Part shown: one piece after another, positions 1 to 64,000 of the stretch
How positions within the stretch are numbered: the first letter of the stretch is position 1
Layout: each line of letters starts with the position of its first letter
From: Octopus sinensis
Lineage: Eukaryota
NCBI RefSeq assembly: GCF_006345805.1
Contig: NC_043003.1
Location: forward strand, 96,472,001 to 96,536,000
DNA: 64,000 bases
Reading direction: 5' to 3'
Program-made: the position numbers and the translations under genes
The notes under the pieces: model-generated
What the model was told of the DNA's origin: nothing
What the model saw: only the letters and a program-made list of their open reading frames with translations
Database searches by the model: none

Positions 1-39
1 CTATTCCTGGAGAGTCAAATCTTGTCTCACTTCCCACCA

Positions 40-203
40 TATATACATATATACACACCTATGTACATAAATACATACATACATACATATGCACACACAC
101 ACACTTAGGCACACATGAACACACATATATATTTATATATACATACATACACATATGTATATGATATATACACACACTCATATATATATATATATATATA
201 TAT
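40..203. repeat. Compound (CA)/(TA)/(TACA) microsatellite
   Basis: Direct reading of low-complexity dinucleotide and tetranucleotide tracts. Confidence 0.9.
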
Positions 204-360
204 GGAGTGGCATTTATATTTTGTATTAAATAGATGAATGATGACAAATTGGTAATTGGTTCCAATTTAAGTTTTGTATTTAAAAAAAATATATGAAATA
301 GAGTTGATCTAGTGTTATTTTTTCTAATTTATTTCTGGAGGTTTTTAGCATTTTTTATCA

Positions 361-560
<200 letters not shown>

Positions 561-2185
561 CAGTTGCGGCCAAAATGTTCAGAACGGCATTGTTTTCACC
601 AGAAAAGTAGGTATAAGTTTTTATCAAAGTTGTTTTAGTTTCTATAATTTTCACAGACAATAAATACAATATTAATTGTTATGTCTGAGATTTTGGTGTA
701 ATTTGAGAGGGTAATACAAAAGTTATGGATGATTTAGTGATTTACTGTAAAACCCATGGCGGCCAAAATGATCAGAACGGTTGCTTTTACTCCGTGTTTT
801 AGTATATTTAACCGGCGAACTCTAATATTTTGAATTTGTTTACGTGATGGTTCGTTTACTAAACATTAGTAAGAATATCTGCAGTGTACTTTGTTAATAT
901 AATGCCACTTACTCCGTTACCAATTCGTCAGCAGATTATTAAGCTTCGAAAGAAGGATAATTTAAGTATTGGGTCTATTGCAAAGATTGTTAACAAGTCA
1001 AAAAGTGTTGTTCACGGTATTCTTAAGGTCTTCGATGATTGTGGTTCGTGTGAAGCAAGAAAGTCTACAGGTAGGTCAAGAAAAACGACCAAGAGAGAAG
1101 ATTGTGCTATGGTAAAGTTGGTTAAAAAGAACAGATTTAAAACTGCTGCTGTTGTTTCTTGGGAAATGAGCATTGTACTGAAGAAAACGTTATCTCGAAA
1201 AACTGTGTCTCATCGTTTAGTTGAACATAACCTACAAGCAAGATCACCTGCAGTGAAGCCACTGACCAGCTCCAAAAATAAAAAGTGTCATCTTACCTTT
1301 GCAACCGAACATGTGTTGTGGTCTCAAGAAAAATGGCAAATGGTGCATTTCAGTGATGAATCTAAGTTTATGTTATTTGGGTCAGATGGGAAAAGGTACG
1401 TTCGTTGAAAAGTGGGTGAAAAATTGTCGCCTAAATGCCTTAAGACTAGTGTTAAATTCGGTGGAGGAAGTGTCATGGTTTGGGGGATGATATCTGGAGA
1501 TGGTGTGGGCCCTTTGCTGCAATTACATGGAAAGGTAAATGCAAGAGTTTATAAACAACTTGTAAAAGATCATGTCTTGCCTGTGCTGAGAAATTCAACT
1601 AAGCGACCACCCATATTCATGCAGGACAATGCCCCATGTCACAAGGCTAAGGTGGTCATGAATTTCCTCAAGGCTGAAAAGGTTATTGTTATGGATTGGC
1701 CTGCTCAAAGCCCAGATCTCAATCCTATTGAAAATGTGTAGAATATTCTAGGAGAACGTTCGAAAGCCAGAAATCCTAAAACAACCGAGCAATTATGGAA
1801 TGCCCTTCGGGAAGAATGGAATAAGATCACCCAGCAAGAAATTGAAAATTTAATTTCCTCATGCAGTCAAAGATGTCAAAGTGTGATTGAAGCTAAAGGG
1901 CTTCACACTAAATATTAAATAATTCCAGTATTCTCTGTCATTTTTGATTATTTTGTTATTTTTTCAACCGTTCTGATCATTTTGGCCGGTATGGGTTTTG
2001 CAGTAAATCACTAAATCATCTATAACTTTTGTATTATCCCCTCAAATTAGAACAAAATCTCAGACAATAATAATTAATATTGTATCTATTGTGTGTGAAA
2101 ATTATAGAACGCAAAACAACTTTGATAAAAAGTTATATCTACTTTTCTGGCGAAAACAATGCCGTTCTGAACATTTTGGCCGCAA

Positions 2186-2188
<3 letters not shown>
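561..2188 (+). mobile_element. Full-length Tc1-family DNA transposon of IR-DR type (about 1.63 kb)
   Basis: TA flanks at 559-560 and 2189-2190. Long TIRs at 561-783 and 1965-2188 begin CAGTTGCGGCCAAAATG. Each TIR holds two direct repeats, CGGCCAAAATG(T/A)TCAGAACGG, one outer and one inner. A transposase frame lies between the TIRs. Confidence 0.95.
902..1918 (+). pseudogene. Tc1 DD34E transposase, 338 codons, inactivated by two nonsense codons
   Basis: One frame runs from ATG 902 to TAA 1916-1918. Motifs: paired-like HTH with GRSRK linker, FSDESKF, QDNAPCH, SPDLNPIEN; D-to-E spacing counted as 34. In-frame stops are TGA 1406-1408 and TAG 1739-1741, the latter where W is expected in ENVW. Confidence 0.93.

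Positions 2189-2278
<90 letters not shown>
2189..2278. repeat. (TA)n microsatellite
   Basis: Direct reading; abuts the right TIR of the Tc1 element. Confidence 0.95.
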
Positions 2279-2786
2279 GACAAATTTCTATTTCATTTTG
2301 TAAGATATTTTAAAATATTCACTTAGATTCTTAATATTCACAAAGATTCTAAACCCCTTAGATTATTTATGTTCCCTGGTACATCATCATCAGCAGCAGC
2401 AGCAGCAGTGTCATTTAATATCCATTGTCCATGCTGGCATGGGTTGGACAGTTTGACCAGGGTGGACAAACTGGAAGACTGCACCAGACTCCAGTCTGAT
2501 TTGGCATGGTTTCTATGGCTGGATGCCCTTCCTAACTTGTTCTAAAATATTCAACAACTGTTCCATTGATCATGTCATCCATTCTATTTTTCTGTTATTA
2601 GGAAGATTCAGTGTCTATATTCTCAAGAATCTTGATAACCTTTACATTTAATAGTATTAGTGATGATCATATAATTTCTTTGTCCTCACATTTCATAATT
2701 TATTTCAAATTTTTTTAAGAATTTAATCTATTGTGAAGAATTTCTGTAATAAAATTTAAAAACTTAAATAAATTTAACTTTTTCAG

Positions 2787-2886
2787 ACATTTTGTATCCT
2801 CCATCTTCTCTTATGGTTATGTATAGTCTTCAGGATTGGCTGGCATGCCCCCAAATTGCATCGACATGGAGTCCCAGCACATGTTG
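2787..2886 (+). CDS. 4TM gene, in-window exon a (TM1)
   Basis: tttttcag acceptor, gtaagt donor; TFCILHLLLWLCIVFRIGWHAPKLHRHGVPAHV; ends in phase 1. Confidence 0.75.
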
Positions 2887-5800
2887 GTAAGTATAAGAAG
2901 TGGAGAAAGTTTTTTAATTATTCTTCAATATAAAATTTATATTAAGACCTAAACAATAAATAAATATAAACAAAATAAATAAATAAATAAATAGAGAAGC
3001 CAAAATATTCTATCTGCTTTATGTTCAAACTATCCAGTCCTGGCCCCTCACACCTGTCCTACGTCAATCTAAAAATAAATTATTACTCCATCATCAAAAT
3101 CTTGAAGCTATGGGATAATACACAATTAATTCAAAACGATGCGAAGGAAAAAGAATTACATCTAACAGAATAATCTGAATGCTAAAGGTTTAAAAGAGTT
3201 TGTTTTGACCAAATTTCCATCTTCAGAATCATATATGATCTGCTCAACAGCCTTTTTTAAGTTTCTGTCAACCAAATTCAGTCACAAAGTTTTGGTCAGC
3301 CTGGGGCTATAGTAAAAGTCACTTGCCCAAATTGTTATGCAATGGGACTGAATCTGAAACCACATGGTTGGGAAGCAAATTTCTTAACCACACAATCATT
3401 CTAGTGCCCATAAAAAAACCTATAGTTCTTCCTTCTTAGACTATTTAATAAAAAAAAAAACAACTATTTCCTAGCCACCATAATCACCATTGCTATGACT
3501 GAAATAGATAATATATATTGTTCCAAAGCAGTGTAGTACTAGAGTCAATTAATTTTCTGGTCTCAGTCTGCTGGTCTGAAATTAAATTCAACTTCACAGT
3601 TGAGTTGTTAAAAGTAAGAAAGTAGTACTACAAAACAAAAACTACAATGAAAGCCTTTATGCAGACTTTTAGAAACAGCAATGAAATGATCTTAAAATAT
3701 AAAAGAGCACATTTACTATAGTTAACTTCAATACAGCATTTTTGAAAAAGTAGGATGGTCATTGATGGAATGTCTTTACTCATTTGTCTACTTTGGCATC
3801 ATCTAGTGCTAAACAAATATTGCTTTCCATTGTTTTTGCGGATTCTCATGACTTTGTTGCCATCCAATTCCATTATTATGAATTTGAATTGGAAACTTGG
3901 GTCATAGTGAATCTTTCATTAGCTCCTTACACAACCATGACCACCACCCCTATGGATCCATTGCTGTTACTCTCTTGACAGAGCTTGGTGATCCTGACCA
4001 TTGATCTTCTAGGATTCCTCTGTTCAACATCAACGTAAGAACTGTTGGCTCTTCTGCTACCTCTTCACAATTCACCATACTGCAGTCCCATGTCTTCACC
4101 GTATCTCTGGCAGGGTGGTTGAACAGATGCTACGCCTAGCCAGAGAACAGCCTATAACAATGCAGGGCATGGTTGTCACTCTGAGTCATTTTCAGAACAC
4201 CTGCATACAAATAAAACAAGCATTCAAACATACAAAAGCAATTACAGGAATAGCAGGAAGAATGCACCCCACACCCAACATCATATGTGTTCTGTGTGTG
4301 TGTGTGTGTGTGTGTGTACGCGCGTGTATGTGTATACAGGGTGCGATGAGTAAATTGTTGCAATTTTATACTTTTAATTTCACACATGTGCATTGTTTTT
4401 TTTTTCGGTTTTTGTCGATTACACAGGATAGTAGGGTCAGTTGGGCACTGTCTGTGAGAAAAAAACAGCAGCATGATGCAATTCACACTGCCAGAAATTA
4501 GGAAACAACATGCTGTACTGCTTGACATTTGTGCCGGAAGCTCTAATAAGAACAGATGGTGAACACAAAGGACATTTCTTGACTTGCCGTGTCCACAAAA
4601 CATATACTGAGCATGATAAAAATCAAACTTCCAGTTAGCATCATGGTGTTTGGAGTGATCACTAGTGATGGCGATGTAATGCCTCCATTCATCTTCCCAC
4701 AAGGCCTCAGATTCAACATGGAGGCCTACATCAAGTGCCTGGAGGAGGTAGTGCTGCCATGGGTCAAGAGGGTGGCTGCTGAAAGATTCTATGTCTAGCA
4801 ACAAGACTCTGCACCATGCCACACAATCAGGAGAACCCAGGGTATATATTTCCCAACCACATAGTTCCAGGTTCAGTCCCATTGTATGTCACCTTGAGCA
4901 AGTATTTTCTTCTATAAACTTTGGCCAACCAAGGCCTTGTGAGTGGGTTTGGTAGATGGAACCAAAAGAAGTCTGTCATACACACATACATATACGTATG
5001 TATGTATGTATGTATGTATGTATGTATGTATGTGTGTGTGTGTGTATGTATGTATGTGTGTGTGTGTGTGTATGTATGTATGTACCTATGTATGTATGTA
5101 TGTATGTATGTATGTATGCATGTATTTAAGTGTGTATGTATGTAAATATCCATGTGCATGTGTGTGTGTGATTCTTTGTATTTATGTTTGACCCCCACCA
5201 CTGCTTAACAACCAGTGTTGGTTTGTTTACATCCCCCATATCTTAGCAGTACAACTGATAAATAAGCACTTAGTGGATTTATTTGAGTAAAAGTCTTAAA
5301 GGCACTGCCCCAGTATGTGCAGTCCAATGACTGAAACAAATAAAAAATAAATAAAAAAGATAACAATAAACGCATTTAAGATTTTTTTCCGTTTTTTGCA
5401 GCTATTTCGCAGTTAAGTACTGTTGGTTCAATTTCTGATTCCATCTGCATATTGGTAACATTTGGTGCAATGTTTGGACTAACTAGAGTAAGTATTCTTT
5501 TATTCTGCTATTCTTTTACTTGTTTCAGTCATTTTTGACTGTGGCTATGCAGGAGCACCACCTTAAAAGGATTTTTAGTCAAAAAAAAATCAACCCCAGA
5601 ACTTATTCTTTGTGAGCCTAGTACTTATTCTATTGCTCTCTTTTGCCTAACAGCTAAGTTACAGGGATGTAAACGCACCAACATCACTTGTGAAGTGATG
5701 GTGGGCAAAGTCATACATACACACACACATATATACTATGGGCTTCTTTTAGTTTCTATCTACCAAATCCACTCACAATTCTTTGGTTGGCCCGATGCTA

Positions 5801-6160
5801 TAATAGATGATACTTGCCCAAGGTGTCATGCAGTGGGACTGAACCCAGGACCAGGTTTGTTAAAGGATAATGAATGAAAACCCATGTTTCCAGAGGTGAA
5901 TTATTCAAGCCCCAAAGAATTTCCTCTCAACACATGGCTATGATGCTACCCTGCTATGATCAGAGATGCACATGTCATCAGCCACTAAGGGACATGGTTA
6001 ACTGATTAAGGTTAAACAACTGACAAACAAATTTGTGGGTATTGAGCAGAATATTTGCTGTAGCCCATATTTTATACCAAGACAAAACATGTACATGTTA
6101 ACACTTCCAATCAGTTAAGATTAGAAGCCATAAGAGCCACTGCCTGGTACTGCATCTTCA

Positions 6161-6228
<68 letters not shown>

Positions 6229-6368
6229 GAAAAAAACAGAAGAGTGCCATTGTCATCAAGTGAACAATATTTTGACATCTCATGTGTCTGTGTGTCTTCC
6301 ACAGGTTAAAAAATAAACTTGTCAATCTACTTCATTTTGGTAATGTTTATAGGAGTAACCTCAATCCT

Positions 6369-6429
<61 letters not shown>

Positions 6430-9096
6430 TCATAGCCATGTGTTGAGAGGAATTCTTTGGATAATTCACCTCTGGAAACATGGATAATTTTAAAAATGAG
6501 AATATCTGAAATAATTTCGACTGCTCTCACAAATGAGACTACTAAATGTGAACCCAACCGCTCTCAAAAATTAAGTAAAAAAAAAAAAAAAAAACAAGAA
6601 AAAAACGGCAAAATAATTCAGAATCCTTGTCCAGTACCTGATCGATCCCAATGGTGGTCATGGAATGTGAAGGTGGGTGTGCAGGCCATGTTTGTAATGC
6701 AGTGAGCCTGTCGTCTGCAGTGGGACCAGGGTCAGTTTTCTCTATGAAGGCTTTTTTTAGTCTATCCACTGATATAGTGTCTTTATGACCATTAAGGTCT
6801 ATAGTGAAAAATTTATCCATGCATGATAAAAAATGGAAAGGACCTGCATACGGTGCTGTTAATGGAGGTTTAACAACATCATTGCTCACAAAAATGTGAA
6901 TCCAAGAAGTGGAAATACAATTGTCAAGTAGGTAAAAGGTTTTAAATAGGAGCGATATATTTAAAATTGGTAAAATTGTCGAGGATAAATTGAATTTATT
7001 ATTGTTACTGAATATGTTAGTATTATTTAGTTTCTGAACGGTTTTGCTGCCGTTTGTTTATGCAGTTTGATTTCTTTATCCATCAGTTTCTACTAAGATA
7101 GAGATGTGAGTAAAATTAATAATAAAGAAACAAAAATAAAACTTTGGAAACAGCAATGCTGCCATAACTTACATGGAAACCATGAGCATGCTTTCAAGGG
7201 AGATAATCAGAGAAAGACTTGAAAGTGAACTTAAGATCATAATACTTCATGTAAAGTAAAGTAAATATAACAAATAATCCAGAATCGATCCCCAAATCTA
7301 ATCATTTTGTGTCAGTCACGAGGCCAAATATCTCTGAAAGTTTCATCCGAATCCATCCTGTGGTTCTTGAGATACCTTGTTCACAAACAAACAAACAAAC
7401 AAACACAACTGAAAATAATACCAGCGCCTTCGCTAAGGGGGAGGTAATAATGATAACGAGCATATGGTATATATTGCTTGGATGCACTACAACTTTTTGC
7501 AAAATGGTAAAAGAGGTGACAGAAAAAAAAACAAGTGAAAAAGGGCAGCAATGAAAAACAGAAGTATATAAACAGTACATGAAATAATAGACAAAAAGAC
7601 AGAAAAGTGGACAGTGAAAGTGCCATAAAAGGAAAGAGTGCATAGGAACATCTAGAATAGTGTTTGTCAAATTTCAGGAAGCAGTTAAAATCTAACGTGG
7701 GAAGTTTAGTGTATGTATCAACAATTGTGAGTGTGAAAAAATCTTTCTGAAAGCCATATATATTATATCATTTATGAACATATCTACAAATATCTATTAT
7801 AATACCCAATATTGTATTTATTATCTCCACCTTAGCGAAGGCGGAGATAATAAACAAGGTATTGTCCTCAGTCGTGTTTGTGTGTTTGTTTGTTTGTCCA
7901 TGGACAAGATATCTCAAGAACCACTGGATGGATTCTGATGAAACTTTTATGGATGTTTGGCCTTATGACTGGCACAAATTGATTAGATTTTGGGATCGAT
8001 CTGGTACCAGACAAGGATTCTGTATTATTTCTCCTGTTTTTTTTTTACTTAATTTTTGAGAGTGGCTGGGTTTAATTTTTGTATTCTCGTTTGTGAGAGC
8101 AGTCGAGTTTATTTCAGATATTCTCATTTTAAAAATCATCCCTGGCTAATCGTTGAGAGGATGTTGGTGTTGCCTTGGCAGAGGTTTGTGCTCTCCGAGT
8201 GCTCTTGTTATAGTACATATTATAGTATCTGTTATAGTATCTATTATAGTACTCACTTTCCACTATAACTATTAAGGTACAAATTATAGTACCTGTTATA
8301 ACACTTATAGTATCTATCATAATATTTATCATTTTATCTATTATAGTATCTATTACAGTATCTACCACTCTGTGGATCATAGTATTTTAGTAGCTGTTAT
8401 AGGTTTAAATTAATAAATGTACTTGGAATTACTTTAGATTAAAATATCTTGTGTGTATAACCTTATTAATGTATATACAAACAGTTGAAAGTGACATATG
8501 TGTTAAAAACATACAGCTTTGCTCAGAAAACTGGTGGCTCACTAGACACAGTGTTTCAACCTCATTCGGTCTCCTCAGTAATGAATATCTAGGACATTAT
8601 GGCTCAACCAATATTAATCAATAAATAAAACATTCACTGATTAGTGTGAAAGCTAACCAAGATAGAAACAGCCTTAAATCAAAATACCAGTGTGTCTAAG
8701 TTTATAGGGTGTACACAGATGTGGAGTAGCATTAGCTGGGATATTTTCTCTCAGAGAAATTTCTCAAAAAGACTTGCATGGTGGTGGTGGTGGTGGTGGT
8801 GGTGGTGGTGGTGGTGATTTTGCGAAAATGAAAGAACATTCTTTGTATTATCTTTTACCATTTATTTTTCTGTCTTTTACTTGTCTCAGTCTCGGTCATT
8901 AGACTGTGGCCATGCTGGGGCACCACTTTGGAGAATTTTTAGTGAAATGAATTGACCCTAGTATTTATTTTGTTTTAAGCCAGGTGCTTATTTTATCAGT
9001 CCATTTTGCCAAACTGCTAAGTCATGAGTATGTAAACACCCCAACACTGGTAGCCACACAGTGGTGGTGAACAAACACTGGCACAAAGACACATGC

Positions 9097-9134
<38 letters not shown>

Positions 9135-12100
9135 TATATTTATATGTAGTTAAGCTTATGTCTGGTCATAGAGTGACCAATGGTTTTGTATCCACAAAAG
9201 GCTTATCCCCGTAGATGGCTCGTCAGACTCTAAAGCTGAAGACAAATGTAACTCTTCATCACTGAGAGGCAGGAATCTGTTATGGTCAGTTGATCAGTAA
9301 GTTACCAAAGAATAAACATTTCAGGCCAGTGAGGATGGGTTATCTCCTTTAAACCAGTTCATCTGGGCCAAGAGGGGAACGGAATATTTTCCCTTGGGTT
9401 GCATTTAGTTCATAAGGACCTTTTCAGGTTTAATTGGAGAACAGAAAATCCAATGCTTGCAGCAGGTAGCCTTTGAAATGGAAGCAGGGACAGTAAATTT
9501 CCTGACAAGTATTCAGTGATCAAGGTTTCAAGGAGTCTTTGAGGATCCTTGCTCACTCAGCTATACAAAGCTTGCAGCCTCTGCTCCCATTAATGTAGGG
9601 CCCCAGCTGCCCTGATATCATATGGGTCCCTTCATCATTGAGGTGTCATCTTTCTGGAATCCTGAAAGAGGACCTGTGGTTGTACAGGCGCTGCTTGAAG
9701 GCCATCCCAGCGGGCCCAATATATTTCCAGGCTTGGGTGTTGGTTGTGCCACATTTCTAGTGCATCTCCTGTTGGCTCTGGGCCCAGAGGTGTTGTTCTT
9801 AATTAAGTTGCTATTTTGAACAAAAATAAACAAGAAATTTTTATAGAAGGTTTTAATTTAAATAACTTTAAAACATGAAGTTTGAATCATAGAACCAGGG
9901 TGAACTCAGACAAGTTGGTATCAAAAGGGCGAAATCTTAAATCTTCAAATCCTAAAACTTGTTTAATAAATTTAAGATAAATACAAGATGTTAATGGAAA
10001 AATTCTTTGGCAGATTTATACCAACCTGAATCTACCTAACAAAAACAAATTGTAGTTGTTTTTGTTGGGTATCCCAAATAATTATTTTAACACTTTAGAC
10101 ACTGATAATACTTAGTATTATAAATAAGATATTGAAGAGAGGAGTAGACTGCAATAACCAACTTCCAATTATACCTTTAAATTTTTGTTTAAACTTCTTG
10201 TTGTTGCATTTTTGCATGACTTTAAATTTTATCAAGAATTTTTCATTAACTTTCCAGGATTATAAAGGACGTATTTTTCTGTTTATATGGGTTATTTTCA
10301 TGGTGTTCTACTTAATATTTGAAGCCCTCTTGAATTGTTGTTTCCTTTATTGGTCAGTGGAAAATAAACAATTAAAGGTAAGTATTATGTTATGATAATT
10401 ATTCAATGAATTGATAAATTAGTGATTAAAGGTCCAGTCAAATAACAAAAAAAAAAAAGAAAAAAAACCAAATACTATATTCTGTCTTTATTTTGTATGT
10501 ATGTCTGTATATGTGGGTTAGGTCAGTCCACATTAACCCATAAGGAACATGAGGTTGGTCTCCCAGATTTTCTGGTGTACATATTTCTCCTTGGATGGGA
10601 TGCCAGTCTGTTGCAGGATTGCTCATTTTTATCAGCTGAGTGGACTGGAGCAATGTGAAATGCAGTGTTTTGCTCAAGAAAACAATATATTGTTCAGTCC
10701 AAGAATTGAAACTGCAATCTTATCATGAGCCCAACACTCTAACCACTAAGACATGTGCCTCCACATGTCTGTATGTGTGATTGATAGTAGATCAATAGTT
10801 ATTGTTAACACTACTGCTAATTATAAACACTGTTCATATCACATCTGTATCATCATCTTCAAAACAGATACCCAGAGCTGGAGGAGAAAATACTTGGTAC
10901 TTGGTAGAGTTGTTCTATGTAGAATTTGAAAAAAACCTTACATGTTAATGTAGAGTATTGACAGCTGGAATTGCTGGAAGAAGTGAAGAAAGAGTTTGAT
11001 ATTAGAACAAATGAGGACCAAGAATTTAATAAAATATTAGTCCAGTGTAAACAGAAATAGAATTCTGTGTGATAGTTTTCAGTTTCTGCTTAGCAACTTA
11101 CTGCTCTGGAAGAGACAAAATATTATTGCGCTGTAAGAAATTCACAATCCCATAATTATCTAGATTATGACTATCAGATTATGTCTAAGCAAGGGATTAG
11201 AGATATGTGTGTGGATTAAAGGAACGTGAGAGATCATTCACTTATATTGTTTGAGTCATAGCATTTCAAAACAAGATGTTATTGGAAATACTGGCAAGGT
11301 TATATTTTGTAATTAGCACATATATCAAGACTAATTACATCTGATGCAATAACAAAATATAATTATTAACTTAGATGTTTATTAATTCAGTATAAAAACG
11401 GGACTAATCCTTCCCACCTTGTAAGTAGATATGTGCGTTTGTGTGTGTGTGTGTGCATGCATGTGTGTGTGCATGTGTGTGTGCATATGTGCATGCATGT
11501 GTGCATGTTTATATGTGAGAAAGTGAGACATCTGGATGAGTTTGGATGCATCATTAGCGATGTGACCTAGAATCAATGGGTATTGCAAGTCTTTTAACAT
11601 CATACAACTTCACTCAGGTACCCTAAGTGAGGTTGATCAGATCCTTACTAGGAGTTCAAAACCATCTGCTATGGATCAGCCCTATTAATTCAAAATCACA
11701 TGTGGATTTTCCTACAGCTTCACTAGAGGATTGAATGGCCTTCTTCCCTGTCACCTGTGTGAAACCTTGTTGATTAAGAGATTCACAGAGCCCTATAAAG
11801 CATCTACAAGCCACCTTTATAGACACATTGTTCTTCTTTTAAATTTCCTTTTAATATTTCTTCTTCCAAGTTTGGGTGTAGTTTCCTCTCATTAACTTCT
11901 TCAATATCCTACTTCTAAAGCACTGTAATTTCCATCAGGATCAGTTGTTTATCTCAGAAGTGATGAATATATCTGGCAAAAAAAAATGTTGCTTTCATAT
12001 TCTGAGAAAAATTCCTCTGCTTGCTAAGATCAGTGTGTGGTTGCCTGTCAAATGATGTGTTGAGGAGACTCATCCTTGATTTTTAATTGTAGATGGAGTA

Positions 12101-15100
12101 GCTTTCCAGTTTTAATAAAGTTAATTGACTTCTGTGGGTCATGGTGGTGTTCCCTTGTGCTAATGACAGCGACTTTGCTCTCCACAACCATTTTGAGTAT
12201 TTGGTCATAAGCCAACAATAACAGCCTTCCCCTAAATCCTTTCAGCAGTGACTGAGGAGATATTTTAAGGATCCTCCTTCAGAACAGAGCAGAAAAGAAG
12301 GTGTCCTACACTTGTCCCAGAATGGAAAATTAACTGGTCTTAGAAGGACATCATAGACAGCATGAAAAGAAAACAGACACAATGGAATTCCTGCTGTATG
12401 GTGTCTGACAGATAATTCTGCTCTGTAGTATAATTACCCACTTTATCCGAACTTCTAGTAACCCAAAGCCCTTCTAGACAGCCTGTGTATATGTAAATGA
12501 GTTATGTAGAAGAAAAGTTTTTCATATATATATGGTCATTTGCACGTGTGTGTGTGTGTGTGTGAAAGAGATGTTAGGGAGAATAGATGGTTAATTGAGG
12601 CTAACATGTGGGGTCCAGAGAAAAAAAATAAAACATCATTCTCAGGAATTTGTGGATCCAGTGAATAAGGCCAAGCTAAATATAATAAAATGTGCTGAGG
12701 CTGATTTTCAAATGATCTAAAACCAGAATACCAAAAGCTTGGACTTATCAAATACTTCCATTGTCTAAACTCCTTTATTATTGGATATTCACCTTCTTTT
12801 CTTTTAAAACAAGCATAAACATACTAAATGATTAAACGGCTGAATTTTATATATTGATGTAATATATCAAAGAGTGAAGAGAAAGGGAATAAACAAGTGC
12901 ACAAGCGTGTTTCTGTTTATCAAAATTTAGCCTTTTGACTATTTGGTATATTTACATTTATTTGAAAGGAAAAGAAGGAAAATATTTAACAATGAGAGAA
13001 TTTAAAGAAGTAGAGAATTCAATATATAAACTATTTCAGTTTTCACTTATGTCTTTGATATCCTATCTCTGCAATAGACATATCATTTCTTGATGGTCAA
13101 CTTGAATTTCTGTAGATTAATGTTCGTTGCAAACACCCGAGCAAAGAAATAATATCAAAGGGTTACAGTTATGGGATTGGGAGAAGTATTTAGTTTGGAT
13201 GATAAATAACTTGCTAGTTCAGTTCAGAAAAGTGGGAATTGATGTAGAAGAAACAAGAAGATATGTAGTGTATTGCCACATGTAGTTATAGTATTAATGG
13301 GTTATGAATGAAGACTAATAGTACTGGTGGGTGATTGAAAATATACCAATCAGTTTTCTGAGGCAGTCCAGAATGATTGGGTATAAAGAAGCTGCTCTGT
13401 TCTAGATATGTGAGATATGCAAATAGTACTCAAATATGTGGTTCCTTTGTACTTAATGAGAGGTGAATAACCATTTGGAGTTGAATGAGTTTCTGCTACT
13501 GAAAAAGAAAACATATCTTAGTGACATAGTTTTGACTATGTGTTTGATGTGACGTTAAAGGAGACTGAAGTGATTTGCTTCAATAGGATGATGTTTATAA
13601 AGTTTTTGGTCATCAGATTTTATCCAGAGAATCTAAGTTGTCAGTAAGGAGTGGAAGGTGATAACATCCACAACAATTTTTGCCTTATTTTCCTTTTAAC
13701 TGATATATAATTAAAGTGACTAAAGGATCTTTTTTCCAATAAAAGACTTTGCTTAAAACATTAAACAATAATTCTTTTCTCGTGGCAAATTGATATACAG
13801 CATTGTTTACTTTTTTATCTTTTTTATATATCTTATCTTTTTTATATCTTTTATTTTTTACAGTTTGTCTTGATAAGTACCATTGTTTTCTGGCTTGGGC
13901 GCAGCTTTATTCTGGTAAGAAAATTTCTCAAAAATTATTTCCCTAAAATACAAACATCAACATTTGTCTCGCCAACATTTCAGTTAATTAAAAGAAAAGC
14001 AAAAGATACTTCCAAAGATAGAAATTAGATGCTGATCATCTGCATCAACATTGCCTTATGCCTAAATTAAAAATCACTGTCATTATTGTAAGTGATGAAC
14101 TGGCAGAAACGTTAGCACACCGGGGGAATTACTTAGCAATATTTTTTGTCTGTCTTTACATTCTGAGTTCAAATTCTGTCACGGTCAACTTTGCCTTTCA
14201 TCCTTTTGGGGTTGATAAATTAAGTACCAGTTGCATACTGGCTGGCCCTCTTCTCCAAAATTTTGGGCCTTGTGCCAAGAGTAGAAAAGAATCATTAGCC
14301 TTCCAGACAAAATGCTTCATGGCATCTCTTCCAGCTTATGCTCTGAGTTCAAACTCAGCTGCAGTCAACTTTGCCTTTCATCTATTTGGGGTTGATAAAA
14401 TAAGTATCAGTGGAACACTGGGATCAATATAATCAACAAGACCCTTCCTTGAAATTTTAGAATGGTAGAAAAGAGAAGTACGTATCTAATTGTTCAGCTG
14501 CCTCAAACTTCATTTCTTTATACTCTTTGTTCAAATCCCACTGGATCAACTTTGATAAATATTGTTCTAGGATCAATAGTATCCGGCATGTACTATGATT
14601 GATTTAATCAACCATATTTTGCCATTTTGAGGTTGTATGCCAATAAGAGAAGTCGTTAATATTGATATTCTGATCTTCCAAGTGAATCAAATCTCTGATA
14701 TTTTTTTAATTTTCATTTGAAATAGTTTAATCTTTTCATATATATTGTTGATATCCTTAGGGAAATAGGAACACTATATCTAATTTAGCACCTACTATTC
14801 TGAGCTTACGCATCAAGCTATTCACCACTAAAAATGTTTGGTATATAGTTCTCCCCAATCTGCAAGATATTTATCACATCTAATAATGATAATAATAACA
14901 TCATCATCATCATCGTTGTTTAACATCTGCTTTCCATACTGGTATGGGTTGCACAGTTTGACTGAAGGCTGAAGAGCCAGAAGGCTGCACCAGGCTACTA
15001 TCTGTTTTGGCAAAGTTTCTACAGCTGGATACCCTTCCTAATGCCAACCACTCTGAGAGTGTAGTAGATGCTTTTTACATGCCACTGGCATGGTACTGGC

Positions 15101-17121
15101 ATCGACCATGCTCAAATGGTGGTTTTTACATGCCACTGGCTAGTCAGACAGCACTGGCAATGACCACGCTTGAATGGTGTTTTTTACGTGCCACTGGCAC
15201 AGGAGCCAGTCAGGCGACACTGGCAATGATCATGTGCGAATGGTTCTTTTAATGTACTACTGGCATGAGTGCCAATCAGGTGGTACTGTCATTAGCCACA
15301 ACAATGATTCCACTTGCCTCAACAGGTCTTTGCAAGTGCAGTTTATTGCCTAATGATTGAAGGGTACTCTTAAATGGGCTGGTTATGCTGCACTGGCATA
15401 GGCCTCAGTTTGGGTCTCATTTGGCTTGCTGGATCTTCTCAGGCACAGCATATCTCCAAAGGTCTCGGTCATTTGTCATTGCCTAAGTGAGTGAGGCCCA
15501 ATGTTTGAAGGTCATGCTTCACCACCTCATCCCAGGTCTTCCTGGGCCTACTTCTTCCACAGATTCTCTCTAGTGCTAGGGTGTGATACCTTTTCACACA
15601 GCTGTTCTCATCCATTCGCAACACATGACCATACCAGCACAGTCGTCTCTCTTGCACACCACATCTGATGCTTCTTAAATCCAATTTTTCTCTCAGGGCG
15701 CTTACACTCTGATGTGTATGCACATTGACATTACACATCCAGCGGAGCATACTGGCTTCCTACCTAGCAATCTTACTCATGTCCTCAGCAGTCACGGCCC
15801 ATGTTTCACAGCCATGTAGCATGGCTGTTCGCACACATTTGTCATACAGTCTACCTTTTACTCTGAGTGAGATGCCCTTTGTTACCAGTTGAGGAAGGAG
15901 TTCTCTGAACTTTGCCCAGGCTATTCTTATTCTAGCAGCAACACTTTCAGAGCATCCACCCCCGCTACTGACTTGGTCACCCAAGTAATGGAAGCAATCA
16001 ACTACTTGTAGTCCCCCCCTCCCCCCGGAATGTGATGGAAGCTGTTTCCTGCACATTTTCAGTGTTTATTGCTCCTGAGCATCTGCCACACACAAAAACT
16101 ATCTTCCCAGTTAGCCTTCTTTTGATATTGCTGCACCTCTTATGTGTCCATACCTTTCCCTGGGTACATCTTATAGAGTTTCTATCTACGCCTTTTCTAC
16201 AGATTGAGCAGGGCCATCTACCTGAAGAGATTTGTAGTTTGTCTGCCTTCCTACTTATTAAGACTTTGGTTTTTCCTAGGTTGACTCTAAGGCACTTCAA
16301 TTCTAGACCTTGCTTCCCTACCTTAAACTTCTCTGCGAGTTCAGCTATTAGTACAAGGTCATCAGCACAGAGAAGCTTCCAGGGGCATCCTGTCTTGAAT
16401 TCCTCTGTTATTGCCTGGAGGACTATGATGAATAAGAGGGCTTATCCTTACTGGACCCCCTACCCCTACCCGGAATTCTTCACTGTACTCATTGCCAACC
16501 CTCACCTTACTGACAGCATCACAGTACATGGCTTGTACAGCTCTCACTAACCATCTATCCCCTGTTTCCTCATTGACCACCAGATACGGCATTGGGGTCC
16601 CTGTCAAAGGCTTTCTCCATGTTAACGAAAGCCAGGTACAGATGTTTATCTTTGGCTAGGTATTTCTCCTGCAGCTGTCTTACCATAAATATAGCATCAA
16701 TGGTGCTTTTCCCTGGCACAAACCCAAACCGCATCTCGTCTAGACTGCCCCACTCCCTAATTAGGTGGGATACGACCCTCTCTATGACTTTGAATACCTG
16801 ATCCAATAACTTGATACCTCTGTAATTATTTGTATCTAATGCATCACATTTACATTTGTAGCAGTTGACTATGGTGCTATTCCACCAGTTATTGGGTATG
16901 ACTCCTTCATGTATCACCTGATTGACTACATGTGTGACTAGACTATAGCCAACACTGCCAGATATTTTAAGCATCTCTGCAATGATTCCTGATGGACCGG
17001 GGGCTTTCTTTGTCTTCATTCTCTTAATTGCTTTACCTACCAAGGTACTGTCAATTCACATAGTTGGTCTTCAAACAATAATGATGATGAGGAGGATAAT
17101 AATAATAATAATAATAATAAT

Positions 17122-17170
<49 letters not shown>

Positions 17171-18407
17171 TCATAAGAATTTATAAATTGTTTAATGTAC
17201 ACAGTATATAGTTATGAGCTACTAATAGTTTTATACATTGGAGATGTTCTCTAGGCAGGTTTTAATCACATACCTACTGTCTCCAAACAATTTTCTTATT
17301 AAAACCTGCCTGGACAACATTTCCAATGTATGAAACTATTAATGGCTAATAACTATATACTGTATACATTAAATAATATTTATCTCTCACTGGATAGAGG
17401 ACATTTTTAGGTGATCTTATCATAACAGAAAAGTAAATTATATGTATTTATATTTATATGCTAAAGCAGACAGCAGAGCTTGGTGTAGTCTTGTGACTTG
17501 CCAGTTCTTGTCAAATTGCCCTGTCCATGCCAGCTTGGAAAATAGATGTTAAATGATGATGATAATGATGATGATATATATATATATATATATATATGAC
17601 AGGTTTCTTTCCATCTATCAAATTCATACAAAAGACACTTTGGTCAGAGCAGGGTTAAAATAGAAAACTGAGGTGCTGTTGTGGGACTGAACCTGAAACC
17701 ACATGGTTGGGAAGCAAACTTGTTAAACCCACACCCCTGTCTGTGATGCTAGCCATACACTGTCAATCCAAATTTCAATCTATGAGCCATGCCATGCTAT
17801 GCTATGCAACTGCTAATCATGCCAAAGATGTTTTATTCTATTCTACATTATTTTTCTTTAATTTCAGACTATTAGCACAATGCAGGTTATGGCTAGGTTT
17901 TATGAATTAATCAGAGTAAAAGAAGAAAACCAACCACCCACTATCATTGTAACAGGAACTAATGGTGACCAACAAACTGTACGCAACCCAGCTTATAAGC
18001 CAAAACCCCAGCGTTCTGTATCAGTAACAACAGTCAGCAGCACAATCAGTAATCTCAGCAACCCTGATGAATACTGTGAGAAGCAATACCCTGGATTTCT
18101 TCCAATGTCAATCAATTATGAATACAACTACCCTTATACATTTGATGATGATCTATACGATCCTCAGTTTCTGCAATATATCATTGACTCTTATCCTGAA
18201 AACCAACAGTCTGCTACTGGAGCATCTGGAACAATTGTATCCCCTTCATATGAGGAAGCAACAAATGGACCTAATTTGTGCCCACCCCCTTATAATGTAC
18301 ATGAAAACTTGCCACCATCTTATAATGAAGGGGATGCGAATTACACGTTATCTGCAAGACGCACTGATAATACACCTTCCTCTACCTTGCTAGATAATCA
18401 ACATTAA
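2787..18407 (+). CDS. Uncharacterised four-transmembrane protein with C-terminal PY motifs (LAPTM/DUF4728-like architecture); 5' part lies upstream of the window. join(2787..2886,5402..5487,10258..10377,13864..13914,17868..18407)
   Basis: Five exons with canonical AG/GT sites and compatible phases (0-1, 1-0, 0-0, 0-0, 0-stop) give one open frame of 298 aa: TFCILHLLLWLCIVFRIG...ISDSICILVTFGAMFGLTR DYKGRIFLFIWVIFMVFYLIFEALLNCCFLYW...FVLISTIVFWLGRSFIL TISTMQVMARFYELIR...PPPY...LPPSY. Four hydrophobic segments. The family assignment is inferred from architecture only. Confidence 0.8.
3020..3192. mobile_element. Right part of a piggyBac-like (TTAA) MITE
   Basis: Ends ...tgaatgctaaaggtttaa, the inverse of the ttaaccctttagcatt terminus seen at 46845 and 47502. 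Confidence 0.5.
4337..4840 (+). mobile_element. Truncated maT/DD37D-like Tc1-mariner element
   Basis: TA|CAGGGTG terminus. Decayed transposase segment ...SIMVFGVITSDGDVMPPFIFPQGLRFNMEAYIKCLEEVVLPWVKRVA...QQDSAPCHT, typical of the maT group. Cut off by a SINE at about 4840. Confidence 0.7.
4845..5362 (+). mobile_element. tRNA-derived SINE family A (CORE-like centre, internal microsatellite), diverged copy
   Basis: Homologous to the full copies at 22055 and 29494; carries an internal (TATG)n/(TG)n tract and ends aatgactgaaacaaataaaa. Confidence 0.8.
5402..5487 (+). CDS. 4TM gene, exon b (TM2)
   Basis: ttttttgcag acceptor, gtaagt donor; (A)ISQLSTVGSISDSICILVTFGAMFGLTR; phase 1 to 0. Confidence 0.8.
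5511..5852 (-). mobile_element. SINE family A, antisense copy
   Basis: Starts with the reverse tail ttcttttacttgtttcagtcatt; homologous to 19588-19999. Confidence 0.85.
5860..6160 (-). mobile_element. Interspersed repeat, family D (SINE-like)
   Basis: An inverted partial copy is present at 6427-6484; classification is uncertain. Confidence 0.4.
6165..6427. repeat. Opposed (TAT)n (6165-6227) and (AAT)n (6370-6427) tracts
   Basis: Direct reading. Confidence 0.9.
6720..6890 (-). mobile_element. Gypsy LTR-retrotransposon integrase C-terminal remnant
   Basis: Translation VKPPLTAPYAGPFHFL...FFTIDLNGHKDTISVDRLKKAF matches the conserved PY.GP...SIDRLKPA tail of Ty3/Gypsy pol. Confidence 0.7.
7276..7448 (-). 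mobile_element. Partial HINE/DINE-1-like (Helentron-associated) element
   Basis: Reverse complement of the first about 190 bp of 7818-8209, including the (GTTT)n tract. Confidence 0.6.
7818..8209 (+). mobile_element. HINE/DINE-1-like non-autonomous element
   Basis: 5' hairpin ctccaccttagcgaaggcggag, internal (GTTT)n, 3' ccttggcagaggt followed by the small hairpin gtgctctccgagtgc and ttgtt; this layout is typical of Helentron-associated elements. Confidence 0.55.
8208..8400. repeat. Degenerate minisatellite of about 13 bp (tatagtatctatt-like)
   Basis: Repeated tatagtatct/tatagtac units read directly. Confidence 0.7.
8538..8585 (-). ncRNA. Minimal type I hammerhead ribozyme motif (Penelope-type)
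   Basis: Minus strand reads UUCAUUA CUGAGGA GACC gaauga GGUU GAA ACA cug UGU C UAGUGAG: 7-bp stem I, CUGANGA core, 4-bp stem II, GAAA, short stem III, GUC cleavage triplet. Confidence 0.8.
9150..9800 (-). mobile_element. Penelope-like retroelement 3' remnant (GIY-YIG endonuclease plus terminal hammerhead-like motif)
   Basis: Minus-strand frame with stops: WKYIGPAGMAFKQRLYNHRSSF...GPYINGSRGCKLCIAE*...LNTCQEIYCPCFH (YIG at 9715-9723, CKLC at about 9565-9576). Hammerhead-like fold at 9169-9232. Confidence 0.8.
10258..10377 (+). CDS. 4TM gene, exon c (TM3)
   Basis: tttccag acceptor, gtaagt donor; 120 bp, DYKGRIFLFIWVIF...NKQLK. Confidence 0.85.
10520..10765 (-). mobile_element. tRNA-derived SINE family E
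   Basis: Reverse-complement homology to the interrupted copy at 51885-52345; tRNA-like head at the right end. Confidence 0.65.
11690..12380 (-). mobile_element. Decayed R2/Hero-type non-LTR retrotransposon, 3' region (CCHC finger plus REL endonuclease)
   Basis: Translations HAVYDVLLRP...LLCSEGGSLKYLLSHC*KDLGEGCYCW.YDQILK, QLILMEITVL and VACRCF...AIQSSSEAVGK resemble Hero-group AVYDVLP, HDQVL, ELTVPWE and EVGCRGF motifs. Confidence 0.65.
13864..13914 (+). CDS. 4TM gene, exon d (start of TM4)
   Basis: tttttacag acceptor, gtaaga donor; 51 bp, FVLISTIVFWLGRSFIL. Confidence 0.8.
14090..14470 (+). mobile_element. Two tandem partial copies of SINE family C
   Basis: Both carry ttctgagttcaaa...gtcaactttgcctttcatc...ggggttgataaa.taagtaccag. 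Confidence 0.75.
14903..17075 (-). mobile_element. 5'-truncated RTE-clade LINE (about 2.2 kb): RT, PHD-like finger, 3' UTR, (GAT)n tail
   Basis: Frameshifted ORF pieces 16570-17043 (KAPGPSGI, NYRGIKLL, FGFVPGKST, AFVNMEKAFDR), 16362-16607, 15998-16300, 15760-16056 and 15469-15750 (RLCWYGHVLRM...RPRKTW). The UTR ends in atgatgatgatg. Confidence 0.92.
17097..17168. repeat. (AAT)n microsatellite
   Basis: Direct reading. Confidence 0.95.
17868..18407 (+). CDS. 4TM gene, terminal coding exon (cytoplasmic tail with PY motifs)
   Basis: tttcag acceptor; 179 codons plus TAA, matching ORF 17880..18407 extended by 4 codons; non-repetitive. Confidence 0.85.
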   Translation, partial: TISTMQVMARFYELIRVKEENQPPTIIVTGTNGDQQTVRNPAYKPKPQRSVSVTTVSSTISNLSNPDEYCEKQYPGFLPMSINYEYNYPYTFDDDLYDPQFLQYIIDSYPENQQSATGASGTIVSPSYEEATNGPNLCPPPYNVHENLPPSYNEGDANYTLSARRTDNTPSSTLLDNQH

Positions 18408-19429
18408 TCTTCCCCACAGTTCCATTTTAACTTCAACTTTAGAAATGTAAAATTGCTTCAAATTTTTAGAATCAATATTGCTTTTTTTTTTCATTAATTT
18501 TGTATAAAAAGTGCTTTTAAAATGATGTGTTTTCTATTAAAAATGGCTAATATTGATAACATAACAACATCTCTGTAACAAAAATGCTTTAAAAATGACT
18601 CTTTCAATATTGAAAATGTCAACTAACACAACTGACATGACACTAAATTGCTGTAATGGTGAATAAACAATCTTTAAAAGAATATTTCATAACAGCTTCC
18701 TTTTTAGAGCAGAAAATACAACTCAGTCCTGAAGAGTGGCTAGCACAATAAAAATCCCCAAATCACCCATTAGTATGGCAGTGACAATACAAGTGTAAAT
18801 TACAATCAAGGGAAAAGTAGTGAATAGAGAGCTAGTAACATAATTTAAATTGAAGAATTGTGTGTTTCTATTTCTAACTATTTATCACCTTGAGATGAAT
18901 ATGATATCTGGTAGGGCTGTAATCTCTAAGGTTTTTGACAGTTTTCGTCATATCTGATAATGTTGTGGATCTGGTAATGTTGTGACAGCTTGGATCATTG
19001 CACAATCTGAAAGAGTGGGGATATGTCACAAATATGGAATTTACTGATAACACACTGACTTTTATAGAATTATAATTATTCTTATCTACTGAAATATTTG
19101 ATTGTCCTGTGATATCAGAAGATTTGTGATAACTAATATCAATGTGATATCTGTAATCTTGTAATATTCAAAACTAGAACAACATTATGATATCTATATA
19201 TTAATATGTTAAGGCTGAATATGTTACACTGTCATGTGATTAGTTGAAGGGAGAGGTAAAGAGTGAGAGAAAAAGTGGGAGAGAGAAGTGTTAATGACAA
19301 GGTGGGAGAAAGTAATAATTATTATGTAGGCTGAAAAGTTAGTTGAAAGGAGAGATATAAAGGAAGAGAGTTAAAAGTACAATGTTTAGCAGAAGGCTGA
19401 TGCTCTGGTAGTGAGGTTAAAGATATGCA

Positions 19430-19440
19430 GTTAGAGAGAG

Positions 19441-19503
<63 letters not shown>
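19430..19503. repeat. (GA)n microsatellite
   Basis: Direct reading. Confidence 0.95.
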
Positions 19504-19505
<2 letters not shown>

Positions 19506-19587
19506 AAGGTAGTTATATTAAGAGTGAGAGGCAGATAAATTGAGAGTAGTGATGCTGTACAAGCTGATGCATTACAGTGTCATATCA

Positions 19588-19999
19588 TTTACTCTTTACT
19601 CTTTTACTTGTTTCAGTCATTTGACTGCGGCTATGCTGGAGCACTGCCTTTAGTCGAGCAACTCGACCCCGGGACATATTCTTTGTAAGCCCAGTACTTA
19701 TTCTATCAGTCTCTTTTGCCGAACCACTAAGTGACGGGGACGTAAACACACCAGCATCGGTTGTCAAGCAATGCTAGGGTGACAAACACAGACACACATA
19801 CACACACACACACACATATATATATACATATATATGACAGGCTTCTTTCAGTTTCCGTCTACCAAATCCACTCACAAGGCATTGGTCAGCCTGGGGCTAT
19901 AGCAGAAGACACTTGCCCAAGATGCCAAGCAGTGGGACTGAACCTAGAACCATGTGGTTGGTTAGCAAGCTACTTACCACACAGCCACTCCTGCGCCTA
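19588..19999 (-). mobile_element. SINE family A, full length
   Basis: tRNA-like head with box A TGGCTGTGTGG and a box B-like motif, ccttgggcaagtgtctt-like centre, internal microsatellite, (GAGTAAAA) tail. Confidence 0.9.
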
Positions 20000-20101
20000 T
20001 TTATGGAAGTGAGAAGTGAAGAGAAAGTGAGAGAGAAATGATAATGTGGAGAGGGTAATTACATGATTAAAAAGTTAGAGGTAGAAAGAAAGAGAAAGAG
20101 A

Positions 20102-20147
<46 letters not shown>

Positions 20148-22054
20148 ATTATAAAGCGTTTAACAGAAGGACATTTTAAACATCATATATTATTGTGACT
20201 GACAAGAAAATAGCAATTTTATATTTAACCTTTTACATCTCCTATCTGTCCAATCTATTTATCTGTCTATCCACATTGACAAATACATCGATGGGTGGAC
20301 TGTGGAAGGAAGGTTTATATTAGATGTAACAATAAACTTATCATAGATACAAAGATAGATTTATCAATGAAAGTGAAATAACTTAGCAAAATAATTGTGG
20401 ATGTTATTTGTTTTTTAAATTTGATGCCAGAGTAGATAGGTACATTGGCTGCAAGAAATTTAGATACAAACAACTGATCTGAACTGAACAGAAATGAAAA
20501 GAAAATAATCTTGGTTGATGAAGAACTTAGACTGAGCTTTGTTTCTGAAAGCTACAATGGTGGTGTTGGTGGTGGTAAGGGAGGTGTCAGTGGTGGCTGG
20601 ATAGTGAAAAGTGCAGCTTTGTTTTTTATTGAACTTTTGCATCACTTAACACATGTATAAATATGTGCAATTATTTATCGTCTGCTCGCTTGAAAATTGA
20701 TGTATGTTTATAAACTATGGATGATAAATGATGTAAGCTAACAAGAGAAAGAATGAGACAGAATAGGCAATGATGTAAAGAGAAGGAGAGGATCAAATCA
20801 CCAGAACAAGCATGGGAACAGCAGCATTGAAGGGAAAATATGAATCAAAGAGAATACAGTGAGTGTTTAAAACAGATAAGAGAATAGAAAATGAAATGTA
20901 TATTCTTGAATGTTACTTTGGATCACAAAGGGAAGAAAACCACTAGCCACAGGGTTGCTAGCCAGTTCCAGAATTAGGCAAGCTTTGTTTAGAATACTTT
21001 TTTTTGTTCTTCCTGATTAACAGGTAACCAGTACCCATGGAGGACTACTCATTTATTTTAGGTTGCTGCCAAGTCTCTCTTTCACCATAGTAGGAAAAGA
21101 AGCAATCAACCCTCCAGCTGCCTACATGTAGGGCTTTCAGTTACATACTTCCAGTGATCTAGATTGCATGTTCCTCTACTCCCTGTCACTACATGACTTT
21201 GTGAGAGGTCAATGGTATGTTTCCCAGGTAGTTCCTCTGTTTTTATATTGATTATATTGAATATATAGAGCTGCATTCACTTTTCAGATATCTCTTCATG
21301 GCCCAGCATTAGCTATGGCAGGTCTAGTTTTTTTCATTCCGCAGGATGTCCAACATCATTCTCAGTAAGCAAGTTTGGTGGGTTTGCCAGTTTAACCACT
21401 ATCAACCCAACAACCTGACTGTGCAACCAGTTGTACTGGGTAACATGTTACCAGAAGTGTTCTCAAGAGACCTAACATAAGCATACATACATATAGTAGT
21501 AATAACTCCCTTCATGTTCTGCAAGTTCACTGTCATCAATTCACTGCAGAGAAAGTTCTTCGTCATCAATTCTCCATTTTTTTTTTTTCCAATAAAACAG
21601 TTTTTAACTATTAATGGTGAGATACTATGGATATGTAGTGAGTCAGAAAAGCTATTTGTTTGACCACAGCATAGTACAGTTGTGCTATGGCATACTCCAG
21701 CCAGTCAGGGCTAGACACATAGGAATACAAAAGGCAGTTCTCTGCCAAAGCAGAGAAGTGGGAGTTTTAAGCAGTTGATGAAAAGATGGCACAGCAGCAA
21801 CAGTTCTTCTTTCAACATGAAACAATTTTTGTTTTTTCGCCACCATCTTCATGCAGCAAACTTGGAGTTGTATCAGCTCTTGACTTGTCACCTCTTGAAC
21901 AGCCTAGTTCATTTACCTCTAACTTCACTATTTGAAAGTCTGGATGACATCAGCCACAACTCTGCCTCATAATGAACTGTATGTTTTTGTTTAAGCTAGT
22001 TTTGTTCCTATTAGCTTCCAAGAGAAACTTTTTTTATTCAAAAGTAAGTTATAA

Positions 22055-22444
22055 TAGGCGCAGGAGTGGCTGTGTGGTAAGTAGCTTGCTAACCAACCAC
22101 ATGGTTCCGGATTCAGTCCCACTATGTGGCATCTTGGGCAAGTATCTTCTGCTATAGCTCCGGGCCGACCAATGCCTTGTGAGTAGATTTGGTAGACGGA
22201 AACTGAAAGAAGCCTGTTGTATATATGTATGTGTATGTGTGTCTGTGTTTGTCTCCCTAGCATTGCTTGACAACCGATGCTGGTGTGTTTAAGTCCCTGT
22301 CACTTAGCGGTTTGGCAAAAGAGACCGATAGAATAAGTACTGGGCTTACAAAGAATAAGTCCCGGGGTCGATCTGCTTGACTAAAGGTGGTGCTCCAGCA
22401 TGGCCACAGTCAAATGACTGAAACAAGTAAAAGAGTAAAGAGAG
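22055..22444 (+). mobile_element. SINE family A, full length
   Basis: ggcgcaggagtggctgtgtggtaag head, GATTCAGTCCC box B-like motif, aagtaaaagagtaaag tail. The CORE-like assignment is by resemblance only. Confidence 0.9.
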
Positions 22445-22863
22445 CATAATGCTTTACCTGACTCATATACACATACAAGCCACACCTCTTGCTACTTGTC
22501 AGCACTTGTTCTTAATTTAATAAGATTACAATGTTTTGTTTAAAAGCTACTTTCTGATATTCATTTTCAGATGCTTCTCAAAAGCGCATTTAATGGAATT
22601 GTTCATGAACACTTTCATACTTTTAATTAGTGACCACTATCACAAATGATATATTTCCCCAGTAAATTTTCCTCGCAGTGAACTTTCCTCACCGTGAACT
22701 TGCTTCACAGTGAACTGATGGCAGTAAACTTACCTGTAATCAACTCCCTTCCTATTAACATAATCTAACATTACTTCCCATGGTTACTATTGTCATCATT
22801 TAAAATTTTAAAACTTAAGCCTGCAGTTCTTATTTTAACCTTTTTCTTTTTGTATAACATACC

Positions 22864-23092
22864 TATTTCTTTATTACCCACAAGGGGCTAAACATAGAGG
22901 AGACAAACATGCACAGACATAGGTATTAAGTCGATTTTATTGGCCCCAGTGCGTAACTGGTACTTAATTTATCGACCCCAAAAGGATGAAAGGCAAAGTC
23001 GACCCCAGCGGAATTTGAACTCACAACGTTACGGCAGCCGAAATACCGCTAAGCATTTCGCCCGACGTACTAACGATTCTGCCAGCTCGCCT
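22864..23092 (-). mobile_element. tRNA-derived SINE family C, full length
   Basis: Reverse complement of 28337-28569; box B-like gagttcaaattcc; central gcctttcatcct..ggggtcgataaa domain. Confidence 0.85.
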
Positions 23093-23212
23093 TTTTGTAT
23101 AACATACCAAAGACTATCCTTGTCTCTATGATACAAACTTCATGTATTAAAGATTTAATTAAAACTCATTAAAATTTCAAGCTAATTTATGAGCCAAACA
23201 TCAGTTTAGTAA

Positions 23213-24200
23213 TCATCATCATCATTTAACGTCTGTTGTCCATACTGGCATGGGTTGGATGGTTTGACTTTTCTGGCATGCTGGAAGGCTGCACGAGACT
23301 CCAGTTTGATTTGGCATGGCTTTCTATGGCTGGATGTCCTTCCTAATGCCAACCACTTCAAGAGTGTAATGAGTGCTTTTACGTGCCACCAGCACAGGTG
23401 CCATTTGTGTGACACCAAGGTGCTTTTACATGCAACTAGCATGAGTGCCATTTGTGTGACACTGGTATCTGCCATGTGATTTTGCTCAGCTAGATGGGTC
23501 TTCTTCTCAAGCATGACATAATGCCAAAGGTCTCAGTCATTACCTCCATGAAGCCCAACACCCGAAAGGAACTCAGCCACTTTGCTCCCATGAAGCCGAA
23601 TGCTCAAGAAAGGAACTCAGTCATTTTGCTTCAGTGAGGCCCAGATGCTCAAAAGGTGTTCTTTATGTGTCGCTGGCATGGGTGCCAGTTACCACAACTA
23701 TGATTTCACTTGGCTTGATGGGTCCTCTCAAGCACAGGACATCACCAAAGGTCTTGGTCGCTAGTCATTGCCTCTGTGAGTTTCAAAGTTTGAAGATCAT
23801 GCTTCACCACCTTGTCTTATGTATTCCTGGGTCTACCTCTACCACAGGTTCCTTCCACAGTCAGAGATCAACACTTATTTACACAGCTGTCCTCATCCAT
23901 ATGCATCACATGACAATACCAGTGCAGATGTCTCTCTTGCACATCACATCTGATGCTTCTTTTCTCTCAAGATACTTACACTCTGTTGAACATGCACAGT
24001 GATATTGCACAGCCACTGAAGCATACTGGCTTCACTTCTTTCAAGCCTACACATGTCTACAGCTGTCACAGCCCATGTTTTACTGCCATGTGGTATTGCT
24101 GTTCACACACAGGCATCAAACAATTTGCCTTTCACTCTGATAGAGAGGCCCTTTGTTGCCAGCTCTCTGAACTTTGCCCAACCTAATCCTATTCTCACAG
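23213..24200 (-). mobile_element. Older RTE LINE 3' fragment (same family as 14903-17075)
   Basis: Same 3' UTR and (GAT)n tail, plus decayed homology to 15460-15950. Confidence 0.8.
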
Positions 24201-24322
24201 CTACTTATATTTTACATTATTTTTCTAAATTAATTGAAGTTAATTGCACACAGAAGAGTGGTCGCAGGTTTCTGTACATGTCATGTTATATAATTAAAAA
24301 ATGGATTAAAATATACATCTAC

Positions 24323-24325
<3 letters not shown>

Positions 24326-24381
<56 letters not shown>

Positions 24382-24400
24382 GTGTGTGTGTGTGTGTGCA
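24326..24400. repeat. (GT)n microsatellite
   Basis: Direct reading. Confidence 0.95.
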
Positions 24401-24689
24401 TGTGTGTACAAGTGGTACTGAATAGTTTCTGGCTTTCAATCAAAGAAAATACAGGAGGATTAGTTAATTATGATTTTATTCAACATCTCAGATTTACACA
24501 TTCGTTGCAGCAGTCCTTCAGTTATTCTAAGCCCTGTAAGAGAATTCAGAAGGCTTTTCCCGATACCCTTAAAGCTAGAAAGTTTTCAGCAAAGCAACTC
24601 CTCATAAACACATGTGCACATGCACGCACACTCACACACACACACACACATGCATATATGTGTGTCAGTAAGTATGTATGAAGTGGACA

Positions 24690-25170
24690 GTCATTAAGTT
24701 AAATGTTCATTAAAGATATAAAGATGAAGAAAGCAACAGGTCCACCAAGTATAGCTGATGAGATACTGAAAATGTCTGACAAATTAGAGCTGAAGCTAAC
24801 CACTTGCATAGCCAACCAGTTAATACAAGAAAGTGTCATGCCCAATGACTGGCAGAGTAGTATAATCATCAGTTGATACAAAGGTAAATGAGATACTTTA
24901 GACAGAAGCAACCACAGCGGCATCAAAATGGTGGATTAGGTTATGAAAGAAATGGAAAGAGCATTAGCAGAGTTGATGAAGAAAATCAGCTGAGATGAAA
25001 TGCCGTTTAGATTTGTGCCAGGTCAGGGTACTACAGGTGCTAAGAGTAAGTCTCTTTACCTAGAATTTGTTGATTTAGATTAGGTTTTTAACAGAGTACC
25101 ATAATCTGTAGACTAGTGGTCTTTAAGTAAACTGCATTTTGAGTAATTGCTTGTGAGGGTGAACAAGCAA
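24690..25170 (+). mobile_element. Decayed RTE LINE RT fragment
   Basis: IKMKKATGPPSIADEILKMS...MPNDWQSSIII homologous to 16570-17043. Confidence 0.65.
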
Positions 25171-26879
25171 AATTTGTAGATGAGAGTTACAAGAAAAAAT
25201 GTAGGTGGGAGAATTTTGTAAAACCAAACAGCATTTTGTTTTTGCCATTGGAGCTAATCCAAGAAAAGGCAAAGCGAAAAATTATATATTTCTACTTATA
25301 AATGGGTGTGGTGTGAAGTAGATTTTTCCCTTACATCAAGTAGCATGAAAAGCTCTTCAGGATATATCGGAAGTAAATCTCTCCATTAAAAGAAAAGCGA
25401 AATCTATCTGGCTGTCTTCAAAACTGAAGGCTCTGCCAAGACACCGTCTGGAATTGCCAGACTGTAAATTTGTGCTCCAGCATATTGTCCAGACACCATT
25501 TGAGCATGGCTATTGCCAGTACCACCTGATTCACCCTCGTGCCGGTGTCACCACACTCTCGGAGTGGTTGGCATTAGGAAATGTGCAGAAATAGTTAGTT
25601 GGGGAAAGTTCATTGAGAAATTTAGTGTGCAGTTATGTGTTTGTCAAAGTTAAGTTTTCAGCCTTCTTGTTTATTAGAATTCTCCATGCCACAACAGTGG
25701 GGTTTGAGAGGCTATTCATAGGCTATTATATAGTGATGACCTAAAATGGAAAGACAAGAAAAGATGTCAACAAGAAACCATGACACTACAACCAGCCAGG
25801 AACAGTCTTTGCTACATTTGCGGTACCTGCCAGAGGGAGTTTGTCCAGGATGGGACTACACAGCCACAGCAGGAAATGTATCAGGACATGAAATGTAAAA
25901 GCCGGACTGGACTATTTTATGCGCAACTCCATTGTCTCCTGAAACAAAAAGGATGCCAACAACAACAAATCCTTAGAACAGAAATTCCAGATTTGAGAGG
26001 CCAAAGAGTAAACTTGGTGAAGACTAATGTTTTTTTTTTTTTTTTTTTTTTTTTCTAAGTAGGAGAAAAGACACGATTCTACTGCTATCTAGAAAATGGC
26101 TATGCCTGTTATGCAGAAATAGACTAGGTAGAAATTGCACATGATGCACACAGTACGAACGACTGGTGCATAAGATATGTACTGGGGTCATAGACAGGCT
26201 CCCATTGGATAAAAACTTTGCATGTGTCAGTTGTACAGGAGTGATTAACTGCCCAAGCACTAGTAAAACAAATTCTTTTTAATGCTAGGATTCCATTGAA
26301 GTTGATTGCTTGTTACCTAGGTGATAAAATCTGTTGTGGAGGCAGCTGCTTTGAAAATAAACAAGAATAAGAATGAGATAAAAAAACTTCAGGGAGCTAT
26401 TACTTCTACTGACATGAAGAGGATTTTTTCTATGAGCAAAGTGTAGATTGACTGTTGTTTGTATATAAAGTTTGATTGTGCATGAGAGTGAGGCATGAAT
26501 TTTAAGAAGGTGTGTAAAGACAAGCATTCTTTGGTAGATGTGTAATGTTAGTGTGCATGGGCCATATGGTACACTGGGAGAAAATCAGTGTATGAGAAAT
26601 CAGAAGCAATGTGTAAGAAAGACAAATGTGCTTGTATGGACTTGTAAAGTGTATGGATGATGACAAGTGGATAAAGAAGTCTGAGGAGATTCAAGTGGAA
26701 TGAAACTGTAAAAGAGCTGATCTCACAAAGGTAATGACAAAGAAACATGACAATTGGTGAGACAGTGATCTGGAGAACTGAATTAGGGGAGAGGCAGAAA
26801 GGAAGAGATTTGCACATGTTCTGCAATGTAAGAATCAGAAGCATGAGGTGTTGTAGATTGTAAGACAGCACATCAGAAA

Positions 26880-27345
26880 AAGAAAAAAAAGCCAGATATC
26901 ATTAAAGAAGAGTATCAGGAGTGATTGAAGAACACTTGCCTTTATTGTTGATGACAAAAAAGAAGTAGAGAAGTGCTATAAGAAAGGTTGTTGAACAAGG
27001 AGAATATATGGGATAAAGGGAGTCTACCTTATACAGAAGGATTAGCAATTCAGTTGAAAGCAGTATGGGAGATAGAGTGATTAAAGATATGAAAATTGTG
27101 AAAACTGCCAGCCCATCAGGGATAGTCACTGAGATACTCTCTTTTACTTGTCTCAGTCATTTGACTGCGGCCATGCTGGAGCACCGCTTTTAGTCAATCA
27201 AATCGACCCCGGGACTTATTCTTTGTAAGCCCAGTACTTATTCTATCGGTCTCTTTTGCCGAACCGCTAAGTGATGGGGATGTAAACACACCATCATCAG
27301 TTGTCAAGCAATGCTAGAGGGACACACACAGACACACAAACATAT

Positions 27346-27425
<80 letters not shown>

Positions 27426-28180
27426 TACGACAGGCTTCTTTCAGTTTCCATCTACCAAATCCACTCACAAGGTTTTGGTCGGGATGAGGCTATAGTAGAA
27501 GATACTTTCCCAAGATGCCATGCAGTGGGACTGAACCCGGAACCATGTGGTTGGTTAGCAAGCTACTTACCACACAGCCACTCCTGCGATGTTTAAAATA
27601 TCTGATAAAGTGGGATATTTGTTAGTCTCTCAAATAGTTAATCAGGTAATACAGGAACATTTCACACATAATAACTGGTATAGCAGTTTTATTGTAAATT
27701 GCTTCGAAGGCAAAACAGATGAATTAGAGACTGGAAATTACAGGTGTCAAATTGTTGGCTCAAGCTATGAATGTTACAGAAAGTGTCATAGCACAATTGA
27801 ACAGGAACTGAATAAGCCTAGATGAGATGCTGTTCAGCTTTATGCTTGGAAGAAATTTCACAGATGTCATCTTTCTAGTGAGGTATTGCAAGAAAAGTAC
27901 TTAGCTTAATATAATCTGCTATATCAGGTTTTCTTTGACTTAGAGAAGAATTTTGACAGTGTCATTCTTAATAGTCCAGTGGTCACAAAGGAATGTAGGT
28001 GTAGATGAATGACTAGTGAGGGTTGCACAAATTTTGTGTAAAGGTGCGGCCAGTATGATTTTAGCATGGAAGTAACAGTCCATCAAAATTCGTTCCTCAG
28101 ACCCCTTCTACACATTGCCGTTTTACAGGCCAAATAGAGGAACTCAAGATCAGATGTCTATGGGAACTCCTATATGCTTA
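26880..28180 (+). mobile_element. Decayed RTE LINE fragment interrupted by SINE A
   Basis: KTASPSGIVTE before 27136 continues as MFKISDKVGY...NNWYSSFIVNCFEGK...GNYR after 27588. Confidence 0.7.
27136..27588 (-). mobile_element. SINE family A, full length, nested in a LINE
   Basis: Complete head-to-tail homology; long internal (TA)n. Confidence 0.9.
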
Positions 28181-28336
28181 TGACTTAGTTCAAATTCTGC
28201 CTTTCATCCTTTGGGGGTGATAAATTAAGTACCAGTTGCGTACTGAATTCAATCTAATTGACTGGCCACCTCCCCCAAAATTCAGGGCTTAGTGCCTTGA
28301 GTAGTAAAGAATTGCCCCAAACATAACACACCAAAG

Positions 28337-28569
28337 GTGGCAAGCTGGCAGAAATGTTAGCACATTGGGCGAAGTGCTTGGCAGTATTTCATCTGCCGTT
28401 ACGTTCTGAGTTCAAATTCCGCCAAGGTCAACTTTGCCTTTCATCCTTTCGGGTTCGATAAATTAAGTACCAGTTATGTACTGGGGTTGATGTAATCGAC
28501 TTAATCCCTTTGTCTGTCCTTGTTTGTCTCCTCTGTCTTTAGCCCCTTGTGGGCAATAAAGAAATAAGA
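28337..28569 (+). mobile_element. SINE family C, full length, flanked by about 31-bp direct repeats
   Basis: gtggcaagctggcagaaatgttagc head; flanks at 28306-28336 and 28570-28601. Confidence 0.85.
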
Positions 28570-28752
28570 AAAGAATTACCCCCAAATATAACACACCAAA
28601 GCTAGTCCCAACAATTCTTCAATATCCTCCTCTCTACAAAGATCTATTCTGGTCTTTGTAAATATACTACAGTGTGTTCCATTCCCAATAAAAACAATCT
28701 CCTGTATTGTACTTACTTTCAATAAAGAATGGGAGTATCCATTAACAGTGAC

Positions 28753-29072
28753 ATCCTGCAACATCTTAAATCTCTCCTGAATGACTACCAGTTTGGTTTC
28801 TGTAAGGTGAGATCCCACTATCCCCTTTTAACAACCAGTGAGCCATTGCCTTTGAAGATATCCTGCAACATCTTAAATCTCTCCTGAATGACTACCAGTT
28901 TGGTTTCTGTAAGGTGAGATCCCACTATCCCCTTTTAACAACCAGTGAGCCATTGCCTTTGAAGATATCCTGCAACATCTTAAATCTCTCCTGAATGACT
29001 ACCAGTTTGGTTTCTGTAAGGTGAGATCCCACTATCCCCTTTTAACAACCAGTGAGCCATTGCCTTTGAAGA
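28753..29072. repeat. Three tandem copies of a 107-bp unit
   Basis: Unit starts at 28753, 28860 and 28967; copies appear identical; the unit translates as a decayed LINE RT segment (LNDYQFGF). Confidence 0.95.
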
Positions 29073-29493
29073 ATTTGGTGAAAATAATGTTATTGCCCTT
29101 TAGATCAATAAGTTTTCACTGTGTTTGATATGAGAATTTCCTACTGAAATTTCATGCTTATGGGCTCCAGTCATTTTTTAACTGTAATTTACCCTCATAC
29201 TATCAACTTTAGCATGTCTCAGAGTTAAATTTTGTTCCCCACTTTCTGCTTTAGTACATGAAAGACTTAAGTGACCCCCACACCCAATAACATCCACTCT
29301 TATGCTGATAACACCACCCTTCATTCCTCCCTAAAATTCCCCCATAATTAATCATACACCTGCAACATGGACAGTACATGCCAAGACCATAATGACTTCA
29401 TGAACAATGACCAAGAAAGCATTCCTCAATGGGGATATGCCAATCTTGTGTTTCTTTCACCCCCCCAAAAAAGAAACAAAAGCTACACATATA

Positions 29494-29897
29494 TAGGCGC
29501 AGGAGTGGCTGTGTGGTAAGTAGCTTGTTTACCAACCACATGGTTCCGGGTTCAGTCCCACTGCGTGGCACCTTGGGCAAGTGTCTTCTACTATAGCCTC
29601 GGGCCGACCAAAGGCTTGTGAGTGGATTTGGTAGACGGAAACTGAAAGAAGCCCGTCGTATATATGTGTATATATATATATATATATATGTCTGTGTGTG
29701 TTTGTCTCCCTAGCATTGCTTGACAACTGATGCTGGTGTGTTTATGTCCCCGTTACTTAGCGGTTCGACAAAAGAGACCGATAGAATAAGTACTACGCTT
29801 ACAAAGAATAAGTCCTGGGGTCGATTTGATCGACTAAAGGTGGTGCTCCAGCATGGCCACAGTCAAATGACTGAAACAAGTAAAAGAGTAAAAGAGT
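29494..29897 (+). mobile_element. SINE family A, full length
   Basis: Head, centre, internal (TA)n and (GAGTAAAA)2 tail are all present. Confidence 0.9.
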
Positions 29898-29987
29898 ATA
29901 CCAAGAAAACATTGCACCACACACCTCGATAGCACTCAAATAGAACCCTAAAAATTGTTGGGTCTTAATATTATTAAGAAACTCGGT

Positions 29988-30505
29988 TAATGTGTACAAG
30001 TACACCGGCACGAAAAAAATTGACCTTTTTTTTGAAATTTTTTCAGCATATTCCTATGTTTTCGATGACAGAGATTCCAAATATGCGAAAACCATGTTTT
30101 CAAAAATTTAAATTCCTCCCTCCTCACCCCAATTTTTTAAATTTTAACTTTTTTTCGAATTTTTTGAACAGGTCTTGCAAGCCGTTCATTTTCACTTTTA
30201 GATAGCGGAATGGGTGGCGAGGTGTGTATGAATAAATTTTAGAGTTTCCTCATAGAAAATTTGAAATTAATTATTTTTTTCCCCCATATTCTTAATCTCC
30301 ATATTTTCAGACGCAGATTAAAAAAAAAAAATTGGAAAAAAAGTTAAAATTTTAAAATTTGAGGTGGGGAGGGGTTAATTAAAAATTTTGAAAACATGGT
30401 TTTTGGCATATTCAGAATCTCCGCCATCGAAAAACTTTATTAAAATAAATAAATAAATAAATAAAAAGTCGATTTTTTTTTGTGCCGATGTACTTGTAAA
30501 CATTA
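29988..30505. mobile_element. Foldback MITE with about 185-bp imperfect TIRs
   Basis: taatgtgtacaagtacaccggcac at the left mirrors gtgccgatgtacttgtaaacatta at the right; the inverted homology continues through gaaaaccatgttttcaaaaattt / aaaattttgaaaacatggttttt. Confidence 0.8.
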
Positions 30506-30712
30506 TCCAGTGAAAACAAATCCTTAACATTGCTAGGACTGCATCCCTACGACTATCCCTTTCCTTTAGGGTCTATATTATTTGACGAGCACCGTATACT
30601 AGAGATAACATTTCAGTAAAGGTACTCAGCAATCAGTTTTCAGTACCTTCTTGTAATAAATTTAATTTTCCTCTTGTTGTTAATGACATTACAAAGCTTC
30701 ATTTTACTTAAC

Positions 30713-31006
30713 GGCGATGTTACGGTACAAGTACCGGTGTACTCGCGGAAGTACTCGATACATTACAAAAAAGTTTTTTTTTTTAATATATGGGGGGGGG
30801 GTTAGGGTTTCTGTTAGGGTATGTGGCGATGCTTCGGTATAGGTACACACGTGACTTTGTTTACATTTCTGAAGATAACAGAAACCCTTTTCTCCCACCC
30901 CTAACCTTAATCCTAACCCTAACCCCCCCATATATAAAAAACACACTTTTCTGAAATGTATCTGGTACTTCCAGAAGTACACCGGTACTTATACCGTAAC
31001 ATCGCC
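30713..31006. mobile_element. 294-bp non-autonomous TIR element with a 16-bp target-site duplication
   Basis: TIRs GGCGATGTTACGGTA... / ...TACCGTAACATCGCC (about 61 bp, 8 mismatches). Perfect flanking repeat cttcattttacttaac at 30697-30712 and 31007-31022. Confidence 0.9.
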
Positions 31007-31206
31007 CTTCATTTTACTTAACCTTTAGTTCATAATAAAAACAAAAAAAAAGAGAAGGTAAATAAAAATCGATATTGATAGCACAAATCTCCCAATACGA
31101 TGTCGTTAGGAAGGAAGCTGGTGTTGCTCTATGACAACGCTGTTCAAGTGGGATAACTCTTAGTGGTTTATTGTTGTGCGTGAAGAGTTCCATATAAACA
31201 TCGAAA

Positions 31207-31404
31207 ATGGCTGGACATGGTCACGGCCATGGGCATTGCTGTCACGAACACAACAGCACCGTGCAAGGAAACGAAGACAGCGCCAATGCGTTTAATTTGT
31301 ATCTTAAAATAGACACAGATCGAATTGTATGTTTGAACGAAGCTGTAGAGGATTCTGGAAAACATGTCTTTAAACCATGGAATGAACGTTTCTCGAAGGA
31401 AAAG
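31207..31404 (+). CDS. PITHD1: PITHD1 exon 1
   Basis: aaaATGg start; MAGHGHGHGHCCHEH...FSKEK; donor gtttttt. Confidence 0.93.
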
Positions 31405-34400
31405 GTTTTTTTAATCAGCTTCAATATCCTTCCTTTGTTTTTTTTTAATAAATAATAATTATCACACTTTATTTCACTTTTGTCTGACAAGATGTTTTCT
31501 AGAAATATGCTTCTAACTACGTATACGTAAACACATTATACTATTAACTGTTACAAAATTTAATATATGCAAACATTACTGCGCTTGCTGTATCATAAAC
31601 GTAAACAAGATAGTAAAAGTAGCAAACACGTTAATTTTATTTTTTGTTAATTAATATGTAAAGTATTGGCATGTTAAAGACATATATGTGTTAAACGCAC
31701 GCACATATACGGCCAGGGTTCTTCCAATCTTGGTTTGAAGGCTTACCTCGGAGAAGATTTAAAAAAAATTTTTAGTTTTACATTATTATTATTATTTCTG
31801 CGAATACTTATGTTAAAATTTTAATTACTATGTAGTTACTGTTCCTGTACTTTGTAGGAAATCGCTGTTAATTTTCTATTAAATTTAATCTTTGAATTTC
31901 AAGTATGACTTACTAATGTTGAAAACACCCATGTTCCATTAGTTAAAATTTCTTAATCTCTTATTTTTGGTATTCCAAACCATGCGATTCTTTCCCAGCT
32001 GATTTTCATAAACAGCTTATAGTTAATTATTTTACCAGAGTTTATGTTTATTGTGCGCTAGTATTATAAATCTAGCAAACATTTAGTATCTCGTTGGGCA
32101 TTTTGATATAAACGTAGAAGTAGATGAAATAATAATTATACATCATCATCATCGTTTAACGTCCGTTTTCCATGCTAGCATGGGTTGGGTCTGGGAAGCC
32201 AGAAGGCTGCACTAGGACCAGTCTGATCTGGCAGTGTTTCTACAGCTGGATGCCCTTCCTAACGCCAACCACTCCGAGAGTGTAGTGGGTGCTTTTTATG
32301 TGCCAGACGAGGCTGGCAAACAGCGACGATCGGATGGTCCTTTTTATGTGCCACCGGCACGGAGGCCAGACGAGGCTGGCAACGGCCACAATCGGATGGT
32401 GCTTTTTTACGTGCCACCGGCACGAAGGCCAGTTGGGGCGGCGCTGGCAACGGCCACGTTCGGATGGAAATGATAATCAGAAGTAATTTTGCGAAATTAA
32501 TTCTTAATTTCTTAAAAATCACCTCCCCTTGTCTTTGTGTGTTGCTACTAATCACTGCTCACAATTAAAATGGTCATTTCTGTTCTCATATTACCCATTG
32601 CAGTAATTTGATTTTTAAGACAGTGGGGGCTACCATTAAGTTTTGGTTTTCTTTTTCCACTTTAAAAGTAGGTGTGGGCATGGCTTGGAACAGTCTTGAT
32701 TGTGTGGTTAAGAAGTTCACTTCTCAACCACTTGGTTGGGCAAATCTTTTTATAGCTCTAGGCTAACCAAACCCTTGTAAGTAGATTTGGTTGACTGAAA
32801 GAAACTAAGTGCATATGTATGATACGTATGGGTCTATGTGTGTGACTACACACAAACAGAGGCACATATGCATATATGTATATGTGTGTTTGTGTCTCTT
32901 TGTCTTGACATCACATGATACTTGGAAACTACTGTCACCATCATATGGATAGTGTTGTTCATCACCAATCTTCTGTGAAAATGTAACCAGCATGGGGAAA
33001 TGTTACTTTGTTTGGATGCAGGTGAGGGTTAACAATAGGAAGAACATACGGCGGTAGAAAGTCTGTCTTAACTTATTCCATCTAATTCATGCAAGCATGG
33101 AAAAGTGGACTTCAAAACAATGATGATGGTGATGATAAGGATTTTTTGTATGCATCATTCTGTACATCATCTCTTATTAGAAATTTCATCTTGTCTTTTT
33201 AACTGTGTTTTTATAACCTCACTCACAATCTTTCTCTACAGAGAGTCCTATCTCCAAGAAACACAACCTCTCTGACTCTGATAACTACGGATCTATTAGT
33301 TTTACTTCCAACATTTTTATGGTCATATAAATAATTATTGTCAAACACTTTTCTTATGTCTGGAGTTTCTCTGATTCCTCACTGATGATCAGTAAGACTT
33401 CCATAGAATCAGGCCTACAAAGAACCTGTTCTTCTATGTCACCATGGCCACTTAATTTGCTAGTAATAGCAATCAAATATCTTTCAAAATGCACCCTACA
33501 ATCTTACAAAAAGGGACACATCAGATATCCCTGTACATAAGAAAAATACAAGATAGTTATGGTTAGATCCTCTTTGATCATATGTTTTTGTTTGATCAAA
33601 GCTAACATAAAACTAAAAAATATCAACAGCAATAACCAGTTGTTCCATGGTTTTGAAGTTTGGCATTAGAATTGCTTTGCTACCTTTCATCTTAAGGTCG
33701 AAAACTTCCAGTAAGACTCCAGGGATATTATTATAGTAAAACCGAATGTAGGTTTTGGTTGTATAAAATTACTGCACTTGTATCAATACAATCTTAAGTA
33801 CCCAGTAGATTGGCCTTTAGCCAAAATATAATGGTGAGAGCCTTAAATAAACCAATTTGTTTGCTAAACCTATTAGAATCCATTAAATCATAGCTTACTC
33901 TCTTTAGAAAATTACAACGATGTCCTAGAGATTGTCTGAAAACAACAAATGGGATAGTCATGGCTAGAACGTCTTTGATGATATGCATGCTCACTCAATG
34001 CTATCGAAGGGCTAAAACCCTCAACAATTTCATTTGATTTAAAAAAAAAAAATGTCTTTTTCATCTCTCTCTATATAAACGGCAGTTTGTCTGTGCGTGT
34101 TTCTGTGTGTCTGTTTTCTCGTACCCTCACTCTGACCACGGCTTTCAACCGATTCTGATGAAACTTGACACACACATAGCCCAATGTCATAATTCAAAAC
34201 TAACGCAGCGAAAATTTTGAAAAGTTCCCCCAGTTCTGAAAAAAATCGATAAATTCGACATGGGGTCGAGAATCAAAAAAAATAAACCACAGACTGTCTA
34301 GGGGACGCAACTCAAACTTTTTTTACTCTCAAAAAAAAATTTACCATCATTTTTTTTCCATTTTTTTGCTATTTTTTGGCTATAACTCTCTAAAAATGCT

Positions 34401-37400
34401 TTATAGTTATTTCCCTTACAAACCTGAGCAACGCCGGGCGATACTGCTAGTTAATATATAAAAACATTACTAAATGTCTAGTTTATGTAGAACCCAAGCA
34501 TTGTTAATTTAATCAGATGGTGAACAACTTAACGTGTTTGTCTTTAAAGTTCTTTTTACTCATACTTGGGTCAGTGAAATGCAGTGGCAAGTTGAATGTA
34601 GGGCTTTTGAGCTAGTTCTGATATCATTCAGATTATACAAGTTTGTGTATAATCTAACAATTTCAATGCGAAGGAAAATAACTGTCTAGAGTTACGTCCC
34701 TTCATCTGAGTCTATAGTACTCGGAATTGTATATATTCGTATTTTTCGACTGGTCAAATATTTTCAACATAGCGATGTTGACGCGTCTTTAAAGGCACAC
34801 ACTAGCAGTATAGTTCTCTGGATGTGTGATGCGAGTAGTGGATTTACCAATCCACATTACAGGCTACTTGTGTAAGAGAGCAAGAATAAGAACTGATGCA
34901 GGGTAACGAGGGACTCTTTAGTTCTTGCGTGGGACAAATTTTCCATTGTTAGTGGCACGATAAAATGCACCAAAGCATACGCAGAAAGCTGGCTTTGATG
35001 ACATGTCTTTGTAAGATGTCTTGGACCATGTTGATCCGTCCTTACCATGCTAGCATAGGGAAATGATGATGTTATGTCGTCAGTATTGATCTGAACATCA
35101 CTAGAACTGAAGAGATCACTATACTGTGCATGTTTTTTTTTCCCACTGATTACAAGGACTGAATCATTAAACTCCACTGAAAGGATTTGACCAGCTCAAA
35201 GTCCCCCCCCCCCAAAAAAAAGACTTAGTAACACTAGAAAGAAACAAATCAATTTTCTAAAGATGTAATTATTCTTTTTTTAAGCTGTTGGGGGTGAAAA
35301 TACATTGGAATAGGTTCCAGGTTTGCTGGGAATGTTTTATCTGTGATAGATGAGTATCTTATTTTGGGAAAGATTCATAATTTACTCACTGAATGCAGTG
35401 AGTTTCAATCATTTTTGATGGTAGCCTTCTAAGAATGCATTTTTATCAACAGAAAGCTAAATTTTATTTTCTTTAGGAATTTCACATTAATTTCTATCAA
35501 TATTCCAAGCACATTGCATTAATTTGTTTTATAATCTGCTTATATTACAAAAATTTAGCTAAATATCAGTCTTATGAGTTCACTTGTTTTGTATAATCAT
35601 GCTTTTACATGGTTGATTGATATTCAATGTTGTGTTTTGTCTTTATATAATTATTTATATTTTTACATCTTGATTGTTGTGCCTTTTCTTTTCTTTTCTT
35701 TTCTTTTAAAGTATGTCGACAGTGATGTTGACGAAGAATTATTATTTAATATTCCGTAAGTATATATTTCAAAATCAGTAATTTATTATTTTCATCCTTA
35801 GAAAATGTTGAAATAACTCTGTGTCGCAGTGGGGGATAAACATGAATTTTTAGAAGGAATAGAAATGGACAGTGTAATGATTATATTTTTCCTAAGGGTG
35901 TTTGTAATGTAATTGAAATGAAATAACATCGAATGGTTATGAGGGTCCACCTGAGTAAAGTAGGAATCAAAGGGGCCCATAGGTAAAGAATGGGTGAGAA
36001 ACACCGATCTAATTCATTGTTAATAAAACATCAGTCTTCTCTTCATTTAATTAATGGTTACCAATACATTAAATTCCTGCCTTTAGCCTACTTAATAATC
36101 CTTTCTACTAAAGGAGCAAGGCCTAAAATTTAGTAGGAGGGGACTAGTCAATTTAATTGACTCCTGTACTCAACTGGTACTTAATTTATTGACCCCAAAA
36201 GGATGAAAAGCAAAGTCAGCCTGGGTGGAATTTGAACTCAGAACATAAAGATAGATGAAACGCCGGTAAGCATTTTGCCCTGTGTGCTAACAATTCTGCC
36301 AGCTCACTGCCTAAGCCTACTTAATAATGCTGTTACATGATAGTCTTCATTCCTACTAATTAATCATTACTAATGCACCATAGATTTTCTTTTCTCGATA
36401 TAATTAATAGATACTTATGCATTATAATTTTACTTCTCACCAACTAATTAATACTTCGTTACACACTGAAGTTTTACATCTTTCTAACAATATAGGTCAA
36501 AGAATCTTGACTGATGCTGTGCAATGGGATTGAATCAAGAATTTCTTAATGTCACAGTCATGCACATGTGGTTTATTATTATGCTGGAAGTCATACATAT
36601 GCTGATGTGTTGAGAAATAAATAGATCAATAACAAACTTATTCTGATCAGAAAAGATGTTTGCCAATTGCTTAGTTTCATTATTTGTCAAATTTATGAAT
36701 TCCCCCTTTTTTGTGTCTTTTTGCTAGATTTACAGGCCATGTTAAGCTGAAAAGTATTATTGTCATTGGAGGTGGTGAAAATACGGATCCATCAAAGATG
36801 AAGCTGTAAGTTATTCATCATCATTGTCATCACCATCATTATCATTGTCAGTGTTGTCATTTTACAGCTGGCATAAGTTGGACAAGTCATTCTTTTTTCT
36901 TTTTTAAAAGAATATTTTGCTCATAGTAAATTTTACCTTCTAATTGTTTTGATTAGAATTATTGATCAAGCAATGTGAATGTAACAAAACGAAATAAGCC
37001 AGTAACATATGATGAAACATATGTAGACTATTCAAAACTCAAGACAAATATATATATCTTCTATGAACTTCAGGGATTTGAATTAAACATATGAAAATAT
37101 ATAAAACATTAATTCCTGTAACATGCTTGATCTAAATCTCAGCACCATAGAGTTGTTGGTAATAATACAGTCACAAAGTTGAGAAAAAATGTTATCCTCA
37201 TTTTCTTCCAGTTTTACATTTTGGCTCCAGTTATTTTACAGAGTTCATCAGCACTGTATTGTAGATGATGACAAAAATTCATAAGGACTTAGAATTTCAT
37301 TTTAATTAATTAGAATACTAGGGGTAGAGTCCACGATTTTGATAGGCCTTCCTAGACTAACGAGGTTGATGCAGCTAATATTCAGCCTGAAATTTGTATG

Positions 37401-40400
37401 TCATTGACTACAGGAAAAGTGTGATTGATGTAGGAATTCCAAACAGCTGCAGTCCAGCGGATGAAGGTCTGAGTAAAGTGTTTAGTGCAGATTCTGAGGG
37501 GTGAAGTAGATGGGTCTAGGTAGAGAGGATAGTTAACTAGTTTAACTTTTTTTTTTATCATATGTCTGTTGACTTTGTTTCAATTAATTAAAAGGTTGGA
37601 GACCACTATCATTAAACGCTACACCTCTATAACATATATTTCGTTTTAACATCTATATTTTTCTCTAGTGATAAGTTTGACTGAAATTTGATATTGAAAA
37701 CTTCCTATCAGTTATTCAATCAACTTTTGTTTAGGTTCAAAAACCGTCCAGCAATGACATTTGATGACACAAATGCTGAAGCAGACCAAGAATTTGATCT
37801 TAATCCTGACCCAGAAGGCCAACTGCAGTATGCAACAAAGTAAATTTTTGTTTTCAGTATCTCCAATATTTATCTCTTTTACAACCACTGTTTCTTAGAT
37901 TATTAACAATTGAACTTTATTTGTTATCATGCTTTACCTTGCTAATAAAAACTGAAGATTTAGCTTTGTGCTTGCATGCAAGTCAGTAAGCTAGAGAAAC
38001 ATACCCTGAATTAAGGAATAAAAGAGAGGTGCTTGGTCTAAAGGCATTAATTATTTTTCAACTCATTGTTCTTCTAAGATTTCCGTTTTGTGGAATGATG
38101 TTTTTTTATTTCTCTTTTGATTTGAGATAAAAAAAAAACAACTTTGTTATCAGATAATGAATGAGAAAATATGACATAACATGCATGCCTTTACTATTAT
38201 ATGACAGAAATGAATAACTTCTAGCAAAAATGGAAACCTGTTTATAGAATGGATCTTACCTCTGTTCTATAGCAATCTGTGTGTGTGTGTGTGAGTCAAA
38301 AATTTTTTTGGATTTTCACCAAAGTTTTTTGACAACTTCTGTCTCCATGTTAAATCATTGAAACACCTGGTGCTAAAATTTTCTTTCAACATGCTTTATA
38401 TCTTGGCTCTGGTGATTTTACGGAGTTCATCAGCTCTGTATTTTAGATGATGACAAAAATTCATAAGGACTTATAATTTCATTTTAATTAATTAGAATAC
38501 CAGGAGTAGAGCCCATGATTTTGATAGGCCTTCCTAGACTAACGAGATTGATGCAGCTAATATTCAGCCTGAAATTTGTCTGTCAATGACTGCAGGAAAA
38601 GTATGGTTGGTGTAGGAATTCCAAACAGCTACAGTCCAGCGAAGTGGTTGGTATTAGGAAGGGCAAACAATCAGAAAAACCTTGCCAAAACAAACACAGT
38701 AACCTGGGGTAGCTTCTACCTGGCTGGCTCCTGTCAACCATCCTACCCATGCATGCAAGACAAATGTTAGACGATGATGATGATGATATTGTTAATATAT
38801 ATTTTGGAATAATACATAACATAAACTTTAAATTAGTTGGAGAATATTGTGAATATATCTTTTTTTAGTAGTCTTTTAATGTAACCTATATTTGTAAGCA
38901 ACAAACTTCCACACAAACTCACACACATTCATACAACTGCACAAAAACTGCATTTATTGCAACACCTAACGTTAACACCTTAACACATTTAAAGAATGTA
39001 AATTTATAACTCTTCAGTCTAAGACAGTGGTTTTCAACCAGGGTTCCGCCAGTACAGTCCAGGGGTTCAGCAAAAAGTTACAAAAATGCTAAAATCGGCA
39101 GTAATTTTTAATTCTCCTGTGCAGATATGTGTGCATAAGACAATTAAATTATTGCACAGGGGTTCCTCGAGCCAGTGGAATGTTTCCTTGGGGTTCTGCT
39201 CCAGCAAAAAGGTTGAAAAGCACTGGTCTAAGAAATACTATTAATTATCTACTTGAATATCTTTCCAGTTCATTTTCCACATTTGACTGACTAATGTACT
39301 TTTTCTCACTTAACTTTTTAATTTTTTAAAATTCATTTACTCTGATCTTCATTCATTTATTAATTAATTTGAAAGTGTCTATTTCACGTGCTCTTAGTAC
39401 TTACTCCCTCTCTTTACCTGCCACTTGTAAAGTCCACCTTCTCTCTTAGCCTACCTATGGCTCCACTGCACCTCAGAATGTCCATAGTTTATATGTATGT
39501 TTGTCCTCATGGAGGTGAGGGATGAGGTGGTGAAACTTGATCTTTGAATGTTGAGCTTCACGGAGGCAATGACAAGCGACTGAGACCATGGCAACATGCT
39601 GTGCTTGAGAGAACTTGTTAAGCCAAGTGAAGCTGTAGGCGTGGCCATTGCCATTGTCATGTATATGGCACTTGTGCCAGTGGCATGTAAAAAGCACCCA
39701 TTACTCTTGGAGTGGTCAGCATTAGGAAGGGCATCCAGCCATAGAAACCATGCCAAATCAGACTGGAACTTGGTGCAGCCCTCTGGCTTACCAGTTCCAG
39801 TCAAACTGTCTAACTTATGCCGGCATGGAAAGTGGATGTTAAATGATGATGATGATGATGATATATATATATATATATAAAATTTAAAGGTCTGACCACT
39901 AAAAGTGGACGGTCAACATGCTAGATATAGACGTCAAATCACTATTTTTAGTGGTCGGTCCTTTAAATTTTGTATGTAAAAATATTTTAATCTTCGGATT
40001 TTTTTAATATGCTAGGCCACTGGTTTTAATTGATTAATATCAATTTCTACCCTTATTCAATTTTATATATATATATAAAAGAATAAAATAAAACTGGATT
40101 GAAATTTTAATTTGTTATCTTAATAGATATTTGAATATATATTCTTTAATATTATTTTACTAACTTCCTGTTTTTTTTTTTTCTAGAGTGGCTCGTTTTA
40201 ACCAAGTAGAACACCTTACAATATATTTTCCTACTAATTTTGGTGCTGAATTAACAAGAATATATTATATTGGACTTCGAGGAGATTTCACTACAGTAAG
40301 TTCATTAGCAATCATTGACTGTAGATCTTTTGTAGAACTTTTCTTTTTAATGTTAAAAGATGGTAGTGGATTGGGTAGAAATGGTAGAATACTCTAAGTT

Positions 40401-42885
40401 AATATCTCATTTAATTTAATTTTATCTTTCTTGTATGAGTTAAAATCGTATCACAAAGTCAAAATTTTGCCATGCATTTCTTTGATGGTTAGTTAAATTA
40501 ATTATTTCTCCTAAGGCATGAGGCCTGACATTTTGGTGGGAAGGACTGTCAATCACATTGACCCCAGAGGTCAAGTGGTGCTTAATTTATCGACCCTGAA
40601 AAGATAAAAGGCAAGGTCAAACATGGTGCAATTGAACTCAATGTAAAGTCAGAAAATGCCACCACTAAGCATTTTCTCTGACATGTTCACCACTCTGGTT
40701 ATTTAAATTAATACTAAGCTATATGAAATTAATGCATTCAAGCTTTGGTGTTGGAGAAGACTTTTGCGGATTCCATGGACAGCGAGGCTCACCAGTGGAG
40801 AAGGTCTTAAGCAGATAAGGCCGAAAATGTCACTAGAAGCTGGGATCACCAAGCGTAGATTGGCATATTTCGGTCATATTATGCAGAGAGAATCCCTGGA
40901 GAAGGACATCATGATCGGAAAGGTCAGTGGCAAGAGAAGAAGAGGCCGACCAAGAACCCGCTGACTTGACACCATCAGGAGTGATACCGGAATGGACATA
41001 GCCAATCTGAAAGAAGCAGCCCAGGATAGAACTGACTGGAGGACACTGATCCAATGAGTGACCGAGAGTCGACTTCGACTGAGCGGATAGAGAGAGATAT
41101 GGAAAGATTGATGTAAAATTTCCTGTTTCTACGCATACAGGCTTGTCCTTTCAAGTGCCAGTGCCACTTACAAAGTACCCGTACCAGTGCTGTGTTAACA
41201 CACCCATGCTGGTGGAATGTAAAAAGCACCCAGCACACTCTGCTAAGTGGTTGGCATTAGGAAGGGCATCTAGCTGTAGAAACCATGCCACATCAGACAA
41301 TTGGAGTCTGGACAGCTCCCTGGTAACTGGCTCCGTGTCAAACAATCCAACCAATGCCAGCATAGAGAGCAAACGTTAAACAATGATGAATAAAGATCTC
41401 TGTTCTCTCTTCAAAGAAATTGCCACTAAAAGACAGTCAGATGGCAGAAAAAGTAAACCAATAATTTGAAATGTATTTTCTAATTTCATTTTGCTATATT
41501 TCAAGTTCATGCCATGCTGTGACTTTCCTTTTTTTTTGCTCCCTATATGATTAATAAAGTAAGTGTGTAATAACAATTATTTCATTTCATCTAAACAACA
41601 CCTTACTGTAAAAGCTGACTCTATATATAATCAAACGAAATCCTTATTAATGCTATATAGATAATAGAAGTGGTAGGGTTTTTTTTTTGCTGGTTTTTAG
41701 GTTCTGAGTGGAAATATTACTAGGGTTAATAAAAGTATTTAAAGGGAAAAATTTGACAAGTCAGTCAGTCACCGGCTGACACTCGCTGACAATACATCAA
41801 AGAGGCCAGGGAACAGAAGAAAGAAGATATGCACCCAACACCAGAGCTGAAGACACCTCTGAAAGGGGGGTGGGGGCGCCACGTCAAAACGGTAGAGGAG
41901 TAGGGGCCGAAACCGGACGTGGTTCCTCCTGATGATGTCTTGAGCTAACTTGATCCTATAAAGGAGCTCTTGTGGTAGCAGACCATGAAACACGGTTGTA
42001 ATTCCTCCTTCCTACACACCAGTATTTCAACTAACTAGATGTCTTCCTTACAGCCATTGTGCTAGCATCAGAAGGTTTATCATTTCTGTTAATTCACCAT
42101 CCTATAAAGATTATGATTTCTTTCAAAGCAACAAGTGACATGTTTGTAGGTGAGGAGTTGTTAATTGTATTGACTTAGATACAAGACTGGTAATTATAAT
42201 ATGGGGTATAATGATTCATTCTACGTTAGGCACAAGACCGGAAATTTTTGAAGGAGTGGATTAATTGATCACATCAACCCCTTGTGCTCCACTGGTACTT
42301 ATTTTATCAATTCTGAAAGGATGAAAGCCAAAGTTGACCTTGGCAGAATTTAAACTTAGAGCATTAGCCAGAAGAAATGCTGCTAGGCATTTTACCTAAT
42401 GCACCAACAATTCTACCAGCTCACCATCTTTATACAAATTTTAACAATGGTTTCTAACATAAGGCACAGGGCCATAAATTTTGGGTGTATGTGTGTAGTC
42501 AGTTATATTGATTCTCCTGCTACCACTTTCATTACTTGACTAACATGTATTTCATTAATCAGGAGAATGAAATTTGGTTTCAGCAGGATTTAAACTCAGG
42601 ACAAGGCTAAATATCACTAGGCATTTTGCTGTCAGACTTTACCCTCTACTGATAAATGTAATATTATTTGTACTGGTTTTAGTAATTGTAGTTTTTATAT
42701 ATTTATTAATTTAGTACATAATGGAAATGGTTACATGTATATAATATATCTATGATAAATATGTTAAAATTTACTAATTTCAGATAAAACGCCATGGAGT
42801 CACTATATGTAATTATGAAGCACGAGCTAATCCTGCTGATCACAAGGTCAATTCCTTAGAAATGATGGGTAAGATGATTCAGTGA
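31207..42885 (+). CDS. PITHD1: PITH domain-containing protein 1, 211 aa. join(31207..31404,35712..35755,36728..36805,37735..37839,40187..40295,42784..42885)
   Basis: All introns are GT-AG with phases 0,2,2,2,0. Product motifs LYLKID...CLNE...VFKPW, DSDVDEELLFNIPFTGHVKLK, YYIGLRG and RHGVTICNYEARANPADHK match PITHD1 orthologues from memory. Confidence 0.97.
32141..32470 (-). mobile_element. RTE 3' UTR-type retroposon copy
   Basis: catcatcatcgtttaacgtccgttttccatgc terminus shared with 14903; internal units of about 55 bp. Confidence 0.85.
32660..32960 (+). mobile_element. Diverged SINE A-related copy
   Basis: gtgtggttaagaag head remnant; gtagatttggttgactgaaag centre. Confidence 0.6.
33230..33430 (+). 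mobile_element. Decayed LINE RT fragment
   Basis: KKHNLSDSDNYGSISFTS...LTDDQ*DF resembles the NYRPISL and QYGFR region. Confidence 0.5.
34064..34450 (+). mobile_element. Non-autonomous Helitron (387 bp)
   Basis: A|TC 5' end, CTAG|T 3' end, GC-rich subterminal hairpin, no TSD; a near-identical copy lies at 62866-63252. Confidence 0.88.
35712..35755 (+). CDS. PITHD1: PITHD1 exon 2
   Basis: YVDSDVDEELLFNIP; aag acceptor, gtaagt donor. Confidence 0.95.
36100..36315 (-). mobile_element. SINE family C
   Basis: ggtacttaatttattgaccccaaaaggatgaaaagcaaagtc...ggaatttgaactcag. Confidence 0.75.
36728..36805 (+). CDS. PITHD1: PITHD1 exon 3
   Basis: FTGHVKLKSIIVIGGGENTDPSKMKL; tag acceptor, gtaagt donor. 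Confidence 0.95.
37220..37460. repeat. About 240-bp dispersed direct repeat, copy 1 (copy 2 at 38402-38641)
   Basis: Colinear homology from ttggctc..g to agtccagcg. Confidence 0.85.
37735..37839 (+). CDS. PITHD1: PITHD1 exon 4
   Basis: FKNRPAMTFDD...QLQYATK; tag acceptor, gtaaat donor. Confidence 0.95.
38402..38641. repeat. About 240-bp dispersed direct repeat, copy 2
   Basis: See copy 1. Confidence 0.85.
39025..39225. mobile_element. hAT-family MITE (201 bp)
   Basis: TIRs CAGTGGTTTTCAACC / GGTTGAAAAGCACTG; 8-bp TSD gtctaaga at 39017-39024 and 39226-39233. Confidence 0.92.
39430..39862 (+). mobile_element. RTE 3' fragment with UTR and (GAT)n tail
   Basis: Reverse complement of 14903-15550-type sequence. 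Confidence 0.8.
40187..40295 (+). CDS. PITHD1: PITHD1 exon 5
   Basis: VARFNQVEHL...GLRGDFTT; tag acceptor, gtaagt donor. Confidence 0.95.
40740..41098 (+). mobile_element. RTE-BovB-like LINE 3' end
   Basis: AFKLWCWRRLLRIPWTAR...LAYFGHIMQRESLEKDIMIGKVSGKRRRGRPRTR*LDTI...WRTLI; (GA)n tail. Confidence 0.85.
41140..41390 (+). mobile_element. RTE 3' UTR-type retroposon copy
   Basis: cattaggaagggcatctagctgtagaaacc...cgttaaacaatgatga. Confidence 0.75.
42230..42425 (-). mobile_element. SINE family C
   Basis: actggtacttattttatcaattctgaaaggatgaaagccaaagttgacc. Confidence 0.7.
42784..42885 (+). CDS. PITHD1: PITHD1 exon 6 (terminal)
   Basis: IKRHGVTICNYEARANPADHK...MIQ*; cag acceptor, TGA stop. Confidence 0.95.
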   Translation: MKRHGVTICNYEARANPADHKVNSLEMMGKMIQ

Positions 42886-43008
42886 AACATCTGATGAGTG
42901 GAAAAGGAAGACAACTTAATTAAAAACAACAAATGGACACAAAATACAATAAATAAATAAATTTAAAAAATGCTAATTCAAGAAAAATAAAATGTTTCTT
43001 CATATTTC

Positions 43009-43014
43009 AATAAA
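43009..43014 (+). terminator. Candidate PITHD1 polyadenylation signal (AATAAA; others at 42948 and 42986)
   Basis: AATAAA followed by T/GT-rich sequence, about 125 nt after the stop codon. Confidence 0.4.
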
Positions 43015-43599
43015 GTTTTTGTTAAAGAAATATTGTGGAGGTTATTGAAGTCACTTTTTTTTTTCAATTTGCTTGAAGATATTGCTTACTTCACTGGAAA
43101 CTATTTTTTCCTTCCATTTATTTTCATAGCCAGTATGTCCATTAAAACACTATAATATATATATATGTGCTAGTAGGGTGCCAAGAGCACCATCCGAGTG
43201 TGATCGTTGCCAGAGCAGCCAACTGGCTTCCATGCCAGTGGCACGTAAAAGGGCACCATTTGAGCGTGATCGTTACCAACGTCGCCTTACTGGCACCTGT
43301 GCTGGTGGCATGTGTAAAAGGATTCGGGCGAGGTCGTTGCCAGTACCGCCTGACTGGCCCCCGTAATGTCTTTGAGCTCCTTGCTATTTTGAACTAATCC
43401 ACCAATCTCTCATTCTAGCGTCATTATGGCCTGGACCACAACAGTTCAAACCAATTAAAAACCTAGCAACACCAATGCTGCATTTTCTTGTTATCTCTCC
43501 CATATATATCTTCAAGTCCTCACTTCTAATTAAAAGAATATGATTTTCCTATCTTTAACAAAGTAATAAAAGAATTCTATATTTACTTACTCCCTCCAC

Positions 43600-43830
43600 A
43601 ACACTAATCTCAAAAAGTCTTCTTGTGAACGTGACCTGGGTGTTATTGTCGACAGCGATTTGCATTGGACAAAACACATCGCTAAAATTGCCAAGAAGGC
43701 TGAGGGTGTCTTGGCATCACTCACCAAGCCCTTTGTGAGCCGCTCTCCAGCTATCTATCTGCGGCTTTATATAGCTATGGTATGACCTCACCTGGAATTT
43801 GCATCATCGGTCTGGAAGCCGTCAGCAACG
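43600..43830 (+). mobile_element. Old CR1/L2-type LINE fragment
   Basis: RDLGVIVDSDLHWTKHIAKIAKKA...LYIAMV*PHLEFASSVW. Confidence 0.75.
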
Positions 43831-44955
43831 TGCAGCCAAGAGAATACCTTCCATCAGGCATTAGCCATATTCTGAACGCCTTACTTTCCTGGGCATGGAC
43901 ACATTGAAACTCTGACGTCTGGCAGCTGACTTGGCAGACACCCATAAAATTAGGTTCCAAGTTCACAGATGAGGCTGGATCTAGGGATCTGTATCAGGGT
44001 TTCATTATGACAGTTATGTATTATATTAGAGGAAAAAGCAAAACCAAGACAGAATGAATATCTTAATTCATTTAGAATAATTTAATTAGGGTAAGGTGAA
44101 TTTGCAGTCATACAGCCGTTTCTGAGATAACTCAAGTAGTAGGTTAGCATGTCTATGCACTGGAGACATTAAACGAAGGACATATTTATACGGCACAGAA
44201 CGTTTTTTTTTTTACCTCAATAGACGTCATTGATTGGTTGAAATTGCAGAAATTGAAGAAAAACAACAAATATCTTACAAACTATAGGATTTTCTCAATA
44301 AAGCCAAGAGAAAAAGATGTTTTATAAACATATTCTACCAGTATACGAATTTAAAATTTTTTTAGTTACCTAGATACTATGTTAAAAACATAGATTTGCA
44401 TTATTTACATCAAATCAACTAGAGGTACAAGGAAAATTTGTAAAATATTCCCGGGATTCTCCATTTGAGGTTCCTAGGCTGAACGTAGGCACTCAGTCAT
44501 CTACACATAAAATACGCAAGCACGCACACATATACATATAAACAGCAACGAAGCATACACACTCTTGTGTATTAACATGATGCACACACCCTTTACAGCA
44601 GCGCAAGTTTATCACACCCGCACTCATGCGCGCAAAGACACATACACACATGCGTCGACATACCAACCAATTTAGATAATCACAATTCCGCAGAACTTTG
44701 TTAGAGACCGGATTGAATTCTGCAAAAGTAAAAACCAATAAAAAAAAAACATTTTTACTTTTTGTGTGAGGAAGTTTATAAATCGCAACAATTAGATAAT
44801 CGTCTAGGTTGTAATATTTTTCAAAGAAATATGTTATTCTAAACAGGAAAATCGTAAATAAATTTTCTTATACTTGAAAAAGTAAAGTTTGAAATATATA
44901 TATTTCGTTACCGACAGAGAATACGAAACTAAAGAATTATTATTGTTGTCAGAAG

Positions 44956-44980
44956 ATGAACATGGCGTGCACACAGCGTG
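44956..44980 (+). CDS. MRPL22: MRPL22 putative exon 1
   Basis: ATG AAC ATG GCG...CGT G|gtaggg; phase 1 fits exon 2. Confidence 0.6.
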
Positions 44981-47900
44981 GTAGGGTTTGTTGTTGATAA
45001 AAATTACCTTTATTTAGCTTTTCTAATTCCAGATTATGCAACATTTTAATTCGAATGCATGTAATATTCATTTCTTTGGGTGTATTGACAGTTATTCCTG
45101 TTTTACATTTCGTTAATGTTTTGCATTGTCTAAAACCCAGTGTGCGGACAGTAAATGTGAAATGAGAAATAGTGTAAATTCTGTCTTTTTCTTATTCCAC
45201 CACTTGCGCAAAATTAAAATGATGCTTCAAGTTTAAGACTCTTCCAGTATTTATCAAATATATTATTAAATAGATTGAAGGCAGCTAGCCGACAGGATAA
45301 TTACGGCATTGGAAGAAATGCCTTAAAATCTTAGTTCCGATTGTTTACATTGTATCTTACTAAGGTCAACTTCACCTTTCATTCTGTCGGGGTCGATGAA
45401 ATGAAAATACCCGCCATCGACTTACCACTTCCACTCAAAATTGTTATTTTGGGGCCTAAATCAGAAGCCATTCTTTAATTGGTTCGTTGTCTTCGATTCT
45501 ATAGTCTCCTTTGGTAGTCTGTCATTGTTCATCGGTTGGTAAATGTTTGCTATTACAGCCGTCTCCAAAGTCGTATCGGCGGACTTTCGATGTTGCTATA
45601 AACTACCTTATGGAGGATGAAAAGGACAAAAATTATTTTTGTCTCCCAAAATTTTAATTTATTTCCTCTCTTAAATTCTGTTGCACATTGTTGAATTTTT
45701 TTTTTTCATTATGTTAATCTCGATTAAACGCAAAACCCTCACAACACACACTCACACATTCTTTGTTTTGTCATGTACTGTCCATAATGTTTTTCTTAAT
45801 GTAATCCCTTTGTAGTCAATATATAAATCATTATTATTATTACAAGTTCCACCGAGGTCGACTTTACTCTCTCTCATCGTTTCCGAGTCGATAAAGTAAG
45901 TACCAGTTGAGTACTGGTGTCGACGTAATCGACTAGCTTCCTCCCCACCAAATTTCAGGCCTTGTACCTATAGTAGAAAGGATTATTATTATTATTACCC
46001 GACACGCTTGTTTCCCTTTCGTCATTCATTTTGGGTCACCGCCAGCACTCCATTTCCTAATCACATTTTTTTTCTACAGTCAACATCTTGCAACTTGTTC
46101 AGCAACCTCATCAATCTTATCAGTGTAGAAAGGTGTGTGAAGGTCAGGGGTACAAGGAAAAAGGACTGGGCCAAATCCTCCCTGTCTAACCCCATTAAAA
46201 AAAAGGTCCCTGGCTGGACCAACCTACAGTCATCTATCTTTTATTCTCAGACAAACTATATCCAGGACTAGATTCTAGCCTCCTTCCTTTTTAAAATTAT
46301 GGGGTAGAATTTGAAGGATATTTGGTTGCTTTTTCTAGCAGGCTGAATGACCATGTAGAGGCCCTTTCACTGACTTACCTTTAAACTTGCTTAAAGTTAT
46401 TATTTTCTGAAAGTTTCAATCAATTTAGTGGCTTTCTCTTGACATTTCCCACAAGATGAACAAATGTGGTTCACAAACAAGGTTATCATATTTCAAGCTG
46501 TGATACCAGTCTTGACTAGACCAAGTAAAACGTTTTTGACTATAGTCACTGTGCATTTATGGAATTTCAAGCCCATGCCTGTATTCTCAGCAAGATTTTT
46601 CCTTTCCTCAGCTGTTTCAAGGATATAGTCCATCATTTCATAAGAATATTTATGATTAGTAGAATCTAAATAAAAGCACTTAGATATTTCCACATTTAAT
46701 TGCCTGCTGTTAGGCCCAGTTTCCAACTGTACAGTGAGCTCAGTTGAGGATCAGTAGTTTATTGTGTTGTGTTCATAGCAAAGATAACTTTCAACAACTT
46801 AATACTGTTTGCTGTAAAGAATGTAGGTGCTACATTTCATGACGTTAACCCTTTAGCATTTAAACCAGCCTGCCATATCTGGCCAAATTACTCTTCTTGT
46901 TTTATGTTCATACTGGCCACATCCAGCTTCTCATACCTACCCTACATTGCCATTCTAAACATATATGGTCACATTATTGAAATTTTAAAGCTATGAGATG
47001 ATACATGGTTAATAGAAACAATATATATATATATGTATCAAATGAAATAAAATAAACAAACAGGACACAAAGGATGTCACGGTACACATGTTTCGAGCTT
47101 TATAAAACAACTTATTCTTACATCAATGTATAATCGACATATCTGTTATGTCGATTATACATTGATGTAAGAATAAGTTGTTTTATAAAGCTCGAAACAT
47201 GTGTACTGTGACATCCTTTGTGTCCTGTTTTTCATTTTATTTCATTTGATACATATATCCTCTCACCTCTGCTACTAGCTGGCATATACAGGTGCTTACA
47301 TTTATCAAGTATTCACCCTGAATTTATTATATATATATATATTACATTTGATAGAGCAATATGAATGCTAAAAGGTTCATTAGTAGGAGCACTGTGTTAT
47401 AGACAGGTGTTATTAGTTTGCAACATTGAGTTCGAATTCTCCTGTGAATATCTCTTGGAAAGAGATATATTTACTTTCTGCCAAACTGTCTTACTCTAAA
47501 TTTAACCCTTTAGCATTTAAACCAGCCTGCCATATCTGGCCAAGTTACTCTTCTTGTTTTATGTTCATACTGGCCACATCCAGCTTCTCACACCTACCCT
47601 ACATTGTCTTCAAGACAATATTTTCAATTGGTGACTCTATAATTATAGGGTTCATACTAATGGTACTGACTGTTAAGTGAAGAAATGTTATATAAAGTAA
47701 AAGAAAAGTTAATAAACTATTCTAATGAATATACTTTTTTTAAAAATTATTTTCATTTATCACTCAATTGTATTTGTGTTTTGGTGTTGATTTATAATAT
47801 CTCTGACTTAGGTTCTTTGTAATTTTTTCTTTTTACTTCTGTACATTTTTTCAGTGTTGTCTCGCTGTGGTCTTCGTACACTTTTTAGCAGGTAGGTATT

Positions 47901-49720
47901 TAATTTCTTCACATAGATATTTTCTTTTTGTCACTAAATATATGTAGTTATATTATCATTCACAATTCTATTATTACTGTTCTTTTAGGATACCTTTTTA
48001 CATTAGCATATTTACACAAGGGTATTTTTTTTTACATGCCATTGTAAACAATCATCATCATCATCATCATCATCGTTTAACGTCCGCTTTCCATGCTAGC
48101 ATGAGTTGGACGATTTTGACTGAGGACTGGCAAACCAGATGGCTGCACCAGGCTCCAAATCTCGATCTGGCAGAGATTCTACAGCTGGATGCCCTTCCTA
48201 ACACCAACCACTCCGAGAGTGTAGTCATTTAAAAAATTTTGTGCTTAACAGGGTCCAATGAACCATTCATTAGTTTACTTGAAGTTCTAATGGTGCACTC
48301 TGACTTTGGAAACTTGTCTGCCAAGATGGATCTGATGGTAGTTTCTGAAAATTTGTTCCCTATTTGACGGCTGAGTACAGAACATTCTTGTTCATTGTGT
48401 CTAACCTGGCAACAAGTATTGAGAGGCAGTGTACAAACAAGAATGTACTAGTCATTACAGAACAACATCGTTCATTATGCAGTGGTAGCATTGCTCTAAG
48501 TTCTAATAGAGTATAGATTGTATGCATTTCATAGAGCACTGTGGCTACTGCAATATGTATAACATTGCAGAAATGGTGGACTGTCATACTAAATGCCTTA
48601 AAGCATCTAGATTCAGCCCATTGTGTATCGAGATCAAATATAATCTAGGTCGATTTGTGTCTTTCATTCGACGGTAGCACATGAAAATAAATATCATTAA
48701 TGTAGAGTTAGTGATTCAATTGACTACACACTTTTCCTTTTAAAATATTAACTGTGTGTTTAGAAAAGACAGCTGTGAATGTTGTAGAGTAAACCCACTT
48801 TGAGCTACTTAAAGCCAATTGCATTTCACTAACTTTTGCTAAAGCCAATTGCATTTCACTCTTGAGAAAGACATCAGTATTAAACAATAGTCTTTTTGCT
48901 TAAACAAGAAATCAACATTATGCTATTAGTTGTAGAATCAGGTATCTGTGATGTGATTTTACAAATTTGTTCCATTTCTTAGTTCATCTGTTTACTCTCT
49001 TACTTTCTCTTATATTTCTAATATCTTTGAGAAACATATCAGTGCATGTTCCCAGTTTCTTGCTCTATGACTTTTATGTTAAAGGAAACTAATTTATTAG
49101 CTGTACAACCCATGGTGTTTAGAATATTTGGTTATCTGCAGAATTATTGGATTTGACAAAAATTGGGGAAATAAGTCAAAATATTTTCCACTGTTAAATA
49201 AAATTCAATGTACTATGTTGGATTTTCTTTTTATGGTATTATTGTTTGCAATTTCAGTCTCATCCAAGATTTACAAAGTCTGAATATTTTATCTTGTTTG
49301 ATGAAATTAAATTAGTCTTTCATTTTTCAGACTTAGTTTGGAAAAGCAAATCTGTGTGCCAACAGCAAATACTGCGTTGAAAATATTGCCTGTACAAACC
49401 CAGTCTTTACATACCACAACAGTAAACAATGGGATGAAGTGGGATAAATACAACACTATTGTTTATCCACCAACAAAACCTGGAGAGGAAGAACGGCCTG
49501 CTGTAAGTTAAATTTTAAATGAACTCAGTTTTATAGAAGTTCTAATTCAGATCTTGTGCATATTGTTATGATGTGGAATATTTTCCGTTTGCAATAAAAA
49601 TATTTATTATGATAGTAAGTCGTTTGCAAATGGTTTAAGATTCAAATGGATGATTTCCTGAAAAACTTTTGGCATTAACAGCTCTTGCCCCCTTCTCTCT
49701 CTTTATTTATGTAACCCCAT

Positions 49721-49783
<63 letters not shown>

Positions 49784-50240
49784 GTATATATATATATTAA
49801 TAATAACATAGGGTAAAATTAATTAATAATTTTACCAAGTAGTCAGTATGTTAAAAAAACCTTTTTAGGTAAATTATACAAATTATTCTATAATCATATG
49901 CATAATTATAATCAGGGGTCAGCTAAGTGCCTCGCCACATACTGAATTAGAAATAGACGCTAATGTCTTTTATAATTATATATATAATTATAGAATATTT
50001 TATATATATATATATATGTATGGGTGTATATACACATATATGTGTTTGTGTCTTCTCTTGACTTGGCAATATAGTTGTAAATGAGCCTCATACAATCTTT
50101 ATTTGCAATCTTCTGTGGAAACATGTCTGGCTATGGAGAAAAATGTTGGGGTTGGTAATAGGAAGGGTATCTTTTTGTTAAAAAAACCTGCCACACCGAA
50201 TTACCAGACTCACTGTGATAGTATGGAAAAATGATGAGAA

Positions 50241-50287
<47 letters not shown>

Positions 50288-53200
50288 TATATATATATAT
50301 ATGCCAAGATGAAATCTGTGAAGACAGTGCAAGTATCACAGCACACAGGAACCAACTGTGTTGCAAGAGGAACCAGGCTGAGAATCAAACTACATTTCCT
50401 GGAATTACAGCTGTTGCAAGTCCCAGTCTTATGCCAGAGTAACAGAACAACATCAGGTAAAGTTGTTCCAAGGTAACAAAGAATAAGAGTGCATCCCATT
50501 TGATAAGGATGTTGACTCCATCTTGGAAGCAACAGCCAAAGGTGATGTTGACTGTCACATCTAGACAATGACCATCATTATCATCGGTTTAGAAATGGAG
50601 AAGCTTGAGTTGGAGGAGAAAAATGCAGTGAAACAGAGCCAGTAAAATCCATTAGCTCAAGCTGGAGCTTCAGAAAAGACATTGGAGTCTGTCGTGTGTG
50701 TGTATGCCTTGTGTTTGTTCCCCATTACTTGACGCCTGGTGTCAGTTTGTTCACATCCCCATAATTTAGTGGTTTGGCGAAAAAGACCAAGAGAATGAGT
50801 ACCAAACTTAAGAAAAAAGAAAAGTAAGTGCTGGGGTTGATTAGTTCAACCCTTCAAAGTGGTGCTGCAGTACAATGACAGACAAGTAAAAGAATATAAC
50901 ATTCTCTGGTACAATATAGCCTAAGGCATTAAATTCTACTTATATTTTCTTTTATCTGTTTATGAAACTCTCAACATCATCCATGGAATATAAATGTGAG
51001 ATTTGCATTATAATGCCTATTGTAAGATATATTTTTTAAAATTAAAAATACTTCAATTTTGGTTTTATAGCAATTTATTTCTTTGGAATTATGAATCAAA
51101 AGCTAAATCAGTCAAAATTAAAACAGAAAGCTCATTTTCTATTTTGGCTATTAATTTATATTACTTGACTTCTTGTGTGGCTTTGAAGTATTTCTCTCTG
51201 CAGGAAATAACACATTCTCAAGAATGAGAAGTAAAAGAATAACATTCCCTGGTACAATATAACCTAAGAGATTAAATTTTACTTAAACTTTCTCTTATCT
51301 GTTTATGAAACTCACAACATCAATGGAATAAAATTGTGAGAATTGGATTATAATGCCTATCATAAGATATTTCTTATATTTCAATTTTAGTTTTATAGTA
51401 ATTTATTTCTTAGGAATTATGAATCAAAAACTAAATCAGTCGAAACAGAAAGTTAGCTCATTTTCTATTTTGGGTGTTAATCTATATTGCTTGCTTCTTG
51501 TGTAGCTTTAAAGTATTTATCTTTGCAGGAAATAACTCACTCTCGAGAAAATATTAAATACAGTCCATTAAAGATGTGGTACATTGCTTGTATGGTGAGT
51601 TATCTTATATTTGCTAAAACTTTCTGAATGTTTTATGTACATAATTATTTCCTTTCTATGAATTAAGACTTGTTTGTCAATTCAAAGAGGCCAGTTTAGC
51701 TTGGAGATAAAATAGTTATTTGTCCACTTTCATTGTCAGTTTTTGTTACACGTCAGTCTTCCAAACTGGCATGATGATTTAGATATATGTATATTATTGA
51801 ACTAATATTAGATGCTTGTATGGCTGTGTGGTTAACAAGTTTATTTCTTAAAACATGATTTTGGGTTCATTCCCACTGCACATCATAGAGTGACTTAGTG
51901 GTTAACCCTTTCGTTACTGTATTTATTTTGAGATGCTCTGTGTTTCTTTCAATTACTTTATATATAACAAAGAATTTAGTAAAATGAATTAGTTATCATT
52001 CAGCTAGTGTTAGGAACATAAATTGTGACTAAGGTTTGGTGGAAGATTTCAATTTAACACTTATGAAAACAAGACATTTGTACTCGGAGCCAGAGCCGGT
52101 TTCAGCCGGGTTGGTAACGAAAGGGTTAAGGTGTCAAACTCATGATTGTAAGATTGTGGTTTCGATTCCTCAATTGAGCGATGTGTTGTGTTCTTGAGAA
52201 AAAACACTTCATTTCATGTAGTTCCAGTCTACTTGGTTGGCAAAAATGAATAATCCTGTGATGGACTGGCATCCAGTCCAGGTGGGGAATATATATGCCA
52301 CAAAAACTGGGAGACCAGCCCTTTGAGCCTATATGACTTGATAAGGATCTTTCTCTTAATCCTATCCCACACGTGTCTTCTACTATAGCCTTAGGCTAAC
52401 CAAAGCTTTGTGTGTAGATTTGGTTGATGGAAACTGGAAACAGTCCCACATTTGTGTTTACTATCCTCTAACTGCTTTTTCTTTTACTCATGCACACATA
52501 GTGTGTTGGTTTGACCAATATTTGTATTGAAATAGCAAAAAGATATGACAAAGGATTATTTATTCTGGGCATATTTAATGCAGTGAGATTAAGAAGTTAA
52601 TTAGAAAGGCAATAATAGTCCTATTTATATTTCAGTAAGTCCACTCTGCTGAGTGGTTGGTGTTAGGAAGGGCATCCAGCTATAACACCCATACCAAAAC
52701 AGACACAGAAGTCTGGTGTAGTCTCCTGCCTGGTTAGCTCCTGTCAAACCGTCCAACTCATGCCAGCATGGAAGGCAGGCGTTAAATGATGATGAGTACA
52801 ATCACAATCATGCTTCACTGATGTCTTATAAGATATACTTCAAGAGTTATCTCCCATATTTTGCTATCCGCTCAGTTGAAGTCGACTCTTGGTTATTCGT
52901 TGGATCAGTGTCCTCCAGTCAGTTCTATCCTGGGCCGCTTCTTTCAGATTGGCTATGTCCATTCTGGTATCACTCTTGATGGTTTCAAGCCAGCAGGTTC
53001 TTGGTCGGCCTCTTCTTCTCTTGCCACTGACCAGTCCGAGCATGATGTCCTTCTCCAGGGATTTTCTCTGCATATTTTGCAGAACCATTAAGACTAGTGT
53101 AATTCATGGAGATTACAGGTAAAACTTTAAGATATATTGGAAGTTTATAGAGAACCACGGAGTACATGAAATGAAATAATATTTTATTTGAAACATTTGA

Positions 53201-56200
53201 TTTATTAGATAGAGTTAAAATTCATAAAAACATTATTAAATGTGAAATTTTAGGAGACATCTCTGAAAGCTATAGTCCTTATTTTATACCTGTCACCTTT
53301 TCTACTTTGAGAGTTGTGATCTATTATCTTTCATGTTATGTCAAGAAGTTAACAATCTTAAGTATAGAATGGAATTGAAGAAATAATCCAGGTATAATTA
53401 TTATTCTGCTGTTTTACAACTGTCATAATAAAGTGTTTAACAAATCATTACTAGCTGTATTCCATTCTTATTTTCATATTAAAGAAAAGGTCATGTAGCT
53501 AGACTTGAACCCACAGTCTCAGTGAACATGGCTGTGGATTCTGAAATATTATTACAAATGCAGCCATGCCTAAATTTATAATAATAAGGGGAAAAAATCC
53601 CTGTAACTCTTATCTGTTCCATGCCCACTTAAAAAAATTATGCAAATGATGTATACACATATATCATCATCATCATTATTTAGTGTCCGTTTTCCATGCT
53701 GGCATGGGTTAGACGGTTTTATTGGAACTGGTAAGCTAGAGAGCTGCCTCAGACTCCAGTCTGTTTTGGTATGGTTTCTACAGTTGGATGCCCTTCCTAA
53801 ACCACGCCACTGAGTGTAGTGGGTGCCTTTTACGTGTCACTGGCATTGGCCACAACTATGATTTCACTTTACATGTCTTCTCTAGGACAGCAAATCACCA
53901 GATGTCTTGGTCACTTGTCATTGCCTCCGTGAGACTCAACATCTGAAGATCATATTTCACAACCTTGTCCCATGTCTTTGTATATATTTGGAAAGTGTTG
54001 TATGAGTGCATTTTGCGATAGAATAAGAATTTCTATGTGAACAGAATAGTTTTTATTAAATCTTTGAATGATCTAATGTGAAATTTAATGTTGTGTGCTA
54101 GAATATTGCTCTTCTACACCACATTCCATTCCTGCTTTTTCATGTCCCATTCAGAAGACAAATTAAGGTATCTTGCCAATTACTGTTAGTTTTGTCCCTG
54201 CTACATTGTTTGATGGATTTGTTGTTGCTGTCATTATTGTTCTTGTTATTATTATGTTTTGGACAGGCAAAGGTTTAACATCTACAGAACTGAAATGAGT
54301 ATTTATAGATTAACTGAATGGATTGAACAAGGGTTAAACTTAATCTGAATTATTGCAAGATGAAAAACAAATACAAGGAGTTCTGGCCAAAAAAGCATTA
54401 GGAAGGTGTCTAATACAAGGAAGCTAAACATAATCAATTGTATCAAATGAAAGTAGGATACAATTAAAAAGATCTAAGTTTATAGTGTAACTTCCAATAC
54501 AAAGTTTTAAACAACCACAATGTTGAAACGTACATAGGAACAAATGATATAAATCTCTGTGTATCATAATTTCTCCTACATTTGCTGTGTTTATCATAAC
54601 TAGTAATACTAAGTGTAGTAGTTGCTCAATCATTATACTGGAAACAAACTGGACATTGATAATCTACATGGAGCTCTAAACTTAACTTAACAACAGCAAT
54701 CATATATCTATTTGTACACACAATATATATGTACTTTATTTGTGGGTTAACAAAGCTACTGATGGTTTTATGTAAGATTTTCACAATTGTTTAAGTGTGC
54801 TACATGAAAGTGTTGAGATGACTACTAACACTTACATGTGGCATGCTTGAACAATTGTGAAGGTCACTTTACATGAAACCAATGGTAGTCCTGTACACCC
54901 ACAAATATCTATCCTCCAATGTGGTATTGAGCACTCATTCTCACTGTTTGATATTAATGCGTGTGTATGTGTGTGTACACACCTATATATATATGAAACG
55001 GAAATAAAATATTGAAAATGATACACTAATGAAAATATACATTAAAAAATTTAGAAAGAAAGAGAAACTGATAAATTTAGAAAAATATGTATTGAGAATG
55101 TAAAAACATAGATAAAAATCAAAATAAAATTTAAAATTTAAAAGTTAACCCACAAATAAAGTGCATGTATATTGTGCATATATATCACGGACAAGTGAAT
55201 TATTTTAATACAGAGATGCATTAACATGGTCTAAGGTTGCGTATTTCTCACTATATGATTATTGCTGATGATTTATTCTATTTTACTTGTTAGATCCGAG
55301 GAATGTCCATCGATGAAGCCCTGAAGCAGTTGTCATTTTATAAGAGAAAAGGCTCTACTGTTGTGAAAGATGTAAGTTTCTATGCTCTCTCAGAATTGTC
55401 ACTCACATCTCTTTTCAGTGTGTGTCTTGGCAGTAATTATATGTTGAACATCTAATAAAAGACACATGCTGTCACTAATTCTTATGTAGCCAGTAGCTCT
55501 CTTTGTTCCTGCTTACCTGCTTAACCTCTTTACACAGGTATTATTCATATGTATCTAGATAAAATGTGGATAATAATTTCACTGTTTCCATGAACAATAG
55601 TCTCAAAGCCCTCTTTCAGTGGTGGTGGGGGCTAATGACCAAGTCTCTTTCACCCACACAAAGATATGATTAAAGAAACAGTCTTACATCACATTCTCTC
55701 TCGGCAAGCTACTGTTAAATCTCTCCAAGTTACTATTAATACCCGGCATTACAATACCTAGTTATATCTCAAGTCACCTTGCATATATTTATAGAGGATC
55801 TTCGTCGATGCCTCCACCAAATTTGGAAATGGTCTAACGAATGGGACCTGTGTCTGAATGTGTCAAAGTGCTGTCATCTGCCTGTTGGCTCTCCTCCTGC
55901 AACTCAACTTGATTTCATGCTGGGTCGTCTGCTGCTGGAGAGGACTGAGCAGGTAAAGGACCTGGGTATCTTGGTGGATTCCTCCTTTTCGCCTTCGGCC
56001 CAGTGCGTCCATGCTGCCAACAAAGCACGCGGAGTTCTGTTCTTGATTCGACGGTCATTCGGAATGCTCACAGCAGCCATATTCCTACCGCTCTGTGTCA
56101 CGCTGGTGAGACCCATATTGGAGTACGGGATTCAAGCCTCTTCTCCTTATCTCCTCAAAGACATACAGCATCTCGAAAGAGTCCAGAAGCTGGCTATCTG

Positions 56201-59200
56201 CATGGTTCTTGGTCTCAAGAATTTGTCGTATGAAGAAAGGCTGAAGACGCTCGACCTTTATTCTCTAGAAAAATGCCGCCGCCGTGGTGATCTCATTCTT
56301 GCTCACAACATCATAAGCGGAAAGTGTAACCTCTCGAAAGAGCAGTTCTTCACTCCTGCTCCGGAGCGTTGGCTGCGGGGTCATTCCGAAAAGCTCTATC
56401 TGCGACGATTTCATCTCAATCGAAGGAGAGGGGCTTTCTCTGTCCGGGTTGCGGATCCGTGGAATAAGCTACCGGACAAGATGGTGAAGATGCCGACGAC
56501 CGCTCGGTTCAAAAATCTCCCTTGACCATAAGTGGCCTGAACTCTTTACATGAACACCACCCTGTACATAACTCCATGTCCCCCTACATGGCCTTGCTTT
56601 TTGCTTTTTGAGCCAAAAAATTAACTAACTAACTAACTAACATATATATACCTTCTCAACTTAGGACTGAGTTCCATTCCAACTGACAGATTGTAAGTCG
56701 ATTTGGTCGTATGTTGGATTCATATTTTTCAACACTATTTTCATTCAAAAAGGTTATAAAAATATAAAACACAAAAATTTAACCTATAGTTATTGTACAC
56801 TATGTGAAAAATACTCTTCATCTGAAAGTTCTTTTGCCTCACAATCTAGCAATTCGTCTAGATCTATTTCACATTCTAATTCTAGATTGTTTGCAAGTTT
56901 AACTATGTCTTCTCTAATAGTATTCACCTTCTTTCTGCCTTCATACTGCCGGATAATCTTCATTTTACAGTCTAAACTGATAGCCTTCCTTGATTTCTTA
57001 GCTGGTGCATCTGCAGATGAAAGCATTTTCCTTTTACCAGTCATTTTAGAGGTATTTCAGATACAATTGTAACTAATTCACATGCAACTGATGTTTGAAA
57101 GTAACTGAGTGGGTCTGAGGGAGGCCTGCGTTGCCAGATGCTGCCATAGGTATCATGCACACAGCTGTCCAATGTTCAAAAATCGATTTTTTTATTTATT
57201 TATTTTTTGTGGTTGTAAGTGCGGATGGTCGTCAGTCGTGGAGAAGGTGTAGTATACAGTTCTGCTGAAAATGCATCCTGAAGTCTAGGCTTCCCCTTCT
57301 ACTCTAGAAAATACATAAGCTGAATTAGTAACTGACTTGACAAAGGTGAAGCATGACTTAAAATTAGTGTATAGTGCTGCTGTTACACATGCAAGCTAGT
57401 GTTTCTAAATTGGGCATGGGTTACTTCAGAATAAAGTGTAACATCATCATCATCATTATTATCGTTTAATGTCTACTTTCCATGCTGGCATGGATTGGAC
57501 GGTTTGACTGAGGACTGGTGAGCCAGAGGCTGCACCAGCCTCAATCTGGTCTGGCAAAAAATTTTATTCTCTGCTGATGTTAAGAGTGATCTGCAACTTA
57601 AAATTTTTAGCACAACTGTTATGGAAACCTCAAGCAAAAGATACTCTTATGCAAAAGGCTACAAGCTACAAGTGATTGAATATGCCAAACAGCATGTCAA
57701 CAGGGTTGCAGAAAGGCATTTTGGAGCACCACGGATTGAGAAAATGATCTGCTACTGGAAGAAACAAAAGGACCTGTTGAAGCCTGCATCAAGACTTAAA
57801 TGTAACCTGCATCAGAGCGCAGCTAAGTGGCCAGAACAGGAGCAAGAGATGAATGAGTGGATAGTTACAGAGAGAAATTTGGGTCGTGCAGTATCAATAA
57901 AAATGATTATTAATGAACCAAAAGTGAGTGCAGCCCGAGGTCTGGATGATGGCACATCAAGCTGGTGTTAGATTTATGAAGAGGCACGGACCGGCAATGC
58001 AAATGAAAACAAGAATAGAACAAAAAATGCCTCAAGATTATGATAACAAAATGATTGAATTTCACTGGTTCATAATCAGTGCAAGAAAAGAGATTGACTA
58101 CGAACTGGGTCAGATCTGAAACATGGATGAAGTATCACTAACATTTGATGTGGTATCAAATAGAACAAGTGGATGCTAAAGGGTCCAAAACCGTAAGTGT
58201 AAAGACATCTGGACATGAGAAAACCCATTATATTGTAGTACTACCATGTTGTGCTGATGGAACAGAACTGCCACCACTGCTTATTTTCAAGAGGAAAACT
58301 TTACCAAAAGATACAATTCCACATGGAATTTTTGTTTATGTCCACCCAAAGGGGTAGATGGATGAAGAGGGTGTGAAGCTAGATAAGGTCTGGTCAAGGT
58401 GTTCTGGTGATCTTAAAATACCATCCCTTGTGTGGGATCAGTTTTGTGCCCACAAAACAATTGAAAATGAGAATGACAGTGATCCCTGCTGGTTTAACAA
58501 GCCAATTATTAGGTCGTCAAGTATGAAATTTGTAGAAAAGGGAAAAAGTTTGCCAATGTTTTATAAATACAAGGAATAGTTTTATTCATCAAAGTAGGCA
58601 CTCATATTGTCAATACACTTTTGCCATTTCATCAGTAGCTTGTCCAGCCAGGAACTGTAAAAGCCTGGCAATCTAGAGTCAATAAAATCTTGGAAGGCCT
58701 GTTTTACAGCATTGTCGTAATTGAATTTTTTTCCTATCAAAAAGTTATCCAAATTCTGGAAGAAGTGGTAGTCAGTGGGGGCAAGATCCGGTGAGTATGG
58801 TGGATGATGGAAAACTTCCAACTCCAATTCCTGTAGCTTCACCAATGTCATTTTTGCAATGTGTGGTCTGGCGTTGTCTTGCAATTAAATAGGAGTGGAT
58901 CTGCTGACTAATCTAGGCTGTTTTTTTGTAAGTTTCTGCATCATTTGGTCCAGTTTGCTGCAGTATACTTTGGCCGTGATTAATGAGCCAGGTTTAATGA
59001 AATCATAATGGATCACACCTGCGCCAGACCACCAAACACACACTGTCAGCTTCTTTTGATGAACCTTGCTTTTTGTGACTGTGTTTTGGTGGCTCATCTT
59101 TGTCCGACCATTGTGCTGAATGTTTATGGTTGTTGTATTAGATCTATTTCTCATCACATGTTACACTTCGATTCAAAAATGATTTATTTTTGTGACGAGA

Positions 59201-60851
59201 AAGTAGCATAATGCAGGCTTCCAAACGTTGCTGTTTCTGATTCTCATTGAGTTCATGTGGAACCCACTTATCCAACTTTTTCACTTTACCGATTTGAACT
59301 AGGTGAGTCAATATTGTTTGCTTGCTAACACCAAACAACAACGATAATTCACGGGCACTTTGAGATGGATTTGACACGACAGTGGCTTTCAGTTTGTCAT
59401 TATCCACCTTTGATTCTGGTCGACTGCATTGCTCATTTGTGAAGTCAAAGTTACCAGAATGAAATTTTGCAAACCAATTTGATACTGTCTGCTATGTATG
59501 TAATAACATTAGAATTAAATATTCCATTAGCATTCCGAGGTGTCTGTGATGCTGTATTTCCAAGAAAGAACTCATATTTCAAAACTATGAATTTTCGATT
59601 CATTGCAATTGATCAATGAAATGACAGTATATTATGTTCAGAGATACTGAAAAAAATTAATTTTTAGACTGAACCCTTCAATAGTTGTTTGATGCTGGTA
59701 GAAAAATATGCTTTCCATCATACGTATTTAAACCAAACAGTCAAATTTGGAAAGTTTCTTGGTTGTTGGGAGGTACATCCCACATCTGAATCCATCCTTG
59801 TCATAGTGTAGTTTCAGTATTACAGTGGGTACATAACGGTAGTCGTAAACTTTGAGAGTAAACTTACCATACCATGGCTCTGTACTGATGGTCCCACAAA
59901 ACAAATTGGTAAGGTAGGTGAGTGCTGCCTTTCGGTAGTTTTACAGATTGCAAGTGTGGGGGTCACAACAGGAGACAGTCACAGTTAGCCAACATAAGGT
60001 ATAGCGCAAATAGGTGCTAGACGAACAGCCAGAATAAATGCTAGGAACATTTTAAGTGGTGTGCTGGAGGTTACAGTGATTTTTTTTTCATTATATCTGT
60101 AAGAGTAACAAGACTTGATATGCCAGGACCTTATTTTTATGTTTATTATTTATTTTTTCAAATTTTTGGTTGTCAAAATTAGGGTGCATCCTCAAGGATG
60201 AAGCGTCTTCGATGCCAGGAAATGCACTAATCTATAAATCTTCATCTCATTTCTGCAGATGGTTAACCGTTTCCTGTCCAAAGCATTTTCATAAGTTTGC
60301 CCTAAACATCCATGAATGTTTCCATGCTTTTAGTAGCCCTTGTTTCATACATTCTGAATAATAAAAAGCTTTCCTTTCATAACTCCCAAGCTACTCTGGT
60401 GGTTGAAAAAAATTGGTTATGTGTGGCATAACTGATGCATGAACGTTAGGGAGATATGTCCTGCATATCACATTTTATACACAGGACATGCAAAGGATTA
60501 ACTAGCCCTTAAATACCTATTAGTATATATTTGCTTCTTTTAACATTTTATGTATGAGTTTCTTTTCTGGAGATGGTTCTGGAAGTTTGATAACTATATA
60601 ACCTTTGTAGATAGCCATGAAAATAAGTCCACTGAAAAAAGAAATAGGGAAGAGCTCTGTAGGACATTATTCAGTGACATTAATTATGTTTCAAATGCTT
60701 CAGCTATCCAGTTATAAAAGTCTTGTTTAAAAATGGATGTTATGGTATTTATTTTCATTTATTTTTTTTTATTCTCTGCAGGTTCTTTTAGAAGCTCAGG
60801 AAATGGCCATCCTTGAGCATGGAGTTGAATTCAAATCTAATTTATGGATAG
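44956..60851 (+). CDS. MRPL22: Mitochondrial ribosomal protein uL22m, 3'-partial. join(44956..44980,47855..47891,49331..49502,51529..51594,55294..55371,60782..>60851)
   Basis: A continuous frame gives an Arg/Ser/Leu-rich presequence, then KWDKYNTIVYPPTKPGEEERPA EITHSRENIKYSPLKMWYIACM IRGMSIDEALKQL...VLLEAQEMA...EFKSNLWI, colinear with MRPL22 orthologues. Exon 1 is the least certain; the alternative ATG is at 44962. Confidence 0.93.
46845..47378. mobile_element. piggyBac-like (TTAA-CCCT) MITE hosting a hairpin insertion
   Basis: Left end ttaaccctttagcatt; degenerate right end aatgctaaaaggttca; interrupted at a (TA)n tract. Confidence 0.65.
47029..47258. repeat. Long near-perfect inverted repeat (arms about 112 bp, 5-nt loop)
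   Basis: Arms 47029-47141 and 47147-47258, loop tctgt; only about 3 differences. Confidence 0.95.
47855..47891 (+). CDS. MRPL22: MRPL22 exon 2
   Basis: tttttcag acceptor, gtaggt donor; (V)LSRCGLRTLFS(R); phase 2 fits exon 3. Confidence 0.75.
48054..48225 (-). mobile_element. RTE 3' UTR-type retroposon copy
   Basis: (CAT)n cgtttaacgtccgctttccatgctagc terminus. Confidence 0.85.
49331..49502 (+). CDS. MRPL22: MRPL22 exon 3
   Basis: ...MKWDKYNTIVYPPTKPGEEERPA; gtaagt donor. Confidence 0.93.
50300..50640 (+). mobile_element. Hero-type non-LTR retrotransposon N-terminal fragment
   Basis: FDKDVDSILEATAKGDVD..TMTIIIIG...LEEK resembles the pre-RT region of Hero-group elements. Confidence 0.55.
50884..51549 (+). 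repeat. Tandem duplication (about 345 and 320 bp) of the MRPL22 intron 3 end plus the first codons of exon 4
   Basis: Copy 1 at 50884-51227, copy 2 at 51229-51549; both end ...tgcag GAAATAAC(A/T)CA(T/C)TCTC. Confidence 0.92.
51529..51594 (+). CDS. MRPL22: MRPL22 exon 4
   Basis: EITHSRENIKYSPLKMWYIACM; gtgagt donor. Confidence 0.93.
51811..52450 (+). mobile_element. SINE A (51811-51880 and about 52370-52450) containing SINE E (about 51885-52345)
   Basis: Both SINE sequences resume colinearly after the nested insertions. Confidence 0.7.
51906..52125. mobile_element. piggyBac-type MITE (220 bp)
   Basis: TTAA duplicated at 51902-51905 and 52126-52129; TIR CCCTTTCGTTAC / GTAACGAAAGGG. Confidence 0.92.
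52645..52797 (+). mobile_element. RTE 3' UTR-type retroposon copy
   Basis: gtgttaggaagggcatccagc...gttaaatgatgatg. Confidence 0.8.
52860..53090 (-). mobile_element. RTE-BovB-like LINE 3' end (same family as 40740-41098)
   Basis: MQRKSLEKDIMLGLVSGKRRRGRPRTCWLETIKSDT...SRLQLSG*. Confidence 0.85.
53664..53975 (-). mobile_element. RTE 3' fragment
   Basis: Shared terminus and UTR. Confidence 0.75.
55294..55371 (+). CDS. MRPL22: MRPL22 exon 5
   Basis: IRGMSIDEALKQLSFYKRKGSTVVKD; gtaagt donor. Confidence 0.95.
55789..56640 (+). mobile_element. Young 5'-truncated CR1-type LINE with an open ORF2 C-terminus and (AACT)n tail
   Basis: Uninterrupted frame to 56525 (KDLGILVD, LVRPILEY, LERVQKLA, RRRGDLI, RGHSEKL, AFSVRV..WNKLP). 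Probable 7-bp TSD catatat at 55782-55788 and 56641-56647. Confidence 0.92.
56649..57249 (-). mobile_element. Tigger/pogo internal-deletion derivative
   Basis: ORF 56790-57044 fuses the HTH-psq start (KKSRKAISLDCKMKII) to the acidic tail (LELECEIDLDELL...ELSDEE); degenerate TIRs (accttctc / gagaaggtg) flanked by TA. Confidence 0.7.
57600..58560 (+). mobile_element. Decayed pogo (POGK-like) transposase
   Basis: Brinker-type DBD YKLQVIEYAK, AAKWPEQEQ, NMDEVSLTFD, TSGHEKTHY.VVLPCCADG..LPPLLIFKRK; several frameshifts. Confidence 0.85.
58580..59460 (-). mobile_element. Decayed mariner (DD34D, Hsmar1/cecropia-like) transposase
   Basis: WVPHEL, VTCDEK, QDNARPH, YSPDLAPTDY motifs; stops and a frameshift; TIRs not seen. 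Confidence 0.9.
60782..60851 (+). CDS. MRPL22: MRPL22 exon 6
   Basis: VLLEAQEMAILEHGVEFKSNLWI; gtgaga donor; later exons lie outside the window. Confidence 0.95.
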
Positions 60852-61289
60852 GTGAGAGCGATTGTTTATCAACAATGATTTTTTTCTTCTTTACATCAGT
60901 TTCTGCCCAAACAGTGTTTGAATAAAATAACTAAAGTCTGTGCTTATTCTAGAAACAACCTATCTAGTATTTATGTCTTGGGTTGGAGTGTTAATCATTT
61001 TTTAAGATGATTTGAATCCAACGATAATATTGTTTTAATTTGTTTGTCTTCAGGAAACATAAACAGATTCAGTTGGGTCAATATACTGTACTTTTGTATA
61101 TATTAAATGTCTAAAAAAAACCCAAAAAACAACAACAAATTACTAGTAGGCATTCATTTAATTTTAGCATGAGACTTTATAAATGATATAATGAATTTAT
61201 TGATCTCTTTTTACCTTTTATCATTATGCCTGCTTCCGTTTATATTTTAGGTACATCAACATCAAAATAAATATCAAATGGAAATTGTA

Positions 61290-61620
61290 GTTGTGATACC
61301 TGTGCTGGTGGCATGTAAAAAGCACCATCCGAACGTGGCCGATGCCAGCGCCGCCTTGACTGGCTTCTGTGTCGGTGGCACGTAAAAACCACCAGTTGAT
61401 CATGGCCGCTGCCAGCCTCCCCTGGCATCTGTGTCGGTGACACATAAAAAGCACCCACTATACTCACGGAGTGGTTGGCGTTAAGGAGGGCATCCAGCTG
61501 TAGAAACACTGGCAGATCAGACTGGAGCCTGGTGCAGCCTCCTGGCTTCCCAGACCCCAGTCAAACCATCCAACCCGTGCTAGCATGGAAAACGGATGTT
61601 AAATGATGATGATAATGATC
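61290..61620 (+). mobile_element. RTE 3' UTR-type retroposon copy
   Basis: Internal tandem units plus gttaaatgatgatg tail. Confidence 0.85.
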
Positions 61621-62865
61621 AGTGACAGCAAAATAGATAATTATATATTTAGGTTATTAAATAAAAATGGTGTTTATTTGGTTTTATAAAATTTATTATC
61701 AGGCTATTATAACTGAACTTTCACTTGTAGTTTGAATTAAAAATTCAACTTGTAAAAGTGATATTTGTTATTCAGATTATTGATAGCACCTGATACATGA
61801 TACTTATTTATCAGGTAACTTATTGCAATCAAGAAATAATAAGTTAATTAATTGTAAGATAATTCTGTTGCATGTTCTGGAAATTCAGACATCCTAGATA
61901 AATAAGTGTAGCTAAACTTTAAGAAGTACAAGTGAGATTTTTTAAGAAGGTGATTAAGGGCTAGACATGATGCATAAAGATGAAGGCAGTTTTCTGGGAT
62001 GCTGTATTAGAGACTAGGTTTTGAGCCCTCACCACCACTACTAAAAGAATGCACAGTAATGTTTTGAGTTAATTTGTTCCTGGAGACCACTCATATGGTG
62101 GAAACTCATAAAGCAGAGCAATAATTTCCCATGGTAGCAATGTTATAAATTGTAATTCATTTCCAGAATAATATCTTTCCTATAAAATTTATAATACTTG
62201 TAAATGAATGGCAATAAAACAACAGTAGAATGGAATGAGTATTTTATGTAAAGTAAAAAGAATGTCAAGATCACTCATAATTAAAAATATTATTATAATC
62301 GTTTTCTGAATCACTTTCACTCGCACTAGACTTGCACACACCATCACTTGTAGACGCATTTACTGATTCATGAGCACTTGTAGACAAGTTTAGTGTTGTT
62401 TGCTTAGAAGTTTTTTTTCGCTCTCTATAAATTTGTTGGTAACATACAGAAACATTTGTTATGGTACTAGAAACTTTTTCATGTCATTCAAAATTTGGAT
62501 CTTGCGCTTGAAAAACAGAACTCATAAACCCAGTGTCTCGTAAAGCAGGTCCTTGTAAAGTGCTGTATTACTATATGCACATGGCTGCTATTGGAGTGAA
62601 TGCAATTAGTTAGCTTGGGTCAACAAACTTGGTCAGTCCTGAATTAATAATCTTGAAGAACAAAAGAGCATCACTTATTAAAACAACTGCTTCAAAATGC
62701 TTGCATGAGCATTATAAAATACAAACAACCCATGCTGTGAAAAGTTTGGTGATAAGGAATACCATTCAGCAACACAGCTATAAGCACCATGACAAGCAGG
62801 AAGAAATGAGTAGAGATATAGTGCTGACTCTTTAGTTTTGTTGGCAACAATTTCTCTAGTGTTTA

Positions 62866-63252
62866 TCTTCTCTCTATATATAAACGGCAGTTTGTCTGTG
62901 TGTGTTTCTGTGTGTCTGTTTGGTTGTACCCTCACTCTGACCACGGCTTTCAACCGATTCTGATGAAACTTGACACACACATAGCCCAATGTCATAATTC
63001 AAAACTAACGCAGCGAAAATTTTGAAAAGTTCCCCCAGTTCTGAAAAAAATCGATAAATTCGACATGGGGTCGAGAATTAGAAACACAAACCACAGACTG
63101 TCATGGGGACGCAACTCCACCTTTTTAACTCTCAAAAAAAATTTACCATCATTTTTTTCCCATTTTTTTGCTATATTTTGGCTATAACTATCTAAAAATG
63201 CTTTATAGTTATTTCCCTTACAAACCCGAGCAACGCCGGGCGATACTGCTAG
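62866..63252 (+). mobile_element. Non-autonomous Helitron (387 bp)
   Basis: A|TC...CTAG|T; near-identical to 34064-34450. Confidence 0.88.
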
Positions 63253-63844
63253 TGCCATAATAAAATGCACTTTGTCTGAGTTTTTACTCTTTAACATTCA
63301 AATTACTCTGTAGAATGTATTGCTTATTTATTCTCATTGTTTGTGAATTAATCATGCAGTCTCATAGCTTCAAGATTTTGGTAACGTGGTTGTTTATTTA
63401 TTTAGAATAATAGACATTATAGAGTGGATGTGAGAGGCTGGATATAGCTGGTTTAGTCATAAAACAGGTAGAATATTTGGTCTGGACATGACCCGTAAAA
63501 TGGTCTGTGATAGAAAGTGTCTCCAGATGGTAAAAATTATGACCAAAATAACCTGGTAAACAACAAATTTGGCCTGGTTTTCAAGTTACTGTGTCAGATG
63601 ATGAAGGTCTGTAACATGTGGCAAGGTACACAGGGACAAATGCCAGCATGGGAAAACAGTTGGCATGATGATGACATTGACTACAATGATAATGTTGGTA
63701 GTTATTGTTGTTCTCCTCCAAGTTTACAACTCAGGTGGCATCCTGCAATTCTATATAAGAAACAATAGTCAAAATTATATGTTAGCTGGAAATAGTTGTT
63801 GTGTTTCTTTCCAGAGACAATTATATCAGTTATTACCTTACAGG

Positions 63845-63960
63845 GTATTGGTTGGCCTGGGGCTCTAGTAGAAGACACTTGCCCCAAGATGTCATGCAGT
63901 GGGACTGAACCTTATACTATGTGGTTGCAAAGAAAGTTTCTTAGTCACAGAGCCATGCCT
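63845..63960 (-). mobile_element. SINE A 5' half
   Basis: gaagacacttgccccaag...gggactgaacc...ttagtcacagagcc. Confidence 0.7.
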
Positions 63961-64000
63961 GTTCTTACATAGGTAATAATAATAATGATTTCAAATTTTG

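What the first reader, a model, noticed from the sequence alone, without database searches (positions are those of the whole stretch)
50884..51594. Duplicated 3' splice site creates a poison acceptor upstream of MRPL22 exon 4
Seen: the last about 300 nt of intron 3 plus the first seven codons of exon 4 are tandemly duplicated. The upstream copy keeps an acceptor with a cleaner pyrimidine tract (tttctctctgcag|GAA, 51204) than the real one (tttatctttgcag|GAA, 51529). It reads in frame EITHSQE and then TGA (51225-51227). The copies have diverged by roughly 15-20% by eye, so this is not a simple assembly duplication, yet the decoy AG and frame are retained. Established: using it would add 325 nt with a premature stop far upstream of later junctions, which is a standard NMD trigger, or give an 85-aa product lacking the L22 domain. 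Inference: either a splicing-coupled NMD dial on a mitoribosomal protein, or a site that must be actively silenced.
Basis: partly seen in the sequence, partly recalled or inferred. Interest (0 to 1): 0.7.

Follow-up and report, generated by a model that had tools for sequence, protein, structure and literature searches.

The report
Duplicated splice acceptor relic in octopus MRPL22
A roughly 330-base stretch spanning the end of intron 3 and the start of exon 4 of the octopus MRPL22 gene is duplicated in tandem, leaving a spare, intact-looking splice acceptor inside the intron; it looks like an old, neutrally drifting leftover, not a built-in regulatory switch.

Summary
Window 50884-51224 (copy A) and 51229-51549 (copy B) are head-to-tail copies of the last ~300 nt of intron 3 plus the first 21 nt of exon 4 of Octopus sinensis MRPL22. 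They differ by 12-14% substitutions and five indels. The upstream copy keeps an acceptor that is locally at least as good as the real one.

The regulatory reading is not supported.
- The in-frame TGA lies in the 4-nt duplication junction. A stop that soon is what AT-rich intron gives by chance.
- The decoy's exon-derived 21 nt carry 3 substitutions (one R->Q), the same rate as the surrounding intron.
- AG retention is expected by chance (P about 0.8).
- O. vulgaris has both copies. O. bimaculoides and Argonauta hians have one acceptor.
- The O. bimaculoides copy is a mosaic (A-like 5' half, B-like 3' half; 1 of 20,000 permutations). A-B divergence is about twice the intronic divergence between the species. 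So the duplication predates the split and was probably collapsed by unequal recombination in O. bimaculoides, whose MRPL22 is still annotated as a full-length 219-aa protein.
- No annotated isoform or database protein uses the decoy.

Actual usage needs RNA data, which these tools do not hold. Ordinary, modest interest.

The parts
49331..49502 (+). MRPL22 exon 3 (coding, ...KWDKYNTIVYPPTKPGEEERPA), donor CCTGCT|GTAAGT at 49503
   Evidence: tblastn of P0001, sequence and splice signals
50694..50872 (+). SINE-like dispersed repeat ending about 12 nt before copy A; not part of the duplicated unit
   Evidence: three diverged copies elsewhere in the window and others in L001; present at the orthologous place in O. 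bimaculoides
50884..51224 (+). Copy A of the tandem duplication (upstream, now wholly intronic): about 320 nt of intron-3 sequence plus 21 nt derived from the start of exon 4
   Evidence: alignments A1 and A2, BLAST
51190..51203 (+). Decoy polypyrimidine tract and AG (atttctctctgcag); candidate branch points TTAAT (A at -50) and, in O. sinensis only, TTGAC (A at 51168, -36)
51204..51224 (+). Exon-derived 21 nt of the decoy (GAAATAACACATTCTCAAGAA = EITHSQE); 3 substitutions relative to the real exon start (T syn, H syn, R->Q)
51225..51228 (+). Duplication junction TGAG; holds the in-frame TGA (51225-51227); identical in O. vulgaris
51231..51236 (+). Weak donor-like GTAAAA (GAA|GTAAAA, 5 of 9 consensus positions) at the start of copy B; with the decoy acceptor it would bound a 27-nt stop-containing mini-exon
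   Evidence: below the 6-of-9 cut that only the real donor passes
51229..51549 (+). Copy B of the duplication (downstream): last 300 nt of intron 3 plus the first 21 nt of the real exon 4
51529..51594 (+). Real MRPL22 exon 4 (EITHSRENIKYSPLKMWYIACM), acceptor atttatctttgcag|GAA, donator ATG|GTGAGT at 51595

Best explanation
This is a relic of a single ~330-bp tandem duplication that straddled the intron 3 / exon 4 boundary of MRPL22 in an ancestor of the Octopus species compared here. The downstream copy (B) stayed attached to the rest of exon 4 and its strong donor, and is the working acceptor. The upstream copy (A) was left inside intron 3 as a pseudo-acceptor followed by 21 nt of former exon and then by intron. 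Since then it has drifted at about the neutral rate.

Shown:
- The structure, the junction and the lack of any other copy.
- Both copies are present in O. sinensis and O. vulgaris. O. bimaculoides and Argonauta have a single acceptor.
- The O. bimaculoides copy is a mosaic, A-like in its 5' part and B-like in its 3' part.
- A-B divergence is about twice the interspecies intronic divergence.

Inferred:
- The duplication is roughly 1.5-2.5 times as old as the sinensis/bimaculoides split. That split is put at about 34 Mya in PMC10700109.
- It was collapsed back to one hybrid copy in the O. bimaculoides lineage by unequal recombination or slippage between the copies.
- The decoy is mostly ignored because of exon definition. 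The real acceptor is paired across a 66-nt exon with a GTGAGT donor. The decoy has no consensus-like donor for 391 nt and lacks the other 45 nt of exon 4.
- Any occasional use would give a stop-containing transcript that is probably removed by NMD. That is splicing noise, not regulation.
For: Structure and junction. Only two copies in the window. Both copies with the same junction in an independent O. vulgaris assembly. One copy in O. bimaculoides and one acceptor in Argonauta.

Mosaic: in the 5' part there are 3 A-specific and 9 B-specific substitutions; in the 3' part, 23 A-specific and 1 B-specific. Fisher p = 2e-5, and 1 of 20,000 permutations reaches the observed break. All five indels follow the same pattern.

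Distances: 5' part A-bim 0.087 against B-bim 0.132; 3' part B-bim 0.037 against A-bim 0.158. A-B is 0.123-0.142, against an intronic sinensis-bimaculoides divergence of 0.050-0.078.

Neutral drift of the decoy: 3 of 21 substitutions in the exon-derived part against 0.14 in the adjoining intron. Chance retention of the AG is 0.74-0.83, and chance of 0-1 change in the 19-nt core is 0.06-0.48. The stop is at the junction, and the median open run in intron 3 is 13 codons.

Only the real donor passes a 6-of-9 consensus match downstream of the decoy. All annotated isoforms read EITHSRENIKY (EINHSRENIKY in O. bimaculoides) through the real acceptor. The truncated products are absent from the protein collection. 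There is no RNA family, no meaningful ORF on either strand, and no special RNA structure.
Against: By local criteria the decoy is at least as good as the real acceptor. It has 9/10 against 8/10 pyrimidines, one against two upstream AGs, and the same TTAAT branch-point candidate. O. sinensis also has an extra TTGAC at -36. So silence is an inference from context and was not shown.

The 19-nt PPT-AG core of the decoy has 0 (O. vulgaris) or 1 (O. sinensis) change against O. bimaculoides, where about 2.3 are expected. That is a weak hint of conservation (P about 0.1-0.3).

The single copy in O. bimaculoides rests on one assembly built largely from short reads. A collapse of two homogenised copies by the assembler cannot be fully excluded.

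No transcript data could be examined. NMD-sensitive isoforms are easily missed by annotation.
Confidence: 0.75

Rival explanations
1. Regulated unproductive splicing. The decoy acceptor is used in a controlled fraction of transcripts, with the real donor (391-nt exon) or with the weak GAA|GTAAAA donor (27-nt stop-containing mini-exon). This would tune MRPL22 output through NMD in the O. sinensis/O. vulgaris lineage.
For: The decoy acceptor is intact and locally as strong as or stronger than the real one in both species. It is transcribed first. Use would put a stop 367 nt upstream of the next junction. The PPT-AG core shows slightly fewer changes than expected. A human BRCA1 tandem duplication of intron 9 plus part of exon 10 does yield a transcript retaining the duplicated intron piece, with a premature stop (PMC11839443).
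Against: There is no conservation signal. The element is missing in O. bimaculoides and Argonauta. The copy evolves at the neutral rate, and the stop is a junction by-product. No annotated isoform or database protein uses it. The mini-exon donor matches only 5 of 9 consensus positions. There is no known regulator or feedback logic for a mitoribosomal protein acting in nuclear splicing (own knowledge).
Confidence: 0.1
2. Recent, lineage-specific duplication. The duplication arose after the split from O. bimaculoides, in the sinensis/vulgaris stem, and the single copy in O. bimaculoides is the ancestral state. The inner halves of the duplicate (3' half of A, 5' half of B) then diverged unusually fast.
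For: It needs one event instead of two. A and B share an 11-nt stretch that O. bimaculoides lacks, which could be a shared derived insertion. Argonauta also has a single acceptor.
Against: A-B divergence (0.123-0.142) is about twice the total sinensis-bimaculoides intronic divergence (0.050-0.078). That is impossible under a clock if the duplication is younger than the split. The rate asymmetry would have to run in opposite directions in the two halves: 3 against 9, then 23 against 1 (1 of 20,000 permutations). All five indels follow the same mosaic. No mechanism is known that speeds up only the inner halves to this degree.
Confidence: 0.1
3. Decoy element that promotes retention or detention of intron 3. 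The pseudo-acceptor binds U2AF/U2 non-productively and slows removal of intron 3, as proposed for 'decoy exons' in human erythroblast retained introns (own knowledge, Parra et al. 2018; not retrieved or checked here).
For: It is an intact acceptor with a candidate branch point, no good partner donor, and a position inside a 2-kb intron.
Against: There are no transcript data. The element is not conserved in O. bimaculoides and shows neutral divergence. Nothing distinguishes it from any other pseudo-acceptor.
Confidence: 0.04

Closest known systems
Human F7 intron 7 minisatellite whose first 37-bp unit spans the exon 7 / intron 7 boundary (Borensztajn et al. 2006, PMC1557585)
   Same: A tandem repeat straddles an exon/intron boundary, so the authentic splice site has identical or near-identical pseudo-sites inside the intron. 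[quoted passage not shown]
   Different: F7 duplicates the 5' splice site in many short units, and the exon-proximal (upstream) site wins. Here a single 330-nt duplication copies the 3' splice site with its branch-point region. The site next to the remaining exon is the downstream one, and the copies are old and 13% diverged.
Pathogenic tandem duplication of BRCA1 intron 9 (395 bp) plus the first 1617 bp of exon 10 (PMC11839443)
   Same: A tandem duplication spans an intron/exon boundary and duplicates the acceptor. The transcript containing the duplicated intron piece has a premature stop.
   Different: In BRCA1 a very large exon part is duplicated, so the upstream acceptor keeps full exon context and is used. 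In the octopus only 21 nt of exon follow the upstream acceptor. The allele is fixed in two species, which implies it is tolerated.
Intron creation by tandem duplication of an AGGT-containing segment (Rogers' model; Hellsten et al. 2011, PMC3265369; Drosophila cases, PMC2891723)
   Same: A short intragenic tandem duplication supplies ready-made splice signals, and the redundant copy is removed with the intron, leaving the protein unchanged.
   Different: There the duplication lies within coding sequence and creates a new intron. Here it lies across an existing boundary and merely lengthens intron 3 by about 345 nt.
Poison exons / unproductive splicing coupled to NMD (SR protein genes; C. elegans ribosomal protein genes, Mitrovich and Anderson 2000; own knowledge, not retrieved here)
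   Same: An alternative splice choice would insert a premature stop upstream of later junctions.
   Different: Established poison exons are used measurably, respond to the protein they regulate and are often highly conserved. None of this is shown here, and conservation was tested and not found.

Membership tests
Tandem duplication across an intron/exon boundary leaving an intronic pseudo-acceptor | Two head-to-tail copies with a single junction, each containing the polypyrimidine tract, the AG and the exon start | tested here: met
   A 50884-51224, junction 51225-51228, B 51229-51549; 89% column identity
Tandem duplication across an intron/exon boundary leaving an intronic pseudo-acceptor | Local duplication, not copies of a dispersed repeat, and not an assembly artefact | tested here: met
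   Only these two copies in 64 kb. The same two copies and junction are in the independent O. vulgaris assembly
Tandem duplication across an intron/exon boundary leaving an intronic pseudo-acceptor | Upstream copy evolves as non-functional sequence | tested here: met
   Exon-derived part 3/21 changed including R->Q, and intronic part 0.14. The core PPT-AG is slightly under-changed, but P is about 0.1-0.3
Poison exon / regulated unproductive splicing (AS-NMD) | Use would introduce a premature stop upstream of a later exon junction | tested here: met
   TGA at exon position 22-24, 367 nt before the next junction
Poison exon / regulated unproductive splicing (AS-NMD) | The alternative junction is seen in transcripts and rises when NMD is blocked | not testable with these tools
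   No octopus transcript contigs could be reached. Annotated isoforms all use the real acceptor, and the truncated products are not in the protein collection
Poison exon / regulated unproductive splicing (AS-NMD) | Conservation of the element across related species above the neutral level | tested here: not met
   Absent in O. bimaculoides and Argonauta hians; neutral divergence
Tandem (NAGNAG-type) alternative acceptors | Two AGs a few nucleotides apart sharing one polypyrimidine tract and branch point | tested here: not met
   The acceptors are 325 nt apart, each with its own tract and candidate branch point
Recursive splice site / RS exon | Acceptor AG immediately followed by a 5' splice site consensus (AG|GTRAGT), or regenerating one after the first splicing step | tested here: not met
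   The decoy reads CAG|GAAATA, and the exon 3 end plus the decoy start gives GCT|GAAATA
Tandem exon duplication giving mutually exclusive exons | Whole exon with both splice sites duplicated and reading frame preserved | tested here: not met
   Only 21 of 66 exon nucleotides are duplicated, with no donor copy and a stop at the junction
Decoy exon promoting intron retention | Cryptic exon with both splice sites inside a retained intron, bound by splicing factors, and its deletion relieves retention | not testable with these tools
   The acceptor is intact but the only nearby donor-like site is weak (5 of 9). There are no retention data

The most novel reading that the evidence does not exclude
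In the O. sinensis/O. vulgaris lineage, the old pseudo-acceptor has been recruited as a lineage-specific unproductive-splicing or intron-detention switch that sets the output of an essential mitoribosomal protein gene. O. bimaculoides, which collapsed the duplication, would be a natural knockout. The slightly under-changed PPT-AG core and the O. sinensis-specific gain of a consensus branch-point motif at -36 would then be early signs of selection for use.
Probability: 0.07. Interest if true: 0.6.

Novelty: new member of a known kind. Interest (0 to 1): 0.2.

Why it matters
As it stands this is a small, well-resolved piece of gene-structure natural history. It shows that a complete and locally stronger 3' splice site can sit 325 nt upstream of the real one in an essential gene for tens of millions of years, apparently tolerated. 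It also shows that such duplications can be undone by unequal recombination, leaving a recognisable hybrid copy.

It gives a natural three-species contrast (two copies, two copies, one hybrid copy) for testing how exon definition picks between equivalent acceptors in cephalopods, whose splicing rules have been little studied.

For genome annotation it is a warning. Splice predictors that score sites locally will prefer the wrong acceptor here. If the decoy turned out to be used and regulated, it would be an example of a poison splice site born in one step by duplication.

Tried and rejected
- Tandem Repeats Finder did not report the duplication. The copies differ by indels and the array has only two units, so the repeat finder, MAFFT and BLAST were used instead.
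- I looked for transcript evidence through the protein collection. The MRPL22 cluster holds only six NCBI or annotation-derived proteins and no transcriptome-assembly members. The O. sinensis protein itself is not on record in the contig index. Exact look-ups of the 85-, 83- and 30-aa decoy products found nothing. This is weak negative evidence only.
- Further octopod species were considered. The homology search returned only O. sinensis, O. vulgaris, O. bimaculoides and Argonauta hians among octopods. No genomic ORF fragments covering exon 3 or 4 from other octopus read sets appeared, so a second costly search was judged pointless.
- The Argonauta intron is occupied by an unrelated repeat and aligns only within about 25 nt of exon 4, so it cannot polarise intronic changes.
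- RNA structure: both acceptor regions fold no better than shuffles (z = 0.4 and 0.7). Rfam found no family in 44000-64000. ORFs on both strands are only short chance ORFs.
- Recursive splicing, NAGNAG acceptors and mutually exclusive exon duplication were rejected on sequence (see membership tests).
- MaxEnt-type splice scores were not computed. No such model is installed and there are too few octopus splice sites at hand to train one, so direct comparison of the two paralogous sites was used instead.
Full report
**What is there.** The window region is part of the Octopus sinensis gene for the mitochondrial ribosomal protein uL22m (MRPL22). A 128-aa conceptual translation of the exons found by tblastn matches XP_029639055.1, O. 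sinensis MRPL22 isoform X1, at 100%. In the window the coding exons are:
- about 44956, with an alternative first exon at about 45036
- 47855-47891
- 49331-49502
- 51529-51594
- 55294-55371
- 60782-60851

The rest of the gene lies beyond the window. It has acceptor atttatctttgcag|GAA and donor ATG|GTGAGT. Exon 3 ends at 49502 with CCTGCT|GTAAGT.

Copy A (50884-51224, 341 nt) and copy B (51229-51549, 321 nt) are head-to-tail copies separated by four bases, TGAG.
- Copy B is the last 300 nt of intron 3 plus the first 21 nt of exon 4.
- The copies are 89% identical over aligned columns, with 12.3-14.2% substitutions. Counting five indels of 2, 3, 12, 2 and 1 nt gives 81-83%.
- The unit has no other copy in the window. 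It is a local duplication, not a transposon family. A SINE-like repeat ends about 12 nt upstream of it but is not part of it.
- The decoy acceptor at 51204, the reading EITHSQE, the TGA at 51225-51227, the 325-nt offset and the 85-aa product are all correct.

**The decoy is locally as good as the real site.**

| Feature | Decoy (51204) | Real (51529) |
|---|---|---|
| Pyrimidines at -14..-5 | 9 of 10 | 8 of 10 |
| AG dinucleotides between the TTAAT candidate and the acceptor AG | 1 (-17) | 2 (-25, -17) |
| TTAAT branch-point candidate | A at -50 | A at -49 |
| Extra motif | TTGAC at -36, O. sinensis only | TTTAT at -10 |

Comparison with O. bimaculoides shows why the decoy tract looks cleaner. 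The real acceptor of O. sinensis and O. vulgaris took a C-to-A change at -10. The decoy kept the older ATTTCTCTTTGCAG in O. vulgaris and changed one T to C in O. sinensis.

**Where the stop comes from.** The TGA sits in the 4-nt junction between the copies, and the junction is identical in O. vulgaris. So the stop was made by the duplication event itself. It is not a feature kept by selection. In this intron (70% A+T) a stop is expected every 12 codons on average, and the empirical median is 13. Any reading from an exon fragment into intron would terminate quickly.

**Related species.** Through the protein cluster of MRPL22 I fetched three orthologous loci: O. bimaculoides (L001), O. vulgaris (L002) and Argonauta hians (L003).
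- O. vulgaris, an independent long-read assembly, has both copies and the same junction. This rules out an assembly artefact.
- O. bimaculoides has one copy between the same flanks.
- Argonauta has one acceptor. Its intron is otherwise unalignable.

**Age of the duplication.** The simple reading would be a recent duplication in the sinensis/vulgaris stem. Two results speak against it.
- The two copies differ by 12.3-14.2% substitutions. Long intronic alignments between O. sinensis and O. bimaculoides differ by only 5.0-7.8%, and between O. sinensis and O. vulgaris by 1.0-2.6%. Paralogues younger than the species split cannot be more diverged than the species under anything like a clock.
- The single O. 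bimaculoides copy is a mosaic:

| Part of the unit | A-specific substitutions | B-specific substitutions | Distance to O. bimaculoides |
|---|---|---|---|
| 5' part | 3 | 9 | A 0.087, B 0.132 |
| 3' part | 23 | 1 | B 0.037, A 0.158 |

The break lies between alignment columns 143 and 162. Fisher p is 2e-5, and 1 of 20,000 label permutations reaches the observed statistic. All five indels follow the same pattern.

A hybrid of the 5' part of A with the 3' part of B is exactly what unequal crossing-over or slippage between two tandem copies leaves behind. I therefore conclude that the duplication predates the sinensis/bimaculoides split by a factor of roughly 1.5-2.5 and was collapsed in the O. 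bimaculoides lineage. That split is put at about 34 Mya, with Octopus/Amphioctopus at 44 Mya (PMC10700109). The caveat is that the single copy rests on one largely short-read assembly.

**Is the decoy under selection?** I find no significant sign of it.
- The exon-derived 21 nt of copy A carry three changes: ACT to ACA, CAC to CAT, and CGA to CAA, which gives R to Q. That is 14%, the same as the adjoining intronic part (0.14). The real exon start has none in O. sinensis.
- At 9-14% per-site divergence, an intact AG is expected with probability 0.74-0.83. Keeping a frame over 21 nt is trivial.
- The 19-nt tract-plus-AG core has 0 changes in O. vulgaris and 1 in O. sinensis, against about 2.3 expected. 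This is at most a weak hint (P about 0.06-0.48 depending on the rate and on which species is counted).
- O. bimaculoides lost the element and its MRPL22 is still annotated as a full-length 219-aa protein.

**Is the decoy used?** This cannot be measured with the tools at hand.
- All annotated products read through the real junction as ...RPAEITHSRENIKY (EINHSRENIKY in O. bimaculoides). This covers O. sinensis X1 and X2 and the two O. vulgaris products; of the two O. bimaculoides isoforms, only X1 spans this junction.
- The 85-, 83- and 30-aa truncated products are not in the 15-billion-protein collection.
- No octopus transcript contigs are indexed.
- Downstream of the decoy AG, the only donor matching at least 6 of 9 consensus positions is the real one, 391 nt away. 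The GAA|GTAAAA at 51231 would bound a 27-nt stop-containing mini-exon but matches 5 of 9.
- Local RNA structure does not distinguish the sites.
- There is no Rfam family and there are no meaningful ORFs on either strand.

**Most likely mechanism.** From established knowledge of exon definition (Berget and colleagues; Reed and Maniatis 1986 on duplicated splice sites; own knowledge, not retrieved here), an acceptor flanked by long introns is chosen through pairing with a donor across a short exon.
- The real acceptor has a GTGAGT donor 66 nt downstream and the full exon sequence.
- The decoy has 21 nt of exon and no partner donor.

This is enough to explain preferential use of the downstream site without a dedicated silencer. 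Occasional use of the decoy would place a stop 367 nt upstream of the next junction, and such transcripts are probably degraded. That NMD in molluscs follows the vertebrate junction rule is an assumption.

**Comparison with known cases.**
- The closest described situation is the human F7 intron 7 minisatellite. It spans an exon/intron boundary, and its duplicated 5' pseudo-sites are functional in principle but silent (PMC1557585).
- A human BRCA1 tandem duplication of intron 9 plus 1.6 kb of exon 10 shows the opposite outcome when the upstream acceptor keeps a large exon context (PMC11839443).
- Duplication-born splice signals are also the basis of intron gain by tandem duplication (PMC3265369).
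- The element fails the tested defining features of a conserved poison exon, NAGNAG acceptors, a recursive splice site and a duplicated mutually exclusive exon.

**Verdict.** This is a real and neatly resolved structural feature. It is a new instance of a known kind, most likely a neutral relic. The regulatory reading is not excluded but has no positive support. Interest is low to modest. The most useful follow-ups are junction-read counts and the state of the intron in more octopods.

Noticed in passing
window 50694-50872; also 27176-27353 (-), 5588-5728 (-), 19694-19809 (-); L001 23830-24002 and 9061-9195: A SINE-like dispersed repeat of about 180 nt ends about 12 nt before copy A. It has diverged copies (68-72% identity) elsewhere in the window and in the O. 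bimaculoides locus, and it is present at the orthologous place in O. bimaculoides, so it is older than the species split. No Rfam family matched in 44000-64000.
   Followed up: partly
window 51165-51169 (A at 51168): An O. sinensis-only G-to-A change creates TTGAC, a consensus YTNAY branch-point motif 36 nt upstream of the decoy AG. O. vulgaris has TTGGC at this place, and copy B lacks the motif.
   Followed up: partly
window 51502-51528; L001 15478-15503: The real acceptor region differs between species. O. sinensis and O. vulgaris carry an 11-nt stretch with two extra AG dinucleotides (-25, -17) and a C-to-A change at -10. O. bimaculoides lacks the 11 nt and has no AG for about 60 nt upstream. 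The last ~190 nt of the intron are less diverged between species (0.037) than flanking intron (0.05-0.08), possibly through mild constraint.
   Followed up: partly
window 44956 and 45036: Two alternative first coding exons of MRPL22 (MNMACTQ..., isoform X1; MQHFNSNA..., isoform X2) lie about 80 nt apart. They give different N-termini to the presumed mitochondrial targeting region.
   Followed up: no
window 49735-49797, 49971-50021, 50243-50302: There are long (TA)n/(AT)n microsatellites inside intron 3. The O. sinensis/O. vulgaris alignment breaks at the 50243-50302 tract, suggesting length variation.
   Followed up: no
window 40707-40961 (+): An open stretch reading ...LWCWRRLLRIPWTARLTSGEGLKQI...GKRRRGRPRTR looks like the tail of a retrotransposon ORF. 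It was not tested against any library.
   Followed up: no
L001, L002, L003 (whole loci): MRPL22 gene length varies about twofold among octopods: about 12.8 kb in Argonauta hians, 15.3 kb in O. bimaculoides and 25.9 kb in O. vulgaris. A PITH-domain gene is the upstream neighbour in all three. The Argonauta intron 3 end is occupied by a different, highly repeated element.
   Followed up: no
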